NCBI GenBank assembly: GCA_024672275.1
Contig: GCA_024672275.1_4536.1
Strand: one strand, 5' to 3'
Source of the DNA: a phage
Length of the DNA: 64,000 nt
A program made the translations under genes and the position numbers. Position 1 is the stretch's first letter, and each line of letters opens with the position of its first letter. This document shows, piece after piece, positions 1 through 64,000 of the stretch. The notes below the pieces were generated by a model. The model was not told the DNA's origin, made no database searches, and was given only the letters and a program-made list of their open reading frames with translations.

Positions 1-34
1 AAAAAAACATCATTCATCACCTGGAGTTAAAATC

Positions 35-232
35 ATGGCAACATTGCACATAGTAGCGAAAGCAGGACAAATCAGCGTCGTGGTAAACGGTTTTACTGAG
101 TTCAGTCATCCCCAGGATGATCATGAAACGGTTTTATCTTTCATTGATTCCCTGTTAGAAATGGGAGTCATTACAGAAGACCAGCACGCTACAAAATGCA
201 AGCGCGTTAATCAAATTGCAGGAATAGAATAA
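35..232 (+). CDS. hypothetical small protein (65 aa)
   Basis: ATG at 35 preceded by purine-rich SD-like tract; same strand as following gene array; no recognisable motif. Confidence 0.45.
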   Translation: MATLHIVAKAGQISVVVNGFTEFSHPQDDHETVLSFIDSLLEMGVITEDQHATKCKRVNQIAGIE

Positions 233-238
233 AAAGTA

Positions 239-296
239 TTGACAACAAACAACAACCTGATAAGATGTATCACGTAGGGCGGCAATGGTGCCGCTC
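239..296 (+). promoter_or_regulatory. sigma70/sigA-type promoter + 5'-proximal GC hairpin cassette
   Basis: TTGACA 239-244, 16-nt spacer, TGn-TAAGAT 261-266, conserved CACGTAGGGCGG box, hairpin GCGGC/GCCGC 277-296 (20-mer TAGGGCGGCAATGGTGCCGC), 23 nt before ATG 320. Confidence 0.7.
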
Positions 297-319
297 ACAA
301 CAGAAGAGAGATTATAATC

Positions 320-592
320 ATGGCATCATATAGCGCAACAATGATCGTAGCTGGCACCACTGGTAAACCTATGAGCGGTGGCGGATCTTTCGCAAATATC
401 AACATTGACGGGCGTTTATCCCTGGACGCAGCGATCACCGTGGCGCGGGAAACATTTAAGAAAGAATGTAAATTCAATAAACAAGATTATCTCGGTTTTG
501 CTATTGAAAAAACCGCGCGCTTTGTTGATTATAAAAGCCCAAAAATGGTTGATACTACACTAAAAGCGCAAGATGTAGCGTTTTTACTTTAA
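320..592 (+). CDS. hypothetical protein (90 aa)
   Basis: ATG 320 directly downstream of promoter-hairpin cassette and purine-rich RBS; ORF track. Confidence 0.6.
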   Translation: MASYSATMIVAGTTGKPMSGGGSFANINIDGRLSLDAAITVARETFKKECKFNKQDYLGFAIEKTARFVDYKSPKMVDTTLKAQDVAFLL

Positions 593-595
593 GGC

Positions 596-651
596 TTGAC
601 ATTAACGAATAATTTGTTTATATGTTACATAAAGCGGGAATAGTTCCCGCT
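596..651 (+). promoter_or_regulatory. sigma70-type promoter + GC hairpin cassette
   Basis: TTGACA 596-601, 17-nt spacer, TATATG 619-624, hairpin AGCGGGAA-TAG-TTCCCGCT 633-651. Confidence 0.65.
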
Positions 652-668
652 ATTTGTAAGGTGGTAGA

Positions 669-926
669 ATGTTTTACATCAAATTAAAAGGTCACGTGAT
701 CGCGTTCAAAGATAACGCTTTTTACAGATTAGCAAAATATGCGTTAATACATCCCCACTATGTTTATATAAGGGGGCGTGATGAAATAAATATCTTTGAT
801 CAAACAACATGCGAAAACATCGAGATCCGCAAGGTTGGCGTACGTGATTATCGTACATCTTTCTACCCTTGCAAGGATTCAGCAAGTCTTTTTAAAGTAT
901 GCCAATTGTTGAAAAAAGGTGGTTAA
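669..926 (+). CDS. hypothetical protein (85 aa)
   Basis: ATG 669 after cassette; RBS GGTGG; ORF track. Confidence 0.6.
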   Translation: MFYIKLKGHVIAFKDNAFYRLAKYALIHPHYVYIRGRDEINIFDQTTCENIEIRKVGVRDYRTSFYPCKDSASLFKVCQLLKKGG

Positions 927-927
927 T

Positions 928-1485
928 ATGGGCCGCGAATATGTGATCCAGTCTTGGGTAAAACATGAAGCAGATGATCCGCGCATCATTCCCAATCATC
1001 TTATCGATGAATCCACGGGATATAGCGGTGAGCAAATAGGTAACAGATTAGCACGTAGTAACGGCAACGTAAAAGCGCGTTATGTGCGCCCTGGTTGGCT
1101 GGCAAATGGTAACGCTGATTTATCCAGTGCGGAAGATGCGAGCGACGGCGCGAAAGATAATCCTTTGTACAAAGTTGATCCGGCTTTTCGTGTCCTGGAT
1201 GAATACCCCAGCAAGATAGCGGCGCTCGATCAGGCCCTGGAAAGTAAGCGCATCACCTGGACCGCTTACAACATGGCAAAAAACGTACTTGATGGTAAAT
1301 TGATTCAAGCTGAAAGAAAATTAGCCAAAATTGCAGCCATAGCCCAGGAGGAAGACGAGGAGACAACGGAAGAGGAAGAGTACGAAGAGATCCCGCCGTT
1401 GTTGTGCGTTGATGCTTTTCCTGATTATCAGCCGACAGAGGAAGAAAAAAGGATCGCACTAGAAAACTTTGAAAATAGTCTTTGA
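928..1485 (+). CDS. hypothetical protein with acidic C-terminal tract (185 aa)
   Basis: Internal ATG 928 with RBS AAAAAGGTGG (track ORF begins at GTG 919); translationally coupled to 669..926. Confidence 0.6.
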   Translation: MGREYVIQSWVKHEADDPRIIPNHLIDESTGYSGEQIGNRLARSNGNVKARYVRPGWLANGNADLSSAEDASDGAKDNPLYKVDPAFRVLDEYPSKIAALDQALESKRITWTAYNMAKNVLDGKLIQAERKLAKIAAIAQEEDEETTEEEEYEEIPPLLCVDAFPDYQPTEEEKRIALENFENSL

Positions 1486-1540
1486 CATATCGCCGCCACT
1501 GGCATAATATTTACCACGTAGGGCGGCAATGGTGCCGCTC
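1482..1540 (+). promoter_or_regulatory. sigma70-type promoter + GC hairpin cassette
   Basis: TTGACA 1482-1487, N17, TAATAT 1505-1510, TTACCACGTAGGGCGG box, exact 20-mer hairpin 1521-1540. Confidence 0.7.
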
Positions 1541-1567
1541 ATAGTGAAATTATGCAAGAGGTTTACA

Positions 1568-1663
1568 ATGATTAATAAAGAAAATAGCTTGACGGTTGGA
1601 ACGATTAACGCTATCATTTTCGCCGTTCCATTTTGGGTTGTAGTAGCGGCTATTATTTTCTAA
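1568..1663 (+). CDS. small hydrophobic peptide (31 aa)
   Basis: ATG 1568 after cassette, RBS AGAGG; predicted single TM helix; below 60-aa ORF-track cutoff. Confidence 0.4.
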   Translation: MINKENSLTVGTINAIIFAVPFWVVVAAIIF

Positions 1664-1672
1664 AAAATATTC

Positions 1673-1733
1673 TTGACAACGTTTTTTAATCTGATAAGAT
1701 GTATCACATAGGGCGGCGGAATACTTCCCCGCC
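1673..1733 (+). promoter_or_regulatory. sigma70-type promoter + GC hairpin cassette
   Basis: TTGACA 1673-1678, N16, TGn-TAAGAT 1695-1700, hairpin GGCGGCGGAA-TAC-TTCCCCGCC 1711-1733. Confidence 0.7.
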
Positions 1734-1754
1734 AAAACAAAAAAGGGTAACACA

Positions 1755-2117
1755 ATGAGCAAGCAAATCAATACTATCATGTTTAATCTGGTATCTTTCC
1801 GCGATGATATGAAAAATTTACCACGTGAAACGGTTGATATTCATGTTTCAGCTTATCGCGCCCTTATTGACATGTTACCGCTAAAACGTGATCAACATGC
1901 CGCTAATATGATGCTTAATGCTATGCTTAAAAAGATGATTCAAACGGATCTCACCCTGGCGTATGAGTATCAAGGGCGCTTATATGCAACTTACAACAAG
2001 GCGGTACCTGGTCTGGGAAGTACCGAAGAGTTGCACGGCTTAAACCTGGATCAAAACACTTGGGATAGTATGCGCCGCGTTATGGTATGGGCTGAAAGCG
2101 GTAAAATTTACGAATAA
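1755..2117 (+). CDS. hypothetical protein (120 aa)
   Basis: ATG 1755 after cassette; ORF track. Confidence 0.6.
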   Translation: MSKQINTIMFNLVSFRDDMKNLPRETVDIHVSAYRALIDMLPLKRDQHAANMMLNAMLKKMIQTDLTLAYEYQGRLYATYNKAVPGLGSTEELHGLNLDQNTWDSMRRVMVWAESGKIYE

Positions 2118-2123
2118 AAACGG

Positions 2124-2183
2124 TTGACACTGTTTAAACTTCTGGTATAGTTTACCACATAGGGCGGGAAGTGGTTTCCCGCC
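2124..2183 (+). promoter_or_regulatory. sigma70-type promoter + GC hairpin cassette
   Basis: TTGACA 2124-2129, N16, TGn-TATAGT 2146-2151, hairpin GGCGGGAA-GTGGT-TTCCCGCC 2162-2183. Confidence 0.7.
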
Positions 2184-2205
2184 AACAATGAAAAAGGTTA
2201 TCATC

Positions 2206-2571
2206 ATGGCTATTAATATTAATGTTTCCTCTTATGCTACCCTGGCTGACACGGCTAAAATTGAATTATCCAGCATTGAGGCGGTGCATATTAGCGCCCG
2301 TCGCTGGTTTCAACAGTCCTACGGTAATACATATTTTTCTTTAATGGTTGACGTTGAGATCGGCGGTAAACTGATCGAGGTGGTTAACGTTCCGTTTCAA
2401 TATGGCTATGGTGATCATTTTGATACCGTCGCCCTGGAAGAATTTAGCAAGGTTGTTAATATGGAAGGTAAAGAGTTTTTACGCGGCGCGTATCTTTCCC
2501 GTTTTTGCCGTGACAATGGGATCACTGTATACAGTCATGCAAGCGATGTTAAACGTAAAAAAGATCTATAA
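2206..2571 (+). CDS. hypothetical protein (121 aa)
   Basis: Internal ATG 2206 with RBS AAAAAGG favoured over track start 2188; N-terminus MA.. like neighbouring genes. Confidence 0.55.
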   Translation: MAININVSSYATLADTAKIELSSIEAVHISARRWFQQSYGNTYFSLMVDVEIGGKLIEVVNVPFQYGYGDHFDTVALEEFSKVVNMEGKEFLRGAYLSRFCRDNGITVYSHASDVKRKKDL

Positions 2572-2577
2572 AAAGCA

Positions 2578-2637
2578 TTGACAACACGAATAAAAAGAGT
2601 AAACTGTATTACATAGAGAGCGGGAACACTTCCCGCC
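2578..2637 (+). promoter_or_regulatory. sigma70-type promoter + GC hairpin cassette
   Basis: TTGACA 2578-2583, N16, TAAACT 2600-2605, hairpin GCGGGAA-CAC-TTCCCGC about 2619-2637. Confidence 0.65.
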
Positions 2638-2660
2638 TCACTGAAAAAGAGAGAAAAATC

Positions 2661-2900
2661 ATGGCTAAATCTAAAATGTACAACGGTCACAAAAACAAAA
2701 CTCATTGGAATGTAAGCCTTTGGATTAATAACGATGAATCGTTATACCGGTTGGCCCAAGATTTTATTAACGCTAATGCTAATCGTAATGATGCGGCGCG
2801 GGATATGATGCTTTTTCTGGAACAAACTGGACAAGATAAAACGCCAGACGGTTTCAAATATAGCACTACTGCGATCCGTGCCGCGATGGTTGGAATGTAA
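2661..2900 (+). CDS. hypothetical protein (79 aa)
   Basis: ATG 2661 after cassette and AGAGAG RBS; ORF track. Confidence 0.6.
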   Translation: MAKSKMYNGHKNKTHWNVSLWINNDESLYRLAQDFINANANRNDAARDMMLFLEQTGQDKTPDGFKYSTTAIRAAMVGM

Positions 2901-2909
2901 TAAAAACAG

Positions 2910-2969
2910 TTGACAACGTTTAAAATTAGTGTAAGATGTATCACATAGGGCGGGAAGTGGTTTCCCGCC
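2910..2969 (+). promoter_or_regulatory. sigma70-type promoter + GC hairpin cassette
   Basis: TTGACA 2910-2915, N16, TAAGAT 2932-2937, hairpin identical to 2162-2183 copy (GGCGGGAAGTGGTTTCCCGCC) 2948-2969. Confidence 0.7.
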
Positions 2970-2990
2970 AAAACAGAGAGATTAAAGATT

Positions 2991-3218
2991 ATGGCTATCA
3001 ATATTGTTCGCGTATCCGGCACCGTTGGCACTTCCCAGGTCATTGCAGTTGTAACAAACAAAAAGATTAATGATGTATGTGAAAGCTTGAATAAGTGGGC
3101 TATTGCTAATTTTGGGGAATATGCAAGCGTTGAGTACATCGAATCCTACCAGGTGCCAACCATCAGCCTAACCGATCTCAACGTTGATCGCCTGTTATGC
3201 CTGGATGAATTAATCTGA
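2991..3218 (+). CDS. hypothetical protein (75 aa)
   Basis: ATG 2991 after cassette; ORF track. Confidence 0.6.
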   Translation: MAINIVRVSGTVGTSQVIAVVTNKKINDVCESLNKWAIANFGEYASVEYIESYQVPTISLTDLNVDRLLCLDELI

Positions 3219-3227
3219 AAAAGATTG

Positions 3228-3285
3228 TTGACACCGGAAAGAAAAAGAGTAAACTGTATTACGTAGGGCGGCAATAGTGCCGCTC
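3228..3285 (+). promoter_or_regulatory. sigma70-type promoter + GC hairpin cassette
   Basis: TTGACA 3228-3233, N16, TAAACT 3250-3255, hairpin GGCGGCAATAGTGCCGC (1 mismatch to 20-mer) 3266-3285. Confidence 0.7.
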
Positions 3286-3308
3286 ACAACAGAAGAGAGA
3301 TTATCACG

Positions 3309-3524
3309 ATGGCTAATATCCGTACACTGTTAAAAAATGCAAGTCAAGTTTTATTTTCAGATGACGAGTATTTCAATAAAGACATTACAGGCGTAAAAAA
3401 TCTTAAAGATGTAAAGGATGTGATAGGTATTCGCGGATCTTTACGTAAAGGTGACTACTACGGCAATAAAGTACAATATAAATTAAATCAGTCTTATGAT
3501 TTTACTTTGACAATTATTTCATAA
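3309..3524 (+). CDS. hypothetical protein (71 aa)
   Basis: ATG 3309 after cassette; ORF track. Confidence 0.6.
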   Translation: MANIRTLLKNASQVLFSDDEYFNKDITGVKNLKDVKDVIGIRGSLRKGDYYGNKVQYKLNQSYDFTLTIIS

Positions 3525-3530
3525 AACCGC

Positions 3531-3592
3531 TTGCAATCTTAATAAAATAAAGTAAACTGTATTACATCAAGGCGGCGGAATGGTCCACCGCC
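3531..3592 (+). promoter_or_regulatory. sigma70-type promoter + GC hairpin cassette
   Basis: TTGCAA 3531-3536, N16, TAAACT 3553-3558, hairpin GGCGGCGGAA-TGG-TCCACCGCC 3571-3592. Confidence 0.6.
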
Positions 3593-3616
3593 TAACAAAG
3601 AGAAGAGGAAAATATC

Positions 3617-3784
3617 ATGATCACTTTCGCTACCCGTGAAGCCGCTCGCAACGTTGCACGTAAAGTTAACGCCGCCAACCTGGGTGCTACTTTTAAAGCC
3701 CCGGTGAAAGATGAATCAGGAAAATGGATCTTCCCTGGTCTGCGTCATGCTGACAAGTTAGGTACTTTAAGCCTTAAAAAATAA
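3617..3784 (+). CDS. hypothetical small protein (55 aa)
   Basis: ATG 3617 after cassette, RBS AGAGGAAAA; below ORF-track size cutoff. Confidence 0.5.
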   Translation: MITFATREAARNVARKVNAANLGATFKAPVKDESGKWIFPGLRHADKLGTLSLKK

Positions 3785-3787
3785 TCG

Positions 3788-3824
3788 TTGACTTTTCGTT
3801 ATAGCGCCTTACAATGGGCGCTAT
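3788..3824 (+). promoter_or_regulatory. sigma70-type promoter with palindrome overlapping -10 (operator-like)
   Basis: TTGACT 3788-3793, N16, TACAAT 3810-3815; perfect inverted repeat ATAGCGCC/GGCGCTAT 3801-3824 straddles the -10 instead of lying downstream. Confidence 0.55.
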
Positions 3825-3858
3825 AGAGAAGAGAAACCACTACTAACAAGGAAACATC

Positions 3859-4080
3859 ATGATCACTTTCGCTATTGTCGCCGTTGTTGCTGGTCAGGTT
3901 TACATAAACGATACATTCACCACAGAAGACAAGGCCGCAGGAGACATAACCGCCGTTTACAATGAGTGCAAGGCAGTAGAAAGGATGTTAGCGCCTTGTA
4001 TGCTAATGAGTGAACGCCAGGACGGGATAACAGTATTTACTAACATTGAAACAGGGTACCAAATGGTAGTAACAAAATAA
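3859..4080 (+). CDS. hypothetical protein (73 aa)
   Basis: ATG 3859; ORF track. Confidence 0.6.
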   Translation: MITFAIVAVVAGQVYINDTFTTEDKAAGDITAVYNECKAVERMLAPCMLMSERQDGITVFTNIETGYQMVVTK

Positions 4081-4083
4081 AGC

Positions 4084-4141
4084 TTGACACGGATTTAATT
4101 TTCAGTAAATTGTTACACGTAGGGCGGGAATAGTTCCCGCT
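4084..4141 (+). promoter_or_regulatory. sigma70-type promoter + GC hairpin cassette
   Basis: TTGACA 4084-4089, N16, TAAATT 4106-4111, GTTACACGTAGGGCGG box, hairpin AGCGGGAA-TAG-TTCCCGCT 4121-4141. Confidence 0.7.
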
Positions 4142-4158
4142 AAAAAGAGAGAAAGACC

Positions 4159-4512
4159 ATGAAAGCACAAAATACAATTAAAGAGTACGTCCTTGCCGCT
4201 ATCGATTTTAATGATTACAGTATTACAACCGAAAAAGAGAAGATCGCGGAATTGATGCGCCGTTTTAATTCCGAGTACTGGTACCCTGATAACCAATCAC
4301 GTTTTAATTATAGTATTGTTAAAGCACTTGCATCATGGTTACAAGGTTTGCCATCAGATATCAATATCGCTTTCGAATATTGGGAAATTGATCGCTTGTT
4401 AACATCCTGGGGATACATTAAAGAGAATAGCAGCGATGATAAAATCCAACGAGAAAGGGAAAATTATTGGCTTTATATTGCAGGCGTGATCCTTGCTTGC
4501 TCTTATGAATGA
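4159..4512 (+). CDS. hypothetical protein (117 aa)
   Basis: ATG 4159 after cassette; ORF track. Confidence 0.6.
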   Translation: MKAQNTIKEYVLAAIDFNDYSITTEKEKIAELMRRFNSEYWYPDNQSRFNYSIVKALASWLQGLPSDINIAFEYWEIDRLLTSWGYIKENSSDDKIQRERENYWLYIAGVILACSYE

Positions 4513-4518
4513 TAAACC

Positions 4519-4572
4519 TTGACAATTTTACAAAACAGTTTAAATTAACAATATAGCGGCAATGGTGCCGCT
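4519..4572 (+). promoter_or_regulatory. sigma70-type promoter + GC hairpin cassette
   Basis: TTGACA 4519-4524, N16, TAAATT 4541-4546, hairpin AGCGGCAATGGTGCCGCT 4555-4572. Confidence 0.65.
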
Positions 4573-4591
4573 CATATGAAGAGGAAACAAA

Positions 4592-4738
4592 ATGAATACA
4601 TCTAATCGCGCAGAAAAAATTCAATCTTCCAAGATCCGCAAAGCCTGGAACGAGGAAGTGATCCGCAAAGGCGACAAGCGCAATAAAACAAAGCGCGGGA
4701 AGAGTGACAAATATAATTGGATGGATTTAGAGGATTAA
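4592..4738 (+). CDS. small basic protein (48 aa, K/R-rich)
   Basis: ATG 4592 after cassette; RBS AGAGGAAA; below ORF-track cutoff. Confidence 0.45.
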   Translation: MNTSNRAEKIQSSKIRKAWNEEVIRKGDKRNKTKRGKSDKYNWMDLED

Positions 4739-4744
4739 CATAAC

Positions 4745-4772
4745 AAGGGCGCACCAAGCGCCCTTTCTTTTT
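4745..4772 (+). terminator. rho-independent terminator
   Basis: Hairpin AGGGCGC-ACCAA-GCGCCCT followed by TTTCTTTTT; identical copy at 10451-10479. Confidence 0.7.
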
Positions 4773-4793
4773 ACATGTAGAGGATAAACAAAA

Positions 4794-4979
4794 ATGACTT
4801 TAAACGAGCTTAAAACAGCCTACAGCGCAACATTAAAAATAGCCGTGCGCTACCGTGACGAATACGGTTTTATTGCGCAGGGCGTGATCCTGGGCTTTTC
4901 TGACGATGGTTTGATCTATGTTGATGCACATCATAATAAGGTAAAACCTGAAAACGTCATTAGCATAAAATATCTTTAA
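4794..4979 (+). CDS. hypothetical protein (61 aa)
   Basis: ATG 4794 with RBS AGAGGA; ORF track. Confidence 0.5.
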   Translation: MTLNELKTAYSATLKIAVRYRDEYGFIAQGVILGFSDDGLIYVDAHHNKVKPENVISIKYL

Positions 4980-4985
4980 AAGTGG

Positions 4986-5045
4986 TTGACACCATAACTG
5001 GACCTGTTAAACTGTATTACATCAGGCGGGGAATAGTTCTCCACC
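4986..5045 (+). promoter_or_regulatory. sigma70-type promoter + GC hairpin cassette
   Basis: TTGACA 4986-4991, N16, TGn-TAAACT 5008-5013, imperfect hairpin GGCGGGGA-ATAGT-TCTCCACC 5025-5045. Confidence 0.6.
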
Positions 5046-5064
5046 ATACAAAAAGGTAAATATT

Positions 5065-5271
5065 ATGATCACCGCAAAACAAGAGAAAATCATTATCGAC
5101 GTTGCAGCCGTTGCCGCTATTGCTATTATTGGATCTTATTATGATACCCGTTTCCCGTCGGCTATGCATGAGGTCGCCGCCGTTGCATCAGTTGGCGTAC
5201 TGTTTTACGTTGGTAAACGCTATTTATCACCAATGATTAACAAGCTGACACCGTGGAAAAATAAAGGTTGA
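5065..5271 (+). CDS. hypothetical membrane protein (68 aa)
   Basis: ATG 5065; hydrophobic segment IIIDVAAVAAIAIIG; ORF track. Confidence 0.55.
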   Translation: MITAKQEKIIIDVAAVAAIAIIGSYYDTRFPSAMHEVAAVASVGVLFYVGKRYLSPMINKLTPWKNKG

Positions 5272-5325
5272 TCCTGTTTTATATTGTGTTATAGTTATCG
5301 TGTAGGGCGGCAATGGTGCCGCGCC
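5268..5325 (+). promoter_or_regulatory. sigma70-type promoter + GC hairpin cassette
   Basis: TTGATC 5268-5273, N16, TATAGT 5290-5295, exact 20-mer hairpin 5305-5322. Confidence 0.6.
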
Positions 5326-5342
5326 CTTTTGAGGATGCAATC

Positions 5343-5627
5343 ATGAGTAAAGCTAACACCGTGCTAATGTTTTCCCTGATTAATGATCCCGCTTACTTGT
5401 CCAACATGACGCAGGACGGTAACACATTAACGGCAACATTCACCAATAAGCTTGACCGGGTGATCATCGTCTCACTGAAAACAGTTAGTAAAGGCTTTTA
5501 CTCGTTAGCTTATCATTGGATCACCGATACCGATGAGACAAGCCAGGACTATAGCGCCCCTTTCCCTGAATCAATGGCACGGGAGATCATCGCCGCCGTT
5601 GTAAATGATGGTTTGTTTACTGCATAA
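5343..5627 (+). CDS. hypothetical protein (94 aa)
   Basis: Internal ATG 5343 with RBS GAGGAT; track start 5313 lies inside the promoter hairpin. Confidence 0.55.
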   Translation: MSKANTVLMFSLINDPAYLSNMTQDGNTLTATFTNKLDRVIIVSLKTVSKGFYSLAYHWITDTDETSQDYSAPFPESMAREIIAAVVNDGLFTA

Positions 5628-5644
5628 AATAATTTAGAAAAAGG

Positions 5645-5701
5645 CTTGCAATCATTTTGAGATAGTGTATATTTAATTCATAGGGCGGCGGGAATAGTTC
5701 C
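5645..5701 (+). promoter_or_regulatory. sigma70-type promoter + GC hairpin cassette
   Basis: TTGCAA 5645-5650, N16, TATATT 5667-5672, hairpin GGGAA-TAG-TTCCC within GGGCGGCGGGAATAGTTCCC 5682-5701. Confidence 0.55.
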
Positions 5702-5725
5702 CAAAGCAAACGAGAGGATTACACG

Positions 5726-5845
5726 ATGAGCAAGTACACAGTAGAATACACGGTAGAAAATCCGGCAGTATCCGAAGGTAAAAAGATGACATTTGCCATC
5801 AGTATAATCGCTTTCGTTGTCACTATCTTATCAATCATCTTATAA
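5726..5845 (+). CDS. small hydrophobic peptide (39 aa)
   Basis: ATG 5726 with RBS GAGAGGA; C-terminal TM helix; below ORF-track cutoff. Confidence 0.45.
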   Translation: MSKYTVEYTVENPAVSEGKKMTFAISIIAFVVTILSIIL

Positions 5846-5855
5846 GGTACATACC

Positions 5856-6017
5856 ATGAAAACAGCAGACATTATCAAAGAGATCGCCCTTGCCGCTGGT
5901 GTTGAAGTCGAGGAAGTGATCGCGCTCAATCTTACAGAAAACGATCTGCGCAACTATGAAGCGGAAAGCGTGAAAGCAAGCGGCGCGGTCCTGGTATATG
6001 ATCCGGCTAACAAGTAA
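5856..6017 (+). CDS. hypothetical small protein (53 aa)
   Basis: Internal ATG 5856 of track ORF 5817..6017; follows stop of previous peptide. Confidence 0.45.
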   Translation: MKTADIIKEIALAAGVEVEEVIALNLTENDLRNYEAESVKASGAVLVYDPANK

Positions 6018-6026
6018 GGGGATAAC

Positions 6027-6137
6027 ATGAATCCGAAAGATATGCAAGCATGGAAAGGGTACGACGATCTAAGCGCCTTGCGCAATAAGTCAAGCCGTAA
6101 CTTTAGACGGTTGGAAGCAAAGAAAAAGAAAAAATAG
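6027..6137 (+). CDS. hypothetical small basic protein (36 aa)
   Basis: ATG 6027 with RBS AAGGGG; ends TAG immediately before next promoter. Confidence 0.4.
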   Translation: MNPKDMQAWKGYDDLSALRNKSSRNFRRLEAKKKKK

Positions 6138-6138
6138 T

Positions 6139-6196
6139 TTGACAAGTCCGCCTAGTCTGATAATATATATCTTGTAGGGCGGCAATGGTGCCGCTC
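6139..6196 (+). promoter_or_regulatory. sigma70-type promoter + GC hairpin cassette
   Basis: TTGACA 6139-6144, N16, TGn-TAATAT 6161-6166, exact 20-mer hairpin 6177-6196. Confidence 0.7.
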
Positions 6197-6215
6197 ACAA
6201 GAAGAGAGAAAAATT

Positions 6216-6500
6216 ATGAAAATCACAAAAAGCCTAACTAATTATGCAGCACGTCGCGGATTATGTTTAACCGTTGAAAACTTAGGGAAAGAAGACTTTT
6301 TGTGTTTTTGGGAGCTTGAAAACGATTGCGAGTGGATGTTTTCCTATTCTATCTGCGAAGATCAAAACGGTTGTTTGTTAACCTGGCGCGGTAATATCTA
6401 TTTACCGGAAGAAATTAAAGAAGAGTTACCAGGTACGATCATGACAGAGAGACAGCTTAAGGAAGTGATCAATTTTGTAGGGCAAAACATTAAAAAATAA
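6216..6500 (+). CDS. hypothetical protein (94 aa)
   Basis: ATG 6216 after cassette; ORF track. Confidence 0.6.
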   Translation: MKITKSLTNYAARRGLCLTVENLGKEDFLCFWELENDCEWMFSYSICEDQNGCLLTWRGNIYLPEEIKEELPGTIMTERQLKEVINFVGQNIKK

Positions 6501-6501
6501 T

Positions 6502-6564
6502 TTGACAGTAGGCAAACAACGTAGTAAAGTTTATTACATAGAGCGGCGGAATGGTCCACCGCTC
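6502..6564 (+). promoter_or_regulatory. sigma70-type promoter + GC hairpin cassette
   Basis: TTGACA 6502-6507, N17, TAAAGT 6525-6530, hairpin GAGCGGCGGAA-TGG-TCCACCGCTC 6541-6564. Confidence 0.65.
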
Positions 6565-6585
6565 ACAACAGAAGAGAAACAAATC

Positions 6586-6756
6586 ATGATCCCGACTATG
6601 TTTTATGTATCGCGCAAAGGTCACAATATTTTTTGGTCTGAAGATTTAAATGAAGCTATGACGTTTGCCCGTGATCGTGTTGCTATCGGTGGCGTTAACA
6701 TCACCGTAACCGATGAAAATGGCATTGAATACTATAACGGCGACGATGAAGAATAA
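6586..6756 (+). CDS. hypothetical small protein (56 aa)
   Basis: Internal ATG 6586 downstream of hairpin and AGAAGAGA RBS; track start 6502 is the TTG inside the -35 box. Confidence 0.55.
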   Translation: MIPTMFYVSRKGHNIFWSEDLNEAMTFARDRVAIGGVNITVTDENGIEYYNGDDEE

Positions 6757-6763
6757 TTAATGA

Positions 6764-6784
6764 GGCGGGGGAGTATTCCCCGCC
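6764..6784 (+). promoter_or_regulatory. GC hairpin of cassette type without recognisable promoter
   Basis: Hairpin GGCGGGGGAG-TAT-TCCCCGCC 20 nt upstream of ATG 6804; no -35/-10 found upstream. Confidence 0.45.
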
Positions 6785-6803
6785 GTCAATAAAGAGGTAA
6801 ATC

Positions 6804-7073
6804 ATGAAAATATCATTGGACGTTGCAATCAAGGCCATCGAGTCCGGTTACATCCTGGTAAAAGATGATAAGGCTAAAATAGTGCATCATGTTAACAAGG
6901 AAACAGGCGAAAGCATGATCACATATAAAGCCGCCTACTTTCTCCAATCAGTAGCAGATCCGCGCGTACAACGCCAGGTTACGGCGACTATTGCTAAAAA
7001 ATTATGTGCTTTACAGGGTGCAAGTTTTAACGAGATCGCCCCGTGTTTTGAGTGGTCAAGCTTGAAAAAATAA
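6804..7073 (+). CDS. hypothetical protein (89 aa)
   Basis: ATG 6804 with RBS AAAGAGG; ORF track. Confidence 0.6.
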   Translation: MKISLDVAIKAIESGYILVKDDKAKIVHHVNKETGESMITYKAAYFLQSVADPRVQRQVTATIAKKLCALQGASFNEIAPCFEWSSLKK

Positions 7074-7074
7074 T

Positions 7075-7136
7075 TTGACAACAATTATAAATCGGGTAGA
7101 ATGTATTTCGTAGGGCGGGGCAATAAGGCAACGCCC
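7075..7136 (+). promoter_or_regulatory. sigma70-type promoter + GC hairpin cassette
   Basis: TTGACA 7075-7080, N16, TAGAAT 7097-7102, hairpin GGGCG..CGCCC 7113-7136. Confidence 0.6.
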
Positions 7137-7154
7137 ATTAATGAGGGTAGAATC

Positions 7155-7259
7155 ATGTTAGAGAAAATTTTCACGGTTGTAATAGTGGGCCTGGCGTTAT
7201 CGGTTGGAGTGGTTGCAACTATGGCTAATATGATCCTATCTTCCCACGGTATCGGTTAA
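7155..7259 (+). CDS. small hydrophobic peptide (34 aa)
   Basis: ATG 7155 with RBS GAGGG; predicted TM helix. Confidence 0.45.
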   Translation: MLEKIFTVVIVGLALSVGVVATMANMILSSHGIG

Positions 7260-7269
7260 GGTGAAACAA

Positions 7270-7431
7270 ATGATCACGAACAAAACAGGCAAAACGGAAT
7301 TTTTACGCGGCTTACAAGTTGGTAAGCCTGAGATCTGGCATTGCACGAAGTCCGCGCATAATGAAATGAAAGATTTTACCGCTACTTTACAACGTGTTAA
7401 AATATCTATCACACAGAAAAAGCCTTGTTAG
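7270..7431 (+). CDS. hypothetical small protein (53 aa)
   Basis: ATG 7270 with RBS AAGGTG; below ORF-track cutoff. Confidence 0.4.
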   Translation: MITNKTGKTEFLRGLQVGKPEIWHCTKSAHNEMKDFTATLQRVKISITQKKPC

Positions 7432-7480
7432 TAGTAGAAAACGAGATCCCGCAAACTATTATTATTGTCGAGCGTACAGC

Positions 7481-7867
7481 ATGAAAACAGAAATCATTAT
7501 TGAAATCATCAACGGCTATAAAGAAGCCTTTATTTTTGCTGAATCAGCAAGGGATCATGAAGGTAATTTTATTGATAACTTAGACGATTATGATTTTTCT
7601 CCTAGCGCGGACGAACGGATCGCCCAGGATGTAACAGCCTTTATTAATGCTAATCTTGCCGCTATCTCTGAGGCAATGAGCGACGGCGCAACAGCCAACC
7701 AGATCGGGAATGATTTACATTTTACCCGTAACGGTCACGGCGTAGGCTTTTGGGATCGCCCTGAGATATACACCACTAACACGGCGAACCGCCTAACCAA
7801 TGCAGCTAAGTTTATGCCGAACGTGTCGGCTTACATTGGTGAAGATAATTTGATTTATATTGAATAA
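7481..7867 (+). CDS. hypothetical protein (128 aa)
   Basis: Internal ATG 7481 of track ORF 7394..7867 (track start is GTG inside previous ORF); start uncertain, weak RBS. Confidence 0.5.
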   Translation: MKTEIIIEIINGYKEAFIFAESARDHEGNFIDNLDDYDFSPSADERIAQDVTAFINANLAAISEAMSDGATANQIGNDLHFTRNGHGVGFWDRPEIYTTNTANRLTNAAKFMPNVSAYIGEDNLIYIE

Positions 7868-7873
7868 AAAGTA

Positions 7874-7931
7874 TTGACACAGATCGCCAGTGTGCTAATA
7901 TTTACCACGTAGGGCGGCAATGGTGCCGCTC
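7874..7931 (+). promoter_or_regulatory. sigma70-type promoter + GC hairpin cassette
   Basis: TTGACA 7874-7879, N16, TGn-TAATAT 7896-7901, TTACCACGTAGGGCGG box, exact 20-mer hairpin 7912-7931. Confidence 0.7.
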
Positions 7932-7950
7932 ACTGTAAAAGGTAAACATT

Positions 7951-8142
7951 ATGAAAACTATCACCTATCTGGAATCGAATAACATGTTTTTTGCGCCCGT
8001 TGATGAAATCATCGAAGCATTAAACAACGAGGAAGGGATCAAAGGTTTATCTTATAGCCAACTTTTAGGAATGGTTGCAGCAAATGTAGAGCTTGCTTAC
8101 TATGTTGAAAATTTTGATGAAGCTGTAATCTTTACAAAATAA
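7951..8142 (+). CDS. hypothetical protein (63 aa)
   Basis: ATG 7951 after cassette; ORF track. Confidence 0.6.
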   Translation: MKTITYLESNNMFFAPVDEIIEALNNEEGIKGLSYSQLLGMVAANVELAYYVENFDEAVIFTK

Positions 8143-8145
8143 TCC

Positions 8146-8202
8146 TTGATCTAATCTCTTAAATAACTTATATTTAATGCGTAGGGCGGCAATGGTGCCG
8201 CC
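8146..8202 (+). promoter_or_regulatory. sigma70-type promoter + GC hairpin cassette
   Basis: TTGATC 8146-8151, N17, TATATT 8169-8174, exact 20-mer hairpin 8183-8202. Confidence 0.6.
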
Positions 8203-8220
8203 GATAATGAGGAAAGTAAA

Positions 8221-8520
8221 ATGGAAACTATCGCTATTGTTACCGTAGAAAAACTGGTTGTTGGTGATGTATTCGCGTTAATGGTGCCTAACAGCAGCAA
8301 GCTGGGCGCTTATGAAGTAATGGATCATAAAAATGAATCATTTGGCGACGGTTGCACAATGGCGGTAAAATCTTTAAAGGATGGAATTATCCGCCAGGCT
8401 AACTGGCACAAAGGGAATCAAGTCGGTTTAATATCAGCTAATTTCTTGCCAGAAGAGCAAACATTAGATCAACTATCAGGCGGTAAGACGTTAGCCGAAC
8501 TACTGGAAACAGCGATCTAA
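8221..8520 (+). CDS. hypothetical protein (99 aa)
   Basis: ATG 8221 with RBS GAGGAAAG; ORF track. Confidence 0.6.
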   Translation: METIAIVTVEKLVVGDVFALMVPNSSKLGAYEVMDHKNESFGDGCTMAVKSLKDGIIRQANWHKGNQVGLISANFLPEEQTLDQLSGGKTLAELLETAI

Positions 8521-8527
8521 TCGACAA

Positions 8528-8545
8528 GGGGGCGGCAACGCCCCC
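8528..8545 (+). promoter_or_regulatory. GC hairpin with GNRA-type loop, no recognisable promoter
   Basis: GGGGGCG-GCAA-CGCCCCC 30 nt upstream of ATG 8575. Confidence 0.4.
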
Positions 8546-8574
8546 ATTAAACGCAATAGAAAGAGGATAGACAC

Positions 8575-8859
8575 ATGAAAAAGATGATCGCAGTAGTTGC
8601 CCTGGTTGTTGGTATTAACGCGCCTGTAATGGCGAAAGAGTTGCCAGAATCCATCACGTTAACCGATATTAACGCAGTGAACCGGATCGGTGTTAATTAT
8701 CGCCTATGCCTTGCCGCTAAAACTTTCCAGGACGGCACAACAGAGTACTACGGATTCGAGGGTATCCGCTGCGGTGAGCTTTCACGCGACCTTAAGGAAG
8801 ATCCAGACCTTGAGGCCATACCGATGACCGTAAACGGTAAAGCCCAGGTAAACCGCTAA
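8575..8859 (+). CDS. secreted/periplasmic small protein (94 aa)
   Basis: N-terminal Sec-type signal peptide MKKMIAVVALVVGINAPVMA; RBS AGAGGA. Confidence 0.6.
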   Translation: MKKMIAVVALVVGINAPVMAKELPESITLTDINAVNRIGVNYRLCLAAKTFQDGTTEYYGFEGIRCGELSRDLKEDPDLEAIPMTVNGKAQVNR

Positions 8860-8882
8860 CCATGAGAAAGGTAATCATCACA

Positions 8883-8996
8883 ATGGGGATCGTAGTAGCA
8901 ACGCTGGCGCTAATCCCCTTCCTGATTAAATATGTGCTAATCAGTGTTGTTCTGGTAGTCAGTGACCTATTGGAAACGGTTGGCACCTGGTTTTAA
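8883..8996 (+). CDS. small hydrophobic peptide (37 aa)
   Basis: ATG 8883 with RBS AGAAAGG; alternative start ATG 8862; one predicted TM helix. Confidence 0.4.
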   Translation: MGIVVATLALIPFLIKYVLISVVLVVSDLLETVGTWF

Positions 8997-9008
8997 GGAG
9001 TAATAAAA

Positions 9009-9200
9009 ATGAATGCAGAACAAGTTAGAAAGGTATTAGCAGCGTTGCGGTATCACAACCATAGCAAGGTAAAGAATGATCCTGACTATGTGGATTCAAG
9101 CCTGGAAGAAGACACATTGCAAGCTATAAGCCATATGCAAAAATTGCTTAAGCGTATGACAGAAAAGAATAGATCTGATTATATAGGTGACGAGATCTAA
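9009..9200 (+). CDS. hypothetical protein (63 aa)
   Basis: ATG 9009 with RBS AAGGAG; ORF track. Confidence 0.55.
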   Translation: MNAEQVRKVLAALRYHNHSKVKNDPDYVDSSLEEDTLQAISHMQKLLKRMTEKNRSDYIGDEI

Positions 9201-9206
9201 AATAGC

Positions 9207-9264
9207 TTGCACAATGTATCGGATAGTGTAAGATGTATCACGTAGGGCGGCAATGGTGCCGCCC
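9207..9264 (+). promoter_or_regulatory. sigma70-type promoter + GC hairpin cassette
   Basis: TTGCAC 9207-9212, N16, TAAGAT 9229-9234, exact 20-mer hairpin 9245-9264. Confidence 0.65.
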
Positions 9265-9284
9265 ACTGAAAAAGGTAAATCATC

Positions 9285-9473
9285 ATGGCAATCGTAAAAG
9301 CAAAAGATCTCAAGGTCGGTATGGAACTGGACACGGGCGCGATGGTAGTGACCGTTATTATCATCGATGCGGATCTCGTAGAGCTTGAATTACAGGTTTA
9401 TGATCCTGATTGCGGGGAGGTTGACTTTTTATCTTTCCAGGAGAACGCCGAGGAAACGTATAACATCAACTAA
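9285..9473 (+). CDS. hypothetical protein (62 aa)
   Basis: ATG 9285 after cassette; ORF track. Confidence 0.6.
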   Translation: MAIVKAKDLKVGMELDTGAMVVTVIIIDADLVELELQVYDPDCGEVDFLSFQENAEETYNIN

Positions 9474-9492
9474 AACACTGATAAAAAACAAG

Positions 9493-9521
9493 GTTGACGA
9501 AAGTCAGCCTTTTTGTTATGC
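9493..9521 (+). promoter_or_regulatory. putative sigma70-type promoter followed by long structured leader
   Basis: TTGACG 9493-9498, N17, TATGCT 9516-9521; about 200-nt leader with GC-rich element GGGCGGCACTGGCAACGGGGGAGG before ATG 9729. Confidence 0.35.
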
Positions 9522-9728
9522 TTATTGAACGGGCGGCACTGGCAACGGGGGAGGTAATCACCGGAAGACCCCGCTATATATTGATAGCTAACATCTATCA
9601 AACAACAAAACATCAAAGAGATAAACTATCAAATCTTTACAATTCTACCTATTGACCAATAAATCACAACAGTTTAATATTGTTTTTAGAGGTTAAAATA
9701 TTCCCCAAACGAAAACAGGAAAAAGAAA

Positions 9729-9965
9729 ATGAAAGAAGTCATGATCCTCAAAAAATCACCTATTTTACGTGGCGGTTTTATCGCTTACTCTGATGATTTG
9801 TTAATTGCAACAGTTGCAAAAATACTAAAATCAGAAGATGACAGTAAAAACGGCGTTTATCGTATCTGTTTCACCCGTGGAAAATTACAAGGTAAGATCG
9901 CTTATGCCTTTGATTTACAAGATGTAAACGATAAAATATGCGCTGTTATTGATTATGCAAAATAG
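9729..9965 (+). CDS. hypothetical protein (78 aa)
   Basis: ATG 9729 with RBS ACAGGAAAAAG; ORF track. Confidence 0.55.
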   Translation: MKEVMILKKSPILRGGFIAYSDDLLIATVAKILKSEDDSKNGVYRICFTRGKLQGKIAYAFDLQDVNDKICAVIDYAK

Positions 9966-9977
9966 TTAATTTTCTTA

Positions 9978-10020
9978 TTGACACCGGATCACGCTTGCAT
10001 TATTATTTATCACGTAGGGC
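9978..10020 (+). promoter_or_regulatory. sigma70-type promoter with conserved box but no hairpin
   Basis: TTGACA 9978-9983, N17, TATTAT 10001-10006, conserved TTATCACGTAGGGC box retained but second hairpin arm absent. Confidence 0.6.
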
Positions 10021-10052
10021 AAATCATTTTAAACGGTAAACGAGGAATCACC

Positions 10053-10436
10053 ATGAGCAATATCATCAACCTGGCAGCGACTGTAAACGGTAAAGACTTT
10101 AACGGCGCTGTAGACCGTGATCCTATGTGGTGCTTATCAGTGTTTAAAGGCGACCTGGTTGAAGTTAGAACAACCGAAGGTTATAGCGACGATTATAAAT
10201 GCGAGATCCATTTACATAACTGGTACACGGGTAAAACTTATGCGCTGAATCACGCGTTTATCGGAAAAATCGAATATCGTGAGATGATCGACGAAGAAAC
10301 GGGGCAAGATTTTAGCGAAAACGTTTATATTCGTTCAGAAACATTGGCCGAACGTTTGATCGAGAAAATGAAAGCAAAAAATAAAATTAATTTATCTCAT
10401 TGGATTGATATAACAAACGATCCAGCTTATCAATAA
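10053..10436 (+). CDS. hypothetical protein (127 aa)
   Basis: Internal ATG 10053 with RBS ACGAGG; track start 9978 is the TTG of the -35 box. Confidence 0.6.
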   Translation: MSNIINLAATVNGKDFNGAVDRDPMWCLSVFKGDLVEVRTTEGYSDDYKCEIHLHNWYTGKTYALNHAFIGKIEYREMIDEETGQDFSENVYIRSETLAERLIEKMKAKNKINLSHWIDITNDPAYQ

Positions 10437-10450
10437 ATAACATTTCATAC

Positions 10451-10479
10451 CAGGGCGCACCAAGCGCCCTTTCTTTTTG
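10451..10479 (+). terminator. rho-independent terminator
   Basis: AGGGCGC-ACCAA-GCGCCCT + TTTCTTTTT; identical to 4745-4772; closes the + strand early-like array. Confidence 0.7.
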
Positions 10480-12057
10480 CCCGAACAATGTTGATAGCTT
10501 TCGCCTATGAAAAACCGACACAGAACAAAATTGAATAAATCGCGGTATCGAGCTAATCAACCATTAAACGAATAACCATACCTCCCAGGGTAACAGGCTG
10601 TTAGAGAGCCATTTATAGCGGTTAAAATCGATCAACAACCAACAACAAACCATCAAAAACACCCTTTTACCTCCTTTCTAGTGCAATGATAACCATTATC
10701 ATCTATACATGATTATATATGCAATATAAGTGCATAACTATAATGTTGATAATAGTTCGCAACAACTAACTAACCAACAACCTAAAACAATAAGCAAACT
10801 AATTATAATCAAAGGAATAATAGCAAGATGATTGATAACGACAAACAATCAAACCATGATGAATACTAAGCAAGATAACGATAACACGACAAAACAACCA
10901 ACTAACGAACAATAACAAACGAAATCATTAAAATAATAACTATTGCCATAATAGTGACTGAATGAATCATTACAAAACGAATCATTCCCAAGATCATCAT
11001 TAGCACGCTATGCCGGACACATAGCGAGCTAATAATAAGCCAACTACACCCCAACAATCATAACCATCGGTGATGGTTATTTCTTGTTACTGCGTAGCTT
11101 GCAATAATTGCAAGCGTAATGACGCTTACACTTATTGCGCTGGCTTATTATTAGCATTATATGTAATTACCAAGATCATAACATTAGCGCAATAACAATA
11201 ATCATTGTAATTGTTACAAGATGAGATTATTAGCATGGCAATAATTATTGGGGGGCAATGGGAGGATGATTATCATCATTCCGATACATTGCACACTATG
11301 CACATAATAGAATAAAAGTCAATAATTTTGGGGCGAAATGTTACCGCCACGGGCGGGAATGTTGAGCACTAAGAAAAGAGATAAACCTTAATCATGGGGG
11401 CGTAAATATCCGAGGATTGCCAACGGCGATCCGGTAGGATGTTGAGCAAGTTTTCTTAAACGTAAATAAAATCAGAAAATTCTTGATTTATTTTAGTTTT
11501 TATGTTAATAAACGTTTAAATAATAATCATTCTCATATGAATAATAGTCCGTCTGTCATGCGCGGGATCAGTTGACATTGTTCCGTCATATGATGAAGTT
11601 GCCAAACCATTGATAAATAAGCGTTTGTGTGATTTATAATCAAGTGGCCCACCTTGTCGCTATGTTGGCATGAGCCTTGCATAAGTCATTGAATACGAAT
11701 GATAATTATTCTCATTCGCATGATATTTGGGAATTGTCGCTGCGTGGACCTGACGGCCCGAAAATTCGCGTTAAGCACTTCTTACGTATGCGCCATGATT
11801 TTTGCCATATCATATTGATTCTATTAGATATTCTTGCCATGATTGCCATGAAACAGGGTGTGTCGAAATAATCTCTCCCCGTAGATATTTTGGGTTACTT
11901 TTTATACAAGAGTGGGGTGTCAAAAATAATCGATATATATGGGATAATTAATAGGAATCCCCTATGGTAATTCGATTGTAATTGCCGAAGATTGATCGTA
12001 TGATGTTGGTGATTGATGATTGCCATGAAAGATGGCTAACGATGAGAGGAGATTGTC
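10480..12057. other. ORF-free, strand-skewed, repeat-rich spacer between gene modules
   Basis: No credible ORF; 10600-11000 is A+C-rich with CAACAA/AAC repeats; ATTAGC/AATAAT repeats 10980-11260; direct repeats GGAATGTTGAGCA (11358, 11428), TTGCCATGAAA and GTGTC(G/A)AAA..AATC (11838-11870, 11913-12030). Confidence 0.5.
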
Positions 12058-12402
12058 ATGCAAGAGAGTAAAAATGTTCCCTTGAGTAGCTTACGTCTAA
12101 TGAAGTTTTACAAAGCTTGGCTTGCTGGTGAGGTAGAAGGTCACACAACGAGTGGTTTGTGCATATGTCTGATTAAGTATGTAGAGGGAACATACCCTGA
12201 TGAACTGTTACCTCGTCTACAACAGGAGATGAAATCACAGTTTATTAGTGCAGGATTGGATTACAATTTCCCGTTTAATGAAGGTGGTTATGAAGAATAC
12301 ACCTTCGAACATAAAAAACTTATTTGCCATAAAAACAAACATCGTATACAATGGGTGCTAGATAGAATTCAGGATTACGAAGGAGAGAAAAATGACAAAT
12401 AG
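12058..12402 (+). CDS. paralog family member 1 (FY..W / GLC.CL / PF / WV.DR motifs), 114 aa
   Basis: RBS GAGAGGAG + ATG; shares conserved motif set with 12392, 17031, 20375, 23213, 24518. Confidence 0.65.
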   Translation: MQESKNVPLSSLRLMKFYKAWLAGEVEGHTTSGLCICLIKYVEGTYPDELLPRLQQEMKSQFISAGLDYNFPFNEGGYEEYTFEHKKLICHKNKHRIQWVLDRIQDYEGEKNDK

Positions 12403-12760
12403 TATTCCGTTGAGCAGTGCAACATTGCTTCGCTTCTATAAAGCATGGATTGCCAACTATCCTGCAATGAATCGCACAACGAGTGGCTTATGTGGTTGTC
12501 TGGTAGATTATGTAAATGATTTTGTTGGTGAGACAACTAGAGAAGAAGATAGAAGATGGCGGGATAGTTTGTTAGACCGTTTGAAATATGAAATGAGGAA
12601 ACAATTTACATGTGCAGGGCTGGACTACAATCTTCCGTTCAATGCAGATTGCATGGATTACCTTTCAGAGTGTATAAACTTGGCGTGTCATACCAACACG
12701 TTACGTCTTCAATGGGTGAAAGATCGCATTGAAGATGCAAATAATTCTTGCATTGAATAA
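12392..12760 (+). CDS. paralog family member 2, 122 aa
   Basis: RBS GAAGGAGAG + ATG overlapping previous gene; motifs LRFYKAW, GLCGCL, PFN, LQWVKDR. Confidence 0.65.
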   Translation: MTNSIPLSSATLLRFYKAWIANYPAMNRTTSGLCGCLVDYVNDFVGETTREEDRRWRDSLLDRLKYEMRKQFTCAGLDYNLPFNADCMDYLSECINLACHTNTLRLQWVKDRIEDANNSCIE

Positions 12761-12819
12761 AAATGTCTGTATGATAGTTTGCATACCGCGCATAACAGAT
12801 AGCCAATGAGGAGATTGAA

Positions 12820-13029
12820 ATGTCAAATATGAAAACTGTATCCTTGTATTTAGCTAACACTGATCGTGTGCACACCCTTGCTAATGCAAGTCGTGTACTC
12901 GTGCAGTTCCGAAACTTAGCACCGTCCGTTGTGACAGGCAGTGAAACGTGTGTGATCGATTTCATCAATGAATATTTCCACGGGAATCCTGTTGCTCGTC
13001 ACTTCGTGGAGAATATGAAAGATGCATAA
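12820..13029 (+). CDS. hypothetical protein (69 aa)
   Basis: RBS GAGGAG + ATG; ORF track. Confidence 0.5.
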   Translation: MSNMKTVSLYLANTDRVHTLANASRVLVQFRNLAPSVVTGSETCVIDFINEYFHGNPVARHFVENMKDA

Positions 13030-13252
13030 CATGAAACGTATGAAAATTCGTATTGAGAATGATGGTGGTTATAAAGGATTGGCACATGCAAAATTTCCAC
13101 TTGTGTTGGAAGCTACAGTGGAATACAGTGGGCTTGCTCATGTGCGATTCTCGAAGATGATGGAAGTGCAGGACTGGTTTTGGGACGAGATAGATGCACG
13201 AGAAGGGGAAGATTATGTTTTCTTTCCTCACGAATATGAAATTGTCTATTAA
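13022..13252 (+). CDS. hypothetical protein (76 aa, start uncertain)
   Basis: ORF track; alternative in-frame ATGs at 13031/13040; overlaps upstream stop. Confidence 0.45.
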   Translation: MHNMKRMKIRIENDGGYKGLAHAKFPLVLEATVEYSGLAHVRFSKMMEVQDWFWDEIDAREGEDYVFFPHEYEIVY

Positions 13253-13264
13253 AGGTTGTGTGCA

Positions 13265-13504
13265 ATGATCACACCACAACAGAACGAAGCAGCAATGGAT
13301 CTTCTTGATAGTTTGTATTTCGATAATTGGTACTCCGAATGTGAATGGATGAATATGCAAACTCTGAAAGAGAAAACAGAAGCGTTGATTACAGTAGATC
13401 AATTTCTTGCAGAGACGGAAAGAATGAACTATGATATGGCATCTCGCGCACGACGCGTTTCCATTTTCAATAGAATGTTAGCATTATGGGGAGGTAGAAA
13501 ATGA
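13265..13504 (+). CDS. hypothetical protein (79 aa)
   Basis: Internal ATG 13265 with RBS AAAGG (track start is TTG 13256). Confidence 0.55.
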   Translation: MITPQQNEAAMDLLDSLYFDNWYSECEWMNMQTLKEKTEALITVDQFLAETERMNYDMASRARRVSIFNRMLALWGGRK

Positions 13505-13962
13505 GACAATTCACTATACTGGCAGCTTATGTGCAATGTGTTCACGATTATGTTAGTGCTCATACAGGTTTGCTGGAAGTTACCAGTAAAATTGAAGGTA
13601 ATATGGGTACTGTCTGTGTGCAACATACTTTATCCAATGTGCCGTTTAAAGTGTTCACTGTTGTAGCTGCCGATTACAATCGTGTAGATGTGCGTTTCTT
13701 GGATCATAATTTTCGTAACGCACTAGATAATATCGAAGATTATCTTCCCGTGAAACCTTTGTCATTTCCACCGAGTCGTGCAAATAATGTAGTGACAAAC
13801 CTTAATGAAAGGAATGTGACTATGCACAAAAAAGTCCGTCAACTGAAAACGCTGATGGAAATGCAAGAAGAGATTGAAAAAGAACTGAAAGAAGATTTTG
13901 GTATGCTTCCAAAAGACGCTTTGAAATGGTATGATGAGTTAGGAGGAGAAAGTTATGAATAA
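13501..13962 (+). CDS. hypothetical protein (153 aa)
   Basis: RBS GGGAGG + ATG overlapping upstream stop (ATGA). Confidence 0.6.
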   Translation: MRQFTILAAYVQCVHDYVSAHTGLLEVTSKIEGNMGTVCVQHTLSNVPFKVFTVVAADYNRVDVRFLDHNFRNALDNIEDYLPVKPLSFPPSRANNVVTNLNERNVTMHKKVRQLKTLMEMQEEIEKELKEDFGMLPKDALKWYDELGGESYE

Positions 13963-14149
13963 AGGAACTACTGTATATTTAGTGACTAAGAACACCCCAG
14001 GGTGGAGCCAATGCAGCACTGTTCCTTACAAGATCTGTGCAACATTAGAACTAGCACAACGCGCAGAAGCAGAAGTGGATGCCATGCAACACAGCTATGG
14101 TGAGATCATTCCTTTTACTCTTGAACAAGAAGGAGCACATCATGTTTAA
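13955..14149 (+). CDS. hypothetical protein (64 aa) consisting of a repeated about 50-aa domain
   Basis: RBS AGGAGGAG + ATG; domain VYLV..C..V...A...A...A....E shared with C-termini of 14142 and 14603 genes. Confidence 0.55.
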   Translation: MNKGTTVYLVTKNTPGWSQCSTVPYKICATLELAQRAEAEVDAMQHSYGEIIPFTLEQEGAHHV

Positions 14150-14597
14150 AGTAGGGTTTACTTATAAATTCAAAAGCGTTGCTGACCAAGGAGATATGGC
14201 AACACATGACAAAGCAAATATTGCTGTTTGCCAAGCGATTGGAAACGAAGTTTTCAAAGTTATGAATACAGATGATAAGTATGGTCATGTTCTTGAGTTT
14301 TATATCAATGGTACCCTCTATACAGCAGGTGTTACCCCAGGGTTTAATTCGTATACTTATTTGATTGATAACGAAGAATTTAAATATTTTGAAGAAGTAA
14401 AGGAGGAAACAATGGGTAAAGCAGAACCACAATGGCATGTTGTGATCGTAGGATCAGAGTGTGTAGATGTTTGTTCTAGTTTTGAAAAAGCTTCTGAAGT
14501 CGCTACAAAAGCTAAGAAGGATTATCCGTCGAAGACGGTTGAGATTTACGCTCGTGTTGCAGTAGCAAACGCCACAATCACTATTGATAAGGAGTAA
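14142..14597 (+). CDS. hypothetical protein (151 aa), MFK-start paralog with shared C-terminal domain
   Basis: Internal ATG 14142 with RBS GAAGGAG; N-terminus MFKVGFTYKF like next two genes. Confidence 0.6.
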   Translation: MFKVGFTYKFKSVADQGDMATHDKANIAVCQAIGNEVFKVMNTDDKYGHVLEFYINGTLYTAGVTPGFNSYTYLIDNEEFKYFEEVKEETMGKAEPQWHVVIVGSECVDVCSSFEKASEVATKAKKDYPSKTVEIYARVAVANATITIDKE

Positions 14598-14602
14598 AGC
14601 CA

Positions 14603-15061
14603 ATGTTCAAAGAAGGTCATGTCTACCGTTTCCAGGATGAAGATTATATGCGACTATATTCTACCTTTGATAACAGTATTGCTGCTATCATTGGAGAGAA
14701 TTTTTTCGAGGTGTTGAGCACTGATGCAAATGGTAATATCTTGTCAATGGTTGTAATAGGTATGAGAGACGGTATTATCACTGCTGGTGACGGGGATCGT
14801 TACATAATCAATTCTGCTCATATAGATTATTTTGTTGATGGTGGTGTTCGTGGTGGTCGTGGAAAACCCCAAGAAGAACCTGTTGATACAACAAAAGAAG
14901 AGTGGTATGTTGTAATGACTGATGACACCTGTATTTCTGGATTTGAAAGTTATGAAGAAGCCTTGAAAGAAGCAGCAGAGCATAAAATGGCTAATCCTAC
15001 AGAAGAGGTTGAAGTTTATAAACGTTTGGTTGTTGCTACCATCGGCGTATCTTTTGTTTAA
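14603..15061 (+). CDS. hypothetical protein (152 aa), MFK-start paralog
   Basis: RBS AAGGAG + ATG; C-terminal WYVVMTDD..C...FESYEEA domain parallels 14142 gene. Confidence 0.6.
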   Translation: MFKEGHVYRFQDEDYMRLYSTFDNSIAAIIGENFFEVLSTDANGNILSMVVIGMRDGIITAGDGDRYIINSAHIDYFVDGGVRGGRGKPQEEPVDTTKEEWYVVMTDDTCISGFESYEEALKEAAEHKMANPTEEVEVYKRLVVATIGVSFV

Positions 15062-15073
15062 AAGGGGAATGTT

Positions 15074-15511
15074 ATGTTTAAAGTTAATGCTGTTTACTGT
15101 TTCAAAAGTAAAGCTGCCTGTGAAGCTTTCTCTATGATCTCTGATGAAAATTTCAAAATGGCAGCTTTGATTGAAGGGTCTTGTTTCCGCGTCGAAGATG
15201 TTAGTGAATCAGGGTCCGTTTGCTCATTGACTTTATTGGACAGCGGAGATATTATTGAAGCTGGACAGTATCCGTTCAGGAGTTGGGAGATATTGTTAGC
15301 TCGCGGAGAGCGTAACTTTTTTATGTGCGTGTCTGCGGGGGAAGTTGTGAAAGAAACTAAAGATGTTTCTGTTTACAATTCTGAATTTATAAGTTATAGT
15401 GAGTATCAACATCTGGAAGGCATTGTTGGTCACTTGTTATCTCTGATTGACGTTGAATGTGACCTGCCTGAATCATTGAAAGAAGAGTTGAAAGCATTAG
15501 ATCTGTTATAA
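15074..15511 (+). CDS. hypothetical protein (145 aa), MFK-start
   Basis: RBS AAAGGGGAA + ATG; ORF track. Confidence 0.6.
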   Translation: MFKVNAVYCFKSKAACEAFSMISDENFKMAALIEGSCFRVEDVSESGSVCSLTLLDSGDIIEAGQYPFRSWEILLARGERNFFMCVSAGEVVKETKDVSVYNSEFISYSEYQHLEGIVGHLLSLIDVECDLPESLKEELKALDLL

Positions 15512-15538
15512 TGTTTCGCACAACGAAAGGAGAATAAG

Positions 15539-15838
15539 ATGAATCTGACCGAACAGTTACGCCGTATTGCAAAAGAAGCTTCCTTCAACTTCCCTGTTGA
15601 AGAAGTGATCGAGACATGCTTTGCTGAAGCACGAGCGGGAAACTCTTCAAGAAATTTCACGCCATCTGATTTTGGTCTGAATAATTCTCCCACTCACCCA
15701 GAGCAGATCTACAATCAGGTGAAGTGGATGGATGAAGCAGTAGCAATTCTTCGTGAGCGTGGGCTTGTTGTTTATAAAGAAATGGATCTGAACGGGGCAT
15801 ACGAGTGGATCACTATTGATTGGTCCGAGGTGAAATGA
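15539..15838 (+). CDS. hypothetical protein (99 aa)
   Basis: RBS AAAGGAGAA + ATG; ORF track. Confidence 0.6.
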   Translation: MNLTEQLRRIAKEASFNFPVEEVIETCFAEARAGNSSRNFTPSDFGLNNSPTHPEQIYNQVKWMDEAVAILRERGLVVYKEMDLNGAYEWITIDWSEVK

Positions 15839-16071
15839 TGAAAGGTAACAAGATGAAAGTTAATCAAGTGCCGAGCGCATACACTTTGTGGCTTGCGCGA
15901 GCGTTACACCAGACGATCAAAGACCCTAAGAAGCCAATGAAGAGCGGGAAGAAGTTTATGTCTAAGGGCAAAACAACCTTTGGCTTCACTCGTATGTCTG
16001 TTAAGATGAAAAGGCTGGGGTATAAGCCAAACTATGCGCGTTACCCTTCCGAATATAACTGGTTCGACTAA
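15835..16071 (+). CDS. hypothetical basic protein (78 aa)
   Basis: Internal ATG 15835 with RBS GAGGTG overlapping upstream stop; K/R-rich. Confidence 0.5.
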   Translation: MMKGNKMKVNQVPSAYTLWLARALHQTIKDPKKPMKSGKKFMSKGKTTFGFTRMSVKMKRLGYKPNYARYPSEYNWFD

Positions 16072-16083
16072 AAGGAGAAAGCA

Positions 16084-16557
16084 ATGGCAGGTTTGAAACT
16101 GGAAATGTTGACAAAGCAAGAATTTGTTCCCGAACATGGTGAAACTTACATTGCTTTCTTGATCAGTGATTTTTATGGGGATTTAGAATACGTTGAACTG
16201 GAATGTGAATTTCACTACCAGATGATCGACGCAGAAACTGGCTATTGCCTTTCTATGTCTGCGGTGTATAATGGGGATAACGGGATTCCTTTTCATACCG
16301 CAATGCGTTACGAAGCGAAAAACCGATTCAAACTTCTCACCGAAGAAGAGAAAGAGACATACAGGTATCACGAAGAAGAGGATCAACGCTTCTGGTGGGA
16401 GAAAACTTGGTTCCTGTCTGATCGCCGTAATCTCCAGATACACCCAGAAGAACTGGATGAAATGTCTATCGGGATTATGAAGAAGAAAGACTTCATGTTC
16501 CAGGTGAGAGAAGCTAATAAGTTCCGTATTGCAATTAAAGAGGAGAACAAAACATGA
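16084..16557 (+). CDS. hypothetical protein (157 aa)
   Basis: RBS AAAGGAGAAAG + ATG; ORF track. Confidence 0.6.
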   Translation: MAGLKLEMLTKQEFVPEHGETYIAFLISDFYGDLEYVELECEFHYQMIDAETGYCLSMSAVYNGDNGIPFHTAMRYEAKNRFKLLTEEEKETYRYHEEEDQRFWWEKTWFLSDRRNLQIHPEELDEMSIGIMKKKDFMFQVREANKFRIAIKEENKT

Positions 16558-16838
16558 AAACATCTATTCGCGTAAAACATGATCCAAACAGCAGTTACCC
16601 ATACGCGGATGTTGAACGTCATGAAGGAGACTATTACACCATAAAACGTAAAGTCCCAACTGATACAGGGTTTAACTTTGATGTTATTGCGCTGGATGAT
16701 CAAGGTGTTGATAATCTGGTGAATGCATTACTCGCATTGAAGGAAGTGCGATATGAAAATCAGACTAAAGGTAAAGTGGCTTTCGATTCTTGTGATCGTT
16801 TAGCCGAAGAGATTGCCGAATGGCGTGACACTAACTAA
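16554..16838 (+). CDS. hypothetical protein (94 aa)
   Basis: RBS AGAGGAG + ATG overlapping upstream stop. Confidence 0.6.
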   Translation: MKTSIRVKHDPNSSYPYADVERHEGDYYTIKRKVPTDTGFNFDVIALDDQGVDNLVNALLALKEVRYENQTKGKVAFDSCDRLAEEIAEWRDTN

Positions 16839-16853
16839 AACAGGAGAAAGATT

Positions 16854-17030
16854 ATGGCTACTTTTCAACAATTGAAAGATGTTTCACGTTTAGTAAGAAA
16901 AATCCGAGAAGCAGACGCTGCTGTGCGGAATGCATTAACGCCAGCAGAGCGTGAAGATCTTGAAGAGGAGGTGAAAACAGCCGAGAATGCTTTTGCTGTG
17001 TATCTTTCAACACTGTATACAGGAGGTTAA
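16854..17030 (+). CDS. hypothetical small protein (58 aa)
   Basis: RBS ACAGGAGAAAG + ATG; stop TAA abuts ATG 17031; below ORF-track cutoff. Confidence 0.5.
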   Translation: MATFQQLKDVSRLVRKIREADAAVRNALTPAEREDLEEEVKTAENAFAVYLSTLYTGG

Positions 17031-17345
17031 ATGTCAGAAGAACTTAAAGAATTTTATCAGGCATATCATAACTGGCTATTAGCTGGTGCTCCAGATAATA
17101 ATCCTTTCTGGCATGATAAAGGATTATGTAGTTGCCTCTACCTTTGGACTGGTGGTTACGATGATCTAAATTATGAAATGCAAATGCAATTTCGAGAAGC
17201 AGGGTTGTCTGAAGAATACCCGTTTGATGACGGAGACTGGTTTAAATATGATTTTGCACAAAGAAACGGGCTATTGCATTTGAATGCTGCCCGTATAAAA
17301 TGGGTAAAAGATCATGCTACACAGGAGGATGTGCAATGCCAATAG
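17031..17345 (+). CDS. paralog family member 3, 104 aa
   Basis: RBS ACAGGAGG + ATG; motifs LKEFYQAYHNWL, GLCSCL, PFD, RIKWVKDH. Confidence 0.65.
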   Translation: MSEELKEFYQAYHNWLLAGAPDNNPFWHDKGLCSCLYLWTGGYDDLNYEMQMQFREAGLSEEYPFDDGDWFKYDFAQRNGLLHLNAARIKWVKDHATQEDVQCQ

Positions 17346-17536
17346 TGTTTAGTTTCTTGATAATTGTTATGGTTGTTCTTTTCGCGGCATGGCTTTGGGA
17401 TTTTGACCCAGGAGCAGCGCAGCAAAGAGCTACAGACTGGAAAGAACAATGTATTGTGCTCAAACATGAACGAAATGCGGAGAAATTTCTTGACCTAGAG
17501 TGTGATCGCCTTGTAAGATACAAGCAAGATAAATAA
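17336..17536 (+). CDS. small membrane protein (66 aa)
   Basis: Internal ATG 17336 with RBS CAGGAGGAT; N-terminal TM helix PIVFSFLIIVMVVLFAAWLW. Confidence 0.55.
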   Translation: MPIVFSFLIIVMVVLFAAWLWDFDPGAAQQRATDWKEQCIVLKHERNAEKFLDLECDRLVRYKQDK

Positions 17537-17550
17537 CCTTGAGGTGCAAA

Positions 17551-17739
17551 ATGGTAATTGAGATTAAACTTGAATATGCTGGGGCTGTTGCTCTGATCGC
17601 ACAAACGCTTGGAGCAAAGATTGAAGAAGTGTATATCAATGCCTGGAGCGTAGAGATTGATGTTCCTATGGACAACATTGCTAATCGCTTGCTGGTGGCA
17701 GAGTGTGAACGCACCAACATAATCTACAAAGGAGCATAA
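17551..17739 (+). CDS. hypothetical protein (62 aa)
   Basis: Internal ATG 17551 with RBS GAGGTG. Confidence 0.5.
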   Translation: MVIEIKLEYAGAVALIAQTLGAKIEEVYINAWSVEIDVPMDNIANRLLVAECERTNIIYKGA

Positions 17740-17740
17740 T

Positions 17741-17962
17741 ATGAAAATTAGAGTTTGCGATGTATTGGGTTATGTTGGTTTTGAGAATGTTCAGATTCCT
17801 TTTGTTGTTGAAGCACATCTTGTTAGCGATGACATGACTACATTCTTTGTTACGATAGAAGAAATGTCCAAAGTTGAGGGATGGGAGTGGTTTGAAGAAG
17901 ATGTTTGGGAAGGTTGTGATTACGTATTTTTCTCTGATGAAGTGAATGTTCTTTCGGAGTAG
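17741..17962 (+). CDS. hypothetical acidic protein (73 aa)
   Basis: RBS AAAGGAG + ATG; ORF track. Confidence 0.55.
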   Translation: MKIRVCDVLGYVGFENVQIPFVVEAHLVSDDMTTFFVTIEEMSKVEGWEWFEEDVWEGCDYVFFSDEVNVLSE

Positions 17963-17964
17963 GT

Positions 17965-18171
17965 ATGTCTTGTTTTACAAAAGCAGTGTCCATATGTAAG
18001 AAACAATATGAAAGTGATTACGGAATATTTAATATTCCAGTGGATCATATAGAGTATTGTTCATGTGGTGGCAGAATGAAGAAAACAGTGATTTATGCGG
18101 ATAATGGAGATGAACTTGTTCCGGTTATGGTTTGCAAAGCTTGTCATTCTGTTAAAACATTAAAAGCGTAA
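17965..18171 (+). CDS. zinc-ribbon small protein (68 aa)
   Basis: Two Cys pairs (C-x-C-G-G ... C-K-A-C); ATG 17965. Confidence 0.5.
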   Translation: MSCFTKAVSICKKQYESDYGIFNIPVDHIEYCSCGGRMKKTVIYADNGDELVPVMVCKACHSVKTLKA

Positions 18172-18174
18172 GGA

Positions 18175-18215
18175 GTCGGGACACCCGACGATTGGAGCTA
18201 AAAATTTTGCGTACA
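18175..18215 (+). terminator. putative hairpin terminator
   Basis: Hairpin GTCGGG-ACAC-CCGAC right after stop 18171, followed downstream by A/T run; precedes gene with own RBS. Confidence 0.3.
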
Positions 18216-18266
18216 ACCCTTTCCGCCCAACAGGGGCGCGTCGGGTAAATAAAGAGGAGAGTTTAT

Positions 18267-18665
18267 ATGAAAAAGATCATTGTAGGTTTATTGTTACTCA
18301 TTGCATCACTTGGAACAGCAAATGCGTCTCAAGTTTATGAGTGTGTGTCAGAGGTGGTTGTTAAAAATCTGAAAGGTGAAGTTATTTCTGGTCCTAAGAA
18401 AATGGCTTCTGTTGTCATTAACAAAGATAACTCCTTTATCCTTAAAAATTCAGGTGGTGCTTTGATGAGTGGCATTCTGCAATACACAGGAGAAAAAAGT
18501 AAAGATGGTAGTGCTATGTACGGTTCACAACAGTTTATTGGCACTACTGAAGTAGTAATGATGCGCACAGAGTATCGAGACACTTTGGCTTGGTTTGCAT
18601 TTCTAAAAAATGATAAAACAATAACGAATGTTCTTACTCTAGAAGCTGATTGTACGCAACGATAA
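18267..18665 (+). CDS. secreted protein or lipoprotein (132 aa)
   Basis: Sec signal peptide MKKIIVGLLLLIASLGTANA; RBS AAAGAGGAG. Confidence 0.6.
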   Translation: MKKIIVGLLLLIASLGTANASQVYECVSEVVVKNLKGEVISGPKKMASVVINKDNSFILKNSGGALMSGILQYTGEKSKDGSAMYGSQQFIGTTEVVMMRTEYRDTLAWFAFLKNDKTITNVLTLEADCTQR

Positions 18666-18675
18666 GGGGGTATTT

Positions 18676-19131
18676 ATGACTAAAATGCGACATTATGCTG
18701 TAAACTGCAACGATGTTTGGCGTTTATGTCCTGATGATCCGACAGAAGGCACATTTGTAAGATATGAGGATTATAAAGAGTTATCGGATGCTGTGATCGC
18801 ATTGTTAACTGATATCCGTTCACGTTATCCAGGACAAGATTTCACTTGCCCTCACATCAAACTTCTTGCCCTTCTGGTAGAAGGGGAGGAACAAGTGGAA
18901 GATGGCTTCAAGCGTGTAGAGTATCAAGGTGAAACTTTAGAGGTTCCTGAATTTGTTAATTATATTGCAACAGATTCGAATGGCGAGCGTTATGGTTACA
19001 GTCATAAACCGGAGATTCCAGATTTCGCTTATGCGTGGCGTATTCCTTATCAAGTTTTTAATGCTGCGGATTACTGGTATTTAGGAGAAGGAGATAGCCG
19101 TAATTGGCGTGACTCCTTGGCTCAGGTTTAA
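18676..19131 (+). CDS. hypothetical protein (151 aa)
   Basis: RBS AAGGGGG + ATG; ORF track. Confidence 0.6.
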   Translation: MTKMRHYAVNCNDVWRLCPDDPTEGTFVRYEDYKELSDAVIALLTDIRSRYPGQDFTCPHIKLLALLVEGEEQVEDGFKRVEYQGETLEVPEFVNYIATDSNGERYGYSHKPEIPDFAYAWRIPYQVFNAADYWYLGEGDSRNWRDSLAQV

Positions 19132-19135
19132 TACT

Positions 19136-19399
19136 ATGAAAGAAACATTACCAGCAGCCTACCGTCTGAATGATGAACGTATTTGGGAGTGGACCGACGT
19201 TTCTTGTTTTTACCCTGAAATAGTTCAATATTGGCGAGCGAAAGGGTGTGTTGTAGTTATCAACCCTTGTGGACCAGTAGATGAAGATTGTTTGTATCTC
19301 AATGGAAAATGGCACAGTTATTGTCGCTGGCCTTTTGAGTGGATGTGTAAAGAAGATCTCCCAGAGGGTTGGGAGTATCCTAAAGCAAATAGGAGATAA
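19136..19399 (+). CDS. hypothetical Cys/Trp-rich protein (87 aa)
   Basis: Internal ATG 19136 (track start is GTG 19109 inside previous gene); weak RBS. Confidence 0.45.
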   Translation: MKETLPAAYRLNDERIWEWTDVSCFYPEIVQYWRAKGCVVVINPCGPVDEDCLYLNGKWHSYCRWPFEWMCKEDLPEGWEYPKANRR

Positions 19400-19400
19400 T

Positions 19401-19763
19401 ATGTCTAAAGATTTTGTTGAAGTATTTGTCAAAGATGAAGAAACTGGTTTAGGCACGGGTTTCATTTGTGAAGAAACTTTTAAGCGTGAACAAGAAAAAG
19501 CTATTCTTATGCACCGCTATGATCATGCACTAGAACAATGGAAAAATGCAGAACAAAAATGCAAAAACCTTTACGCAGAAAATAGAAAACTACAAGATCA
19601 AATGGAGTTGTTAGCTATCAGTTTACGATCTCTCATTTTGGCTGTAGAAGATGGCTTTAAAAATCCAGATGGTTTTCCTGTGAGCGATATTGAACATGAT
19701 TTGTATCTTGCTCGTGGTGCTTACTTTTATGTTAAACAGAAGTCTGTAGAAGGAGAGAAATGA
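19401..19763 (+). CDS. hypothetical coiled-coil protein (120 aa)
   Basis: Internal ATG 19401 with RBS AGGAGATAAT. Confidence 0.55.
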   Translation: MSKDFVEVFVKDEETGLGTGFICEETFKREQEKAILMHRYDHALEQWKNAEQKCKNLYAENRKLQDQMELLAISLRSLILAVEDGFKNPDGFPVSDIEHDLYLARGAYFYVKQKSVEGEK

Positions 19764-19936
19764 TGGAAGAAAAACTGGAACGTATTATCGAGTTAGCCAT
19801 GTCTATTGGCTACGACGATTGTTTTCTCCAAACCATTGGAGAATCAGAGAAAGATTACGACTCTTGGGTGAAAGAGTTGGAAGAACTCAAAACTTCCTTG
19901 ATTGCTGACTTTGCTGAAGCAGAGGAGGATGAATAA
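19763..19936 (+). CDS. hypothetical acidic small protein (57 aa)
   Basis: ATG overlapping upstream TGA (TGATG), RBS AAGGAGAG; ends in TAATG overlap with next gene. Confidence 0.5.
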   Translation: MEEKLERIIELAMSIGYDDCFLQTIGESEKDYDSWVKELEELKTSLIADFAEAEEDE

Positions 19937-20163
19937 TGTCGGATTATAACTGGTATGAACTTGAAGCTGTTTGTCAGTTTTATGATTCAATAGTTCTACG
20001 TGATCCAATCTGTCAAGAATTAAGTCGCCGTGCAAGTGCATTGGCAATCCGTGTTAAAATAAATGGTTGGGACGCAGATCTGGAAAAAGAATTGGAATTC
20101 CTTTTGGAAACAACTCGTGTCTTCCGTAAAGTATTCCCTCAATGGTTTAAGATGGAGGAATAA
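19936..20163 (+). CDS. hypothetical protein (75 aa)
   Basis: ATG 19936 with RBS GAGGAGGATGAA; ORF track. Confidence 0.55.
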   Translation: MSDYNWYELEAVCQFYDSIVLRDPICQELSRRASALAIRVKINGWDADLEKELEFLLETTRVFRKVFPQWFKMEE

Positions 20164-20165
20164 TC

Positions 20166-20378
20166 ATGTGGATTGTCCGTCTTAAGTATGATGGCAAGTT
20201 TCCGTGGGAGAAAGATGTTTGTGCCTGTGATTCGGCAGCACATGCCAAAGCAGCGGGTCAGGCAGTAGTTGACATGTATAACAACACTTCCGTTGATCCA
20301 GAAATGGGAGGTGTTACAATGAGCATGTTCACTTACTATTCTTTTGAGGTTTACTATCATGAAGGAGAGTGGAAATGA
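20166..20378 (+). CDS. hypothetical protein (70 aa)
   Basis: RBS GATGGAGGAA + ATG; ORF track. Confidence 0.55.
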   Translation: MWIVRLKYDGKFPWEKDVCACDSAAHAKAAGQAVVDMYNNTSVDPEMGGVTMSMFTYYSFEVYYHEGEWK

Positions 20379-20695
20379 GCGAAGAACTATTAACATTTTA
20401 CCGCACGTATTTGGCATGGTTGGAAGCTGGTGCTCCTGAAGGTGAACCGTTCACCCGTTGCACAGGATTGTGCTCGAACCTCTATGATTTTTACGATATA
20501 GGGGAAAACGAACGATACGAACCTGTACTGGATGAAATGCATGAGCAGTTCTACCGCAAAGGTTTGGTTATGGTGTTGCCTTTCAACAGTAATTTTGGAA
20601 AGTACACCTTAGAAGCGGAAAGAAGCCGTTGTCATTTGAATGTGGATCGTGTGAACTGGGTAAAAGAACGTGTAGCAGAAGAAATAATTGGTTGA
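20375..20695 (+). CDS. paralog family member 4, 106 aa
   Basis: Internal ATG 20375 with RBS GAAGGAGAG; motifs LLTFYRTYLAWL, GLCSNL, PFN, RVNWVKER. Confidence 0.65.
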   Translation: MSEELLTFYRTYLAWLEAGAPEGEPFTRCTGLCSNLYDFYDIGENERYEPVLDEMHEQFYRKGLVMVLPFNSNFGKYTLEAERSRCHLNVDRVNWVKERVAEEIIG

Positions 20696-20720
20696 CAGAA
20701 GGATCTATCTTTGTCACAAT
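20692..20720 (+). promoter_or_regulatory. putative internal promoter
   Basis: TTGACA 20692-20697 (overlaps stop of upstream gene), N17, CACAAT; shares TTGACAGAAG start with 21160 element. Confidence 0.35.
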
Positions 20721-20749
20721 CATCTCATCGAAACAGAGAGGAGAAAATC

Positions 20750-21163
20750 ATGAAACAGTTTATCTGCACCCGTTCCACTAACAGTGATATCCTTGTAGGT
20801 AAGGTTATCAAAGGAGAACTCTTCCATGCAAACGGTAAGAAATATATTCTGCTGAAAGATTCTTTCAACGGGGAATATCCGCGCTGCACTTTCTTCAATT
20901 ACAACACTCCGTTTGCTTTAGAAGGAGATGCTTGGGAATGGGCTGAACTCAATCCTTGTTGTGAGGAAGAAGAATCTATGTTCTTAGGTTTAAACGTTTA
21001 CCGTGTAGATTACACCATGTGCGGAGCGGAACATTCTGTTCGCGTAGAAGCCGAATCCAAACTACAAGCACCTTTCAAGGCGGGATTGACTTTGGGTCAT
21101 TGTTTGGCAAACATTGAAGATGTTGTGATCCAAAAGGTTGTTTTAGAGAAAGAGGCTATTTGA
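20750..21163 (+). CDS. hypothetical protein (137 aa)
   Basis: Internal ATG 20750 with RBS GAGAGGAGAAAA. Confidence 0.6.
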   Translation: MKQFICTRSTNSDILVGKVIKGELFHANGKKYILLKDSFNGEYPRCTFFNYNTPFALEGDAWEWAELNPCCEEEESMFLGLNVYRVDYTMCGAEHSVRVEAESKLQAPFKAGLTLGHCLANIEDVVIQKVVLEKEAI

Positions 21164-21188
21164 CAGAAGACGGCACAATATTTAAATA
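21160..21188 (+). promoter_or_regulatory. putative internal promoter
   Basis: TTGACA 21160-21165, N17, TAAATA 21183-21188. Confidence 0.35.
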
Positions 21189-21215
21189 TAAAGATTAACC
21201 ACAAAGGAGATAGAT

Positions 21216-21515
21216 ATGCAAGTTGAAGACCTGATCAAAATTTTGAATGAAGCCAAAGAGAAAGGTGCTATCAAGGACTGGAAACGTGAAACAAGTGAAG
21301 ACCTATCTCACTGTTGCCGAGAATTTTACATCGAAGGTATTGCTGACGATCATTATATTATCGAATGGTATATCAACTTAATGACTCTTAAGCACGGTTC
21401 GTTTGAGGTTTGGTTTGATGACATTGATGTAAATGGTTTTCATCCTGGCTATAAAATCGCTATGCAGTTGTCTTATCGTAGAGAAGTTGTAGCACATTTG
21501 GGTTTACATAATTAA
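21216..21515 (+). CDS. hypothetical protein (99 aa)
   Basis: RBS AAAGGAGA + ATG; ORF track. Confidence 0.6.
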   Translation: MQVEDLIKILNEAKEKGAIKDWKRETSEDLSHCCREFYIEGIADDHYIIEWYINLMTLKHGSFEVWFDDIDVNGFHPGYKIAMQLSYRREVVAHLGLHN

Positions 21516-21525
21516 GGAGAAAAGA

Positions 21526-21849
21526 ATGCAAGCAGTTGTTAACGAAGCTATTATGAACTTATCCTTCTTGTTAGCTGGTTTAGGAGGTGTTCTCATAGGT
21601 TTGGCTCTTATCTGGTGTATTCGTCGATTAATCGGGTACCGACAAAAAGGTGTTTCATGTTTTGTATCTTACAATTTTACAACTGCTTACAGCAATGAGG
21701 TTGGATCTGGCAATGCTCAAGCATTTTTACCAACATATCCTCCTACGGTGGAAGATATTCGAAACTTGGAAGTAGAACTTATGGGACTAAGTGATAACTA
21801 TACATCTCTCGTTATTCAAAATATTTTTCGACTAAAACAGGAGGCGTGA
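21526..21849 (+). CDS. membrane protein (107 aa)
   Basis: RBS TAAGGAGAAAAG + ATG; N-terminal TM helix LSFLLAGLGGVLIGLALIW. Confidence 0.6.
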   Translation: MQAVVNEAIMNLSFLLAGLGGVLIGLALIWCIRRLIGYRQKGVSCFVSYNFTTAYSNEVGSGNAQAFLPTYPPTVEDIRNLEVELMGLSDNYTSLVIQNIFRLKQEA

Positions 21850-22062
21850 ATGAAGGCACATTACCCTCATCCCTTTGATCCTAAAAACAAAGCCGTAATT
21901 CTTCGTCAGTGGCAACGGGTTTGTCGTACTAAATGTCCAATTAATAGCCAACACGATGTGGACAAGGACTATCTTGGGACATTTGTTGAATACACTTACA
22001 TAGACAAAAACAAGCGTAAACAACATGTCGAGGAATACTGCTTAAGAGTAGAATGGCTGTAA
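21850..22062 (+). CDS. hypothetical basic protein (70 aa)
   Basis: RBS CAGGAGG + ATG; ORF track. Confidence 0.55.
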   Translation: MKAHYPHPFDPKNKAVILRQWQRVCRTKCPINSQHDVDKDYLGTFVEYTYIDKNKRKQHVEEYCLRVEWL

Positions 22063-22074
22063 ATAATAAATACC

Positions 22075-22103
22075 TTGACAAGTGTTTATTCGTTTTGTAA
22101 AGT
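22075..22103 (+). promoter_or_regulatory. sigma70-type promoter upstream of recombinase gene
   Basis: TTGACA 22075-22080, N17, TAAAGT 22098-22103. Confidence 0.45.
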
Positions 22104-22132
22104 GAGAATACAGCAATGGTTTAGGAGTGGTT

Positions 22133-22804
22133 ATGAAAAAGTTTGTTGTTTACAGTCGTCTTTCTAAACAGAAAAAAGGTGAGGCACAATATGGTATGGA
22201 GAGCCAAGAGAACGATATCCGTTACTTCTTAGACTCTGTGCCTGATGCGGAAGTTATTGGTCAATTTTCTGAATACTATTCGGGTAAGGGCGATTGGAAG
22301 CAACGTAAAGAACTGGTTAAAGCGGTTGAAATGTGTAAAGCTACCGGAGCAACTTTATTGGTAGCTAAAGTTGACCGCTTGGGTCGTAACAACGCCTCCG
22401 TAGCAACTCTTCTGGAGATGATCGATGTTAAGATAGCCATCATGCCAGACGCAGATAAAATGGTTATACAGCTTCTATCTGTTCTGGCTGAACAAGAAGT
22501 TAGAGGTATTGCTGATCGTATTAAAAAGGGTCTTGCTGTAGCAAAAAGTAAAGGTGTTTTATTAGGTAGTGCTAATCCTAAAACTGCCGCTGCACGTAGA
22601 AAAGGAAAAATGGAATACAACTCTGTTAAAGCAGACGCTTTTGCAGAGACATTCCGTGAACGCTTGGAGATCCTTAGAGATTTAAATACACCTTACAAAA
22701 CTATTGCTGAAAAATTCAATAGTAAGAAAATAGCAACAGCACGTGGTGGTAAATGGGATGCTAAAACTGTTTCTCGTTTGTGTGCCAGACTTAACATTAA
22801 ATAG
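22133..22804 (+). CDS. small serine recombinase (resolvase/invertase family), 223 aa
   Basis: N-terminal catalytic motif VYSRLS (Ser nucleophile) and LLVAKVDRLGRN box; C-terminal HTH-like segment; ATG 22133 with RBS TAGGAGTGG. Confidence 0.75.
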   Translation: MKKFVVYSRLSKQKKGEAQYGMESQENDIRYFLDSVPDAEVIGQFSEYYSGKGDWKQRKELVKAVEMCKATGATLLVAKVDRLGRNNASVATLLEMIDVKIAIMPDADKMVIQLLSVLAEQEVRGIADRIKKGLAVAKSKGVLLGSANPKTAAARRKGKMEYNSVKADAFAETFRERLEILRDLNTPYKTIAEKFNSKKIATARGGKWDAKTVSRLCARLNIK

Positions 22805-22812
22805 GAGAGGAT

Positions 22813-23223
22813 ATGAAACAAGAAAATGAATCTGTAGATCACTTAATCATGCTGTCAGCCCTTTTTGCCGGATGGGACGTATTTTTTGAAAATTTGTTCA
22901 ATTCTGCTACAGATGGTTCCGATTTTATGCGGCAGTTTAAACGACGAACTGTTGAGGACTATGCTTTCTATTCAGGTCGGATTGAAAAAGGTTACGAAGA
23001 TACAAATACAACACTCACCATTAAAGTTTTAGATGTGATGTTTAGTGTTATAGATGCTATCGACGAAAGTCTTCCGATCCTAGACAATTGTAATACGAAA
23101 GCCTATGTTTACAAAATAGCTCGTGCTTATGTGTCTGCAAACAGTTGTCTTCTTTCCACGCAGATTGCCGTGAACAATCTTGCCAACTTGTTCGACGAAG
23201 GAGAAACTTTTTATGACAATTGA
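22813..23223 (+). CDS. hypothetical protein (136 aa)
   Basis: RBS ATAGGAGAGG + ATG; ORF track. Confidence 0.6.
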   Translation: MKQENESVDHLIMLSALFAGWDVFFENLFNSATDGSDFMRQFKRRTVEDYAFYSGRIEKGYEDTNTTLTIKVLDVMFSVIDAIDESLPILDNCNTKAYVYKIARAYVSANSCLLSTQIAVNNLANLFDEGETFYDN

Positions 23224-23578
23224 TTTGAAGTGTAAAAGGATTCTTTTAGATTTCTATAATAATTGGTTAGAACACCTCCGTCTCTTTCCAAGAGAAAGTG
23301 GTTACGCTGATGTTGGCTTATGCCGAGGTCTACGTATGTATATAAGTGATGAATTTCGGGCCGAGCATTCTTTAGCATATTCTGTTTATGGTATGCAATT
23401 AGCCAGTTTTGAAAACGCTGGTTTAGATACAACTTTCCCATTTAACACAGCAAAATCTTTTGAGCAAGAGTGTAAGGAAAAACGTTGCATGTTTAATGAA
23501 AAACGTGTACAGTGGGTTAAGGATCGAGTTAAACAATTGGAACAAGAGTTGGATTTCTTCTATGATGAGGCAGAATAA
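23213..23578 (+). CDS. paralog family member 5, 121 aa
   Basis: Internal ATG 23213 with RBS GAAGGAGAAA; motifs LLDFYNNWL, GLCRGL, PFN, RVQWVKDR. Confidence 0.65.
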   Translation: MTIDLKCKRILLDFYNNWLEHLRLFPRESGYADVGLCRGLRMYISDEFRAEHSLAYSVYGMQLASFENAGLDTTFPFNTAKSFEQECKEKRCMFNEKRVQWVKDRVKQLEQELDFFYDEAE

Positions 23579-23850
23579 TGGATAGACAAACCTTAAAAAC
23601 AATGGCAGATGCTACCAATTCCCCGTACTTTGAAAAAGTAAGTAAATTGGTAGCTCAAGCCGCAGAGGAAGGATATTATAACATAAACATCCACAACCCA
23701 AGTCTTATACTAGAAATGCCAAGTGATAAGAAGATACAAGAGAGTATTTGTGAAGGTATTGTTAGTTACTGGCGCGAGCGTGGGTGTGGTGCAAACATGG
23801 CTTTAGACAGTGCAAACATTGTAAGATATATAAATATTTCTTGGGGGTGA
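23578..23850 (+). CDS. hypothetical protein (90 aa)
   Basis: ATG overlapping upstream stop (TAATG), RBS GAGGCAGAA; ORF track. Confidence 0.55.
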   Translation: MDRQTLKTMADATNSPYFEKVSKLVAQAAEEGYYNINIHNPSLILEMPSDKKIQESICEGIVSYWRERGCGANMALDSANIVRYINISWG

Positions 23851-23854
23851 TTTT

Positions 23855-24466
23855 ATGATTCAATGCACTCATATCCAAATTACTTGGAGAGATGAACTTT
23901 ACCATTTGGGACAATTTACTGTAGGGGAAACATACCCTATCATTAAACATAATCCTAACATCGCAAACTTTGACAAGATGGTTCTTGTTGAGGACGATCT
24001 AGGTCAAACTTATTCTTTAGATCTAAAATATCCGTTTTCTTACGGCTACGATTGGATCGTTACTTTTGAAGACGTGGAGGAAAATAAAACAATGAACGAA
24101 AAAAATTCTTGGTATTATCGTTGTGAACTGCCGCCAGTAGGTGAAAAGGTTATCTTTGTTCCTGATTTGGAAAGATATTCTTGGGACAGTTCTTATTCTG
24201 TTCCTAAAGAAGGCACCGAAGTTGAAGTTATTGCACATCGCACAACTTCGCATGGTAACGACGTAGCAGTTGTTTTCTGGGATGATGAAGGTGCTGCTTG
24301 TGCAGGTGGCTTTGTTGCAGGTAATTTTGAACCCCTGCCAGATCCTTTAAAGGAGGCAATTTTAGGCGTAGCTTCTTTTGGACTCTCTTACACGTCTGCA
24401 CAAGAGATCGTAGAAGGTATTTTAAACGGTACCGTTCCAAACGAAATTTTTAAACAGATTAAATAA
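23855..24466 (+). CDS. hypothetical protein (203 aa)
   Basis: RBS GGGGGTGA + ATG; ORF track. Confidence 0.6.
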   Translation: MIQCTHIQITWRDELYHLGQFTVGETYPIIKHNPNIANFDKMVLVEDDLGQTYSLDLKYPFSYGYDWIVTFEDVEENKTMNEKNSWYYRCELPPVGEKVIFVPDLERYSWDSSYSVPKEGTEVEVIAHRTTSHGNDVAVVFWDDEGAACAGGFVAGNFEPLPDPLKEAILGVASFGLSYTSAQEIVEGILNGTVPNEIFKQIK

Positions 24467-24470
24467 CAGT

Positions 24471-24500
24471 TGCACCCCGTTCTGCGGGGTGTTATTGTAT
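24471..24500 (+). terminator. rho-independent terminator
   Basis: Hairpin CACCCCG-TTCTG-CGGGGTG followed by TTATTGTAT. Confidence 0.55.
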
Positions 24501-24517
24501 ATGTAAAGGAGGCGCTA

Positions 24518-24856
24518 ATGTATTACACTGAAGACTACATACTGTATAACTTTTTTAAAGGTTGGTTAGAATGGGCGGAAAAAGCTCCTGTTGGAGATTG
24601 TGTTTTTCCTTGGGATTCTCGTCAAGGTTTGTGTCGTTGTTTGGAAGATTGGCTTATAACCACAAACTACAACTCAGAAACTAAGAAATCTACATCACAG
24701 AGACTAAAAATGTTATTTGAAGAAGATGGTTTAGATCCGATTTATCCTTTCGGTGAGGAAAGTTTCCACAATGGTCTTTTCCTTGGCACTCAACATTATG
24801 ATAAAGATCGTGTAGATTGGGTAAAAGAAAAGGTAGCACAGTATGAATGGGGTTAA
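24518..24856 (+). CDS. paralog family member 6, 112 aa
   Basis: Internal ATG 24518 with RBS AAAGGAGG; motifs ILYNFFKGWLEW, GLCRCL, PFG, RVDWVKEK. Confidence 0.65.
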   Translation: MYYTEDYILYNFFKGWLEWAEKAPVGDCVFPWDSRQGLCRCLEDWLITTNYNSETKKSTSQRLKMLFEEDGLDPIYPFGEESFHNGLFLGTQHYDKDRVDWVKEKVAQYEWG

Positions 24857-25046
24857 GAATTATCACCGCTGGTTAGAAAGCTATCTTAAGAAATGCGAAC
24901 TTGGTGTTCCAGGTTATACTTACGACACGGACGAGATTCTTGATGAAATGGAAGTTTGGTTTAAAGAGCCTCGTGAACTATTGGCAAATATTCTAATGGC
25001 TTGGGATGGTACGGCACAAAGCATCGAAGGAGGTAGAAATGAGTAA
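24843..25046 (+). CDS. hypothetical protein (67 aa)
   Basis: ATG 24843 overlapping end of upstream gene; weak RBS. Confidence 0.45.
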   Translation: MNGVKNYHRWLESYLKKCELGVPGYTYDTDEILDEMEVWFKEPRELLANILMAWDGTAQSIEGGRNE

Positions 25047-25173
25047 GAAATTGTTTAATATTCGTGAGAATCGTGATGGATCGTTCTCTGTAGTCAATGA
25101 ATTTAACGTTTCGGTTGGGACTTTTATTACTAAACGTCAAGCAGAACAAGTAAGAGATACTTTAAACAAGTAA
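25039..25173 (+). CDS. hypothetical small protein (44 aa)
   Basis: RBS GAAGGAGG + ATG 25039; below ORF-track cutoff. Confidence 0.45.
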   Translation: MSKKLFNIRENRDGSFSVVNEFNVSVGTFITKRQAEQVRDTLNK

Positions 25174-25190
25174 GTTTTTAAGGGGGACTT

Positions 25191-25610
25191 ATGTTAGGTA
25201 AGATCAAAGCTTTTTTCAAACATATTATTGAAGGAAGTCCAACAGAAGGTGCATTAGGAAGATCTCTAACAGGAGAACCACTTGCCATAATTTCTATCAG
25301 TCGTCATGGTGGATATTCCATTCGACAAACACCTTTAGGTATAGAAGGTAGTATGCTTTCTTGGACAATATCTCAAGTTGGTGATAACAGACTTGCAGCT
25401 ATAGCGTTACTTCGTGGGGAGTATGACTATTGTTTATCAGCATCTTGTAAAAAGCACCTCATAGAGCACATTAGAGACAGAGTAGAAAGAGAAGGCGGAT
25501 ACTTCTTCGAAACTAAGAGAAACGAACAAGGAACTCTTGACTTCACTAAGGTTTACTGGGACAATCATACTCGTCAAACTGTTGAACAACTTCTGGAGGA
25601 AAGATGTTAA
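25191..25610 (+). CDS. hypothetical protein (139 aa)
   Basis: RBS AAGGGGGA + ATG; ORF track. Confidence 0.6.
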   Translation: MLGKIKAFFKHIIEGSPTEGALGRSLTGEPLAIISISRHGGYSIRQTPLGIEGSMLSWTISQVGDNRLAAIALLRGEYDYCLSASCKKHLIEHIRDRVEREGGYFFETKRNEQGTLDFTKVYWDNHTRQTVEQLLEERC

Positions 25611-25813
25611 AAGCTTTTGCTGTATACTCTACTGTAGGATTCTTTTATTGGATTATCGTTATTGTCGGATGTTGGTTAGGTTCTTGTGTTGTGATGGGAG
25701 AATGGTTAACATACAATGTATTCGAATGGGATGTAGTTTGTAGATCATTACTTGTTATATGGACTGCTATTGTTTGTTGGATAACTGTTAGTCTAACATT
25801 AGATCTATATTGA
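25604..25813 (+). CDS. small membrane protein (69 aa)
   Basis: RBS GGAGGAAAG + ATG; two predicted TM helices. Confidence 0.55.
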   Translation: MLKAFAVYSTVGFFYWIIVIVGCWLGSCVVMGEWLTYNVFEWDVVCRSLLVIWTAIVCWITVSLTLDLY

Positions 25814-26106
25814 TTAATAGATGGTAGATAGATGATCATAGTTTATCTACCTTCACTTACGTTTCATACCTCACTATCGTGAGTAACATGAAACATTATT
25901 ATATAGAAATCTACTACTCGCTATCGCTCGTAAACATATGTTTAGGGTACCATACTTTTTTGAAAAAGTCAATGGTGACTCACCTATCAATTATCTGTTT
26001 AAGATAAGTCTTACCTATCAATCTAACTCTTAACTAGTATTGCACCTATAGTAAGACTATTCCTATAGTTATTAACCCTCTTCTTCTGTAGAATGTAATT
26101 AGATCC
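25813..26106. repeat. intergenic region with nested inverted repeats and direct repeats
   Basis: Inverted repeats GGTAGAT..ATCTACC (about 25822-25850) and GTTTCAT..ATGAAAC (about 25861-25895); direct repeats CCTATCAAT (x2) and CCTATAGT (x2) about 25980-26080. Confidence 0.45.
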
Positions 26107-26135
26107 TTGACAAACTCACAAAACTTGTGTTACAT
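26107..26135 (+). promoter_or_regulatory. putative sigma70-type promoter
   Basis: TTGACA 26107-26112, N17, TTACAT 26130-26135; upstream of ATG 26174. Confidence 0.4.
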
Positions 26136-26173
26136 TGTGTCTCACAGGTGAATAATACCGAACAGGAGGAAGA

Positions 26174-26389
26174 ATGAGTTCCAATTTTCTATACAAAGCA
26201 AAAGATTCACGAGATGGAGAGAACCATTGGTGGTTGATCACAGAAGATGGTGTTATCATCCTACCGTGGGACGGAGAGACGAAAGTTCAAATATTAGAGA
26301 AAGTAAAAGGTGTTAGTTTTAATGTTAGTCATGACATAACAACTTTCAAAGCTTTTGCTATGAATCCTAATCTTGTTGCTGAATGGTAA
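26174..26389 (+). CDS. hypothetical protein (71 aa)
   Basis: RBS ACAGGAGGAAG + ATG; ORF track. Confidence 0.6.
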   Translation: MSSNFLYKAKDSRDGENHWWLITEDGVIILPWDGETKVQILEKVKGVSFNVSHDITTFKAFAMNPNLVAEW

Positions 26390-26402
26390 TCCAGGAGAAA
26401 AT

Positions 26403-26621
26403 ATGACTAAAATGTATGCAGCCGTTGATAAGCTGGATGGGTCTGATTCTGTTTTTATTTTGAATAAAATGGGTGTCTTAGTTTATGCCCGAACTTCTCA
26501 AAACATAGAACACCAAGTGGAAGCAGCACAAATTTTAGAGCAAATAACCCCTCCATACCTATACTCAAATGTTGAGCGTTTTAACGATGCACTTGGTTTG
26601 ACGTTAATAGCGGAATGGTAA
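26403..26621 (+). CDS. hypothetical protein (72 aa)
   Basis: Internal ATG 26403 with RBS CAGGAGAAAA. Confidence 0.55.
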   Translation: MTKMYAAVDKLDGSDSVFILNKMGVLVYARTSQNIEHQVEAAQILEQITPPYLYSNVERFNDALGLTLIAEW

Positions 26622-26623
26622 TA

Positions 26624-26821
26624 ATGGCGAAAATGTTGGAAATTGATAATGTCGTAACAATCACTACGTCCATACCTTGCCATCCTATGCCTTGCCCCTA
26701 TTGTGGTGGTGCAGGATATGTTATGGCGGATGTAGGTCAAATTTACGAGTGTAACCCGTGCAAAACCACAGGTTATATCGAAATAGAATCAGAGGAGAAA
26801 CACTATGAGCCAAAACGCTAA
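26624..26821 (+). CDS. zinc-ribbon small protein (65 aa)
   Basis: Internal ATG 26624; Cys pairs CPYCGG ... CNPCK. Confidence 0.5.
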   Translation: MAKMLEIDNVVTITTSIPCHPMPCPYCGGAGYVMADVGQIYECNPCKTTGYIEIESEEKHYEPKR

Positions 26822-27254
26822 AGAAAAAGAAGTAATCACGGTAATCCGTCAGATGGAAGGTGCCGAAAACAATGCTTTTGTTACTAAGATTCTTCTTAAT
26901 ATCTTTGAAGATATTATTTTAAACAATCCTGGTCATAAAGATTATCAGTATGATGTTATGATGGGTGCTTTGCTTGAGATTAACAAAAACACTTTTGCTG
27001 AATATGAGCAACACATGCTTTTACCAGAGGAAGATCAGGATTATTTGTTATCTGGTGCTTTAAGTGCACAAGAAAATTTCTACCACGTTCTTAATATGGC
27101 TTATGCAGATGAACTTGCTGTTTCCCTTGAAGAGCGTATTCAAATGGTTCGTGATGTGATGAATGAACAAATCCAAGAAGTTGAAGACTTGGTGGCAGAA
27201 CCTTTAGCAGAAATTCGTGCAGCTATTGAAAAACAAAAAGGAACTCAATCATGA
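26805..27254 (+). CDS. hypothetical protein (149 aa)
   Basis: RBS GAGGAGAAA + ATG; ORF track. Confidence 0.6.
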   Translation: MSQNAKEKEVITVIRQMEGAENNAFVTKILLNIFEDIILNNPGHKDYQYDVMMGALLEINKNTFAEYEQHMLLPEEDQDYLLSGALSAQENFYHVLNMAYADELAVSLEERIQMVRDVMNEQIQEVEDLVAEPLAEIRAAIEKQKGTQS

Positions 27255-27418
27255 TGCAAGTAGGTGATGTGGTTTGTCTTAAAGGTGCAAACAAACAAAT
27301 GACAGTAATAGAAAGTTATGGTGAATCTTGTAAAGTAACTTGGTTCGATGAAAACGGGGAATTGCAACACGCCATATTCGATCAAAAAGCTTTGAGGAAG
27401 GTTGAAGAAAAAGAATGA
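27251..27418 (+). CDS. hypothetical small protein (55 aa)
   Basis: ATGATG overlapping upstream TGA; ends in ATGA overlap with next gene; below ORF-track cutoff. Confidence 0.45.
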   Translation: MMQVGDVVCLKGANKQMTVIESYGESCKVTWFDENGELQHAIFDQKALRKVEEKE

Positions 27419-27678
27419 GACATCCGTCAATATTTTTCTGTTTTGTCGATCTTGAAAACGAGTCTTTAATCGTTGATAGTGAGGGTTACTTCACTTATTG
27501 GGAATCCGAGCACGAAACTATAAGTGTAGTGAAAGAAATTATGCAAACCAATCCAAATCTACCAGCGCATAAGTACGGTATTGCAAAAGTGTTTGTTACT
27601 AAAACAGAGTACACAAAAGAGCGAAGCACTTTGTACCATAATATTGAAGTGATTCACTATTTCAAAGATGTTATTTAG
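27415..27678 (+). CDS. hypothetical protein (87 aa)
   Basis: ATG 27415 overlapping upstream stop; ORF track. Confidence 0.55.
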   Translation: MRHPSIFFCFVDLENESLIVDSEGYFTYWESEHETISVVKEIMQTNPNLPAHKYGIAKVFVTKTEYTKERSTLYHNIEVIHYFKDVI

Positions 27679-27686
27679 GAGGTTAT

Positions 27687-28295
27687 ATGGAAGAGAAGAT
27701 TTGGGATGGTAAAGATCCTTTAGAAGTTGGACACGTAGCGCGTGTCAAAAAATCTACTACAGGTCCTGGTTTTTCTGGTTTGTATCATATACCAGAAGAA
27801 GGTCAGCACGTTACAATTTTGGCTCGTGACAAACAAAACGGAGCAACGCCTGTGTGGATTGTTCGTTGGTATGACAAAGATCTTAACATTTGCTTGTCAC
27901 CTATTATGGCTCATTTGCTGGAAGCCCCTTGCTCTGAAGAAGCTCTAATTTTTGTTTCAGCTTTTCAGAAAGCCACAGGTTTAACATTAGATGCAAAAGA
28001 TGTGCAAAAAGCATTTGACATTATTCAGGAAGACAACGATACTACATCTAACGACGAACTGGTTGAAGTTACAATCTTATCTTCAGCAGATATCCGAGAG
28101 ATTGATAATTGTGATTTTCCAATCACATTTAAAATGTCGCAGAAAGACATACAGTCATCTGGAAGTTGTTTTGGTATACCTCGTTGGTTTTTTGATTCTA
28201 TCAAAAATTCTACTACAGAGGGATCAGACTATGATCAAGATGACATGCTTTGGTTCTTAAAAAACCGAGAGATTGTTCTCTCACCACTTAAATAA
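27687..28295 (+). CDS. hypothetical protein (202 aa)
   Basis: RBS TAGGAGG + ATG; ORF track. Confidence 0.6.
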   Translation: MEEKIWDGKDPLEVGHVARVKKSTTGPGFSGLYHIPEEGQHVTILARDKQNGATPVWIVRWYDKDLNICLSPIMAHLLEAPCSEEALIFVSAFQKATGLTLDAKDVQKAFDIIQEDNDTTSNDELVEVTILSSADIREIDNCDFPITFKMSQKDIQSSGSCFGIPRWFFDSIKNSTTEGSDYDQDDMLWFLKNREIVLSPLK

Positions 28296-28304
28296 GGAGA
28301 AATA

Positions 28305-28406
28305 ATGGTTTCATTTATCGTAGGTGTAGTTGTAGGCTATCTTATTAACAAATATCAAGACGTTATCACGGCAAAAGTAAAAGACATTTTAGACTCATCT
28401 AAATAA
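28305..28406 (+). CDS. small hydrophobic peptide (33 aa)
   Basis: RBS AAGGAGAAA + ATG 28305; predicted TM helix. Confidence 0.4.
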   Translation: MVSFIVGVVVGYLINKYQDVITAKVKDILDSSK

Positions 28407-28412
28407 TCTATC

Positions 28413-28446
28413 AAAGCTGCATCTTCAATAGGTGCAGCCTTTTAAA
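28413..28446 (+). terminator. putative rho-independent terminator
   Basis: Hairpin GCTGCA..TGCAGC followed by CTTTT. Confidence 0.4.
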
Positions 28447-28458
28447 AGGAGATATGGC

Positions 28459-28632
28459 ATGACTAAACGCACTGATTTTAAATGTATGCATTGTGGGAAA
28501 TCTTTTGGGGATCATCAAGCTCGCACATTCAACTGTCCACGTAAAGGTCGCGGAAATTTTAAAGGTTTTAATCCCGCACATGTTTATTCTCCAGATTACG
28601 ATAAGCCAGAAGAAGAAAAATTTGTTATTTAA
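28459..28632 (+). CDS. zinc-finger small protein (57 aa)
   Basis: Internal ATG 28459 with RBS AAAGGAGA; CMHCG ... CPRKG motif. Confidence 0.5.
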   Translation: MTKRTDFKCMHCGKSFGDHQARTFNCPRKGRGNFKGFNPAHVYSPDYDKPEEEKFVI

Positions 28633-28644
28633 TAAGGAGGTCAT

Positions 28645-28926
28645 ATGGAACTCGTTCAAGAATTGTATAATGCTTTAGGAGCAAAAGGAAAAGATTGGCC
28701 CGAACATGCGCTTATTGCTATAAGAGACTCCGATGGTGAGATTAAGTTTTCAAGCGTAAGTAAAGAGCACATCGTAGAAACAAAACTGGGTATTTACATG
28801 CGTGGAACTTATTGCTTATTCAACACCAGAATGGTAGAAGCCCCTGTTATCGAGGATGGAACAAAAGATTGTCCCACAATCGTAACAAAATCTGAATATG
28901 AGAAGTTTTTCTACGCTAAGGCTTGA
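28645..28926 (+). CDS. hypothetical protein (93 aa)
   Basis: RBS TAAGGAGG + ATG; ORF track. Confidence 0.6.
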   Translation: MELVQELYNALGAKGKDWPEHALIAIRDSDGEIKFSSVSKEHIVETKLGIYMRGTYCLFNTRMVEAPVIEDGTKDCPTIVTKSEYEKFFYAKA

Positions 28927-28960
28927 CACAGAAACAATACTATAGGATAGTGATCCTATC
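28923..28960 (+). promoter_or_regulatory. putative promoter with operator-like palindrome
   Basis: TTGACA 28923-28928; palindrome GATAG-TGATC-CTATC about 28945-28960; -10 assignment ambiguous. Confidence 0.3.
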
Positions 28961-28967
28961 GTAGCAA

Positions 28968-28993
28968 TAGAACCCGCTTCGGCGGGTTTTTTC
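28968..28993 (+). terminator. rho-independent terminator (UUCG tetraloop)
   Basis: CCCGC-TTCG-GCGGG followed by TTTTTT. Confidence 0.65.
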
Positions 28994-29044
28994 ATATCTG
29001 TAGCAATAGGAGGTCGTGTGTTAAATAAAATCGAAGAAGGTTGT

Positions 29045-29248
29045 ATGGCATTTTTGGTAGATAACCCGTTTCCCTTTATGGTTAAGGTCCATGTAGGAGA
29101 GTATTTAGGTTATGACGAATGGGATTGTAGTATCAATAGTGAAATGCACCACTACCAACCAACAATACTTAAGACGGATCAAATGGCGCGTATTACAGTA
29201 GAGGATGAATTGATCATTGAGTTATACGAGAGAGCACTACACAAGTAA
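29045..29248 (+). CDS. hypothetical protein (67 aa)
   Basis: Internal ATG 29045 with RBS GAAGAAGG; alternative GTG 29018. Confidence 0.5.
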   Translation: MAFLVDNPFPFMVKVHVGEYLGYDEWDCSINSEMHHYQPTILKTDQMARITVEDELIIELYERALHK

Positions 29249-29287
29249 GCTAGAACCCACCTAAATCGAACAGAGACGCTCTAAAAT

Positions 29288-29320
29288 AGAAAAGGCACCC
29301 ACTTGGGTGCCTTTGTTTTA
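29288..29320. terminator. bidirectional rho-independent terminator at convergence point
   Basis: Hairpin GGCACCC-ACTT-GGGTGCC flanked by A-run upstream and T-run downstream; + strand block ends, - strand block begins. Confidence 0.65.
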
Positions 29321-29590
29321 TTCTTCGTTAGATTGCGTCTCAGACGCGTTAAATTCGGTTTCAGTACAACTTGCTAGGTAACTTATATTTTGCATCACTA
29401 CAACTACAGGTGTTTGAAGTTTATCTTCTAGCCCCGCAGCCACTTGAGCCAAGGCATTATCAATATTTGATTTCCTAACGCCTGTTCCATGTCCTGTTGC
29501 CAAGTAAAGATTACCTTCCCCTTTTTGTGTAGCATTGGCAAAGTAGTAAACGTAATGTGCAAGGTAGTAATCACGGATTTCTTCAGTCAT
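29318..29590 (-). CDS. hypothetical protein (90 aa)
   Basis: RBS AGGAG + ATG at 29590; ORF track. Confidence 0.55.
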   Translation of the reverse strand: MTEEIRDYYLAHYVYYFANATQKGEGNLYLATGHGTGVRKSNIDNALAQVAAGLEDKLQTPVVVVMQNISYLASCTETEFNASETQSNEE

Positions 29591-29605
29591 TTTATTCTCC
29601 TAATA

Positions 29606-29628
29606 AGAAAGGGGCCGAAGCCCCTTGA
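29606..29628 (-). terminator. UUCG-tetraloop hairpin terminator (family copy 1)
   Basis: AAGGGGC-TTCG-GCCCCTT on - strand followed by UUUCUUAUU and the next RBS; identical hairpin at about 41715 and 46005. Confidence 0.6.
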
Positions 29629-29633
29629 GTGGT

Positions 29634-30449
29634 TTATTTGTTTAAGTGGTCTTCGACCATTTTAATGAAACCTTCATTGCTGAAGGCTGTTGCAGCTTTT
29701 TCTCGGTAAACAAAAACTCCACGATCTTCATAGAGAAGTGTTTCTTCGTAATTAACTCCAGGGTTAACTACAACCATTTTTGTACCCATACTAAGTGCAG
29801 GAAATAATTCCCAATTAAAATTGATAACTTGGTTTGAACATCCTACTACTACAACCAAATCTTGCATGGTCAAAGTATCGAACAAGTGAGCCATATCTGC
29901 ATACAAAGGTGCAGCCTCACCAAAAAATACAACATTAGGCTTCACCCAGTTATAATCATCTATGTTTATACTATTGTAACCAATATCTACCAGTGTTTTG
30001 TAATCTCCAGGATGCATACGGTAAACTACTTCAGGAAGATATCCGTGTACGTGAATAACAGAATCTCTGTCTACACCTGCTCGCTCTAGTAGATCATCAA
30101 CGTTTGTTGTCAAGTTTACTATTTGGTTAGGATATTCCTTAAACCACTTTGCTATTTGAATATGTGCAGCATTAGGTTGTACATCTTTAAGCTCAACACG
30201 TCTTTTGTTATAAAATTCGTGTGTTTTGGCATACAAATCCATACCGTTCTCGTCTACACCACCGACCACTGGAAGATCTGGAGATGTTCTAACACGATAA
30301 CCTGCCTGGAAAGCTCCAATATCGCAGACCTCTTCTAAATCATATTCTTCCCATAAGGCACGACCACTATCGGTGTCTGTTCGGAATGTTCTAATCCCAC
30401 TATCTGCACTTAAACCTGCACCGCTTACAAAAATCACTCGTCTTGGCAT
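29634..30449 (-). CDS. Sir2-family NAD-dependent deacylase/ADP-ribosyltransferase-like protein (271 aa)
   Basis: Sirtuin motifs GAGLSADSGIRTFR, TTNVDDL, HVHG, VFFGE, LVVVGCS; no Cys4 zinc ribbon; RBS GAGGAGG. Confidence 0.6.
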   Translation of the reverse strand: MPRRVIFVSGAGLSADSGIRTFRTDTDSGRALWEEYDLEEVCDIGAFQAGYRVRTSPDLPVVGGVDENGMDLYAKTHEFYNKRRVELKDVQPNAAHIQIAKWFKEYPNQIVNLTTNVDDLLERAGVDRDSVIHVHGYLPEVVYRMHPGDYKTLVDIGYNSINIDDYNWVKPNVVFFGEAAPLYADMAHLFDTLTMQDLVVVVGCSNQVINFNWELFPALSMGTKMVVVNPGVNYEETLLYEDRGVFVYREKAATAFSNEGFIKMVEDHLNK

Positions 30450-30925
30450 TCTTCCTCCTCATAATCATCATAATCTTCGTCATCCAAATCGTACACTTCG
30501 TCTTGAGAATAACTCACTTCAAAGTAAATATCAAACTCCGCAAACAAACGTAGAATGTTGGACATGCTATAATAATTATCGTAGGCAGATTCAGCTTCAT
30601 AGTAAACATAAAGCAAATGGTTAGCCTTATCATCTTCCAAATATTTCCCGTCTGCATACGCATAGTCTGCATATGCTTTACCTGCATCTTCCACAAGAGA
30701 ACGATCAAGCAGAGTAGGAAATGGTTTCTCTTTTTCTTTTAGTTTGCTCACCAACCAGTGTGCAATATTATGCCAATCTGCATCCTCTCCGCTGAAGCAG
30801 CTTGCGACTTCGCCAAACTTGGCATCTCCTAAGTCCCCGCTGATAGTGATCATGGTTGAACTATTGTAACCACAAGTTTCGCAATTTGAACAACTGTTGT
30901 GCACATGAATTTCTACTTGAAACAT
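30434..30925 (-). CDS. hypothetical protein with N-terminal Cys cluster and acidic C-terminus (163 aa)
   Basis: Internal ATG 30925 with RBS GGGAGG; CSNCETCG motif. Confidence 0.5.
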   Translation of the reverse strand: MFQVEIHVHNSCSNCETCGYNSSTMITISGDLGDAKFGEVASCFSGEDADWHNIAHWLVSKLKEKEKPFPTLLDRSLVEDAGKAYADYAYADGKYLEDDKANHLLYVYYEAESAYDNYYSMSNILRLFAEFDIYFEVSYSQDEVYDLDDEDYDDYEEEECQDE

Positions 30926-30942
30926 ATTTCCTCCCATAAAAG

Positions 30943-30970
30943 AAAAGCCCCCTGAAACAGGAGGCTTTGT
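30943..30970 (-). terminator. putative rho-independent terminator
   Basis: - strand hairpin AGCCUCCUG..CAGGGGGCU followed by UUUCUUUU. Confidence 0.45.
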
Positions 30971-30983
30971 TCAGATGCTGGCA

Positions 30984-31637
30984 CTATACCAGACTTTGTA
31001 GGTATTTGTCAAGGGCTTCTTGATCGCCTTGACAAACATAGCAACGGAAGTCTTGAGCCGAAGGTTGTTTATTTTCATCCCAGTCCCAATAAACATTACC
31101 CTTATAACGTGAACCAGGAAACTCAAAAGAGGCTGTATGTGTAATGTATCCTGGGCCACCAGTGAAATCACAGAATGAGAATTGGGGGTATGCCGCCTTT
31201 ACTGCCTCAATAAACCAAGCTTTACGATCTAAGGCTTCATTGATGCTATATGCATGTCTCTCCATTTCTTCCCAAGTTTTCCAGACACTTCTCTCATCAG
31301 GAGAAAAGACAAGCCATTCTGGAAGGTAGAGAGTGTCATAGTAATCATCATATTCGATCTCGGAGGCGCACGAAGCTGACTCCTCCAGTTTTGAGTAATC
31401 AAAAGCAGAATATACCCACCAACCATCTTCCAGTAAGGCTTTGATAGGGACGAAGCCTTTATCAGCATATTGATCGAAGTGTTTGACACGGTGGCTTGTG
31501 CAGTCTTCAAACTCACATTCTAAACGATATGCACCTTTTCGACGAGCCTCAAGACCGTGTGTACTGAAAATAACAACACTTCCTTCACCATCATTACGAT
31601 CTACTTGATAAGCAACTACTGGTTTTGAATTTGACAT
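30984..31637 (-). CDS. hypothetical protein (217 aa)
   Basis: RBS AAGGAG + ATG at 31637; ORF track. Confidence 0.6.
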   Translation of the reverse strand: MSNSKPVVAYQVDRNDGEGSVVIFSTHGLEARRKGAYRLECEFEDCTSHRVKHFDQYADKGFVPIKALLEDGWWVYSAFDYSKLEESASCASEIEYDDYYDTLYLPEWLVFSPDERSVWKTWEEMERHAYSINEALDRKAWFIEAVKAAYPQFSFCDFTGGPGYITHTASFEFPGSRYKGNVYWDWDENKQPSAQDFRCYVCQGDQEALDKYLQSLV

Positions 31638-32320
31638 TATTTCTCCTTATCTAGAAGATTGTTAGACAAAAACACGGCACGAGCAAAACCACGTGCGGTT
31701 AGGGATCTAAGTTGTTTTGTTTTTGCACTAGCTCCACCTAAGCTTTTCCAACCCCAGAAGCAGCCTATATGATCTACTGGTTTCTTCACTGGTTGAACAA
31801 AACCATTGCCGTGCCAAATACAAGTTTTCTTTGTATACCCATCACGGGTAGGCATTTTAGGATGAAAGCTTCCTTCCTCTTCAAACAAATACCCACCATA
31901 CTCATAAGGATCAAAGTAAAAATCGGGTTTACGCCATAAGGTTGAAAGTTTACCTACTGGGTTTTCAATCATCCAAGGAACATTATATTTGTTACCCAAA
32001 GCTTCCACTACACGAATATTAGCTAAAGCTTCATCTAATTCCTCTGTGCTACGTTCGTGTTTGCTACCACTACCTGCTAACATAGTGCAAGGTGGAAATC
32101 CAAAAATAATATCGGGTTTAGGTATCCCATGATCTTCAGGGTTGAATGTAGAATCTATCCAGGCATTCACATAGGTTATGTTTGGGTGCTCCATCCTAAC
32201 CTCGTATTTACCGTGATCCCCTTCATCAGCGTTTACACAAAAACACTTGTGACCTGCTTCGGCATAACGTAACACCATGATCCCAGATCCGTCAAACATA
32301 GACAAAACTGTTTTACTCAT
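31637..32320 (-). CDS. C5-cytosine methyltransferase-like small protein (227 aa)
   Basis: Motif I-like FDGSG, motif IV-like GFPPCT, motif VI-like ENPVG; no obvious target-recognition domain; internal ATG 32320 with RBS GGAGGGG. Confidence 0.4.
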   Translation of the reverse strand: MSKTVLSMFDGSGIMVLRYAEAGHKCFCVNADEGDHGKYEVRMEHPNITYVNAWIDSTFNPEDHGIPKPDIIFGFPPCTMLAGSGSKHERSTEELDEALANIRVVEALGNKYNVPWMIENPVGKLSTLWRKPDFYFDPYEYGGYLFEEEGSFHPKMPTRDGYTKKTCIWHGNGFVQPVKKPVDHIGCFWGWKSLGGASAKTKQLRSLTARGFARAVFLSNNLLDKEK

Positions 32321-32708
32321 TACCCCTCCATTCAAGACAAGCCATAACTTTACGCCAATCACTTTCTGTAAGAAAAATCTCGTTTGCTTTCTTCCACAAA
32401 TCTAAATCGTGAAGGGTTGGAATACGATATGTTAGTTCACAGAATCTATGCTCTTCTTCTGTAATATAACCAAAATGCAGAGCCACATCGTGAAACCAAC
32501 ACCAACCATGCATCTCTCGAACAACATGGTCATGTTGAGACATTGTTTTATGCCGTAAACCTAACCAACAAGGAACAGATACTTTAGTAGTCTTTAATCT
32601 GTGATCAACAGTATTAGAGTATTCAATAATAGCTGTCAGTTTCAATCGTGCTTTTTCTAAATCCTCGTGCGTCACTTTGAAATAACTTTCTGAAAGATAT
32701 CCACACAT
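32313..32708 (-). CDS. hypothetical protein (131 aa)
   Basis: Internal ATG 32708 with RBS AAGGAGG. Confidence 0.5.
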   Translation of the reverse strand: MCGYLSESYFKVTHEDLEKARLKLTAIIEYSNTVDHRLKTTKVSVPCWLGLRHKTMSQHDHVVREMHGWCWFHDVALHFGYITEEEHRFCELTYRIPTLHDLDLWKKANEIFLTESDWRKVMACLEWRGNE

Positions 32709-32709
32709 A

Positions 32710-33651
32710 TTAATAACCTCCTTCAAAAGGCTTTACTACATGTTGATTAGCTTTAAAACGTTCAACATAATCGTTTTCGCCCATGTTTTCATATAGCTTA
32801 GTAACAACATAAAAGTTTTCCCAAGCATATTCCCTAAACCAACCACTAGTGATGGATGTGCAGACTTTAGATAAAGCCATTATAAAACTTTGCTTAGGGG
32901 TTGGACCTCCGATCTCTCCACCGAAAGGAATTTGTGAACGTTCCAAAGCCAAAACACACGCTTCTTCATAAACACCTAACAGGCGCACATGTTTTGGTTG
33001 AGCAAAAAACTTTTCTTTGCTGGTCATAACTTCACTTCCATCTTTCATATAAGATTTATATGCCGGAGCATCCATTACCGCGATTGCTTCATGGATAGAA
33101 TCATGATCATAAACATACGGAACCTCATCACCTTTAAAAAAGTCTTTACTTTTTACGTTTAAGTTCGGATGAGAGTAAGTGTATGTTTCTTTCTCACGCA
33201 ACTCATAAATACTCTTAAGATTTTCTGGGATCTTTGCGCCCAGTGACCGCATGAAATGAATATCTTTCATAGTTTTAAAGAAGTGAGGACTATCCTTTTT
33301 AAAACGATGACTCATTTTAAGAAGGTAGAGCACATCTAAAGGAGCAACAACATGTCCAGCGTAAGTTCGACGAACATCATCAGAATCTTCACAATAACTA
33401 ATCAAAGCTTCTGTGCTATCTCCTTGAGAAGCAATATCGTATTCCAAATGTGCACCAGCTATCATTTTGACATGGCCTTTGTTTCCTTTACGTTCTACAA
33501 GTTCAACAAACTCATCTTGAGAGAACATTTTTGATAATTCTTCCCACTCTTGTTCTGTACACAGGTAATCTAAATCTACACAAGGGCGATACAAGTCTTT
33601 TCCCATGTCCATAGCATGAATTTGCAATGCACGGCTACCAATTAACACCAT
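32710..33651 (-). CDS. hypothetical protein (313 aa), weak nucleotidyltransferase-like N-terminus
   Basis: RBS AGAGGAG + ATG; N-terminal GS...(19)...DLD pattern reminiscent of Pol-beta-type NTases (weak). Confidence 0.55.
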   Translation of the reverse strand: MVLIGSRALQIHAMDMGKDLYRPCVDLDYLCTEQEWEELSKMFSQDEFVELVERKGNKGHVKMIAGAHLEYDIASQGDSTEALISYCEDSDDVRRTYAGHVVAPLDVLYLLKMSHRFKKDSPHFFKTMKDIHFMRSLGAKIPENLKSIYELREKETYTYSHPNLNVKSKDFFKGDEVPYVYDHDSIHEAIAVMDAPAYKSYMKDGSEVMTSKEKFFAQPKHVRLLGVYEEACVLALERSQIPFGGEIGGPTPKQSFIMALSKVCTSITSGWFREYAWENFYVVTKLYENMGENDYVERFKANQHVVKPFEGGY

Positions 33652-33681
33652 AATATTTCTCCTCTATTGGTTGATAGGTTA

Positions 33682-33710
33682 AGTTTATCAAGCTTCCAGA
33701 TTCCTGTCAA
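33682..33710 (-). promoter_or_regulatory. sigma70-type promoter (- strand)
   Basis: On - strand TTGACA, N17, TAAACT immediately after terminator hairpin and upstream of ATG 33651. Confidence 0.5.
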
Positions 33711-33711
33711 T

Positions 33712-33737
33712 AAAAAACCCGCCGAAGCGGGTTATTA
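33712..33737 (-). terminator. rho-independent terminator (UUCG tetraloop)
   Basis: - strand AACCCGC-UUCG-GCGGGUU followed by UUUUUAUU. Confidence 0.65.
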
Positions 33738-33741
33738 TTTA

Positions 33742-34014
33742 CTAACACATTGAGGAAGAAGAGATCCAAACACCTCTTGTGGTTAAACCATTTTCATCCA
33801 ACTCTACACCATAATCTTCACAAATGAAATCAATATAGTGATCTGCGGCTGGCGTTCCTGTAGGGTAATAAGTTTCTCCGTTACCGTAGTCACCTATCCA
33901 AGCTTGTTCCTGAAACTGTTCACAAAGTTCTTCAATCTCCTTACGAAACTTTCTTTGTGCTTGTTCCATCTCTTTAACTTTCTTTTTTATCAGCAGTTCG
34001 CCTTCAGACTCCAC
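33742..34014 (-). CDS. small acidic protein, C-terminal W-x-SSS-x-C family (90 aa)
   Basis: RBS AAGGAGAG + GTG start; C-terminus GVWISSSSMC. Confidence 0.5.
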   Translation of the reverse strand: MESEGELLIKKKVKEMEQAQRKFRKEIEELCEQFQEQAWIGDYGNGETYYPTGTPAADHYIDFICEDYGVELDENGLTTRGVWISSSSMC

Positions 34015-34023
34015 AATCTCTCC

Positions 34024-34242
34024 TTAACAGCTACTACTGTGCCAAACGCCTTGAGAATTAACGACGAAACCATCATCACCTTCACCATAACAAGAAGAGG
34101 ATTGCCAATCTTCAAAACAGATTGCGTCATTTTCTAAACTAAGACCAAAACCAGCATCTTCAGCTTCTTTTGTAAGTTCGTCCACTAAAGCCATAATAGC
34201 TTGGGCTTTTTCAGTTAATTCTTCAACATTACGATCACTCAT
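34024..34242 (-). CDS. small acidic protein, C-terminal W-x-SSS-C family (72 aa)
   Basis: Internal ATG 34242 with RBS AGAGGAGAAA; C-terminus GVWHSSSC. Confidence 0.5.
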   Translation of the reverse strand: MSDRNVEELTEKAQAIMALVDELTKEAEDAGFGLSLENDAICFEDWQSSSCYGEGDDGFVVNSQGVWHSSSC

Positions 34243-34517
34243 TAGTATTTCTCCTCTGGTTGGAAAACTGAACGACAAGCCCACATACTAGCTTCTTTTA
34301 AATGTTTAATAGCACAACGGATTTGATCAATACGTTCGTATGCAAAATCTAATTCTTTCTCTGTGCCGTCAAAAGACCCATGATATGCTTCACAATACTC
34401 TTCCTCTAAAGCTTTGAAGATTAAACCTAAACGCTCTTCTGCATCTTTAATAGCGTTAACCTTGCCAATCTTATCGTCAGTATGCGCCTTATAACCTTTG
34501 ATATCTTCGATTCCCAC
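34242..34517 (-). CDS. hypothetical acidic protein (91 aa)
   Basis: GTG 34517 with RBS TAGGAGG preferred over track ATG 34556. Confidence 0.45.
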   Translation of the reverse strand: MGIEDIKGYKAHTDDKIGKVNAIKDAEERLGLIFKALEEEYCEAYHGSFDGTEKELDFAYERIDQIRCAIKHLKEASMWACRSVFQPEEKY

Positions 34518-34528
34518 TTTACCTCCTA

Positions 34529-34726
34529 TTAACAACTTAAAGAAGATGGATGCCAATTTGTTCCAGTATTCTCATTTTCATCTTCTGGATCATAATAACC
34601 ACCCATCCCATATTCAGGGGAGAAACGGAAACCTTTACCAGTCTCATCTGCTAACTGCTCTGCTTCCGCTAAAGCCTCATAAGCTGCTTTTACGGCTTCT
34701 TCTACTGTTTTAAACTTGGTCGTCAT
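34529..34726 (-). CDS. small acidic protein, C-terminal W-x-SS-x-SC family (65 aa)
   Basis: RBS AGGAGAGGAGAAA + ATG; C-terminus NWHPSSLSC. Confidence 0.5.
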   Translation of the reverse strand: MTTKFKTVEEAVKAAYEALAEAEQLADETGKGFRFSPEYGMGGYYDPEDENENTGTNWHPSSLSC

Positions 34727-35000
34727 AAAATTTCTCCTCTCCTAAAGACATGTTGACATGAAATGCACGATATGTAAATTCGTTGTCCGTTGTGTTTGAA
34801 TAAAACTCAAATTGAACAACACCATCTTGAGAAGACAGATACATGCCAATTTGAACTGTTCCTTCTGGTACCAGGTAAGCATACTCTGGACGTAGTGTTA
34901 CATTGTAAAAATAAAGTTCCCCAACACCCATTTCATCCCAAGCTTCCCAAGCGGTAACGAAGTTACTTTCAAAACTTGTTACTGATCTGAACTCTGCCAT
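34710..35000 (-). CDS. hypothetical protein (96 aa)
   Basis: RBS GAGGAGG + ATG; ORF track. Confidence 0.55.
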   Translation of the reverse strand: MAEFRSVTSFESNFVTAWEAWDEMGVGELYFYNVTLRPEYAYLVPEGTVQIGMYLSSQDGVVQFEFYSNTTDNEFTYRAFHVNMSLGEEKFYDDQV

Positions 35001-35491
35001 AAAACCTCCTCAATCTTGTAGTTTGACTCCATCTCCAACACATTTCCACGAACGTCTCTCCGAAGAAAGGCATAAGCTTTATTAGGTATTGTAGACTCAT
35101 ATTTAACCATATCTGGCACAGCAAAAGATACTACTACTCCTGCTGGGCTTCTGTCAAGAGCCTTATTAATATTTCTAAGGATATCGTTAGCCAAGATTTC
35201 TGCCAATTCTCCAAGAACAGTTTCGGTTATATCTTTATATCCCATTAAGTATTTGTTGATATCTTTCATCTCTGTATTGTTCAGAGTATAGTCCAAAGGA
35301 TAGAAATTCAAAGCGGAGTCACTTTTATGTGTCCACATGAAATGCACCCGATCAGAGCAGAATCGTAACCCTCTATGAAGAATATCTTCTACAACAGGGA
35401 GAATTTCTTTTGTCACATCATTAACCATGTTGTAATCTAAGATTTCTGCCAAGTTTGTTCTTTGTTCACCACGTTTACGTTTAGGAATCAC
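34979..35491 (-). CDS. hypothetical protein (170 aa)
   Basis: GTG start, weak RBS; ORF track. Confidence 0.5.
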   Translation of the reverse strand: MIPKRKRGEQRTNLAEILDYNMVNDVTKEILPVVEDILHRGLRFCSDRVHFMWTHKSDSALNFYPLDYTLNNTEMKDINKYLMGYKDITETVLGELAEILANDILRNINKALDRSPAGVVVSFAVPDMVKYESTIPNKAYAFLRRDVRGNVLEMESNYKIEEVLWQSSDQ

Positions 35492-36062
35492 TTGTTATTG
35501 CCCTCATTACCAAAGGTCGTAGAAAATCGTAAATCTCTTGTTTTGTTTTCCCACGAATGTTTAAACAAGGAACATTATTGGCTTTAGCTATCTTCCAAGC
35601 CGTAGCTGTTCCACCTTTTGCATCTCCATGTTTATCAGTATTAGCACAAGCCAACAAGAAACAGGATGGAGCAGGATTTTCCAAATCTCTACCTAACACT
35701 TGATGCACATTACGTTGGTGCAATTTTCTAGCACCCTGCTTAAGCTTTTCATAGGCTGGGTGAACATCTTTGATCCATTGCACAGAGATAGCATAGTTCA
35801 TTGTATCTGGTTTTGCAAGAACAATAACATCCCCTGGAATCTGATTACCTTTGAAATTTTCCCAAGGAACATAAATCTCCTTGTTAGTAGGATTTTCAGA
35901 CTCTTGGACACCTGTTTCAAAAGCAGAATCACTACCCTCTGCCTTCCCAGACCTTAATTTAAACCCAAGGTTTGAAAGCCATTTCCCTATGCCTACCATC
36001 AAAGCCCACTCTTCTTCGGATATATCTCTACTTCCAACTCCCGTATAGAACAGTTCTGCCAT
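35481..36062 (-). CDS. Rossmann-fold DprA/SLOG-like nucleotide-binding protein (193 aa)
   Basis: Internal ATG 36062 with RBS GAGGTG; GVGSRD ... SGKAEGSDSA pattern resembles DprA/SLOG motifs (weak). Confidence 0.35.
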   Translation of the reverse strand: MAELFYTGVGSRDISEEEWALMVGIGKWLSNLGFKLRSGKAEGSDSAFETGVQESENPTNKEIYVPWENFKGNQIPGDVIVLAKPDTMNYAISVQWIKDVHPAYEKLKQGARKLHQRNVHQVLGRDLENPAPSCFLLACANTDKHGDAKGGTATAWKIAKANNVPCLNIRGKTKQEIYDFLRPLVMRAITSDS

Positions 36063-36069
36063 AATCACC

Positions 36070-36378
36070 TCAACAAGTAATTTCAAAAGGTGTATAGGGT
36101 TCCGTATTTCTCATGATCCAAGGACTGCTAGGATTGCTCGGATCATAAGGACCAAAAGGTTTTATGGTAGGTTGTGTTTCTTTCTTCTGAATCTCTTCAA
36201 AAATACGACGAAGTTCAGAATATTCTTGATCCACCATAAGATTCGGTGCATCTGATTCTACAGCTTGCAGGTTATCTTCCTTAAGAACAATCTCACGAAC
36301 AAGATTAACATCTTCTGTTTCTAAGATAACTTCTTTACGGATATTGCCTACACTTTGAATAATTGTAACCTTATACAT
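36070..36378 (-). CDS. hypothetical protein (102 aa)
   Basis: RBS GAGGAGG + ATG; ORF track. Confidence 0.55.
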   Translation of the reverse strand: MYKVTIIQSVGNIRKEVILETEDVNLVREIVLKEDNLQAVESDAPNLMVDQEYSELRRIFEEIQKKETQPTIKPFGPYDPSNPSSPWIMRNTEPYTPFEITC

Positions 36379-37121
36379 TAATCCTCCTCAAGAGTTGAAT
36401 AAAATTGAAGACCACCGTCCATATCGAAATAAGCAAATGTTAAGTTATTATTGAACACAGATCCAGTATCCATATAAACACGATTCGCATTGATAATAGG
36501 TGTTTTTACATAAGAGTGTCCATGAAACACATAATCCACACCCATCACAACAGGAAGTTTCATTCCCTCTTTAGCACAATCCACCATATCTCTGTCCCAC
36601 ATAAGTGCTTCAGCAAAACGGTTTTCCTGTGTTTTTGTCATCTTCGAAGTGTATTCTGGAATATCTGTTACAGGGAGATATTCCAAAGAAGACGGATACC
36701 CACCATGAATAAACGCAAGTTTCATGCCTCTGTAGTTAACAATGAGAACAACAGGTAAATCTTCTGTCATCATTGCTAAGGCTGTAGCTCCTTCTTCACC
36801 ACATTCTTCAAGGACCGTATATCCTCCATTTTGATACCAACACTCGAAGTAGCTACGATCTCCTTCCAGCATACCTTTAATCATCATGTCTTCATGATTT
36901 CCACGAATAGCGTAGCGATTGTGTTTACGAGTAAATTCTAAAACACAACGAAAGTTTTGCTTTCCACGGTCAGTAAGATCTCCTAAAGATACAACTACAT
37001 CTGTATCTCGGATACCTAACTTTGCCTTTCCTTTTTCATACAAATTATAACAACCGTGTAGATCTCCAATTATAAAAAGATCTTGATCGCTTTTAACAGT
37101 AATTTCTCTGTGTATGATCAC
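36378..37121 (-). CDS. Ser/Thr protein phosphatase (calcineurin-like metallophosphatase), 247 aa
   Basis: PPP-family motifs GDLHG, GDLTDRG, GNHE; GTG start with RBS GAGGAGG. Confidence 0.75.
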   Translation of the reverse strand: MIIHREITVKSDQDLFIIGDLHGCYNLYEKGKAKLGIRDTDVVVSLGDLTDRGKQNFRCVLEFTRKHNRYAIRGNHEDMMIKGMLEGDRSYFECWYQNGGYTVLEECGEEGATALAMMTEDLPVVLIVNYRGMKLAFIHGGYPSSLEYLPVTDIPEYTSKMTKTQENRFAEALMWDRDMVDCAKEGMKLPVVMGVDYVFHGHSYVKTPIINANRVYMDTGSVFNNNLTFAYFDMDGGLQFYSTLEED

Positions 37122-37447
37122 TTATCCTCCTCAAAATCTAAGAAAATAAAAATATTCACCTTTCCTTCAATCTCTTGTTCTAAAACAAGATCGGCAAATT
37201 CTGCATAAGCTTTCTCTTCAACTTTTTCAATATGTTCTGCGGCATCTTTAAAAGGTGTATCCCCATCCACCTTTACTAATAAGAAAAGAGATCGCATTTC
37301 GACGCTTTTACTGTTACGAGGAAGGAAATCTACAGCTTCAACAATTCTCCAACCCAAATAGCCAGGGGTTTTATGAATCTCCCCTAAATACTTTTCTAAG
37401 ATTTTACGACCCTCGTCGATAAGGGCTTGTTCTGTAGTAATTTCCAT
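37118..37447 (-). CDS. hypothetical protein (109 aa)
   Basis: RBS GAGGAGGAAGG + ATG; ORF track. Confidence 0.55.
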   Translation of the reverse strand: MEITTEQALIDEGRKILEKYLGEIHKTPGYLGWRIVEAVDFLPRNSKSVEMRSLFLLVKVDGDTPFKDAAEHIEKVEEKAYAEFADLVLEQEIEGKVNIFIFLDFEEDK

Positions 37448-37457
37448 TCCTTCCTCC

Positions 37458-38030
37458 TCAAATTATTAACGAAACCGCATGACTAAATCTTGGTTCAGAT
37501 ATAACCTCTGCTACAGTCACATATGTATCGTGCAGCCAAAAAGATTCTACTCTACAAACACAAATACCGTTGATAATGAAATCTACACAGGATTTATTAT
37601 TTTCGCACACTTGTTGACTATAAACAACCCCTAAAGAGTCATAAAGTGATCTCACTGTTGCTACCATCTCATCTGTTTCGTCTTCCTGTGAAACAAAGAA
37701 AACGAATACAGACAAGTTATTAGCGAAAGTATTGCTATTCTCTACTTCAACCGACTTACAAGGTAAAAAGGAGTAATATTTACCGTTAGGTATCAATTTC
37801 GCCTCAACCTGGTTAAGTATGCTTTGAGATGGTTTTGTTACATAAAAAAGATTTTCTGTTGGGTTTTCAACATTGCTCCTTACTATGCAACGAGTGGGGT
37901 TCGAAGGATCAAAAACATGATCGAAATCGACACACACAGGTAAGTTAACAACTTTAAACTTTTTGCTAAGAATGCTTACTGCTGTAAAAATCAAACCAGC
38001 ATTTATTTTGCCAGTGAAAGTTGAACGCAT
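37458..38030 (-). CDS. hypothetical protein (190 aa)
   Basis: Internal ATG 38030 with RBS CGAGGAG. Confidence 0.5.
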   Translation of the reverse strand: MRSTFTGKINAGLIFTAVSILSKKFKVVNLPVCVDFDHVFDPSNPTRCIVRSNVENPTENLFYVTKPSQSILNQVEAKLIPNGKYYSFLPCKSVEVENSNTFANNLSVFVFFVSQEDETDEMVATVRSLYDSLGVVYSQQVCENNKSCVDFIINGICVCRVESFWLHDTYVTVAEVISEPRFSHAVSLII

Positions 38031-38044
38031 AACTACTCCTCGGA

Positions 38045-38239
38045 TCATTCTACCAAAGAGAATTCCGCCTCTTCCAGGTAGATTACAGACCTTGTTGCAT
38101 GATATTTAACGCTCCAGAAATTACCTTCGCGCCGTAAAAGTATCTCATTCACATCAAGATTGCTTAGAAAAACCATATAACTTAAAGCTTGTTGACGCGT
38201 TGAGAATTGTTTCTCTAAAAGTTCTTCTCCGCTCTGCAT
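38045..38239 (-). CDS. hypothetical protein (64 aa)
   Basis: RBS AAGGAGGG + ATG; ORF track. Confidence 0.55.
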   Translation of the reverse strand: MQSGEELLEKQFSTRQQALSYMVFLSNLDVNEILLRREGNFWSVKYHATRSVIYLEEAEFSLVE

Positions 38240-38284
38240 AATCCCTCCTTAAAATACTCCCTCCGAAAAGGGAGTATAAGTATA

Positions 38285-38488
38285 TCACGTAGTTGTTATG
38301 TTGTCTTCTTGGATACTAGAATCCACTTCTGCAAACATATCTTCTGCACTGTAATTATTTCCAGTCCAGCGTGATAAAAGGATAGCAGCAATCTCTTTCG
38401 CATGAGATTCGGACTCTGCATAAACGTTAGTCCCAGTGTCACCTTTTTTCTTTTCATGTGCATAAATGCAGTAATAATTGTAAGCCAT
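38285..38488 (-). CDS. hypothetical protein (67 aa)
   Basis: ATG overlapping upstream stop (TAATG); ORF track. Confidence 0.5.
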   Translation of the reverse strand: MAYNYYCIYAHEKKKGDTGTNVYAESESHAKEIAAILLSRWTGNNYSAEDMFAEVDSSIQEDNITTT

Positions 38489-38724
38489 TAATCTTCCCAG
38501 TCATTGCCCTCGGTAGAGTGAACTAAAGCTCGCACGATACCACCGTAATCTACTGCCTGATTTGCAGCATGTTCGGCATAAACTTCAATGGCTTTTTTGA
38601 AGAAAAGAGCAGTAGCTGCTTCAATATTATCCATTTCGCCATCTACGTCAGTAGAAAGTGAAAGGTTGAGGCTTTCATCTACTTCATCAAAATCAATAGC
38701 CACTGTCATAATTAGTTTACCCAT
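38488..38724 (-). CDS. hypothetical acidic protein (78 aa)
   Basis: RBS TAAGGAG + ATG; ORF track. Confidence 0.55.
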   Translation of the reverse strand: MGKLIMTVAIDFDEVDESLNLSLSTDVDGEMDNIEAATALFFKKAIEVYAEHAANQAVDYGGIVRALVHSTEGNDWED

Positions 38725-38736
38725 AGTTCACACTCC

Positions 38737-39246
38737 TTAAACAAAATAAAATGGTTGAGAGAGGCCCAAACGATTCTTTGGGTCGTATACATACCAAGCG
38801 TATGCTGTCTTATCTGTTCCACCTGCAACAAACGAAGGCCGTTCTGAAAGGACTATAAGGTTTGTTGGTGGATTCTTTTGATGGAACTCTCGTCGTTTCT
38901 TTGACTCCAAGAAGCCCAACCGAAGAAGATAAATACAAACATCCGCCTCTTTTAAGCTCTTTTCCAAGAACTCCATTGCTAACTTAAATGGAGGATTTGT
39001 GATTATAATGTCGGGACGATTTTCCCATTCATGACTAAAATAATCTTTACCTTCTTCAAGTTCGCAATATTCTGAACCTTCAGGAAAATGGCGATAAATC
39101 GCTTCAGCTTCACCTCTGCAAGGTTCTGCAAAAACCCAACCTTCTTCCTTTAGATTTTTGAAATCTATAACACTAAACAAACTATTGATTGCTTTTTGCG
39201 GTGTCGGATAATAATCGCTCGTTGGGCGATCATAATCTAATGCCAT
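38737..39246 (-). CDS. small methyltransferase-like protein with NPPF motif (169 aa)
   Basis: TNPPF resembles N6-adenine/amino-MTase motif IV (D/N-PP-Y/F); RBS AGAGGAG. Confidence 0.35.
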   Translation of the reverse strand: MALDYDRPTSDYYPTPQKAINSLFSVIDFKNLKEEGWVFAEPCRGEAEAIYRHFPEGSEYCELEEGKDYFSHEWENRPDIIITNPPFKLAMEFLEKSLKEADVCIYLLRLGFLESKKRREFHQKNPPTNLIVLSERPSFVAGGTDKTAYAWYVYDPKNRLGLSQPFYFV

Positions 39247-39664
39247 CTAAAATCTCCTCTTTTGTAATATTATCCAACTCTTTAAAGGATGAAATCTCGT
39301 TTAATAATCCTATTTGATCAGCTTCTAGAGGATAAGTGTTTTTATCTGTTTTTCTAGACAGAATATCTTCAACAAACTTATCAATAGCCAAAGAAGAATC
39401 ATAAAATTTTAAAAGTTGGTAATCCATAGGAGATATTTTGTCATCTCTTAGAAATATTTCTAACATGTTTTCAGGAGTGTCATGGTTTAGTTTATGTTCA
39501 CCAAAAATATTAACTTCATAAACATCTTTGCCAAACCAACGTTTCTTCTTTTCAACAGTATAGGTTTTTGCCACCAGACCATCTAAACAGTTTCTTGCCC
39601 TCTTACATGTTTGACGGTAAGAGTGGATAGCGCCTTCAACAAACTTAGCAGGAACTTGTAACAT
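39230..39664 (-). CDS. hypothetical protein (144 aa)
   Basis: RBS ATAGGAGA + ATG; ORF track. Confidence 0.55.
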   Translation of the reverse strand: MLQVPAKFVEGAIHSYRQTCKRARNCLDGLVAKTYTVEKKKRWFGKDVYEVNIFGEHKLNHDTPENMLEIFLRDDKISPMDYQLLKFYDSSLAIDKFVEDILSRKTDKNTYPLEADQIGLLNEISSFKELDNITKEEILDGIRL

Positions 39665-39685
39665 TATTAATCTCCTATGTTTAAG

Positions 39686-39706
39686 AAATGCCCCCGAAGG
39701 GGCAGT
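39686..39706 (-). terminator. rho-independent terminator
   Basis: - strand UGCCCC-UUCG-GGGGCA followed by UUUCUUAAA. Confidence 0.6.
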
Positions 39707-39709
39707 TTG

Positions 39710-40402
39710 TTAAATAGCGGTTCCTTCGAAATCCGCCACATTTACGAGATTAATATTTTCAGATTTAGAAGTCAAGTTGTTTTCTGCAACAGATTTTTCT
39801 TCAGTATCCGCCTCGTTACCTGCCACGTTACGAGGTTCTTCTTCACCGTAGGGATTACCGAATTTCAAAAGATTGATCAATTCTTCTTTGGAGAAGTTTT
39901 CTAAATCATCATCTGTTAATTCAATAATCTCGTCTTGTTCTTCAATAAATGTTTCACCACCAGAAAAAGCATCTCGCTTTTTAGCTACTTCCATAGCCTG
40001 TTCTGGTGTTGCCCCTGCATCAAGAGCAGCTAAAGCAAAATCTGACCCACTCCCTACTGCATAATATTCTTCATCAATCGGATATGCACGTGTTGGGTTG
40101 TTACCTTCGTGCAGGAAAATACGTCCGTCTGGATGAACAACAAGTGCAATAAACTCTTCATCTTCTTTATCTGGATCAGAGTGAATCATCAAACCAGGGA
40201 CAGCATCACGTGCTGCTTCGCACTGTAGATTTTGTTCAAACCATTGAAAGAAAGAAAGCACGGAGGTCAGACGACCAGCACCACCTACAAGGTAATCTCC
40301 AATTTTTCGGACCTTTTTGAAATTAATAGAATCTACACGTCCACCAAAAGTTACCTTACCGTCACTCAAAATCTTATTTTTGGTTGCAATAATTGTCGTC
40401 AC
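39710..40402 (-). CDS. HslV/proteasome beta-like Ntn-hydrolase protein (230 aa)
   Basis: GTG start giving N-terminus (M)TTIIATKN with Thr after initiator, followed by GG.......KKVRK...GGAG pattern like HslV; RBS GGAGGAAGAA. Confidence 0.45.
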   Translation of the reverse strand: MTTIIATKNKILSDGKVTFGGRVDSINFKKVRKIGDYLVGGAGRLTSVLSFFQWFEQNLQCEAARDAVPGLMIHSDPDKEDEEFIALVVHPDGRIFLHEGNNPTRAYPIDEEYYAVGSGSDFALAALDAGATPEQAMEVAKKRDAFSGGETFIEEQDEIIELTDDDLENFSKEELINLLKFGNPYGEEEPRNVAGNEADTEEKSVAENNLTSKSENINLVNVADFEGTAI

Positions 40403-40905
40403 TATTCTTCCTCCTCTGTTAATGTTTTAAGAACCGCTTTCCCGCCATTCACGTATTTGCAGATGTATTCTATCGCACGTAGCGTCTCTTTGTCAACAAA
40501 AATTTGATCAGACGTTGCGAGCGGGTTATTAAGAAGATCACTGCAATCACGAACAAGCAGTGCTTTCTTATTAAACAAATTACTTAAGAACAGTAACTTC
40601 GCCTCTTCTTCTGTTATGTGCAGAAGGCTAGGATCGGAGCCAGCTATTCCTATTATACAATCAAACAAGCTTTCTTTACTATCAGAAAGTTCTTGAAAAT
40701 GGTTTAAAAGCCAATCTTCTCCTAGACACCAACATTTAAACATTTCCAGTTTATCTCGGAGGGTCATATTCTCTAAAGTAAGAGCAATCTCTTTTTCAAT
40801 ATGGTTTACACAAATTTGACGAAATTCGTTAGGTTTTACGAGTCCCGTTTGATAGCACTCATCTATACCGCTTCTTCCGATAGCTATTGTTGCTACACCC
40901 ATCAA
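40402..40905 (-). CDS. hypothetical protein (167 aa)
   Basis: RBS AAGGAGG + ATG; ORF track. Confidence 0.55.
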   Translation of the reverse strand: MMGVATIAIGRSGIDECYQTGLVKPNEFRQICVNHIEKEIALTLENMTLRDKLEMFKCWCLGEDWLLNHFQELSDSKESLFDCIIGIAGSDPSLLHITEEEAKLLFLSNLFNKKALLVRDCSDLLNNPLATSDQIFVDKETLRAIEYICKYVNGGKAVLKTLTEEEE

Positions 40906-40937
40906 TCCTCCTTATAAATGGCTTCCCTGCCATGTTA

Positions 40938-41696
40938 TTAAATAAACACTTCAGTAATCAGTTTAGACAAACGTCCACGTTTATTATCGTCCGTTGTCAG
41001 TTCAACGTATCCAATAAAATCTACAATTGGCTCACGAACACCTTCTTCATTTTCTGGATATAAAAGTTCCAAAATTTGATGCAGACCATTGCTACGTTTT
41101 TTAATTGCATATGTCTGGCGAACATCGCCTAATACAATAACATGCGTATTAATACCTGCACGTTCAATAAGAAGTTTAAGTGTTTCTGTTGACATAAGTT
41201 GTGCTTCGTCAATAATGACGATTGTATTATCCAGGGTAGCCCCTAACAAATAGTTAGGAATATTCAATTCGATCTTACCTGATCCAATATCGTTTTCCAA
41301 TTTGTTGGCTGTCATGAATTGCTGGAAAATACGTTTTGTAGATTCATAGTGTGCTGCTAGTTTATCTGTTTTATCCCCCGACAAGAAACCAATCTGATCA
41401 TCTCCGACTTCAGTAGGGTTCTTGATAAAAAGTAGTTTACGGAAGTCTCCTGAACGAAGCATCTGCAAAGCTTTCCATAAAGCAACAGAGGTTTTACCAG
41501 TCCCTGCCGGAGCATTTACAACAGTCAGATCATTCCAAATCATGCTTTGAACAATCTTATTTTGGTCCCCTTCAGGCATAAATTCATCTAAACGGTAATC
41601 GTCATTACCTACCGCTTTTGCTGCATAACGGCTTTCAATCTTTGCTGAATTAGCCAGTTTCTGCCGTTGTGTTTTAGCTGCGGTTTTATTTCCCAT
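40938..41696 (-). CDS. phoH: PhoH-like ATPase (252 aa)
   Basis: Walker A APAGTGKTSVAL, Walker B IIDEAQ, PhoH-like C-terminus; internal ATG 41696 with RBS AAAAGGAG just after hairpin. Confidence 0.8.
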   Translation of the reverse strand: MGNKTAAKTQRQKLANSAKIESRYAAKAVGNDDYRLDEFMPEGDQNKIVQSMIWNDLTVVNAPAGTGKTSVALWKALQMLRSGDFRKLLFIKNPTEVGDDQIGFLSGDKTDKLAAHYESTKRIFQQFMTANKLENDIGSGKIELNIPNYLLGATLDNTIVIIDEAQLMSTETLKLLIERAGINTHVIVLGDVRQTYAIKKRSNGLHQILELLYPENEEGVREPIVDFIGYVELTTDDNKRGRLSKLITEVFI

Positions 41697-41711
41697 AGTA
41701 GCACTCCTTTT

Positions 41712-41735
41712 AGAAGGGGCCGAAGCCCCTTTATT
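41712..41735 (-). promoter_or_regulatory. UUCG-tetraloop hairpin (family copy 2), terminator/processing site
   Basis: Identical AAGGGGC-TTCG-GCCCCTT between lysozyme stop (41734) and phoH RBS; weak U-tract, so may be attenuator or stability element. Confidence 0.5.
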
Positions 41736-42234
41736 AGTTGTAAGCATCTAAAGTTCCAGAAGTCAGAACTTTAATTACTCGTTCAGCACGGTTTGGCGTC
41801 TGGCTATACCATCGGCTTTTACGCATGTTTTTACCTGCTTGAGTATAATATGCATTGCTGATTAAAGTCAAGCTATTTTGAAACCCTTCAGCACCTTTTA
41901 ACCCCAACTGGAAAACCATGTTGATTATTCCCAATTTACGAGTATCACTAACCTTATCATAGATTGGTGATAAGATAGTACTGTTTTTTATGTCTCTCTT
42001 CACTTTTGCAACATCATCAGCAAAGATTTGACGGGCTTCTTTTTCTGTGATAACTCCATTAGTCTTACGACCAAGAAGATTATCTAAGATTTGAATAGCC
42101 TTTGCTTTATCTTTTATTTTAGTCAGAAGGTGTCCTATGCCGACTGTCCAATAACCAAGATGGTCTTGATAAACAGTAAGCTTCAGTCCTTCATCGACTC
42201 GTAGCATATCAAACTCATCTACTACTTTAGCCAT
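41734..42234 (-). CDS. T4-type lysozyme (GH24 endolysin), 166 aa
   Basis: Near-colinear with T4 gene e lysozyme: catalytic region MLR.DEGL.L..Y.D..GYWTIGIGHLLTK, C-terminal SRWY.QTPNRA..VI. Confidence 0.9.
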   Translation of the reverse strand: MAKVVDEFDMLRVDEGLKLTVYQDHLGYWTVGIGHLLTKIKDKAKAIQILDNLLGRKTNGVITEKEARQIFADDVAKVKRDIKNSTILSPIYDKVSDTRKLGIINMVFQLGLKGAEGFQNSLTLISNAYYTQAGKNMRKSRWYSQTPNRAERVIKVLTSGTLDAYN

Positions 42235-42241
42235 TTACTTC

Positions 42242-42391
42242 CTATTCGTCGTCTCCTACTCCGTGATCCAACTCGTTAAACAACAGATGTTCTGGAGAAG
42301 TTTCACGTTTTGGTTTCGTTTTCTTTATGTTGGACTTCAGCTCATTTGCCAAAGCACGAGAAAAGATCTTACGTTTCTGTTTACTTTTCAT
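42242..42391 (-). CDS. small basic protein (49 aa)
   Basis: ATG 42391 with RBS GGAG; K/R-rich; below ORF-track cutoff. Confidence 0.35.
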   Translation of the reverse strand: MKSKQKRKIFSRALANELKSNIKKTKPKRETSPEHLLFNELDHGVGDDE

Positions 42392-42396
42392 AATTG

Positions 42397-42657
42397 TTAC
42401 TCCGCAATTTGAGCCATGAGATCACGCAGTTCGGTAAAACCGCCTACGTATGTTACCTCCCCGTTCACTTCAGACAGAATTTGTGGAAATGTGCGTGGAG
42501 GAACTCCGGTAAGATCAACAACTGTTTTAGTCATTGATTCTAAATCATAGTCTTGATCAAGACTTAAATATTCAAACTGTTTATTGCGCATGGTTAATAG
42601 TTGTTTTGACATTTCGCAAAATTGACAGTTAGGTTTACCAAAAATTACAAATTCCAT
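42397..42657 (-). CDS. glutaredoxin-like redoxin (NrdH/Grx-type), 86 aa
   Basis: Active-site CQFC in thioredoxin-fold context FGKPNCQFCE; location beside nrdAB. Confidence 0.7.
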   Translation of the reverse strand: MEFVIFGKPNCQFCEMSKQLLTMRNKQFEYLSLDQDYDLESMTKTVVDLTGVPPRTFPQILSEVNGEVTYVGGFTELRDLMAQIAE

Positions 42658-43499
42658 TACCTCTCCTTATTAAGTAATACTGCTAAAGACTGTTCAATAC
42701 CTTTATTTAAATCTGATTTTGTAAGATAGTGACTGGTTACTAATTGTGACTTCACCGGACGTGCTGCTGGAGCATTATAGGTTGAAGCTGATACCGCCGA
42801 TATCTTAACAGGTTCTGGCATCTGTGTCAAGATCTTTTCCGCAAACTCCGCCCAAGAAATAAAATGGCTTCCTGCAAAATGGTAAGTCTTAACAGACCTT
42901 GACCAACCTGTTTTTAATACTTCAAAAATAGCTTCTGCTAAATCTGGAGCATATGTTGGACAAGAGAACTGATCAGCAACAATAATAAAATCACGTTGTC
43001 CATCGTTATAGCGAGACAACATCGTTTTTAGAAAGTTATTTCCAAATTCACTATATACCGAGGCTGTTCGAATAATATATGCATTTGGGTTAACTCCTCG
43101 CACCATTTTTTCACCAAGTTCTTTCGTATACCCATAATTGTTTATTGGGTTAGGTGTAGTATCTTCAAAAATAGGATGAGAATAATTAAAAATATAGTCT
43201 GTAGAAATATGCACAAAATCAATTTTAAGTTTGCTGCACACTGCCGCAATATTCGCAGGTCCATAAGCATTAACAGCCAAAGCAGTAGCAAAATCATGTT
43301 CTGCTTTATCTACAGCCGTATAAGCGGCGCAATTAATAACACCATCTACATAATCTTCAATAATAGCGTTTCGCACAGCTTCAAAATTTGTAATATCTAC
43401 ACGTTCTTTAGGATAAATTAAAGATACATTTGAAGGAGCCACTTTACGTAAAGCTTGTCCCAGTTGTCCATTACCACCCAATACCAGATATGTTAGCAT
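42657..43499 (-). CDS. rmlD: dTDP-4-dehydrorhamnose reductase RmlD (280 aa)
   Basis: N-terminal Rossmann LVLGGNGQLG, YTAVDKAE, STDY..Y.K...E catalytic region; overlaps rmlC stop. Confidence 0.85.
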   Translation of the reverse strand: MLTYLVLGGNGQLGQALRKVAPSNVSLIYPKERVDITNFEAVRNAIIEDYVDGVINCAAYTAVDKAEHDFATALAVNAYGPANIAAVCSKLKIDFVHISTDYIFNYSHPIFEDTTPNPINNYGYTKELGEKMVRGVNPNAYIIRTASVYSEFGNNFLKTMLSRYNDGQRDFIIVADQFSCPTYAPDLAEAIFEVLKTGWSRSVKTYHFAGSHFISWAEFAEKILTQMPEPVKISAVSASTYNAPAARPVKSQLVTSHYLTKSDLNKGIEQSLAVLLNKER

Positions 43500-44059
43500 A
43501 CACCCTCACTACGCAACTGTTGAAAAGATTTAGCCATTGCATCTTTTGTTGATAAGATAGGTTTAAAACCTTCGTCAAAAATCATATCGAAGCCCCAATC
43601 GATCCCTATGTCAGGATCATCCCAACGTAAACTTTGTTCGCTAGAAGGGTCGTATGGAGTTGTGCATTTGTATTCAAAGATAGCGTCCATACTCAAAACT
43701 ATAAAACCATGTGCCAAACCAGGGGGAAGCCAAAACTGCGTATGGTGTCGTGCACGAAGAACAACACCGTCCCAAGCACCGTAAGTTGGACTATCTTTAC
43801 GTAAATCTACAGCGAAATCCAATACTTCTCCACTTACACAACGAACAAGCTTACCTTGCGGGTTATTTGTTTGAAAGTGCATTCCTCGCAAAACACCGAA
43901 GTTTGATTTAGACATATTGTCTTGAACGAAAGTTTGTTTACCAATGATATCTTCGTATTTTTGTTCATTGTATGTTTCTAAAAAGAAACCACGATCATCT
44001 TTATAAACGTCTGGTTTGATAATTACCGCACCTTCAATTTTTGTTTTTTCTACTTTCAT
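43493..44059 (-). CDS. rmlC: dTDP-4-dehydrorhamnose 3,5-epimerase RmlC (188 aa)
   Basis: Cupin signature DDRGFFLETYN, VQDN.SKS..GVLRG.HFQ, GKLVRCV.GEV.D.AVD.RK.SPT.G, DP.IGIDW. Confidence 0.9.
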   Translation of the reverse strand: MKVEKTKIEGAVIIKPDVYKDDRGFFLETYNEQKYEDIIGKQTFVQDNMSKSNFGVLRGMHFQTNNPQGKLVRCVSGEVLDFAVDLRKDSPTYGAWDGVVLRARHHTQFWLPPGLAHGFIVLSMDAIFEYKCTTPYDPSSEQSLRWDDPDIGIDWGFDMIFDEGFKPILSTKDAMAKSFQQLRSEGVC

Positions 44060-44068
44060 TTTCTCTCC

Positions 44069-44395
44069 TTACCAGACATGTTGAGAAATAATAGTTTCCG
44101 TTTTAATGTTATATTTTTCAAGTAGCTCTACATAGGCTTCTTTTGCATTCTCATTTACTTGCTCAAGATCTACAGCTACGCTTCCTTCTCCGCCTTCTAA
44201 ATAAATACCATATATGCAATAAGACTCATCAGCATCGTAGAAAGGAGAGATGCGACTTAAGTCAAGACCTTCTTGTAAGAACCAGTTAAAATCTCCATCA
44301 AATTCTTCTTCAATTCTAGGATCTTCTCCTACAACCTCTTCCCACTTATTAAAAGGTGCACCCTGTAACATACGCCATTCGATATCAATACCCAT
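44069..44395 (-). CDS. hypothetical acidic protein (108 aa)
   Basis: RBS AGGAGGAG + ATG; ORF track. Confidence 0.55.
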   Translation of the reverse strand: MGIDIEWRMLQGAPFNKWEEVVGEDPRIEEEFDGDFNWFLQEGLDLSRISPFYDADESYCIYGIYLEGGEGSVAVDLEQVNENAKEAYVELLEKYNIKTETIISQHVW

Positions 44396-44549
44396 TTTTC
44401 ATCTCCTCCTCTTCTTGAGCAGCTTTAATAATTGCTTCATAAATATCGTAAGCAATGCCTCCACAACATCTAGCTTCGAAAGCTATTGCTTCTGCAATAT
44501 GATCTGTTAATTCTCGTGGAATTCGGACATACTCTTTTTCACTCTCCAT
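44385..44549 (-). CDS. hypothetical small protein (54 aa)
   Basis: RBS GGAGGTAGAAG + ATG 44549; overlaps both neighbours; below ORF-track cutoff. Confidence 0.45.
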   Translation of the reverse strand: MESEKEYVRIPRELTDHIAEAIAFEARCCGGIAYDIYEAIIKAAQEEEEMKNGY

Positions 44550-44691
44550 CTTCTACCTCCAACCCTTCTTTTTCAAAGACTACTACTCGTCCTTCACCAT
44601 GACAATTCAGGCAAGGAAATGTTACCATAATTTCCACTTCCATCTGTCCAGTCCCACCACACACAGGACAAAAAATAAGTTTTTCAGCCAT
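44539..44691 (-). CDS. zinc-ribbon small protein (50 aa)
   Basis: RBS AAGGAGGAATA + ATG 44691 (TAATG overlap); CPVCGG ... CLNCHG. Confidence 0.45.
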   Translation of the reverse strand: MAEKLIFCPVCGGTGQMEVEIMVTFPCLNCHGEGRVVVFEKEGLEVEDGE

Positions 44692-44900
44692 TATTCCTCC
44701 TTAATTATTTCAAACTTGGCAACACCATTTACAATAATATGACCACAAGACATAACTCCTAGCCAAGGATCGCCGTTTTTCTTCAGGCGTTTACCGAATA
44801 CATCACAAAAACCATTCTTCATTTCGGAGGCTTCATAAGAAGCCCCTTTGTCAAAAACGTCTTTGAATGTGTCGATTATACCAACACATCTCAAAATCAT
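44691..44900 (-). CDS. hypothetical protein (69 aa)
   Basis: ATG overlapping nrdB stop (TAATG); ORF track. Confidence 0.5.
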   Translation of the reverse strand: MILRCVGIIDTFKDVFDKGASYEASEMKNGFCDVFGKRLKKNGDPWLGVMSCGHIIVNGVAKFEIIKEE

Positions 44901-45985
44901 TAGAAGTCAAGCTCCTCATCATCAGAGAGATCTTTGTTAGCTGAATTCAATTTGTAATTAGTTAACTGAATCTCTTGGGCTGCTGACTGAATCAAATCAG
45001 GATTCAACCATTTTTCCATCCAAGCTAAAGGACTATGTTTAGGTGCTTTAAACTTAGCTTTCATTTTCAATCGACGATAAATAGGAGCAGCATTGAAATA
45101 AACCCACTGTTTAGACAATTCAGCGTTAAGACCTACAATAAAACGACCTTCACTAAACAGGTAGTCACACCACTGTTCCTCTTGTTCAACAACAGTGTCG
45201 AGGATCAAAGTCAACTCTTCAATATTGTCTTCGTAAATTTTACGCCAAATTGGGTCATGCAGCAATGCATCAATTACAGCATAATCCATCTTAACATGCA
45301 AGATTTCATCTAGCATAATTTTCTGGATCAGTTTACAAGCCCCAACAAACAGTTGTTGTTCTGCCATAGCAAAAGTAGCAGAGAAGGAAGATATAAACTG
45401 AATACCTTCTAATCCAATCAGGGCTACCATCCCTTTAAGAATCAGCAGTCGAAGTTCATCGTTAGCTTCAATCAATCCTAGAGCATACTTATGACCAGCT
45501 TCTTCCAACTGACCCATGATATCAGCAATGATACCCATACGATTGAAAATTTTATCATTAATCATAATCTGATTGATGACTTCAATTGGATCTGGAGTAC
45601 ATTGACGGATTATTTCAGAATACGTTAACGCATGGAGAACTTCCATTTCACTCTGCTTCATCATCATAGCACAGGCTTCATTGTTACTCAAGAATGGAGA
45701 GAACAAAGTGATGATTGATTTTGCAAGAGAATCATTTTCCCATTGGAACGATAAGTTTTTAATCATAACATCATAGTTGTTTTTAGAACAAGCTACGAAA
45801 TCTTTACGTGTCTGATCCAGATTAACTTCGTTTTCATCCCAATCTTGTGCTTTTTGAAGTTTGTAGAGTTTGTGCATTTCTGGATAAGTTACGTTAACAG
45901 AATCAAAGATCCCTAATTGTTCCCCTAAAAATACTGGATATTTTCCTGTTTTGTAAACTTCGTTATGTAAATTAATTGCTGCCAT
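44900..45985 (-). CDS. nrdB: ribonucleotide reductase class Ia small subunit NrdB (361 aa)
   Basis: Colinear with E. coli NrdB: N-terminal PVFLGE...Y....KLYKLQKAQDW..NEV, di-iron ligand region, C-terminal acidic tail DDEELDF. Confidence 0.9.
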   Translation of the reverse strand: MAAINLHNEVYKTGKYPVFLGEQLGIFDSVNVTYPEMHKLYKLQKAQDWDENEVNLDQTRKDFVACSKNNYDVMIKNLSFQWENDSLAKSIITLFSPFLSNNEACAMMMKQSEMEVLHALTYSEIIRQCTPDPIEVINQIMINDKIFNRMGIIADIMGQLEEAGHKYALGLIEANDELRLLILKGMVALIGLEGIQFISSFSATFAMAEQQLFVGACKLIQKIMLDEILHVKMDYAVIDALLHDPIWRKIYEDNIEELTLILDTVVEQEEQWCDYLFSEGRFIVGLNAELSKQWVYFNAAPIYRRLKMKAKFKAPKHSPLAWMEKWLNPDLIQSAAQEIQLTNYKLNSANKDLSDDEELDF

Positions 45986-46001
45986 TTAAATCCTCCTCAA
46001 T

Positions 46002-46024
46002 AAAAGGGGCCGAAGCCCCTTTAC
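46002..46024 (-). terminator. UUCG-tetraloop hairpin terminator (family copy 3)
   Basis: Identical AAGGGGC-TTCG-GCCCCTT between nrdA stop and nrdB RBS; - strand U-tract UUUUAUU. Confidence 0.6.
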
Positions 46025-46051
46025 GTTTACCCTTCTTCACCTGTTCTCCTA

Positions 46052-48295
46052 CTACATTTTACAGGCACTACACCCTTCGTCTTCAGAATCTTCTTGTGCT
46101 AAAGAGTCTGCTGATTTTGTTCTACTATTAAGGTAATACAATGACTTGCCACCCAATCTGGCAAAATTCAGAATAAACTGCATCTCAGCTTTCACTGATA
46201 AACGTCCACCTACCAATTTAGAATAATCTAGCCAAGAATCACAAGAAATTCCTTGGTCCGTGAATTTGGTAAAGATACCATACATTTCTGCAAGATCTTT
46301 AGCCGGAGTATCCCAGGCGGATTGGTAGAACATTTTCAGTTTTTCGTAGTCTGGAACAATAAATAATACACTACCTTTCTGACTTTGTTTATACATGATA
46401 GTATCACGAACAGGATACAGAGAGTTAGTAGTATTGCTTACCAAACTGCTGGACTCATTAGGTGCAATAGCAGCCAAAACACTGTTACGGATACCACCTT
46501 GTTCAATGATTTCAGCACGTAAGCCTTCCCAGTCCATTTTAAGATCGAAATTACCGATACTATCTACTGTTTTAGCATAAGTATCAATTGGTAGCCAACC
46601 TTGAGGCCATTTGGTCTTATCGATCCACTCCGCATTACCTTTTTCCTTAGCCAGGCGCAGAGAGGCTTTTGCCAACCAAAAGTAATGACGTTCTGCAAGT
46701 TCATGCATTAATTTTTTAGCATAAGCATCTGAATAATTTACAAAATTACTTGCCAAGTAATGCGCTAAGTTTGTAATGCCTACACCAATAGATCTACGTG
46801 CTTTAGCAGTTATTTCGTTATGTTTAAATGGATAATCCATTGTTTCAATAACGTTGTCAATTGTCAATACAGCGTAGTATGCAACATCTTCATATTCTTC
46901 AGGTAATACACGACCAGCAACAATAGAAGATAAGAAACATAAAGCCAATTCTTGATCTTCAGTATTCTCACCAGTAAAGAGATCCGGCATATTGTGGAAA
47001 GCTTTAGTCGGTAAGAAAATCTCTTGACACAGATTTGATTGATACACCGTATCCAGGAAAGGTGTATGGTTGTTAACGTTGTCAGCAAAGAACATGTAAA
47101 TACGTCCTGTTTCTGCACGTTGAACAATAATCTCTGTCAGAAGATCACGAGCCTTAACAAATTTTTTCTTAATGCGACGACGGCTTACTTTGTCATAAAC
47201 TGCATCAAACTCTTCTTCACTTTTATACAAAGCTTCATAAAGTTCAGGAGCATCATCACAACTAACTAACATCCAATCTTCGTTTTTTGCTGCTCGACGC
47301 AAGAATGAACGGTTAACAACAATAGAATAATCCAGTTTGTCTACTCGTTTATCTATAGGTGTTGTTGGATTCTTCAGTCGAATCAGATCATCAAAGTCTG
47401 GTTCAAGTATGGTGAAGGTAACTGTAGCACTACCTCCACGGCTTGCTTGCTTCGAAGCTCCAACACTATCTTCCATCCATTTCAGATACGGAAGAAGACC
47501 ACCATGAATAATACGATTATTCTTAACACCTTGACCTGTGGCACGAGTTTGAAGATTAACACCAATACCTGCGTTATTCAACGTATACTCATGAGCTAAG
47601 TAGTTAGCAATGGCTAAAGACTCTGCCGTATCGTCTGCACGGAATAAACAACAAGACGCACTTCCTTTGATTGGAGTTCGTAGAGTTGTCAGATACGGCG
47701 ATGGCAGATTAATCTTAAGATCGCTAACATAAGTATAAAGTTTTTTAATATCTTCTATACGGCGTTCTTTTGGTTGGATCTCCATAACCTTCATTGCGAT
47801 ACCAATGAAAAGAAACTGTGGAGACTCATGCACAACATCGTTTACTGCATCTCGAATAAGATATTTATCTACCATCTGACGTAAAACAGAATAACCATAA
47901 GTTAGATTTTTATTATGCTTTACAATCTTACCGATTTCTTTGATCTCTTCATCAGTATAATCCATTTTAGCCCAATGTCCACGTTCTACCATATCATGAT
48001 AAAAGGTATTCAGTGAAGGGATACTGTGGTATCCCCCATGAGCCTGTTTGTAAATCATACCCAGAAGAAGTCTTCCTGCCATATCACTGTAAGCTTGTGT
48101 TTTCTTGTCAATACACGCTGCAATCATTGCTTTATGCAGATCACGTGTAGACACACCGTCATAACACCGCTTCACAGCTTCTAATTCAATTTCAGACCAG
48201 TTTAGTTTACCTGCTGCAAATTCAGACCACTTGCGAAGTTTTTCTGGATTAAACTCCTCTGTCTTACCGTTAGATTTAGTTACAAAACGAATCAA
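46052..48295 (-). CDS. nrdA: ribonucleotide reductase class Ia large subunit NrdA (747 aa)
   Basis: ATP-cone N-terminus (VTKSNGKTEEFNPEK), active-site region SNLCQEIFLPT, C-terminal redox Cys pair CSACKM; TTG start with RBS AGGGAGGAG. Confidence 0.95.
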   Translation of the reverse strand: MIRFVTKSNGKTEEFNPEKLRKWSEFAAGKLNWSEIELEAVKRCYDGVSTRDLHKAMIAACIDKKTQAYSDMAGRLLLGMIYKQAHGGYHSIPSLNTFYHDMVERGHWAKMDYTDEEIKEIGKIVKHNKNLTYGYSVLRQMVDKYLIRDAVNDVVHESPQFLFIGIAMKVMEIQPKERRIEDIKKLYTYVSDLKINLPSPYLTTLRTPIKGSASCCLFRADDTAESLAIANYLAHEYTLNNAGIGVNLQTRATGQGVKNNRIIHGGLLPYLKWMEDSVGASKQASRGGSATVTFTILEPDFDDLIRLKNPTTPIDKRVDKLDYSIVVNRSFLRRAAKNEDWMLVSCDDAPELYEALYKSEEEFDAVYDKVSRRRIKKKFVKARDLLTEIIVQRAETGRIYMFFADNVNNHTPFLDTVYQSNLCQEIFLPTKAFHNMPDLFTGENTEDQELALCFLSSIVAGRVLPEEYEDVAYYAVLTIDNVIETMDYPFKHNEITAKARRSIGVGITNLAHYLASNFVNYSDAYAKKLMHELAERHYFWLAKASLRLAKEKGNAEWIDKTKWPQGWLPIDTYAKTVDSIGNFDLKMDWEGLRAEIIEQGGIRNSVLAAIAPNESSSLVSNTTNSLYPVRDTIMYKQSQKGSVLFIVPDYEKLKMFYQSAWDTPAKDLAEMYGIFTKFTDQGISCDSWLDYSKLVGGRLSVKAEMQFILNFARLGGKSLYYLNSRTKSADSLAQEDSEDEGCSACKM

Positions 48296-48311
48296 CTTCT
48301 CCTCCCTATTA

Positions 48312-48554
48312 TTAATGCATATTCAAAACATCTACATCATAACCGAACTTCATTTCATTAAAAAGTCCATTAGCATATAGAAAACCTTCAAAATGAGTTA
48401 TGTCATCAAACCCTTTTGCTTTTGCTCGACGATCTGCTTCTTGTCTTTTAGGAGATAAACGTTTTGAAGTGTCTAGAATTACAGTTACATTACAACCAAC
48501 AGTTTCATCAAAATAGACTTCGATTTCACAGCCTTCATATTTATTATCAGTCAT
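48312..48554 (-). CDS. hypothetical protein (80 aa)
   Basis: Internal ATG 48554 with RBS GAGAGGG; track ATG 48566 overlaps upstream stop. Confidence 0.5.
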   Translation of the reverse strand: MTDNKYEGCEIEVYFDETVGCNVTVILDTSKRLSPKRQEADRRAKAKGFDDITHFEGFLYANGLFNEMKFGYDVDVLNMH

Positions 48555-48562
48555 TGTCCCTC

Positions 48563-48973
48563 TCATTGATTAGTATCATCTGCTTTCGCAGGATCATAAG
48601 AGTTACCGAAATCATCCATCTTAATATGTGACGCACCCCAACCTGTAAATTCTTCATCACCAAAATGAAAAATATCATTTTCTTGGTAGATTCGTTTAAA
48701 ACCACAATTAGGTGAAACAGGGAAAGTGAAAAGCGTTGTATTTGCAAACACTACTCGCTTATCGTTATTGCTTCGGATATTCACATTACGCTCAACAGAA
48801 TAGTGTGAATCTTCAGCCATACCCAGCATTACAAGCGACGCTCTAATAACAGCATTTTGTTTCTCGTGTGGGATATTACCATTGTGTTTATTTGATTCTA
48901 GTTTCCAGATAGGGGTAGACATTACAGTAGACATGCTTACGGTAGCCCAAGTTGTAGTATTTACTAATGACAT
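48563..48973 (-). CDS. dUTPase-like protein (divergent), 136 aa
   Basis: Internal ATG 48973 with RBS GAAGGAG; alignable to trimeric dUTPase motifs (SNKHNG..IP ~ RSG.G.KHG; LGMAEDSHY ~ GLIDSDY; RVVFANTTLFTFPV ~ RIAQMIFVPV) with substitutions. Confidence 0.45.
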   Translation of the reverse strand: MSLVNTTTWATVSMSTVMSTPIWKLESNKHNGNIPHEKQNAVIRASLVMLGMAEDSHYSVERNVNIRSNNDKRVVFANTTLFTFPVSPNCGFKRIYQENDIFHFGDEEFTGWGASHIKMDDFGNSYDPAKADDTNQ

Positions 48974-49027
48974 ATTTTCTCCTTCATTTTGAATGGGAGG
49001 ACTCACCTCCTCCCAGTATTGTGCTAT

Positions 49028-49055
49028 ATTATACTAAAACTAATACTAAAGTCAA
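49028..49055 (-). promoter_or_regulatory. sigma70-type promoter (- strand)
   Basis: On - strand TTGACT, N16, TATAAT upstream of dUTPase-like gene. Confidence 0.5.
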
Positions 49056-49071
49056 TAACTATTTAAACAGA

Positions 49072-50070
49072 TCACCATTTAGTATGATTTGTTAAAAGTT
49101 GACGATGTTGAATCCAGCCTTTGAAATTGCCAGACCAAAACTTACCATTACGATCTACATGGGTAATACCTGGTTCCCAAGAGTTAGAATCCCAAGGAGC
49201 ATTGATAAACAAATCTTCAAAACAGTTCTCTCCATATTGTTCGCATGTTTCTTGCATTGGAGTGGCTTGATGTTCAAACGGAGAAGCATGAACCTTGCGC
49301 CCAGTCAGCAAACGACCATAGATATCTAAAGCTTTATCTTTAGTTGCATTTAAACGACGATAGCTAACCTGTGCACAACACGAAGCTGAAATAGCTTTGG
49401 CTTCTTCCAAAGTAAGCACAACAACTTCTCCAGATTCATCTTGAACGTAGTATCCACCAAAAACAAAATGATCGTCACCTTCTGTGCCAATATTATCATA
49501 GAAATGGTCTACATAAGGTGTGTGCCATTGCCCTGGTTTCAGCACTTCTGGTGTAGATTCTTCATACTCTTTGTGCATCTCTTTAGCCAAAGCTTCGATA
49601 GTAGGATCGGCTTCTTTGTCATCACGTAGCCACCAGAAATTTTCATATTCTGTTGCTGTCAGAACTGTTTTAATTCGTTGGAAAGGTTCCAGAAGACGGT
49701 TTGCAACTTGTTTGTGGTACCCTGCCAAAGAGAATTCTTCTGCAAAACGTGCTGCACTAAGCGCGGCAAGATCCCACCACTCTTGAGCAGTATAACCTGC
49801 ATCAATAAGAGCGTCATGATCAACACCTTTATCCTGCATACCAGGTTGGTTAGCCCCAAAACGATAAGGACGAGCAGGTTGATTTCGCACCATTTCAATC
49901 AGTGTTTTAACAGGTATAGCACGGCTAGAAGCAGCATTACGACTGAACAGGCGGTGAGTCATCAATTCTGAATGAATAATACGTGGATATTCTAGTTCAA
50001 AAGTTACAATCTCTTTTCCGTCTTCAGTGATGGAATGCGCAATAATACTAGCCGAAATCTGTTTTGTCAT
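49072..50070 (-). CDS. thyX: flavin-dependent thymidylate synthase ThyX-like protein (332 aa)
   Basis: ThyX signature region FELEYPRIIHSELMTHRLFSRNAASSR matches FTFH...P.....RQ.RHR..S.N..S.RY pattern; extra C-terminal domain. Confidence 0.55.
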   Translation of the reverse strand: MTKQISASIIAHSITEDGKEIVTFELEYPRIIHSELMTHRLFSRNAASSRAIPVKTLIEMVRNQPARPYRFGANQPGMQDKGVDHDALIDAGYTAQEWWDLAALSAARFAEEFSLAGYHKQVANRLLEPFQRIKTVLTATEYENFWWLRDDKEADPTIEALAKEMHKEYEESTPEVLKPGQWHTPYVDHFYDNIGTEGDDHFVFGGYYVQDESGEVVVLTLEEAKAISASCCAQVSYRRLNATKDKALDIYGRLLTGRKVHASPFEHQATPMQETCEQYGENCFEDLFINAPWDSNSWEPGITHVDRNGKFWSGNFKGWIQHRQLLTNHTKW

Positions 50071-50079
50071 TTTTTCTCC

Positions 50080-50688
50080 TTAGTTTTTAAAATTGTTCAA
50101 AGTGTTAAAAACATCCAAACATGTTAGCCACTGATCTTCTAAACTTGTGATCACAACATTTGGTTTTTTCTTTAGTTCTTCTAGATGGTTATCTTTATAA
50201 GGCGTATTAAAATATATTTTAACCACTTCATCTGGAAAATATAGTAGGTTATCAGCCCTGTCATCTATTGCTATGTCACAAGGCAATAAGTATTTTTCTT
50301 TCGTAGCAAAAAAGCCGTTGCCAGATCCTTTGCTAAAATCAATCGTATCTAATGTTCTTAAAACATGCTTATGTTTAGAACTTAAGTGACCACCTTTTGT
50401 CACACTTGCGATCAAAAGATTGCTACCTTTTCTTGAAACATACTTTAAGAAATCTGGCATACCTGTAACAAAACCCATCGTATCATAGAGATGAGGATTA
50501 TCCAGAAATCCGTAAGGATCTATGTTGAACTCTTCCCTGAAACCAGGAAAATAGTTGGTAAGATCGTAATCTGCATTTTTTGTGAATGTGTCGATTTTAA
50601 CACCAAGGCCACTAATCTTATTCAACCATTCTAACCAAGCAACATCTAACGGAGCCACAACTAAATCCCAATCACATACTATCTGCAT
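50080..50688 (-). CDS. HAD-family 5'(3')-deoxyribonucleotidase-like protein (202 aa)
   Basis: N-terminal DxD motif (VCDWDLV) of HAD phosphatases; location in dNTP metabolism cluster. Confidence 0.4.
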   Translation of the reverse strand: MQIVCDWDLVVAPLDVAWLEWLNKISGLGVKIDTFTKNADYDLTNYFPGFREEFNIDPYGFLDNPHLYDTMGFVTGMPDFLKYVSRKGSNLLIASVTKGGHLSSKHKHVLRTLDTIDFSKGSGNGFFATKEKYLLPCDIAIDDRADNLLYFPDEVVKIYFNTPYKDNHLEELKKKPNVVITSLEDQWLTCLDVFNTLNNFKN

Positions 50689-50706
50689 AAAACCTCCTCT
50701 CTCTTT

Positions 50707-50735
50707 TAGTATAGTTATCTTATACTAACTTTCAA
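50707..50735 (-). promoter_or_regulatory. putative sigma70-type promoter (- strand)
   Basis: On - strand TTGAAA, N16, TATACT upstream of HAD gene RBS. Confidence 0.35.
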
Positions 50736-51300
50736 TTTCCTGCAATAGGATTTTGACTATTTGTTTACGGCGTTTTGCTACTGTGCTTTCAGGTTCTATT
50801 TTACGCTTCTTCAACCAAGCTTTATCTTTCTTAGCTCTACACAAAGCTATTGCTTCTTTTTCAGCTTTTGCTTCTTCAAAAGATATGCCTTGCTTGTCTG
50901 CATAAGCAAGAATAGAGTTGCACAATTTACAAACCATTCGCAAATCTTCTTCTTTCACATAGATTAAACGGAAAACAAAAAGAGGAATATCATCAAAACA
51001 TTGAAGTTGTTTTGCTGCGTGAATATGATCCACTTGGAAGTCTTTCATTCCTCCTCTATGTCCACATATTTCGCACTCACAATTCCAAACTTGTTTTGGT
51101 TTTCCAGTTTTCTTGTCTATCATCACATTGCCGTCTTTATCTACTCGATCAACTTTAAAACGCCTTGCATTGATAACCTTAATTTTATTAGGGTGTCTCA
51201 TCCATGCTTTTCTAAAACATCCCCTAAGATAAGTATAAAATTCAGCTTGTGTTTTCCAGGGTGTTCCTTCACCCCACATTATTTTTGGTTCACCTGCCAA
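50725..51300 (-). CDS. HNH endonuclease (homing-endonuclease-like), 191 aa
   Basis: HNH motif CECEICGHRGG...DHIH...CKLCN; start ambiguous (TTG 51300 or ATG 51279). Confidence 0.6.
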   Translation of the reverse strand: MAGEPKIMWGEGTPWKTQAEFYTYLRGCFRKAWMRHPNKIKVINARRFKVDRVDKDGNVMIDKKTGKPKQVWNCECEICGHRGGMKDFQVDHIHAAKQLQCFDDIPLFVFRLIYVKEEDLRMVCKLCNSILAYADKQGISFEEAKAEKEAIALCRAKKDKAWLKKRKIEPESTVAKRRKQIVKILLQEIES

Positions 51301-51347
51301 TATTGCTCACCTTTTTAGCTGTATATTCCCCTGGTGGGATATTGTGT

Positions 51348-51380
51348 TTAAAAAACAAAAGGCGGTCTAACCCCGCCTTG
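51348..51380 (-). terminator. rho-independent terminator
   Basis: - strand AAGGCGG-GGUUAGA-CCGCCUU followed by UUUGUUUUUU. Confidence 0.55.
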
Positions 51381-51467
51381 CACATTGTTTCTGGAATAGT
51401 CAAAGTTAGTAAAAGTTTATCACCTTTTCGGTTGAATATTTTATAAACTTCTCCTGCTCCATATTGT

Positions 51468-51869
51468 TTAGTATTGCTCGCCACTAATACGTTCCTTAAG
51501 TTGTTTAATAGCTTCAACTGCATCTACATAAGAAGAGTTATACATGTGTTTCAGTGCCACTCGGATTAAAGGATCTTTTGTGAAGAAATCAATAAGAAGC
51601 ATAGCTTGATCATGTTTAGCTGCATTTGTCATAGATGGATAATTTTCACGAACCATATACGTGTTATTTTGCATAAGGGTTCTTTCTAGTTCAATACAAT
51701 GAATAGCTTTATCTAGGTTAATCTGACGTTCACCTTTAATACGTGTTGCGTATTTTGCCAATTTGCAAAAACAAGGTGTACCACCAACCAAATAAGCTAG
51801 TTCAATAGGTTGCATTGCCATTTTTGTGTAGTGATCACCGTCAACCTGATTATCAAAAGCATTAGACAT
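51468..51869 (-). CDS. hypothetical protein (133 aa)
   Basis: RBS CAGGAGGAAA + ATG; ORF track. Confidence 0.55.
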   Translation of the reverse strand: MSNAFDNQVDGDHYTKMAMQPIELAYLVGGTPCFCKLAKYATRIKGERQINLDKAIHCIELERTLMQNNTYMVRENYPSMTNAAKHDQAMLLIDFFTKDPLIRVALKHMYNSSYVDAVEAIKQLKERISGEQY

Positions 51870-52089
51870 AATTTTCCTCCTGAATTCCTACTGCGCCTTC
51901 TTCTGGGTAGTCTGTATAATAAGCTACCCTACCTTGATAGATAACATCACCATCATCATTGTAGATTGCTGTATCTTCTTGAATTGTTATTTCAACGTCA
52001 AGTAAATCTGGGTCTTTCTCGATGGTATAGTTTAGACCTAACATTTCAAACAGTTCGAAAATTTCGTTACCTGTTAATGTAATGCTCAT
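51862..52089 (-). CDS. hypothetical acidic protein (75 aa)
   Basis: Internal ATG 52089 with RBS AAAGGAGGAAAT (track start 52134 lacks RBS). Confidence 0.5.
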   Translation of the reverse strand: MSITLTGNEIFELFEMLGLNYTIEKDPDLLDVEITIQEDTAIYNDDGDVIYQGRVAYYTDYPEEGAVGIQEENYV

Positions 52090-52175
52090 ATTTCCTCCTT
52101 TTATTGTGGTTAGCAGAGTATACACTAATATCAAATTTTTGTCAATAAAAAAGGGAGCAATAAGCTCCCTGATTA

Positions 52176-53135
52176 TTAGATTCCAATAATAGTTGCTGCT
52201 CGTTTATCTTTGGATCTGGTGTTTGCTCTACTACGTGACAAACCTCCACAAGATTCACAACGAATGATATCGAAAGAACTTACCGCAGTGTGGTATTGCT
52301 TACCAGTAACAACGTGAACATGATCACTGCCGCAACGAGAACAACGGACTTTCTCATCTGGGTAATAAGCGGATAAGTTAGGATGCTGTGGAATCCACGG
52401 AAGGATTTTCATATACAAATCACGGAGTGAAACAACATCGCCATCATTGTAAATCTGCATACGTTCAAAAGCATCACGATCACCTTCACAACATGCTTTC
52501 CATAAAGGGAACCCCTCGTTATCCAGTTTTTCACTTTCTGTTTCAAAATACGCTCCCATTTCTTTAAGAGAATTGGAAGGAAGTGCAAACTGTTTCTTAG
52601 CTGCCTTCAAGGTATCAACAACTACATAGTTAGAAGGTGGAGCCATATCATGATATGCGAAGCGTTGGTTAATGTATGCACGGTCAAACTTATACCCGTT
52701 GTGTGCCACAACTACATCTGCCTCGTTCAGAAGGTTCCAAAGATCTTGGCAAAGCTCCCAATCATCCGTATGATCAATATCAAAAAGAGGATAAGAAGAC
52801 AAGTTCTTACCTTCCACTTCGCCAGTATACAGGTCAGCAGAAGAGTAGGATAACAAATAACCTCTGCGAATCACCTGGTCTGGAGAAATGAAGGCTTTGA
52901 ATCGACGGAAAGTATATGCAATCTCTGGTGCAGTTTCAACATCAATAATTTTAATAACTGGTTGTTTCTTTTTAACTGGCTCTTGTTTACTTGCTCCAAA
53001 TCGTGCAAGGAAATCGTTCACTGTGCTTTTTCTTGTTGGACTACCTAAAACAATTGCTGCAATATTACGAGAAGACATACCCTCTGCACTCATACTAAGG
53101 ATATCTGCTTTCTGCTCTTCTGTTAATCTGCTCAC
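52176..53135 (-). CDS. DnaQ-like (DEDD) 3'-5' exonuclease with N-terminal HTH and C-terminal zinc ribbon (319 aa)
   Basis: Exo I IDVETAP, Exo II VVAHNGYKFD, Exo III YNDGD; C-terminal CSRCG...CESCG; GTG start with RBS CAGGAGG. Confidence 0.6.
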   Translation of the reverse strand: MSRLTEEQKADILSMSAEGMSSRNIAAIVLGSPTRKSTVNDFLARFGASKQEPVKKKQPVIKIIDVETAPEIAYTFRRFKAFISPDQVIRRGYLLSYSSADLYTGEVEGKNLSSYPLFDIDHTDDWELCQDLWNLLNEADVVVAHNGYKFDRAYINQRFAYHDMAPPSNYVVVDTLKAAKKQFALPSNSLKEMGAYFETESEKLDNEGFPLWKACCEGDRDAFERMQIYNDGDVVSLRDLYMKILPWIPQHPNLSAYYPDEKVRCSRCGSDHVHVVTGKQYHTAVSSFDIIRCESCGGLSRSRANTRSKDKRAATIIGI

Positions 53136-54250
53136 TCTGCCTCCTGTTGTGAGATGTATGACTGAAGCATACTCTCAAATGTTGTATCGTCATTATCCCA
53201 GCGTTTCATGTATACCAACTGGAAAATTGTTTCTATCCATTCATCTGTTGTCATATGGACTTCTTCTCCATCCCAAGAAGTAAAATTAACACCATCTGGG
53301 AACCACGAGTAGTAAGTATCTTTAACTGTTTGGAAAAGTTCTGCTTGAGTTTTACAAGCTGAAAGAAGATTAAAACAAGTAATATCTCCGAACTTAATAT
53401 CAAAATCTTGATAAGGTCGGATACTATCTGTTTTATCTCCCATTAGCATCTGATATGCTAACCAGTAACTGCCCCAACCTTTAACTTCTTTCTTTTTACC
53501 TTTATCTACAATCCATATATCGCCAATAGACTCGTCAATAAGAATTATATCTGGATTTTTAAATACTCCATCCTCTTTGTAGAAATTAAAAAGGATACTA
53601 GGAGTATGTAAACTATCTTTATCTATAGACACTACGATATAAGAAAATTTACCCGTCCTTTTATAATCTTTATAACCTTGGAAACCATACTTCTCTAACT
53701 CATCGTCAGCCTCTATTACAGTAACAACATCACCATTGTGGAACTCCACAAGATAATCTTTGGTTTCTGAAAGCTGAAGTGGTTTGATATCTAATCGTTC
53801 AGATTTATATTCTACAGGCATTTTGAAGGCGTGTCTGAAAGTTTTTCCTACGCCAATAACTCCGCAATATTTTTCTAAACGTAGATGTTTTAGAATACCT
53901 AAGACTTTTGTTTTAGCTGCTTGGAAGGTGTGTCCGATATCTTCTGGCGGGTATTGCTTATCAATGATTTCGAACTCTTCCTTTGTGAAGGGACGTTTGT
54001 TTTTGGAGGCTCTTTCTGCATTTGTATCTCCTAGCCAACCTCCAATTTTAGTCTTGCTTTTACCCCAAAACTCTGTCTTATTTTTAAATTCCTTTTGAGC
54101 ACCTGAAGGGATGTGCTTCGCAATGATTGTTCTTTTCTCTAACGCAGACGCTGCTTGGAAAGCGATCTGATCATAATCAATTGCAGCTATTGTTTCTTCG
54201 TTGACATATAAATGAAGATCTTCAGGTTTAATTAAAATATAACCGCTAAT
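53132..54250 (-). CDS. T4 RNase H-like 5'-3' exonuclease / flap endonuclease (about 372 aa) with non-canonical start
   Basis: C-terminal half (track ORF 53132..53821) has FEN motifs EADDE, VVSIDKDS, MLMGDKTDSIRPY; 146 stop-free in-frame codons upstream encode N-terminal IAAIDYDQIAF (cf. T4 RNase H ICLIDFSQIAL) but contain no ATG/GTG/TTG; candidate AUU start at 54250 after AGGGGG. Confidence 0.65.
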   Translation of the reverse strand: MSGYILIKPEDLHLYVNEETIAAIDYDQIAFQAASALEKRTIIAKHIPSGAQKEFKNKTEFWGKSKTKIGGWLGDTNAERASKNKRPFTKEEFEIIDKQYPPEDIGHTFQAAKTKVLGILKHLRLEKYCGVIGVGKTFRHAFKMPVEYKSERLDIKPLQLSETKDYLVEFHNGDVVTVIEADDELEKYGFQGYKDYKRTGKFSYIVVSIDKDSLHTPSILFNFYKEDGVFKNPDIILIDESIGDIWIVDKGKKKEVKGWGSYWLAYQMLMGDKTDSIRPYQDFDIKFGDITCFNLLSACKTQAELFQTVKDTYYSWFPDGVNFTSWDGEEVHMTTDEWIETIFQLVYMKRWDNDDTTFESMLQSYISQQEAE

Positions 54251-54262
54251 ATTTCCCCCTAA

Positions 54263-54472
54263 TTATTCATCGTCATCCTCTGTTGAGAATGTTTTAGTAT
54301 ACGGACATTGACGACTTTTCGGGATTGCTATAACTTCATCTTGGTTAGCGTTAGAATAGTAGCAATATTTTGTATTGCCATTAACTTCAGAATCAGACAA
54401 GATTAAAGTAATTTGACCTGCTGCTACTGTGAAACTAAAAGCTAAAAGAACGACTGTCAGAATCTTTTTCAT
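54263..54472 (-). CDS. secreted small protein (69 aa)
   Basis: Signal peptide MKKILTVVLLAFSFTVAAGQ; RBS AGGAGG; stop codon in frame with downstream FEN reading frame. Confidence 0.55.
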   Translation of the reverse strand: MKKILTVVLLAFSFTVAAGQITLILSDSEVNGNTKYCYYSNANQDEVIAIPKSRQCPYTKTFSTEDDDE

Positions 54473-54483
54473 AACGCCTCCTA

Positions 54484-54512
54484 AAAAGCCTACCTCATTA
54501 AGTAGGTAGGCA
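54484..54512 (-). terminator. rho-independent terminator
   Basis: - strand 8-bp stem GCCUACCU/AGGUAGGC followed by UUUUUAGGAGG. Confidence 0.6.
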
Positions 54513-54544
54513 TAATATCATAACTAATCCCGCAAGTCAAGAAC

Positions 54545-55423
54545 TTATTTAAGGATTGTTGCTTTGGTTAAATCTTCCATCAGACCTCGAATCTCATTGA
54601 AGCACAGAAGGACCGAAGCTTCAATACTACCTTCTTCGTCTGCAAAATATTTCGGAAAACGTAGTTTAGAAAGTTTAAACTCTTTATCCACTACAAAATC
54701 TACAACACCGTCATATTCAAGACCGATTGCAACAACATCTTTACCATCTTCTTTTAGTTCGACAGCTTTAGACTCGTATAGGGATTCTTTACTCCAAACA
54801 ACAACGCCCTCGCTATCCTCCATTTTGATATAATTTCCGAGAGTAATACGATCTGCTTCATGATTCTCCAGCAATTCACCAAAACCTTTTACAATAGCTT
54901 CTTCGTGCACACTAAAACCTACCGAAGGGAAAGTCCCCAGAACGGAACGGAGGAAAGAAGTAATCTCTTCTGCAACCTTTTTACTTCCATTAAGAACATA
55001 AAGAAGATTCGTAGTTTTATCCAAGACAACATAGTTAAAGAAATCTTCAGGTTCTGTTTCAGGCAATAGTGCAAATTCAATATCTTCCTTCATTGCTTTG
55101 ACTACTTCTTTATCGACATAAAACTCTTTACCTTCGCTCTCCATGTCCTGACGCATTTCTTCTAGACGTTCATTCAGAATACGTTTAACTTTCTTTTTAT
55201 CTACCTTCTTCACAGATTGACCTACATTAAGTAGTTCAAGATCTGAAAACTCTTTTACAAATTTAGAGTCATCTTCGAAACGAACAAGACCGATAGTGTG
55301 TGACTGGGAGCCTTCTGCTGTTACAAATTCCAGAGGAATATCTGTAATGCTGTTAAGGGATGCTACAGAAGCATTGTCACCAACAACCATAGGCAGAGCG
55401 GATTTAAAAGATTTTACAAACAT
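54545..55423 (-). CDS. RdgC-like recombination-associated protein (292 aa)
   Basis: Size and segment ITSFLRSVLGTFPSVGFS resembling RdgC LALLRKSLGSLPVVPLS; RBS ATAGGAGGAAA. Confidence 0.4.
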   Translation of the reverse strand: MFVKSFKSALPMVVGDNASVASLNSITDIPLEFVTAEGSQSHTIGLVRFEDDSKFVKEFSDLELLNVGQSVKKVDKKKVKRILNERLEEMRQDMESEGKEFYVDKEVVKAMKEDIEFALLPETEPEDFFNYVVLDKTTNLLYVLNGSKKVAEEITSFLRSVLGTFPSVGFSVHEEAIVKGFGELLENHEADRITLGNYIKMEDSEGVVVWSKESLYESKAVELKEDGKDVVAIGLEYDGVVDFVVDKEFKLSKLRFPKYFADEEGSIEASVLLCFNEIRGLMEDLTKATILK

Positions 55424-55453
55424 GTTTCCTCCTATTTAATACATCTCACATTA

Positions 55454-55470
55454 CCGCCCGTAAAGGGCGG
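55454..55470 (-). promoter_or_regulatory. GC hairpin upstream of RBS (- strand)
   Basis: CCGCCC-TTTAC-GGGCGG between stop 55480 and RBS of 55423 gene; resembles + strand cassette hairpins; no U-tract. Confidence 0.4.
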
Positions 55471-55479
55471 CTTACAACA

Positions 55480-56205
55480 TTACTTGTTAATAATACCTGC
55501 GATATTAGGTTTAATGAAACCTGACCACTTCATGATCTTACCTTTATCATCAAAGAACACATACACTTTCTGTTTTTCATTATAAACAGCATGGACACCA
55601 GTGTATGCCCCTTCTGGACGATTGGCATTTCGTTCTTCAATTGCAGCGCATTCTTGTGCAATGGCTGAATCGATATCTGAAGTTTTCCAAGTTTTCAGCA
55701 ACTGTTGTTTAGTTGGATACTTGGAATCATTACTTTTCAATACCTCTTTAATAACTTTCTTTTCTGGATATTTTGAACGGATCAGAGTGTCACGAGACAT
55801 ACGCATAATACCCGCAGCCATTAGCGCCATTTGAACTGGCTCTGTAAATGTTTGTTCCAAAGCATCGAAATCGGTATACACAGTTGGAGTAAAAACATCG
55901 CCTACAGCATAGTCCAAGAAATTCAGCGTATGTTCTTCACCAAAGAACATGTAAGTAAGATAACTGGATACTACAAAAATATCCGCTGCTGCATCCAAGA
56001 GTTCTACATGATCGTTTACTTTCGCGGCTGTTTCATACTCTTTAAGCTCTTCACGAACGAACCCGATTTGGGACATAAATAACTCTTGAGTGAATTCAGG
56101 TTGTTCACCACCTCGTGCTTTGGCATTCCAATCAATTACGTGCTTTGCTGCATTTTTGAAAAATTCAGTATCGAATTTAATATCTTTAAAAAAATTCTCG
56201 ATCAT
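55480..56205 (-). CDS. MazG-like all-alpha NTP pyrophosphohydrolase-like protein (241 aa)
   Basis: EE..E...A......VELLDAAADI pattern typical of MazG/HisE fold (weak); RBS TAAGGAGAAA. Confidence 0.35.
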   Translation of the reverse strand: MIENFFKDIKFDTEFFKNAAKHVIDWNAKARGGEQPEFTQELFMSQIGFVREELKEYETAAKVNDHVELLDAAADIFVVSSYLTYMFFGEEHTLNFLDYAVGDVFTPTVYTDFDALEQTFTEPVQMALMAAGIMRMSRDTLIRSKYPEKKVIKEVLKSNDSKYPTKQQLLKTWKTSDIDSAIAQECAAIEERNANRPEGAYTGVHAVYNEKQKVYVFFDDKGKIMKWSGFIKPNIAGIINK

Positions 56206-56218
56206 TGTTTCTCCTTAT

Positions 56219-56407
56219 TTAAAAATATTGTTTTGTAAATTCCACCAGATATACAACAACTGCACCCATTTGTGTACCTGCTGCACCGTAGACAATAATT
56301 AGACTAACCTTCTGCCACCATGTTGGGTGAGAGAAAGTTGATGCGCCAATTATACCACAAGCAACAATAGAAAGGAACACAAGAACCAGAATAACTTCAA
56401 TGCTCAC
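56219..56407 (-). CDS. small membrane protein, holin-like (62 aa)
   Basis: Two predicted TM helices; GTG start with RBS AAGGAGG. Confidence 0.45.
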   Translation of the reverse strand: MSIEVILVLVFLSIVACGIIGASTFSHPTWWQKVSLIIVYGAAGTQMGAVVVYLVEFTKQYF

Positions 56408-56418
56408 TGCAACCTCCT

Positions 56419-57048
56419 TTATGTTTTAATCTTGCCAAAATACAATACTTCAGCTTCCTGTCTTGCTGATATAGCATCTTCAATATCAGTAAATGCTCCA
56501 AGACGGATATCTTTTCCTTGATAGGATATACGAGCAATCCATCTTTTTTCTTTCTCGCTCCACACAACACCTGTTTTACCAGAAGTGTTGTTTTTCTGTT
56601 TTCGTGTATTGTATGACTGGACAGACCTTGTAGCCCAGCGACAATTTTCTTTACTGTAATCTTTTTCCGAGTCTATTCTGTCAAGAGATAAACCTTTAGG
56701 TCTATCTCCCATATCCTCAAAAAATGCAGAGAATGAATTTCTCCAAGCATCGCAGACCTTAATACCACGACCACCGTAGTATTCAAAGTGAGTATTGTTT
56801 TTGTTATAGCATCTCCCTAACATAGCTTCCCACGATTTGTATGCTCCTGTTTGTGTTGTTTGCGGTCTACACTTCGAACAATAAGAACTTTTATTCTTCC
56901 TAAGTGTTGCCATAGTTACCGTGCAAATATTACCACAATCACAAGAACAAGTAAAACGTCTTTTGCCATGCTTGTCCCTTTCAATCTCTTCTAAGACAGT
57001 ATAACAACCACATTTCTTACCTACAAGGTCTACTCTCTTGGCTCCCAT
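56419..57048 (-). CDS. homing-endonuclease-like protein with AP2-type DNA-binding repeats (209 aa)
   Basis: N-terminal Cys cluster; AP2-like repeats W.AMLGRC....YGGRGIKVCD.W and GVVWSEKEKRWIARISYQGKDIRLGAFTDIEDA; paralogous to 62751..63356. Confidence 0.5.
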   Translation of the reverse strand: MGAKRVDLVGKKCGCYTVLEEIERDKHGKRRFTCSCDCGNICTVTMATLRKNKSSYCSKCRPQTTQTGAYKSWEAMLGRCYNKNNTHFEYYGGRGIKVCDAWRNSFSAFFEDMGDRPKGLSLDRIDSEKDYSKENCRWATRSVQSYNTRKQKNNTSGKTGVVWSEKEKRWIARISYQGKDIRLGAFTDIEDAISARQEAEVLYFGKIKT

Positions 57049-58145
57049 GTTCCCTCCACCATTTCCCGTAAACGGACACCTGTTGGTTTAGTAGGTATTC
57101 CACCATCAGAAAACTCTTCATACTCAATCTCAACAAATTTACCAATTAACATTTCGGCATTCTCTGCTTTACGATAATTGATAGTCTCATGAGCATCTTT
57201 ACGCATTAAGAATTCGACTACTTTACCATTTTCCATCTCACCTGTCAACACTCCATCGCCATTTTTATCACTTTTTGAATTTGTTACTTTAACTTCAAGG
57301 GTATGGCGAGGCTTACGTTTAATAACGTCATAAGAACGTTTATCAAATTCGTAAACTCCGTGAGCATTACGATATACTACACCTTCAGCTTTCTCAAGTA
57401 AAGCTTTTTCATAGAAAGCATCAAACTGTTCTTGGTTTTCAATATACTCTGTATGAACTACACAAATAAGCTCGTCAAGACCATAATCTTCAACTACTGC
57501 CTTAAGAGCAGCAAGAACATCAACACGTTTTTCAAACGGTAGATCTGGAACTGGAATATCGTATACGTAATAGTTCAGCAAAGGTGTATTTGCATTATGC
57601 TTCTTCCAGGCACTGTTAATTTGTTGTAGACTAAGGACACCTAACCCAGCAAACACTTCACCATCAAGAGGATGACCAACAACTTCACTAATAAAGTTTG
57701 GAATACCTTTCCAATGAGGTGGCAGGTTATACACTTCCCCAGCTTTTGATAAACACTCTCCTTTCATGTTAATCATAGAACGTAACCCGTTCAGTTTGTA
57801 TTGTGCATAACCAGGGAACACAACCCTTTCAGGATAATCTTTATAATCCTGGCATTTCATTGGTGTGGAAGGAACATGGTTTTCAGCTTCTTCTTTTGTT
57901 TTATAATAGCCATTCTTTAACTGTTTTGTCCATTTGGCAAAAGCTTCAAGTTCAGCTTGTTCTTCTGGTGTTGTTTCATTGGAACGACCAATGTTTTTTG
58001 CTTCTGCTGTATAAGATTTTTCTGTGATTTTTCCACCTACCCTTCCATGAGCTACAGTAACAACTGCACCATCTGTATACACTGTCCACTGTTTAAGTTT
58101 TCCTTTTGAATCTTTACCATACAGCGTTTGATTTGTTTGTTGCAT
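57030..58145 (-). CDS. ATP-dependent polynucleotide ligase-like nucleotidyltransferase (371 aa)
   Basis: Motif I variant YAQYKLNGLR (KxNG), motif IV-like EGVVYR, motif V-like KRKPR; internal ATG 58145 with RBS GGGAGGA. Confidence 0.5.
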   Translation of the reverse strand: MQQTNQTLYGKDSKGKLKQWTVYTDGAVVTVAHGRVGGKITEKSYTAEAKNIGRSNETTPEEQAELEAFAKWTKQLKNGYYKTKEEAENHVPSTPMKCQDYKDYPERVVFPGYAQYKLNGLRSMINMKGECLSKAGEVYNLPPHWKGIPNFISEVVGHPLDGEVFAGLGVLSLQQINSAWKKHNANTPLLNYYVYDIPVPDLPFEKRVDVLAALKAVVEDYGLDELICVVHTEYIENQEQFDAFYEKALLEKAEGVVYRNAHGVYEFDKRSYDVIKRKPRHTLEVKVTNSKSDKNGDGVLTGEMENGKVVEFLMRKDAHETINYRKAENAEMLIGKFVEIEYEEFSDGGIPTKPTGVRLREMVEGTWEPRE

Positions 58146-58366
58146 TAGTCCTCCCATTTAAAAACTGAAATTTTCAATCTGTTACACACTTCATCCAAAT
58201 CTGCGTCGAGTAACGTTGTAGATGTTGCCAACATATAATCAATGCTTGTGAAACCTTGCCCTTTGGCATAGTCAAGCATATCTTCATACATATCTTCAAG
58301 ATCACCGTCATCAAAAGTAGCTAGAAAATCCTCGTCCCCACTACGAACATAAAATGCAGTACTCAT
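58145..58366 (-). CDS. hypothetical acidic protein (73 aa)
   Basis: ATG overlapping upstream TGA; ORF track. Confidence 0.5.
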   Translation of the reverse strand: MSTAFYVRSGDEDFLATFDDGDLEDMYEDMLDYAKGQGFTSIDYMLATSTTLLDADLDEVCNRLKISVFKWED

Positions 58367-58554
58367 TCATCTTCATCCCAAGATTCAAAAACGCAGCAAT
58401 CATCGGTTTCTATAATACCAACACGTCCGCAGGTATTGCAAGTGATTTTATCACCGTAGAATAAATAATTTTTATCACCCTCTGTGTTTACAGTTATGTC
58501 ATTACTACCACAAGGGCAAGTCAGCCAACCAACAACAACGATATCTTTTTTCAT
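58363..58554 (-). CDS. zinc-ribbon small protein (63 aa)
   Basis: CPCGSN ... CNTCG; RBS AAGGAGGGATT. Confidence 0.5.
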   Translation of the reverse strand: MKKDIVVVGWLTCPCGSNDITVNTEGDKNYLFYGDKITCNTCGRVGIIETDDCCVFESWDEDE

Positions 58555-58563
58555 AATCCCTCC

Positions 58564-58890
58564 TTAAGCGTTAAGTTCGTTGTTGAGTTCGTAAATCTCT
58601 TCTTGAAGAGCATCAATCTCTTCCTCCAAACGGGAGATCTCTTCTTTTAGATATACCATTTCGGATTCTTTCTCTTCTAATTCATTTTCAAATTTTACTT
58701 TATTAGCCTCATTTTCATAATGCAGTTCAGCGTAATCATCACGCATTTGTTCAATAAGATGAATCAGAGACAAGATATAATTGTCTCCCGTTTCATCACG
58801 CCACTCTTCACCGTGACGGAGAACGGTAATTCGTCCAGTATCTTCATCTAAAATTGTCTCATATTTACGATCATCTGTATAAATCTGCAT
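58564..58890 (-). CDS. hypothetical coiled-coil protein (108 aa)
   Basis: RBS AAGGAGAAATA + ATG; heptad-rich C-terminus. Confidence 0.55.
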   Translation of the reverse strand: MQIYTDDRKYETILDEDTGRITVLRHGEEWRDETGDNYILSLIHLIEQMRDDYAELHYENEANKVKFENELEEKESEMVYLKEEISRLEEEIDALQEEIYELNNELNA

Positions 58891-58899
58891 TATTTCTCC

Positions 58900-59304
58900 T
58901 TATTGAAGTTTAAGTGAACCACGAAGACGTTTCTCTTGCTGATCACGGATATATTGTGGAACCTCGTGAATTGAATCATTACCGTGCCTATTTTCAACAA
59001 CTAAAGAGATAACTTGATAACCAAATTCTTCAGCAAGAGCTAGATAAGGTTTAAGTTCTTTCTCTGTGGTTGAAGTATTAGAAACAATAATCTTGTTAAG
59101 ATTAGATGCCATAGCATCACGAACAATACCCTGACACCATGCGTGTGCTTTACCTACATTTTCTGGCTTCCAATCGTAAACACCACTCTCTGTGTAATGA
59201 TATTGATCTGCCTCACAGATAGGCCAATAACCTTCAGAAATAATTTCTGCTACTGTAGATTTACCAGCACCTGAAACACCACGTAAAATGATAAGTTGTT
59301 TCAT
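58900..59304 (-). CDS. P-loop polynucleotide kinase-like protein (134 aa)
   Basis: Walker A GVSGAGKST at N-terminus as in T4 Pnk kinase domain; directly follows RNA ligase gene. Confidence 0.55.
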   Translation of the reverse strand: MKQLIILRGVSGAGKSTVAEIISEGYWPICEADQYHYTESGVYDWKPENVGKAHAWCQGIVRDAMASNLNKIIVSNTSTTEKELKPYLALAEEFGYQVISLVVENRHGNDSIHEVPQYIRDQQEKRLRGSLKLQ

Positions 59305-60237
59305 TTATCCTCCAAAAAAGTTTTCGATTTTTTCACGTCGCTCTTGCTGATTTAAAGCAGCCCATTGAATCTTCGTAAAATTATTTCGAATCCATTCTAA
59401 CAAAGCGTAATATTCTTCGTCAACCATTTGTTTGGCATTTTTTGGATTATCCCAAATCAGATCCCACTTTTTATCTCCACCGCGCATAAGAAACTTCTTA
59501 GTAAGATAGTGTGGTGATTTAATTTTTAAAAGTAAGTTGAACGGATAGTTTGTTTCACGAACTACAAACCCTTCGTGTTTACAATGTTTAGACATTTCAA
59601 CAACATCTGAAAACTTAACCATTGGATGAACTTCAGGACGCTTAAATTTGGTGACAGAAGCAATTCCATCAAGAGCACCTTCAGGTAACATAAAACTTGT
59701 CCCATCAGGATTTTGAATTCTGGCACCAATTAAGTATGCACCTGGTTCTTCTTCGACAATATGCGGATCAGAAGGATCACAGATTTCAAACAGGAAAGTT
59801 GCTTTTGCACTCTCTGCCCATTTGATGAAATGTTCTATGTCATCGCACTCTGAAACAATATGATTCTTTGCAATACTTGCAAAATCTGATTCAAGGCTTC
59901 CTGTTGTCGATACAATAAGTTGACCTTTATATACACCTACAGAGGCCATAAAACCATTTACTTTACGAACCACATCTACAAGTTCATCCGCTGGTAGATC
60001 TGTGCCATTCTCAAAACGATTAAAAATCTTAGTGAAAGGCCAAATAACAACATTGTCATCAGCATCAACAACGATTCCGCGACATTCTAGAAGACGAGAA
60101 TCAATGCTCCATAAGTTATCCCAGAAAACTTTGTTCTTATACTTAAGAACAGATAGGCCAGAATACTCTCCTTCTTTATATGTTTTCTTATGAACTAAAC
60201 CTTTTTCAACCAAATCGTCGCAATTAAATTTAGTCAC
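59305..60237 (-). CDS. RNA ligase, T4 Rnl1-like (310 aa)
   Basis: Colinear with T4 RnlA N-terminal half: LLECRGIVVDADDNVVIWPFTKIFN (cf. [29 protein letters not shown]), motif I KVNG, EGFVVRE, LLLKIK; GTG start with RBS AAAGGAGAG. Confidence 0.75.
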   Translation of the reverse strand: MTKFNCDDLVEKGLVHKKTYKEGEYSGLSVLKYKNKVFWDNLWSIDSRLLECRGIVVDADDNVVIWPFTKIFNRFENGTDLPADELVDVVRKVNGFMASVGVYKGQLIVSTTGSLESDFASIAKNHIVSECDDIEHFIKWAESAKATFLFEICDPSDPHIVEEEPGAYLIGARIQNPDGTSFMLPEGALDGIASVTKFKRPEVHPMVKFSDVVEMSKHCKHEGFVVRETNYPFNLLLKIKSPHYLTKKFLMRGGDKKWDLIWDNPKNAKQMVDEEYYALLEWIRNNFTKIQWAALNQQERREKIENFFGG

Positions 60238-60238
60238 A

Positions 60239-60790
60239 TTACTCTCCTTTGATTATTTTGTGATGGTCTACAGTCACGATATCTCGTTTACCCATCATAG
60301 AAATTATCTCATCAAAATGCAAGATTTTTCCGTGTGCATCCCAACCCACATCTAACATTTTACCATAAGCTTCATCAGGGAAAGATCCGTGGGAATGCCC
60401 GTGTAGCATGATTGATCCACGCCCTTGTTTATTCCAGGAGGCTATAGGGTAATGGCTTAAGACGAAGAACAGCTTCTGATATTTCACTTCGTCATAATAC
60501 ACCACTTCTCCATACTCTGCAAGCACTTCTCGGTGTTTGCTGTAATCATGGTTCCCAACACAGTAGGTGATATCTCCTTGGAGACGGGAAGCAATTTTAC
60601 GGGTATCTTCTTCAGTTCCGAAACAGAAGTCGCCCAAATGCCACATCTTAACACCAGGAGTAGTAGCACATTTGTTCCATGCTTCGATCAAGGCTTCTGT
60701 CATGTGGTCCATATCTTCCCACGGACGATATTCAGGAGCAAACTCTCGAATACGTTTATGCATAAAATGCAAATCGCTTGTAATAAACAT
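60239..60790 (-). CDS. calcineurin-like metallophosphoesterase, candidate polynucleotide 2',3'/3'-phosphatase (183 aa)
   Basis: MPE motifs SDLHFMH, HLGDF, GNHD, LHGHSHG; immediately upstream of RNA ligase and kinase. Confidence 0.6.
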   Translation of the reverse strand: MFITSDLHFMHKRIREFAPEYRPWEDMDHMTEALIEAWNKCATTPGVKMWHLGDFCFGTEEDTRKIASRLQGDITYCVGNHDYSKHREVLAEYGEVVYYDEVKYQKLFFVLSHYPIASWNKQGRGSIMLHGHSHGSFPDEAYGKMLDVGWDAHGKILHFDEIISMMGKRDIVTVDHHKIIKGE

Positions 60791-61146
60791 TAGTATAATC
60801 CCTCGCTAAATAATTCATGGTCGTGACCATTACGCTCATGGTCGATCTGGTCCGCATTTTCCGCGATGATGTAAGCATCCGCACGACTCCACCAATTGTA
60901 ATACTGATCGATAAAGCCTTGATTATCTGGTGTGCACAAAGTTTTGTTGATTACACCTGCTTCTTTCAACACGCTTAACTGTGCATATAGTACAGGATTT
61001 GCATGTCGAACACAAGGAATAATTAACTCTTCACCATTATTCAAAATATACTTATTCGCAGCACAGACGATAACACGTTGCGCATAATGACCCTCACCAA
61101 TCCAGGTAAGAGGTTGGTAACAAATGTTGTTTTCAATACCACTCAT
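60790..61146 (-). CDS. hypothetical protein (118 aa)
   Basis: RBS GAGGAGGATT + ATG; ORF track. Confidence 0.55.
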   Translation of the reverse strand: MSGIENNICYQPLTWIGEGHYAQRVIVCAANKYILNNGEELIIPCVRHANPVLYAQLSVLKEAGVINKTLCTPDNQGFIDQYYNWWSRADAYIIAENADQIDHERNGHDHELFSEGLY

Positions 61147-61296
61147 TGTTTCCTAATCCTCCTCTCTTAAGTTATCCTCGAAAAAACTAGTGTCTGGAAG
61201 TAAAAGATCATTACTTGTGTCGGGCCAATCCTCTTCTTCTCGGTAGATAAAGTAACCTTCGTCCTCTTCTTGTTCCGACCAAACCGAATGATGCAT
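61147..61296 (-). CDS. hypothetical acidic small protein (49 aa)
   Basis: RBS TAAGGAGAAAAC + ATG about 61296; fills gap between flanking genes; below ORF-track cutoff. Confidence 0.4.
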
Positions 61297-61305
61297 GTTT
61301 TCTCC

Positions 61306-61650
61306 TTAGTAGTGCACACGAATCATTTTAATACCATAACGCAGCATGGATTCTTTTGCAAGCATGAATTTATCCCCAGCGGCGGGATTAGAAGTATGCA
61401 CGAAAATGGTAGGTGAACCAAAGCAAGGTTTACCAAACGCCAGAAGTTCTTCCAGGTGCAGGAAAACATCATACCCATCTTGGTCTGACTCCATACCTAA
61501 ATCATTGTCAAAAGACCACTCGGTTACTCTTCGATACAGTTTAGCAGGATCATTGAGAAAGGTCATAGCTTCTTGTGACGTTTTAAACCAAATTGCGTCT
61601 TCCTGTCCATAGTCGGCTGGGTTCCGCATATCATCTATCCAAACTTTCAT
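61306..61650 (-). CDS. hypothetical protein (114 aa)
   Basis: RBS AAAGGAGG + ATG; ORF track. Confidence 0.55.
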   Translation of the reverse strand: MKVWIDDMRNPADYGQEDAIWFKTSQEAMTFLNDPAKLYRRVTEWSFDNDLGMESDQDGYDVFLHLEELLAFGKPCFGSPTIFVHTSNPAAGDKFMLAKESMLRYGIKMIRVHY

Positions 61651-61660
61651 ATAACCTCCT

Positions 61661-62131
61661 TTAAGCTGGCATGATCAAAAAAGAACTTTCCACTTCAAAA
61701 TGCCAATCATCAACAAGCCCTGATTCCCAATCTTTCTCTTCATGGAAAGAGCAAATCCAACGGTACATACCTGGCGGTGTATTCTCAACATCTTCTGGCA
61801 ACCCATAATCCAAAGCTGTCTTACCGTTCTCTGTAAAACCAGGATGGAGATTAGGAGCTTTCAGTACAGAAACCATACCTCCAACATCCACAGCTACGAT
61901 CCACTCTGTCATGTATGGGCTGTCATATTGAGGCTCATCAGAACCTACCTCAACAGCCTCTGTGCGTAAGATGATAATAGCCTGCTCTGTGATTGGGGCT
62001 TTGACAATATACCCGTGATCCTCAAAAAGATCGATAACCTCGAACTCATCGCCGTTTTCTACACCATAACTCTTATTCAAAGAGATAAACTTCGGGTTAT
62101 CATCGTAAGCTTTAGTTACTTTAATTCTCAT
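61661..62131 (-). CDS. hypothetical protein (156 aa)
   Basis: RBS GAAGGAGG + ATG; ORF track. Confidence 0.55.
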   Translation of the reverse strand: MRIKVTKAYDDNPKFISLNKSYGVENGDEFEVIDLFEDHGYIVKAPITEQAIIILRTEAVEVGSDEPQYDSPYMTEWIVAVDVGGMVSVLKAPNLHPGFTENGKTALDYGLPEDVENTPPGMYRWICSFHEEKDWESGLVDDWHFEVESSFLIMPA

Positions 62132-62334
62132 TTTTCCTCCTTCACTTTAACCTCAAATTCTACAGGATTACCCTCAATGTAAAAACACTGATACTCTGCC
62201 TTATCATCCTCATCATGAGGCCAAGTTACCAAAGAGTTATAGCAATCTTCTGGTGCTTTGAAGATGGTTTTAGTCTCCACAGTAACATTCCCATTGAGTG
62301 TTGCCAATACCACCCACCCAGCTACAGGGATCAT
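62128..62334 (-). CDS. hypothetical protein (68 aa)
   Basis: Internal ATG 62334 with RBS GTGGAGG. Confidence 0.5.
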   Translation of the reverse strand: MIPVAGWVVLATLNGNVTVETKTIFKAPEDCYNSLVTWPHDEDDKAEYQCFYIEGNPVEFEVKVKEEK

Positions 62335-62513
62335 AGTGCCTCCACTTTCCACGTTTTACCATTATCAACCAAGGTCTTTGCTACAGCATACTCCTTCCCA
62401 TTAACAAGGAAATAATAAACGATAAAAGATTTCCCGATTGTTACTGTCTTAGTAACCTCTACACGTTTAACACCTTGCATGTATTTTGCCTTACCGGAAT
62501 AGAGTAAAATCAT
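62331..62513 (-). CDS. hypothetical protein (60 aa)
   Basis: RBS AGAGGAAT + ATG; ORF track. Confidence 0.5.
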   Translation of the reverse strand: MILLYSGKAKYMQGVKRVEVTKTVTIGKSFIVYYFLVNGKEYAVAKTLVDNGKTWKVEAL

Positions 62514-62791
62514 TTTGCATTCCTCTTGTTGTTGATAACATCCATAGCAGTATATGGTTTATTAGTGCCATGATACTCCAGAATCATTGGAGAGCCTTCT
62601 TGCACTACTTCAAAGATACCATAAACAGAACTTTCAGCAAATACCATTTGCTTCGTGCCTTCATCGTTTACAACGAGAGAAAACTTCTTGCCTGTCCCGT
62701 TGAGGATCTCATATTTCTTGCCAGCAGTGAATAATCCAGAGTACCACTCATTATCTGTTGCTTTTACACACTTCAGGAAAGTCTTGATCAT
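62510..62791 (-). CDS. hypothetical protein (93 aa)
   Basis: RBS AGAGGAGATAAA + ATG; ORF track. Confidence 0.55.
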   Translation of the reverse strand: MIKTFLKCVKATDNEWYSGLFTAGKKYEILNGTGKKFSLVVNDEGTKQMVFAESSVYGIFEVVQEGSPMILEYHGTNKPYTAMDVINNKRNAK

Positions 62792-63356
62792 TTCTTTTTA
62801 TCTCCTCTTTTAATCTATCTACTATACGAACATCATAGACGCCCTCTGTATACATGTCAATAACTTCTTCAAGATAAACTTTTTTAGCTTTTCTGTAAGC
62901 TTCTTTTGCTGCCTCTTCTGTAGAAAAACTTCCAAGATAGAAGCCCTTACCGAACTTACGGATGCTCGCTTGGTAGACCTTATCTCTCTTGTGATATGTA
63001 ACACCCCTATAAGATGTCGAACCCATAAGTGCAAAATTCACATACTCTGGTATAAAGACACACGTGCTTGGTGAATAAACTTTAGAATCGGAAAGAAAAT
63101 CCTTATCTAAAACTTTACCTTCCCAAGATTGACTCTCCATCCAGTTTTTGAAGTTAGAGAAGACCAACCATTCATCACAAACTTGAGCATTTTTGTATGC
63201 TGGCATCCTTGCCAACTGCTTCTCACAGTAACACCTACGCAACATATCCGTCCATCTCTCGTAATAAGGGCATGTCTTCCTTTTACCATCTTCTCCCCAA
63301 AAAGTAACTGGAACTTTTGAATCATTTATTCCTTTTCCGAACACTAGTTTTTTCAT
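62751..63356 (-). CDS. homing-endonuclease-like protein with AP2-type DNA-binding domain (201 aa)
   Basis: AP2-like segment YRGVTYHKRDKVYQASIRKFGKGFYLGSFSTEEAAKEAY; W..MLRRCY box shared with 56419..57048. Confidence 0.5.
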   Translation of the reverse strand: MKKLVFGKGINDSKVPVTFWGEDGKRKTCPYYERWTDMLRRCYCEKQLARMPAYKNAQVCDEWLVFSNFKNWMESQSWEGKVLDKDFLSDSKVYSPSTCVFIPEYVNFALMGSTSYRGVTYHKRDKVYQASIRKFGKGFYLGSFSTEEAAKEAYRKAKKVYLEEVIDMYTEGVYDVRIVDRLKEEIKRNDQDFPEVCKSNR

Positions 63357-63675
63357 AAATTTTTAATACTCCGTTTTCTTTTGCACAGGTTGGTACTGTC
63401 TTAAGTCCTCTTCGTTTTGCATCTGGAAGATTGAGTGTCCACCATCCGAACCAATAAATTTGGTCTGCCGTGAGTGGTTCAGCCATTGGATCTGCCTCCT
63501 GCTCCTCAAGACGTTGCAACGCTTCTTCAATCTTCTCGATTGGTGTGTCAAAGACGAATGCCTCCGTATCAAATTTATCTTTCTTAGGAACTGATTTAGC
63601 TACTTTGAGAACCTCGTTTTTCGGTTTCTTAGTAACGTTCTTTGGCTTTGATAACTTCTTCGGTGTTTTCGCCAC
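63322..63675 (-). CDS. hypothetical protein with basic N-terminus (117 aa)
   Basis: GTG start with RBS GGAGGTAGTAA; K-rich N-terminal 40 aa. Confidence 0.5.
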   Translation of the reverse strand: MAKTPKKLSKPKNVTKKPKNEVLKVAKSVPKKDKFDTEAFVFDTPIEKIEEALQRLEEQEADPMAEPLTADQIYWFGWWTLNLPDAKRRGLKTVPTCAKENGVLKIYEKTSVRKRNK

Positions 63676-63868
63676 TTACTACCTCCATACGATCTAAAAA
63701 GTCATTCACAAATCTCCAGTAACGTTGACCTGTTCTAAGATCTTCATAGATAACCACAGGATCAAACACTTTAGATATTCCGGCAGGTTTTGGAAATTCC
63801 ACTACTGTATATAAACCACCTTTTGCTACACAAGAATAGGTTACGCCTGTAATTGGATAGTTGCTCAT
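63629..63868 (-). CDS. hypothetical protein (79 aa)
   Basis: ATG overlapping upstream TGA (ATGA); ORF track. Confidence 0.5.
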   Translation of the reverse strand: MSNYPITGVTYSCVAKGGLYTVVEFPKPAGISKVFDPVVIYEDLRTGQRYWRFVNDFLDRMEVVSGENTEEVIKAKERY

Positions 63869-64000
63869 TTCTTTACGTACTCCATGATTGGGGTATGGTC
63901 GCCAGTAAGCGTAACACGGCTGTAGGACACATCTTGTGTCTTCAGTGTATCAATCCACTCTAAGAAGTGTTCTTTCGCTTCTGTGTAGTTCTGTGTGCCT
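63865..64000 (-). CDS. hypothetical protein, 3' end only (continues beyond window)
   Basis: Stop-free - strand frame from window edge to TGA at about 63865 that overlaps ATG of next gene. Confidence 0.4.
   Translation of the reverse strand, partial: GTQNYTEAKEHFLEWIDTLKTQDVSYSRVTLTGDHTPIMEYVKK

Follow-up and report, generated by a model that had tools for sequence, protein, structure and literature searches.

A zinc-ligand-free sirtuin encoded by a Phapecoctavirus: conserved active site, recurrent RNA-repair context and tentative assignment as an NAD-dependent deacylase

A 64,000-nucleotide stretch of phage DNA (GenBank assembly GCA_024672275.1, contig GCA_024672275.1_4536.1), hereafter called the window, carries a gene for a Sir2-family protein without the cysteines that form the zinc site of canonical sirtuins. 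What would a phage use such a protein for? Does it act on proteins, on RNA ends or on the NAD pool, or is it no longer an enzyme at all? The initial annotation, made from the sequence alone, had suggested that the protein could modify host proteins or manipulate NAD pools to counter NAD-depleting defenses.

On the minus strand, the ORF listing has a single reading frame spanning exactly 29634..30449, which encodes 271 amino acids. All four sirtuin motifs quoted in the initial annotation are found in this protein (GAGLSADSGIRTFR at residue 10, TTNVDDL at residue 114, HG at residues 135-136 and VFFGE at residue 174). It contains two cysteines in total (Cys42 and Cys204), both located outside the zinc-module region of residues 137-170. 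The gene and its local signals are:

29634..30449, minus strand: sirtuin coding sequence, 271 amino acids, ATG start, CobB-like, phage subfamily PHROG 2162
30450..30460, minus strand: ribosome-binding site GAGGAGGAAGA, immediately before the sirtuin ATG, as read from the sequence
29609..29626, minus strand: terminator-like hairpin, G+C-rich and followed by a T-run, 8 nt past the sirtuin stop codon
30434..30937, minus strand: upstream ORF, assigned to PHROG 9509 (no known function), which runs 16 nt into the start of the sirtuin gene
30944..30968, minus strand: terminator-like hairpin upstream of the two genes; annotated as a terminator in Schickermooser

The PHROG 9509 ORF and the sirtuin gene form a two-gene unit with hairpins at both ends, and Schickermooser also carries an annotated terminator at the place matching the hairpin at 29609..29626. 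The PHROG 9509 ORF is kept beside the sirtuin gene in Phapecoctavirus-like loci. We considered this ORF as a zinc ribbon provided in trans, which is unsupported: it has only three conserved cysteines, and the ORF is confined to the Phapecoctavirus lineage. Searches of the immediate neighbors of the sirtuin gene against Pfam, PHROGs, NCBIfam and PADLOC returned only domains of unknown function. The sirtuin itself scores 80.5 bits with the Pfam SIR2 model PF02146 (cut-off 24, E=1.9e-22). Its pN/pS ratio is 0.09-0.10 relative to two metagenomic relatives of 97% identity, and a comparison with Schickermooser revealed seven synonymous and no non-synonymous differences. Based on the reading frame, the motifs, the cysteine count, the Pfam score and this substitution pattern, the sirtuin ORF is a real, intact gene under purifying selection.

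The 3.2 kb surrounding the gene are about 97% identical at the DNA level to many Phapecoctavirus genomes, which agrees with the gene having been called phage-encoded. By this sequence similarity, we assign the window to Phapecoctavirus, that is, to a phAPEC8-like E. coli myovirus of the Stephanstirmvirinae. Schickermooser gp056, annotated as "Sir2 (NAD-dependent deacetylase)", has exactly the same amino acid sequence (100% identity). By tblastn, a homolog was detected in 984 of 50,697 phage records, corresponding to about 2% of sequenced phages. Identities are 50-60% for T5-like phages (52% for T5 itself), 46% for rV5-like phages, 55-61% for Mydo-like phages infecting Klebsiella, Salmonella and Proteus, 36% for KVP40-like vibriophages and 30-39% for jumbo phages of about 350 kb. 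In the T5-like phage DT57C, a natural deletion takes most of sir2 together with T5.103-105. Because of this deletion, the sirtuin counts as a dispensable accessory gene in the laboratory.

The sirtuin is already known: the identical protein is present in GenBank, the family has its PHROG, the loss of zinc has been in the literature since 2016, and the clade, together with an RNA-repair hypothesis, since 2022. Skliros et al. (2016) modeled the Sir2/CobB protein of a KVP40-like phage on 1S5P, described zinc loss in the KVP40-like phage homologs, noted homologs in T5 and other phages, observed that transcription of the KVP40-like sirtuin gene peaks 20 min after infection, and suggested that the enzyme deacetylates host Acs (PMC5107563). 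Iyer et al. (2022) described the clade in rV5, Mydo, SP15 and Serratia BF phages and predicted from its gene neighborhoods a KptA-like removal of RNA 2'-phosphates (PMC9503650). There is also a report that CobB of the host restricts T4 and lambda (PMC4271551). A literature search found no published work on the enzymology or the genetics of a phage sirtuin. With the protein deposited and annotated and the family described, the present locus adds little beyond what is known. The remaining question is the biochemistry of the whole family, whose carriers include the model phage T5, and not that of this copy.

The assignment to the Sir2 family, as opposed to another Rossmann family, was borne out by sequence and by fold. 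PHROG 2162 matches residues 2-271, i.e. the full length (E=2.8e-104). The best solved relative by sequence is E. coli CobB (E 7.6e-19, and 2.8e-25 with the family profile), followed by Archaeoglobus Sir2-Af2 and then by Af1 and SIRT5. In a Foldseek search with an AlphaFold2 model computed from 42 relatives (mean pLDDT 90.3), CobB 1S5P was again the top match (E 4.9e-17, TM 0.84 on target), followed by Sir2-Af1 and then SIRT5, and the best 50 PDB matches listed are all sirtuins. The features of the Sir2/sirtuin superfamily (Pfam score, sirtuin fold, NAD motif and catalytic His) were thus all found.

All three NCBIfam CobB models, the equivalogs NF040867 and NF001755 and the subfamily model NF001753, gave scores below their cut-offs (106 vs. 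243, 86 vs. 320 and 85 vs. 318 bits), and the PADLOC defense-Sir2 models gave no match at E up to 0.01. Because the protein scores below the CobB cut-offs, has no PADLOC match and keeps the catalytic His, sequence and model place it as a divergent branch of the CobB (class III) lineage and as a single-domain sirtuin. That the scores lie far under the CobB cut-offs speaks against reading the protein as a deacylase. The defense Sir2 NADases (ThsA, DSR1/2, Sir2-HerA, SPARSA) share with it the Sir2 superfamily and the use of NAD, and defense-associated Sir2 forms also lack the zinc ribbon. They differ from the phage protein, which consists of a single domain of 271 amino acids without SLOG, HerA, pAgo or large C-terminal partners; no such domains were seen in the products of the neighboring genes either. 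A defense-type Sir2 NADase was rejected on these grounds, given the missing PADLOC match, the CobB-nearest fold and the lack of partner domains.

Residue equivalences were derived from a MAFFT alignment with CobB, and conservation was scored across 119 representatives from the database, all with 54% identity or more. On the point of active-site inspection raised in the initial annotation, both the catalytic His and the Asn align with those of CobB. CobB His147 corresponds to His135, and the Asn and Asp of the TQNID motif to Asn116 and Asp118. Phe60-Arg61 of CobB corresponds to Phe22-Arg23, the FGE loop to Phe176-Gly177-Glu178, Ser216 to Ser205, Asn240 to Asn229, and Tyr92/Arg95 to Tyr80/Arg83. 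Phe22, Arg23, Asn116, Asp118, His135, Phe176, Glu178, Ser205, Asn229, Tyr80 and Arg83 are kept in every one of the 119 representatives. Gly177 of the FGE loop is a Gly in 104 of them, and the GAG motif is found in 118, the remaining sequence being gapped; within the NAD motif, Gly10-Ala11-Gly12, Ser14 and Ser17 are invariant or nearly so. The corresponding positions in the window are:

30045..30047, minus strand: codon of the catalytic His135 (HG motif), aligned with CobB His147, conserved in 119/119 representatives
30201..30212, minus strand: codons of Tyr80 to Arg83 (FYNKRR), aligned with CobB Tyr92/Arg95, conserved in 119/119
29940..30041, minus strand: degenerate zinc module, residues 137-170, YLPEVVYRMHPGDYKTLVDIGYNSINIDDYNWVK, with three predicted strands and no Cys, aligned with the Cys-bearing segment of CobB

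This conserved catalytic set supports the view that the protein would be a catalytically competent, NAD-consuming enzyme using standard sirtuin chemistry. E. coli CobB (1S5P/6RXJ) shares with it the NAD motifs, the catalytic His, the Tyr/Arg pair and the FGE loop. It differs in overall sequence, with about 27% identity, and in having zinc cysteines and a basic N-terminal extension, both of which are absent from the phage protein. The class-III Tyr-x-x-Arg pair of CobB and SIRT5 recognizes acidic acyl groups, for which a small residue opens the acyl pocket. In the phage sirtuin, this pair (Tyr80/Arg83) is invariant and CobB Ala76 is replaced by Cys42, which is still a small residue, and binding of acidic acyl groups is predicted.

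The same residues bear on whether the protein could be a mono-ADP-ribosyltransferase. Its targets would be host or phage proteins or the ends of nucleic acids, and their modification would hijack or disarm a host function such as an anticodon nuclease. Some sirtuins, such as SirTM, do ADP-ribosylate (PMC4518038), ADP-ribosylation is common in phages (PMC9503650), and the NAD-binding residues and Asn116 are conserved. In the dedicated SirTMs, however, the catalytic His is replaced by Gln, and the gene shares its operon with genes for a macro-domain protein and GcvH-L (PMC4518038). His135 is invariant here, and neither a macro-domain gene nor a GcvH-like one turned up in the ORFs and annotated neighbors that were examined. 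As His135 is kept and no macro-domain partner was found, we rejected a SirTM-type enzyme, and we consider ADP-ribosyl transfer in general to be improbable.

Some positions around the active site distinguish the phage clade from CobB. The Gln of the TQNxD motif is replaced by Thr115, and this change is common to the clade together with CobB Ala76 to Cys42, Trp189 to Phe175 and His186 to Asn172. Thr115, Cys42, Phe175 and Asn172 show no variation among the 119 close representatives, while the distant nt-1 and jumbo-phage homologs deviate at some of these positions. The VYP segment that follows the GxS motif of CobB, and which is said to line the acyl-lysine tunnel (PMC5107563), reads VIN in the phage sirtuin clade. 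With the T5-, rV5- and Mydo-like proteins (46-61% identity) and with that of nt-1 (36%), our protein shares VC(N/D)I including Cys42, KPNVVFFGE, the catalytic His, the absence of zinc cysteines and the exchange of the TQNID Gln for a small residue (TTNVD here, TANVS in nt-1, TSNMD in EC.P1). The clade substitutions around the active site and the loss of the zinc ligands count against a deacylase.

The initial annotation had also stated that the zinc ribbon is missing, which holds true for the ligands only. The Cys4 site of canonical deacylase sirtuins (classes I-IV and U) is absent, with no Cys in residues 137-170. Among the 119 representatives, 86 have no Cys in this region and 33 have one, and zinc ligands are likewise absent from the T5, rV5-like, nt-1 and jumbo-phage homologs. 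The module of about 34 residues, which is Cys-bearing in CobB, is nevertheless predicted to form strands at 136-144, 152-155 and 168-173. Because these three strands are still predicted with a pLDDT of at least 90, the ligands rather than the fold appear to be missing: in the model, the protein has lost its zinc ligands and kept a small ribbon-like β-module. The lost ligands, together with the dispensability seen in the natural deletion of DT57C, would fit a catalytically dead remnant or a decoy that only binds its target. With all catalytic and NAD-binding residues invariant and a pN/pS of about 0.1, such a remnant is hardly credible.

Zinc-less sirtuins of this kind are found outside phages as well. 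When one genome was scanned for each prokaryotic species, the closest cellular homologs, at 37-42% identity, came mostly from loci titled Marinobacterium (18), with further single matches in Oceanospirillum, Haliea, a Paracoccus plasmid and a Bacilli MAG. Twelve cellular homologs, six of them from Marinobacterium, were aligned. The six Marinobacterium proteins and those of Oceanospirillum and Haliea have no zinc-module Cys and contain VCHI or VCNI as well as T[ST]NVDD; FKPNVVFFGE is shared between these homologs and the phage protein. The Paracoccus plasmid protein looks intermediate: Cys42 is present, but TQNID and the zinc cysteines are kept. Since chromosomal homologs carry the hallmarks of the clade, the zinc-less subfamily is not confined to phages and can be a stand-alone cellular sirtuin. 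The Marinobacterium homologs differ from the phage protein in being cellular and stand-alone, with varying housekeeping neighborhoods: in the two loci scanned, the neighbors encode a TonB receptor, a ferredoxin oxidoreductase, MoxR, AIM24, OmpA and DctP, and neither phage nor RNA-repair genes were found nearby.

Gene context was compared across 59 IMG/VR loci and six GenBank loci with a homolog, by tblastn with proteins of the window, EdH4, T5 and a jumbo phage and by Pfam. Two features of the window are relevant here:

58900..61650, minus strand: RNA end-healing/sealing cassette (Pfam) of an AAA_33 kinase, an Rnl1-type RNA ligase, a calcineurin-like phosphoesterase, a 118-amino-acid ORF and cREC
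55480-56205: MazG-like gene (Pfam)

The Mydo-like and rV5-like phages (13 loci) show the full order metallophosphoesterase, Rnl1, cREC, AAA_33 kinase, sirtuin and MazG-like gene, the last located 0.8-4 kb downstream of the sirtuin gene. All these genes lie on one strand in Mydo-like loci, whereas the kinase and phosphoesterase genes are inverted in rV5-like loci, and some of the 13 loci carry the set only in part. In 28 T5-like loci, a gene for a HAD_SAK_2 "Swiss-army-knife RNA repair" phosphatase (T5.105) follows about 0.7-1.2 kb downstream; three more T5-like loci have T5.106/107 only. In the jumbo phage fENko-Kae01, which is among the GenBank loci, the gene for a 2H (Acb1-like) phosphoesterase precedes the sirtuin gene, and an unknown ORF, Nudix and cREC follow it in this order, with Nampt and NMNAT-Nudix genes 3-5 kb upstream. 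Six other IMG/VR loci offer little or no informative context, two of them with a Nampt-like gene within about 5 kb. The association between sirtuin and RNA end-healing genes reported in 2022 is therefore real and recurrent, and we could confirm it in three other lineages.

The nine Phapecoctavirus-like loci, which represent the type of the window, have a different arrangement: DUF7275, a DNA methyltransferase, two unknown ORFs, the sirtuin and a 90-amino-acid ORF, with no RNA-repair genes found within 10 kb of the sirtuin gene. Of the RNA end-processing genes that mark the neighborhoods of the clade (Rnl1, cREC, kinase, 2H, HAD_SAK, Nudix, MazG), those of the cassette and a MazG-like gene are present in the window, none of them adjacent to the sirtuin gene. 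Unlike in other members of the clade, of which T5.102 is the T5 representative, the RNA-repair cassette lies 29 kb from the sirtuin gene, on the same strand. In the window, the association is one at the genome level and not a local one. By analogy to the gene set flanking the sirtuin in rV5-like and Mydo-like phages, we infer a link between the cassette and the sirtuin here as well. The immediate neighbors of the gene in this phage are uninformative, and this weighs against a deacylase reading.

The Nampt-like genes of some loci bear on the suggestion that the protein manipulates the NAD pool, as an NADase or as a counter-measure to NAD-depleting defenses. In jumbo and some Mydo-like phages, such a gene lies 1.5-8.5 kb from the sirtuin gene, the jumbo phage also carries an NMNAT-Nudix gene at 1.5-8.5 kb, and the nicotinamide released by the sirtuin could feed a Nampt/NMNAT salvage. 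Sirtuins, however, use up NAD and cannot replenish it, and the protein has no similarity to the Sir2 NADases of PADLOC. The known NAD-restoring routes of phages named in PMC13464706, NARP1, NARP2 and NARP3, consist of other enzymes, and no sirtuin is among those listed there. With the Nampt and NMNAT-Nudix proteins of the jumbo phage as queries, tblastn gave no homolog either in the window or in Schickermooser, the closest annotated relative, of which the first 139 kb were covered. Given the consumption of NAD by sirtuins, the lack of a salvage gene in these sequences, the missing PADLOC match and the deacylase-type sequence and predicted fold, the NAD-pool proposal of the initial annotation is not supported, and we regard it as very unlikely.

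The recurrent RNA-repair genes provide the basis for the main rival explanation, a KptA/Tpt1-like RNA 2'-phosphotransferase (Iyer et al. 2022). In this scheme, a cyclic-phosphate end is opened to a 2'-phosphate, Rnl1 ligates, and the sirtuin moves the phosphate to NAD+. A phosphate oxygen would attack C1'', the His-activated 2''-OH would free ADP-ribose 1'',2''-cyclic phosphate, and this product would be cleared by the cREC, 2H or Nudix neighbors. The neighborhoods point to RNA ends over proteins and have been read as KptA-like (PMC9503650), which is an argument against a deacylase. The linkage between sirtuin and RNA end processing occurs in three other lineages with partner families differing in each, and the window contains a full cassette on the strand of the sirtuin gene. 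Such two-step chemistry would parallel the sirtuin mechanism, so that His135 would still be needed, and the active-site changes of the clade together with the loss of zinc could mean a change of substrate.

Tpt1/KptA is an ADP-ribosyltransferase-related family with the catalytic tetrad Arg-His-Arg-Arg. It resembles the phage sirtuin only as a candidate functional analog, being NAD-dependent, acting in two steps via a C1'' adduct and being associated with RNA ligase. It belongs to a different protein family, and sequence and fold searches with the phage protein gave sirtuins and not KptA. The predicted fold is near that of CobB (TM 0.84 on target), with FGE loop and class-III pocket both kept; these features would suit a substrate that is long and thin, such as acyl-lysine, better than an RNA backbone. 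With a pI of 4.8 and a net charge of about -15, the protein is acidic, which does not point to general RNA binding. The calcineurin-like phosphoesterase could heal cyclic ends and leave no 2'-phosphate, as is known from Clostridium thermocellum Pnkp. In addition, 29 kb separate the sirtuin gene and the cassette in this phage, and the Marinobacterium homologs have no RNA-repair neighbors in the two loci scanned.

KptA homologs were found in 98 other phage records, mainly from 255-305 kb jumbo phages of Erwinia, Dickeya and Klebsiella and from Clostridioides phages. Phages carrying KptA and phages carrying the sirtuin do not overlap among the matches listed, which would be in line with the KptA-like reading, but this is not significant, with only about 2 shared records expected by chance. 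We rejected mutual exclusivity as uninformative. Altogether, we judge it less likely than not that the zinc-less phage sirtuins are the first RNA-acting sirtuins, i.e. non-homologous replacements of Tpt1/KptA that remove 2'-phosphates, or otherwise ADP-ribosylate or process RNA ends, as the last step of tRNA repair after attack by a host anticodon nuclease. If they do act on RNA, the loss of zinc ligands and the change from Gln to Thr would be marks of a substrate switch, sirtuin chemistry would extend to RNA, and phages would have a new enzyme for countering tRNA-cleaving defenses. The idea of an RNA-acting phage sirtuin has been published before, as a prediction (PMC9503650), and our literature search found no published test of it.

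Our preferred explanation, to which we give a probability of roughly 0.42, is an NAD-dependent enzyme of the deacylase type whose targets would be tied to the tRNA/RNA damage response. By descent, the protein would belong to the CobB/class-III lineage, in a subfamily that lost the four zinc cysteines and kept the small β-module. NAD+ would be bound by the Rossmann domain through GAGLS..SG..FR, Asn116/Asp118, Ser205 and Asn229. A substrate oxygen would then attack the ribose C1'' and expel nicotinamide, and the ribose 2''-OH, activated by His135, would resolve the adduct. The likeliest substrate would be an acyl-lysine of host or phage proteins, with short or acidic acyl groups favored because of the invariant class-III Tyr80/Arg83 pair. 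Acyl-lysine is favored because of the fold, the FGE loop, the class-III Tyr/Arg pocket and the retained His, and also because stand-alone cellular homologs exist and the protein is acidic. A general sirtuin role fits with the Marinobacterium homologs standing alone among housekeeping genes in the two loci scanned. Since orthologs lie inside RNA end-healing operons and a cassette is present elsewhere in the window, the protein targets are probably part of the RNA-damage response. The modification of host proteins suggested in the initial annotation may thus be plausible, and deacylase activity would mean that phages rewrite the acyl-proteome of their host.

A further difference within the family concerns a 21-amino-acid insertion at residues 51-71 of the sirtuin. 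A segment of this length is present in 75 of the 119 representatives, whereas it comprises five residues in the other 44.

The sirtuin gene lies on the minus strand, close to a boundary between gene blocks, and the window features to which we refer are as follows:

29291-29314, both strands: bidirectional terminator-like hairpin
30434-30937, minus strand: ORF upstream of the sirtuin gene, overlapping its start by 16 nt
30944-30968, minus strand: terminator-like hairpin directly downstream of the following promoter-like match
30983-31012, minus strand: near-consensus σ70-like promoter match (TTGACA, 18-nt spacer, TG-TATAGT; 11/12 matches)
32710-33651, minus strand: DUF7277+DUF7275 protein, 313 aa, PHROG 2141
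42657-44897: rmlD-like and rmlC genes
55480-56205, minus strand: MazG-like pyrophosphohydrolase, located beyond the cassette that follows
58900-61650, minus strand: RNA end-healing/sealing cassette, complete gene set

The converging plus-strand and minus-strand gene blocks meet at the bidirectional hairpin, and the GC skew changes sign at the same place, near 29-30 kb. The ORF that overlaps the sirtuin start occurs only in the Phapecoctavirus lineage; no known domain was found in it, and it keeps a DCETCG...ASC pattern with three conserved cysteines and ends in a very acidic tail (DDEDYDDYEEEECQDE). A transcript initiated at the candidate promoter further upstream would carry the hairpin 30944-30968 at its very start. 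The promoter-like match may be fortuitous, or promoter and hairpin may form a regulated 5′ leader.

The RNA end-healing cassette comprises genes for an AAA_33 polynucleotide-kinase-like protein, an Rnl1-type RNA ligase, a calcineurin-like phosphoesterase, a 118-aa ORF and a cREC domain protein; the AAA_33 kinase lacks a fused Pnkp-type phosphatase domain. The DUF7277+DUF7275 protein may be one more RNA/tRNA-directed enzyme. It contains a GS...DxD motif, and its confident structural model (pLDDT 91.3) has a nucleotidyltransferase fold, for which the tRNA-modifying toxin MenT1 was the top PDB match (8an4, E 3.5e-4); CCA-adding enzyme and ANT(2′′) ranked next. Six of the nine Phapecoctavirus-like loci have the corresponding gene 2.9-3.5 kb upstream of the sirtuin gene, and it also precedes the sirtuin gene in vibriophage nt-1.

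In Schickermooser, the closest annotated relative, rmlA and rmlB come next after the rmlD-like and rmlC genes. Neither gave a blastn match in the window, where the gap between rmlC and nrdB measures only 838 bp compared with 2.7 kb in Schickermooser. The window phage therefore seems to encode half of the dTDP-rhamnose pathway. A protein with a DUF1768 domain is also annotated in the Schickermooser record, at 136123-136665; this position falls at the window's far edge or beyond it. DUF1768 is the ADP-ribose-processing domain NADAR, and the phage lineage would thus possess a second NAD/ADP-ribose-related gene.

In jumbo phage fENko-Kae01 (locus positions 553-3735 and 5510-7998), the sirtuin gene has an Acb1-like 2H phosphoesterase gene on one flank and a Nudix and a cREC gene on the opposite flank, and genes for Nampt and NMNAT-Nudix are found 3-5 kb upstream, thus placing an NAD consumer and an NAD salvage route in a common neighborhood. 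In phage DT57C (NC_027356.1, 46493-46765), a natural deletion has joined a sir2 remnant straight to T5.106. Most of the sirtuin gene is lost, as are T5.103, T5.104 and T5.105, the last of which encodes the HAD_SAK phosphatase; the phage is viable.

Most of the cellular loci (L073-L094) carry a chromosomal homologue and are titled Marinobacterium, with Oceanospirillum and Haliea also represented. Those homologues that were aligned are zinc-less sirtuins with the hallmarks of the phage clade. A Paracoccus plasmid homologue (L091) still keeps the zinc cysteines and TQNID and, judged by its sequence, looks like an intermediate.

Follow-up and report, generated by a model that had tools for sequence, protein, structure and literature searches.

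A compact Dcm-like protein of a Phapecoctavirus-type phage as a predicted stand-alone DNA C5-cytosine methyltransferase

A reading frame of 227 codons in the genome of a Phapecoctavirus-type E. coli myovirus (Stephanstirmvirinae) very likely encodes a stand-alone ('orphan') SAM-dependent DNA C5-cytosine methyltransferase of the compact phage Dcm-like family, whose target and role we infer by analogy. The frame lies in the window, by which we mean the whole 64,000-nt stretch of contig GCA_024672275.1_4536.1 that was analysed. We compared its product with profile, sequence and structure databases, with a homolog from phages K42 and KarlJaspers that has been characterised in vivo, and with a Klebsiella phage relative whose virion DNA has been probed by restriction digestion.

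Gene setting and family membership

The ATG start of the frame is well supported, and the same CDS is annotated in GenBank records. The gene belongs to a leftward operon of closely spaced small genes (coordinates in Table 1): the end of the ORF upstream (32313..32726) and the methyltransferase ATG overlap by 8 nt, and the methyltransferase stop shares 1 nt with the ATG of the next gene. The flanking genes belong to unrelated PHROGs of unknown function that differ between phage families. We considered whether a neighbouring gene might provide a recognition partner in trans and rejected this, since the flanking genes are unrelated and vary in this way and since the K42 homolog described below sufficed alone in vivo.

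Table 1 Features of the predicted methyltransferase gene (positions in the window)
Feature	Position	Strand	Remark
Compact Dcm-like DNA C5-cytosine methyltransferase CDS (predicted)	31637..32320	(-)	ATG start, 227 aa + stop
Stop codon of the 227-aa ORF	31637-31639	(-)	
Shine-Dalgarno GGAGG	32325..32329	(-)	4 nt 5' of the ATG, within the end of the upstream ORF
Motif I, SAM-binding loop (F9-D-G-S-G13)	32282..32296	(-)	aligns with Dcm FAGIGG and M.HaeIII FSGAGG
Motif IV (G74-F-P-P-C78-T79)	32084..32101	(-)	predicted catalytic cysteine C78
Motif VI (E119-N-P-V-G123), ENV-type	31952..31966	(-)	predicted catalytic glutamate
Loop A, residues 146-159	31844..31885	(-)	variable-length insertion between the motif VIII parts YGG and Y-x-K-x-T
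Motif VIII variant (Y162-T-K164-K165-T166)	31823..31837	(-)	instead of canonical QxRxR
Loop B, residues 178-203	31712..31789	(-)	short variable segment at the target-recognition domain position
Motif IX-like C-terminal block (R205-S-L-T-A-R-G-F-A-R-A-V-F217)	31670..31708	(-)	protein ends 10 residues later

An HMM search, one of the checks proposed in an earlier note on this DNA, returned phrog_757 ('DNA methyltransferase') at E = 1.8e-84, in an alignment of residues 1-225 with positions 13-223 of the 247-position profile. Phage tuntematon has an annotated 'Dcm' that is 100% identical to the window protein, and deposited identical proteins already carry the labels 'Dcm' or 'DNA methyltransferase'. 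We found 870 homologs in a 90%-identity cluster database, 965 clusters with homologs at 50% identity (E ≤ 1e-3) and, by tblastn, homologs in 1,488 phage records, ~3% of the phage records searched. Matches of this strength and number could not arise by chance. Full-length homologs share 60-99% identity with the window protein in the 90%-identity clusters and 31-57% in the 50%-identity clusters. Almost all homologs among the matches listed are single-domain proteins of 200-260 aa; judged from these sequences, the short length of the window protein is the family norm and not a truncation. The protein is a member of an already known, large and annotated compact phage Dcm-like family. This family falls below Pfam and NCBIfam thresholds, so that many copies are still labelled 'hypothetical'. 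The gene itself is a routine one, and we annotate it with good confidence as a compact Dcm-like DNA C5-cytosine methyltransferase.

Motifs, fold and links to canonical C5-methyltransferases

The earlier note had described a C5-methyltransferase-like protein, unusually short and devoid of a target-recognition domain, and this description is borne out by the motif order, the fold and the spacer between motifs VIII and IX, which measures 38 aa compared with 121 aa in E. coli Dcm. The elements that it listed, FDGSG (residues 9-13), GFPPCT (74-79) and ENPVG (119-123), are present in C5-methyltransferase order, encoded on the minus strand, which it had left unmentioned; nothing that it named as refuting its reading was observed. 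Their spacing is compatible with this fold and stays near that of Dcm up to motif VIII: I-IV, IV-VI and VI-VIII span 69, 41 and 45 aa in the window protein and 84, 47 and 52 aa in Dcm.

Family conservation was derived from an alignment of 75 diverse members. C78, G85, E119, P121, P138, Y162, W169 and P177 are invariant in the family and all present in the window protein. Within motif I, only L8, D10, S/T12 and G13 are well conserved. Motif IV is far more uniform, with C78 in 75/75 members and F75 and P76 in at least 90% (F75 in 68/75), and in motif VI, which aligns with the ENV of E. coli Dcm, the invariant E119 and P121 flank N120, found in 72/75. The canonical QxRxR of motif VIII is replaced family-wide by Y-x-K-x-T, both arginines being missing: Y162 occurs in 75/75 members, K164 and T166 each in 74/75, both of them present in the window protein, and position 165 is K or R in 47/75. 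The C-terminal block contains R205, S206, P209, G211, F212 and A215 as positions at least 90% conserved in the family. In this block, RRLTPRECARLMGFEA of Dcm (400-415) can be aligned with the consensus of the family and with the C-terminus of the KarlJaspers protein, 39/2000 and 24/2000 shuffles, respectively, reaching the score; the C-terminus of the window protein itself, with A in place of P at position 209, gives no significant match to Dcm motif IX by shuffling. No GN motif that would represent motif X (GNxV, the helix closing the SAM pocket) was found in the window protein sequence.

The window protein has no separate target-recognition domain, and the claim made in the earlier note holds for the domain as such. 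The position itself is not empty, being occupied by the short Loop B. The VIII-IX spacer is the most variable segment of the compact family and consists of short helices and loops only in the AlphaFold2 model; a helix further on, at residues 210-219, may take the place of motif IX or motif X. Loop B carries 1.48 bits and is the least conserved stretch of the C-terminal half; Loop A carries 1.32 bits, compared with ~3 for the motif blocks, and is gapped in about one third of the members.

The AlphaFold2 model (pLDDT 88.3, pTM 0.88) matches DNA C5-methyltransferases first when structures are compared, in agreement with the earlier proposal. The best 44 matches of a Foldseek search against the PDB are all DNMT3A/B/C, DNA methyltransferases outscore RsmB/NSUN (177-195 versus 134-140 residues aligned), and the viral structure neighbours are cytosine methylases. 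The catalytic domains of the eukaryotic de novo enzymes DNMT3A and DNMT3B share only 14-19% identity with the window protein; DNMT3 keeps motif X, acts as a dimer or tetramer and reads CpG.

At the sequence level, membership in the canonical C5-methyltransferases is weak. Pfam PF00145 (DNA_methylase) matches below threshold (11.6 bits versus a cut-off of 22, E = 0.18) and over residues 4-92 only, and at E ≤ 0.01 it recognises only 2/75 members of the compact family. An NCBIfam search with the window protein gave no match, the family profile found no solved C5-methyltransferase among PDB sequences at E ≤ 1, and the window protein as a single sequence matched only M.HaeIII among solved structures (E = 0.08). 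Comparison with Dcm yielded a probability of 2% in hhalign and, in hmmsearch, an alignment of motifs IV-VI only at 3 bits; PADLOC returned only weak N-terminal matches (E about 1e-4). Because these links to structures and curated models are weak, we base the superfamily assignment on the fold, the order of the motifs and the homolog that has been characterised. With E. coli Dcm and M.EcoRII-type enzymes (PF00145), the window protein shares the fold, the motif I-IV-VI order and a putative motif IX-like block, whereas it differs in length (227 aa versus 472 aa for Dcm), in motif IV (F-P-x-C-T in the compact family versus F-P-C-Q), in motif VIII (Y-x-K-x-T versus Q-x-R-x-R) and in the GNxV motif X, which is recognisable only in the Dcm-type enzymes. 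The compact protein and Dcm presumably have their chemistry in common, and possibly the CCWGG target too.

A characterised homolog and the candidate target site

The window protein is 50% identical over its full length (E = 1e-71) to bas06_0055 of phage KarlJaspers (Bas06), a gene of 711 bp and thus equal in length to the K42 dcm gene, whose product was studied for setting off retron Ec86 (Retron-Eco1) (Wang et al., bioRxiv 10.1101/2023.08.16.553469; peer-reviewed version, Cell Rep 2024;43:114857). The K42/KarlJaspers Dcm has 236 aa and the same compact architecture, although it comes from a Drexlerviridae siphovirus and the window from a Stephanstirmvirinae myovirus. According to the retron study (bioRxiv 10.1101/2023.08.16.553469), phages that escape retron Ec86 carry lesions in dcm, Dcm expression is toxic only with the retron present, and high levels of 5mC in msDNA are seen by LC-MS when Dcm is supplied, whereas the C82A/E128A/K175A/K176A mutant does not produce them. 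The four residues altered in this inactive quadruple mutant align with C78, E119, K164 and K165 of the window protein, respectively, so that the C/E/K/K active-site residues are common to both enzymes. K42 Dcm is the only member of the compact family for which 5mC formation in DNA has been shown (bioRxiv 10.1101/2023.08.16.553469). Literature searches for phage methylomes gave nothing specific to the family.

The same study (bioRxiv 10.1101/2023.08.16.553469) assumed CCWGG specificity without mapping it. Defence was lost when CC was altered in the CCTGG of msDNA, both cytosines being needed, and in MG1655 (dcm+) msDNA 5mC was low and the retron was not self-triggered without the phage enzyme. 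These observations in a dcm+ strain sit uneasily with a phage enzyme that merely duplicates host Dcm. Moreover, Loop B differs strongly between the window protein and K42 Dcm (7/26 identical to the KarlJaspers protein, compared with 49% overall; FWGWKSLGG in the window-type and NPGWAKTGG in the K42-type enzyme), so that specificity is not simply transferable.

An indication of the target comes from Klebsiella phage KP36 (Webervirus), whose gp74 is a 230-aa family member 59% identical to the window protein, with the same Loop B sub-type FW(G/A)WK.LGG and ~250 near-identical Webervirus homologs. KP36 virion DNA was not cut by EcoRII (2013 KP36 study), an enzyme blocked by Dcm-type methylation of CCWGG, and KP34 DNA was cut by all enzymes used. 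KP36 has 155 CCWGG sites; KP34 has 156 and no homolog of gp74. The authors of the 2013 study ascribed the DNA modification to host Dcm, because gp74 was overlooked or not recognised as a methyltransferase. Host Dcm could account for the EcoRII resistance, as they assumed, and KP36 differs from the window phage in phage family and host genus.

Motif counts also bear on the target. None of the four gene-carrying phages compared avoids CCWGG (Markov O/E 0.88-1.11), and the site is depleted in lambda (0.59) and T7 (0.03), a comparison of four phages with two that is confounded by phylogeny and Vsr repair. Avoidance of CCGG (O/E 0.36) and GGCC (0.35) in the window speaks against indiscriminate cytosine methylation. 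We considered CCSGG avoidance as a family-wide mark of protection restricted to CCWGG and rejected it: only two such sites occur in the window and two in KarlJaspers (O/E 0.22 and 0.17), but CCSGG is not avoided in Klebsiella phage 13 (1.51) or in DrSchubert (0.94). We also rejected the EcoRII resistance of KP15/KP27 as family evidence, since KP27_137 is a canonical C5-methyltransferase (303 aa, with PCQ, ENV, QRRER and GNSV). In the BASEL study, the presence of methyltransferase genes was not tied in any simple way to resistance against restriction. By analogy with KP36 and K42, CCWGG specificity of the window protein is plausible.

Proposed mechanism, alternatives and meaning for the family

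Judged from C5-methyltransferase enzymology and from the homolog, C78 in motif IV would attack C6 of a flipped-out cytosine and E119 in motif VI would protonate N3; the part played by the motif VIII arginines would fall to K164 and K165, and SAM would donate its methyl group to C5 of the cytosine. Since there is no separate recognition domain, contacts would have to come from short loops, the catalytic loop and possibly oligomerisation: residues 146-159 and 178-203 would contact the sequence together with the catalytic loop, and oligomerisation possibly adds to recognition, as in DNMT3, the nearest structural match. The most likely target, with less certainty, would be the Dcm site CCWGG. Methylation would then pre-empt CCWGG-cutting enzymes such as EcoRII in hosts that lack Dcm or whose Dcm acts too slowly, at the cost of a signal that retron Ec86/Eco1-type defences could sense.

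An active DNA C5-cytosine methyltransferase whose miniature recognition loops confer a specificity unlike that of host Dcm is a reading that we regard as unlikely. Such an enzyme might modify the outer cytosine of CCWGG, read a shorter or degenerate site, or prefer hairpin or single-stranded DNA. The retron results fit it, both in the low msDNA 5mC of dcm+ cells until the phage enzyme is expressed and in the requirement for both CCTGG cytosines, as do the 26-residue variable loop at the target-recognition domain position and the dinucleotide reading of DNMT3A/B. The full EcoRII resistance of KP36 DNA, the retention of CCWGG in gene-carrying phages and the avoidance of CCGG and GGCC in the window speak against it. 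Furthermore, m5C in R-C contexts exposes a phage to McrBC in E. coli K-12, whereas CmCWGG does not.

The remaining alternatives concern the chemistry or the substrate, and we regard each as highly improbable. A DNA cytosine C5-carboxymethyltransferase would use carboxy-SAM, supplied by E. coli CmoA, to install 5-carboxymethylcytosine as a handle for hypermodification. Its model is CmoX (PDB 8yf3), a 333-aa protein that recognises GC, has SPPC and an Arg binding the Cx-SAM carboxylate, and occurs in linkage with CmoA and a ligase (PMC12783734). None of these features was seen for the window protein: it has FPPC instead of SPPC and no motif X equivalent in which the Arg-for-Asn swap could occur, and no phage CmoA or CmoY ligase was found among the immediate neighbours or the window ORFs of at least 250 aa (the genome has ~150 kb). 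Equally improbable is a substrate of RNA (tRNA/rRNA m5C, as for Dnmt2 or NSUN/RsmB) or free nucleotides; for the RNA and nucleotide-level functions raised in the earlier note, we found nothing in support. DNA methyltransferases score higher and align over more residues, the second catalytic Cys of RNA m5C methyltransferases (motif VI TC) is missing and replaced by E-N-P in this family, and the K42 homolog methylates the DNA part of msDNA. The thymidylate-synthase-like ORF of the window is ThyX-like and not a dCMP hydroxymethylase, so that no nucleotide-level cytosine pathway is evident, and we rejected such a pathway on this ground. An inactive relic, still binding DNA or SAM but transferring no methyl group, would agree with the degenerate motifs VIII and X, with N30 at the motif II position, which is acidic in 70/75 members, and with the sub-threshold matches to curated C5-methyltransferase models; it has very little probability, given that C78, E119, P121 and K164 are (nearly) invariant in a very large family under evident purifying selection and that the active K42/KarlJaspers enzyme likewise has N at motif II and K-K in motif VIII. 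The orphan anti-restriction DNA methylase, the remaining function offered in the earlier note, is the one favoured, by analogy with a 50%-identical homolog that makes 5mC in vivo.

Beyond this assignment, we tentatively consider that the compact family may either represent a distinct minimal route to sequence-specific DNA C5 methylation or have a true specificity unlike that of host Dcm. On the minimal route, a domain of ~225 aa with motif VIII lysines and no motif X may read a 5-bp site through two short loops, possibly by dimerisation across the palindrome; a specificity unlike host Dcm would account for the lack of self-triggering of retron Ec86 in dcm+ cells. If either version is true, the family would provide the smallest known sequence-specific C5-methyltransferase scaffold. 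Phages carrying the gene probably methylate their own CCWGG sites and, to judge from the Drexlerviridae homolog, may therefore be detectable by retron Ec86/Eco1, a possibility that is relevant to host range prediction for therapeutic Phapecoctavirus phages.

The methyltransferase gene, its locus and its family

The gene described in the earlier note is real, and the motifs FDGSG, GFPPCT and ENPVG lie where that note placed them. The start codon is secure: a Shine-Dalgarno sequence (GGAGG) stands 4 nt 5′ of the ATG, and GenBank records annotate the identical CDS. There is an 8-nt overlap between the ATG and the stop of the preceding 137-aa ORF, and at the other end one base is common to the stop codon and the next ORF's ATG; because ORF ends overlap on both sides, we place the gene in a leftward operon of small, translationally coupled genes. 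The surrounding 6 kb shows ~98% identity to many E. coli myoviruses of the genus Phapecoctavirus (Stephanstirmvirinae, phAPEC8-like). Database entries 100% identical to the encoded protein bear the names 'Dcm', 'DNA methyltransferase' or 'hypothetical protein'. The flanking genes are PHROGs of unknown function. Since the neighbours are not alike across the phages KarlJaspers, Klebsiella phage 13, KP36 and DrSchubert, and since the related Dcm of phage K42 worked alone, the compact methyltransferase (MTase) requires no dedicated partner.

Features of the window and of the compact methyltransferase family
Feature	Position	Strand	Description
Compact Dcm-like MTase CDS	31637..32320	-	ATG start, 227 codons and stop (ORF translation)
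Motif I	residues 9-13		FDGSG
Motif IV	residues 74-79		GFPPCT
Motif VI	residues 119-123		ENPVG
Loop A	residues 146-159		variable-length insertion between YGG and Y-x-K-x-T
Loop B	residues 178-203		variable segment
Sir2-family ORF	29634-30449	-	NAD-dependent deacylase-like
phrog_899-like ORF	33742-34014	-	90 aa, ends ...SSSSMC
phrog_899-like ORF	34024-34284	-	86 aa, ends ...HSSSC
RmlD-like ORF	42657-43499	-	280 aa
Thymidylate-synthase-like ORF	49072-50070	-	332 aa
KP36 gp74	NC_029099 47552-48244		230 aa

The window protein matches phrog_757 ('DNA methyltransferase') over its full length (E=1.8e-84). By tblastn, homologs occur in 1,488 of 50,697 phage records, among them those of Escherichia (572), Klebsiella (521) and Salmonella (107) phages, and range over Drexlerviridae, Webervirus, Vequintavirinae, RB49-like phages and others. 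A 90%-identity cluster database gave 870 matches, and exhaustive search of 50%-identity representatives gave 965 clusters with E<=1e-3, of which 380 had E<=1e-10; prophage copies labelled 'DNA cytosine methyltransferase' are present in 25 of 5,426 complete E. coli genomes. Nearly all 50%-identity cluster homologs have 200-260 aa, so the small size is the normal family architecture and not a truncation. The phage family to which the window gene belongs is known and widely annotated, and one of its members has been characterised by experiment. Among 'Campylobacter phage' records, five align to the window region as DNA and 36 encode the MTase protein, which in the ~50-kb 'Campylobacter phage C4' has 62% identity, near Webervirus/T1-like values; the host labels of these records look doubtful.

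Several other genes of the window were recorded. The Sir2-family ORF belongs to the operon of the MTase, three genes downstream of it (phrog_2162, E=3e-104; below NCBIfam cut-offs), and PADLOC gave no match for it. The RmlD-like ORF matches the NCBIfam equivalog for dTDP-4-dehydrorhamnose reductase (238.5 bits, cut-off 224) and adjoins PhoH and ribonucleotide reductase genes; a sugar-nucleotide enzyme is unusual in a phage. The 49072-50070 product carries the PHROG label 'thymidylate synthase' and matches ThyX weakly (TIGR02170, E=1e-7, 31.5 bits, cut-off 87.9), and is predicted to be a divergent flavin-dependent thymidylate-synthase-like protein. The two adjacent small ORFs each align with the C-terminal portion of phrog_899, have similar Ser-rich, Cys-terminated tails and are probably tandem paralogs. 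The first ~29.6 kb (1-29600) holds no ORF of at least 250 aa and appears to be made up of small ORFs only; no tRNA gene was found in the whole 64 kb.

A reduced C5-methyltransferase architecture

At the level of sequence, the tie to canonical C5-MTases is weak. Pfam PF00145 reaches 11.6 bits (cut-off 22) over residues 4-92 only and detects 2 of 75 diverse family members at E<=0.01, an NCBIfam search with the window protein gave no match, and the family profile recovered no C5-MTase among solved structures at E<=1. The single window sequence found M.HaeIII (E=0.08, motifs I and IV aligned), PADLOC matched its N-terminal part weakly (E about 1e-4) to cytosine methylases of type II and Druantia, and hhalign against E. 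coli Dcm gave a probability of 2%, but with motifs I, IV and VI in register. In the predicted structure the tie is clear. The AlphaFold2 model (42 homologs; mean pLDDT 88.3, pTM 0.88) is poorly defined only at the catalytic loop 84-86, the best 44 Foldseek matches are all DNMT3A/B/C (E about 1e-7), and the neighbours among viral structures are cytosine methylases. Fold and register bear out the earlier C5-MTase-like reading.

We used E. coli Dcm (MG1655 record) as canonical reference, with landmarks at motif I (93), C177, E224, QHRER (274-278), RRLTPRE (400-406) and GNSV (435-438), and counted conservation over the 75 diverse members. Motif IV is F-P-x-C-T in the compact family and F-P-C-Q in canonical enzymes (C78 in 75/75, F75 in 68/75, P76 in 72/75), motif VI is E-N-P (E119 and P121 each in 75/75), and Y162-x-K164-x-T166 (75/75, 74/75 and 74/75) replaces the canonical Q-x-R-x-R of motif VIII. 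The family's C-terminal block, R-S-x-T-P-R-G-F-A-x-A-V-F, is similar to Dcm motif IX, with a score reached by 39 of 2000 shuffles for the family consensus and 24 of 2000 for KarlJaspers; the alignment from the window protein's own sequence was not significant in the shuffle test. The protein ends 10 residues past this block and so has no GNxV motif X.

Spacings in the window protein and in Dcm are 69 and 84 aa (motifs I to IV), 41 and 47 aa (IV to VI), 45 and 52 aa (VI to VIII) and 38 and 121 aa (VIII to IX). The last value shows that the target-recognition domain is missing, as the earlier note had stated. Loops A and B are the two poorly conserved segments of the C-terminal half (1.3 and 1.5 bits per column, against about 2.7-3.1 bits in motif blocks), and loop B lies exactly at the canonical recognition-domain position, so that the recognition element is miniaturised and variable, not absent. 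No C5-MTase is known to have a smaller recognition element than the DNMT3 enzymes.

The retron Ec86 enzyme and competing activities

The strongest evidence for the window ORF as a candidate DNA C5-cytosine methyltransferase is its homology to the Dcm of K42, a phage 95% identical to KarlJaspers/Bas06 (bioRxiv 10.1101/2023.08.16.553469, cited by later papers as Wang et al., Cell Rep 2024;43:114857). In that study every K42 escaper of retron Ec86 had a lesion in the 711-bp 'dcm', whose expression was toxic solely with the retron present; by LC-MS, 5mC in msDNA was high with wild-type Dcm and not with the C82A/E128A/K175A/K176A mutant, and defence was lost when either C of the CCTGG in msDNA was changed. 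The KarlJaspers gene bas06_0055 has exactly 711 bp; its product and the window protein share 50% identity from end to end (E=1e-71), and K42 residues C82, E128, K175 and K176 align to window C78, E119, K164 and K165.

These data also weigh on the alternatives. A CmoX-like carboxymethyltransferase is unlikely, as the homolog's product is 5mC and the CmoX hallmarks (SPPC, a motif X Arg, genomic association with CmoA and a ligase) were not seen in the window protein, among its immediate neighbours or among the window's ORFs of at least 250 aa. The RNA or nucleotide-level substrate raised in the earlier note is not supported: DNA MTases match the structure better, with generic Rossmann MTases and RNA m5C enzymes scoring <=10.2 over only ~120-140 aligned residues, motif VI has no second cysteine, and the ORF at 49072-50070 resembles ThyX rather than a dCMP hydroxymethylase. 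The unusual N in motif II and K-K in motif VIII might suggest a dead enzyme, but this too is unlikely, given that the active K42 enzyme carries the same residues and that catalytic residues are invariant across a very large family.

A DNA C5-cytosine methyltransferase with different or relaxed DNA specificity is the sole serious rival left. The CCWGG target of the K42 enzyme was assumed by analogy to host Dcm and not mapped; MG1655 is dcm+, yet msDNA 5mC was low and the retron did not self-activate until the phage enzyme was expressed (bioRxiv 10.1101/2023.08.16.553469). The host and phage enzymes therefore cannot be functional equivalents on msDNA, be the difference one of dose, hairpin preference or target cytosine.

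Motif avoidance and the target site

Two indirect lines, motif avoidance and restriction data from Klebsiella phage KP36, are compatible with CCWGG methylation; host Dcm, Vsr repair, phylogeny and small numbers confound them both.

Observed/expected (O/E) frequency of CCWGG
Genome	Compact gene	Markov	Base composition
Window	present	1.11	1.58
KarlJaspers	present	1.03	1.91
Klebsiella phage 13	present	1.02	1.49
DrSchubert	present	0.88	1.74
Lambda	absent	0.59	0.76
T7	absent	0.03	0.03

CCGG (0.36) and GGCC (0.35) are strongly avoided in the window, each about 3-fold depleted, so its cytosines lack general protection. In the BASEL study, methyltransferase genes bore no simple relation to restriction resistance. 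CCWGG, GCGC and GATC are not depleted in the window; GATC has 323 sites (O/E 1.04; lambda 0.54, T7 0.04), a retention that hints at Dam-type protection. CCSGG is nearly absent, with 2 sites against 9.3 (Markov) or 34.9 (base composition) expected, and likewise in KarlJaspers (2 against 11.6 or 51.5), which also has 0 GAATTC and 1 GATATC; restriction enzymes of the CCSGG or CCNGG type may have selected for this gap.

KP36 virion DNA has 155 CCWGG sites and was uncut by EcoRII, while KP34 DNA was cut by every enzyme used; no cytosine methylase gene was reported for KP36, and its resistance was ascribed to host Dcm (Kesik-Szeloch et al. 2013, PMC3620542). KP34 has 156 CCWGG sites, and our search of it for a compact homolog found none. 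The 'Dcm' of KP15/KP27 from the same paper was rejected as family evidence, being a canonical 303-aa enzyme. KP36 gp74 is a compact family member (family-HMM E=9e-71), 59% identical to the window protein and sharing FW(G/A)WK.LGG in loop B, and the published attribution of KP36 resistance to host Dcm may need revisiting.
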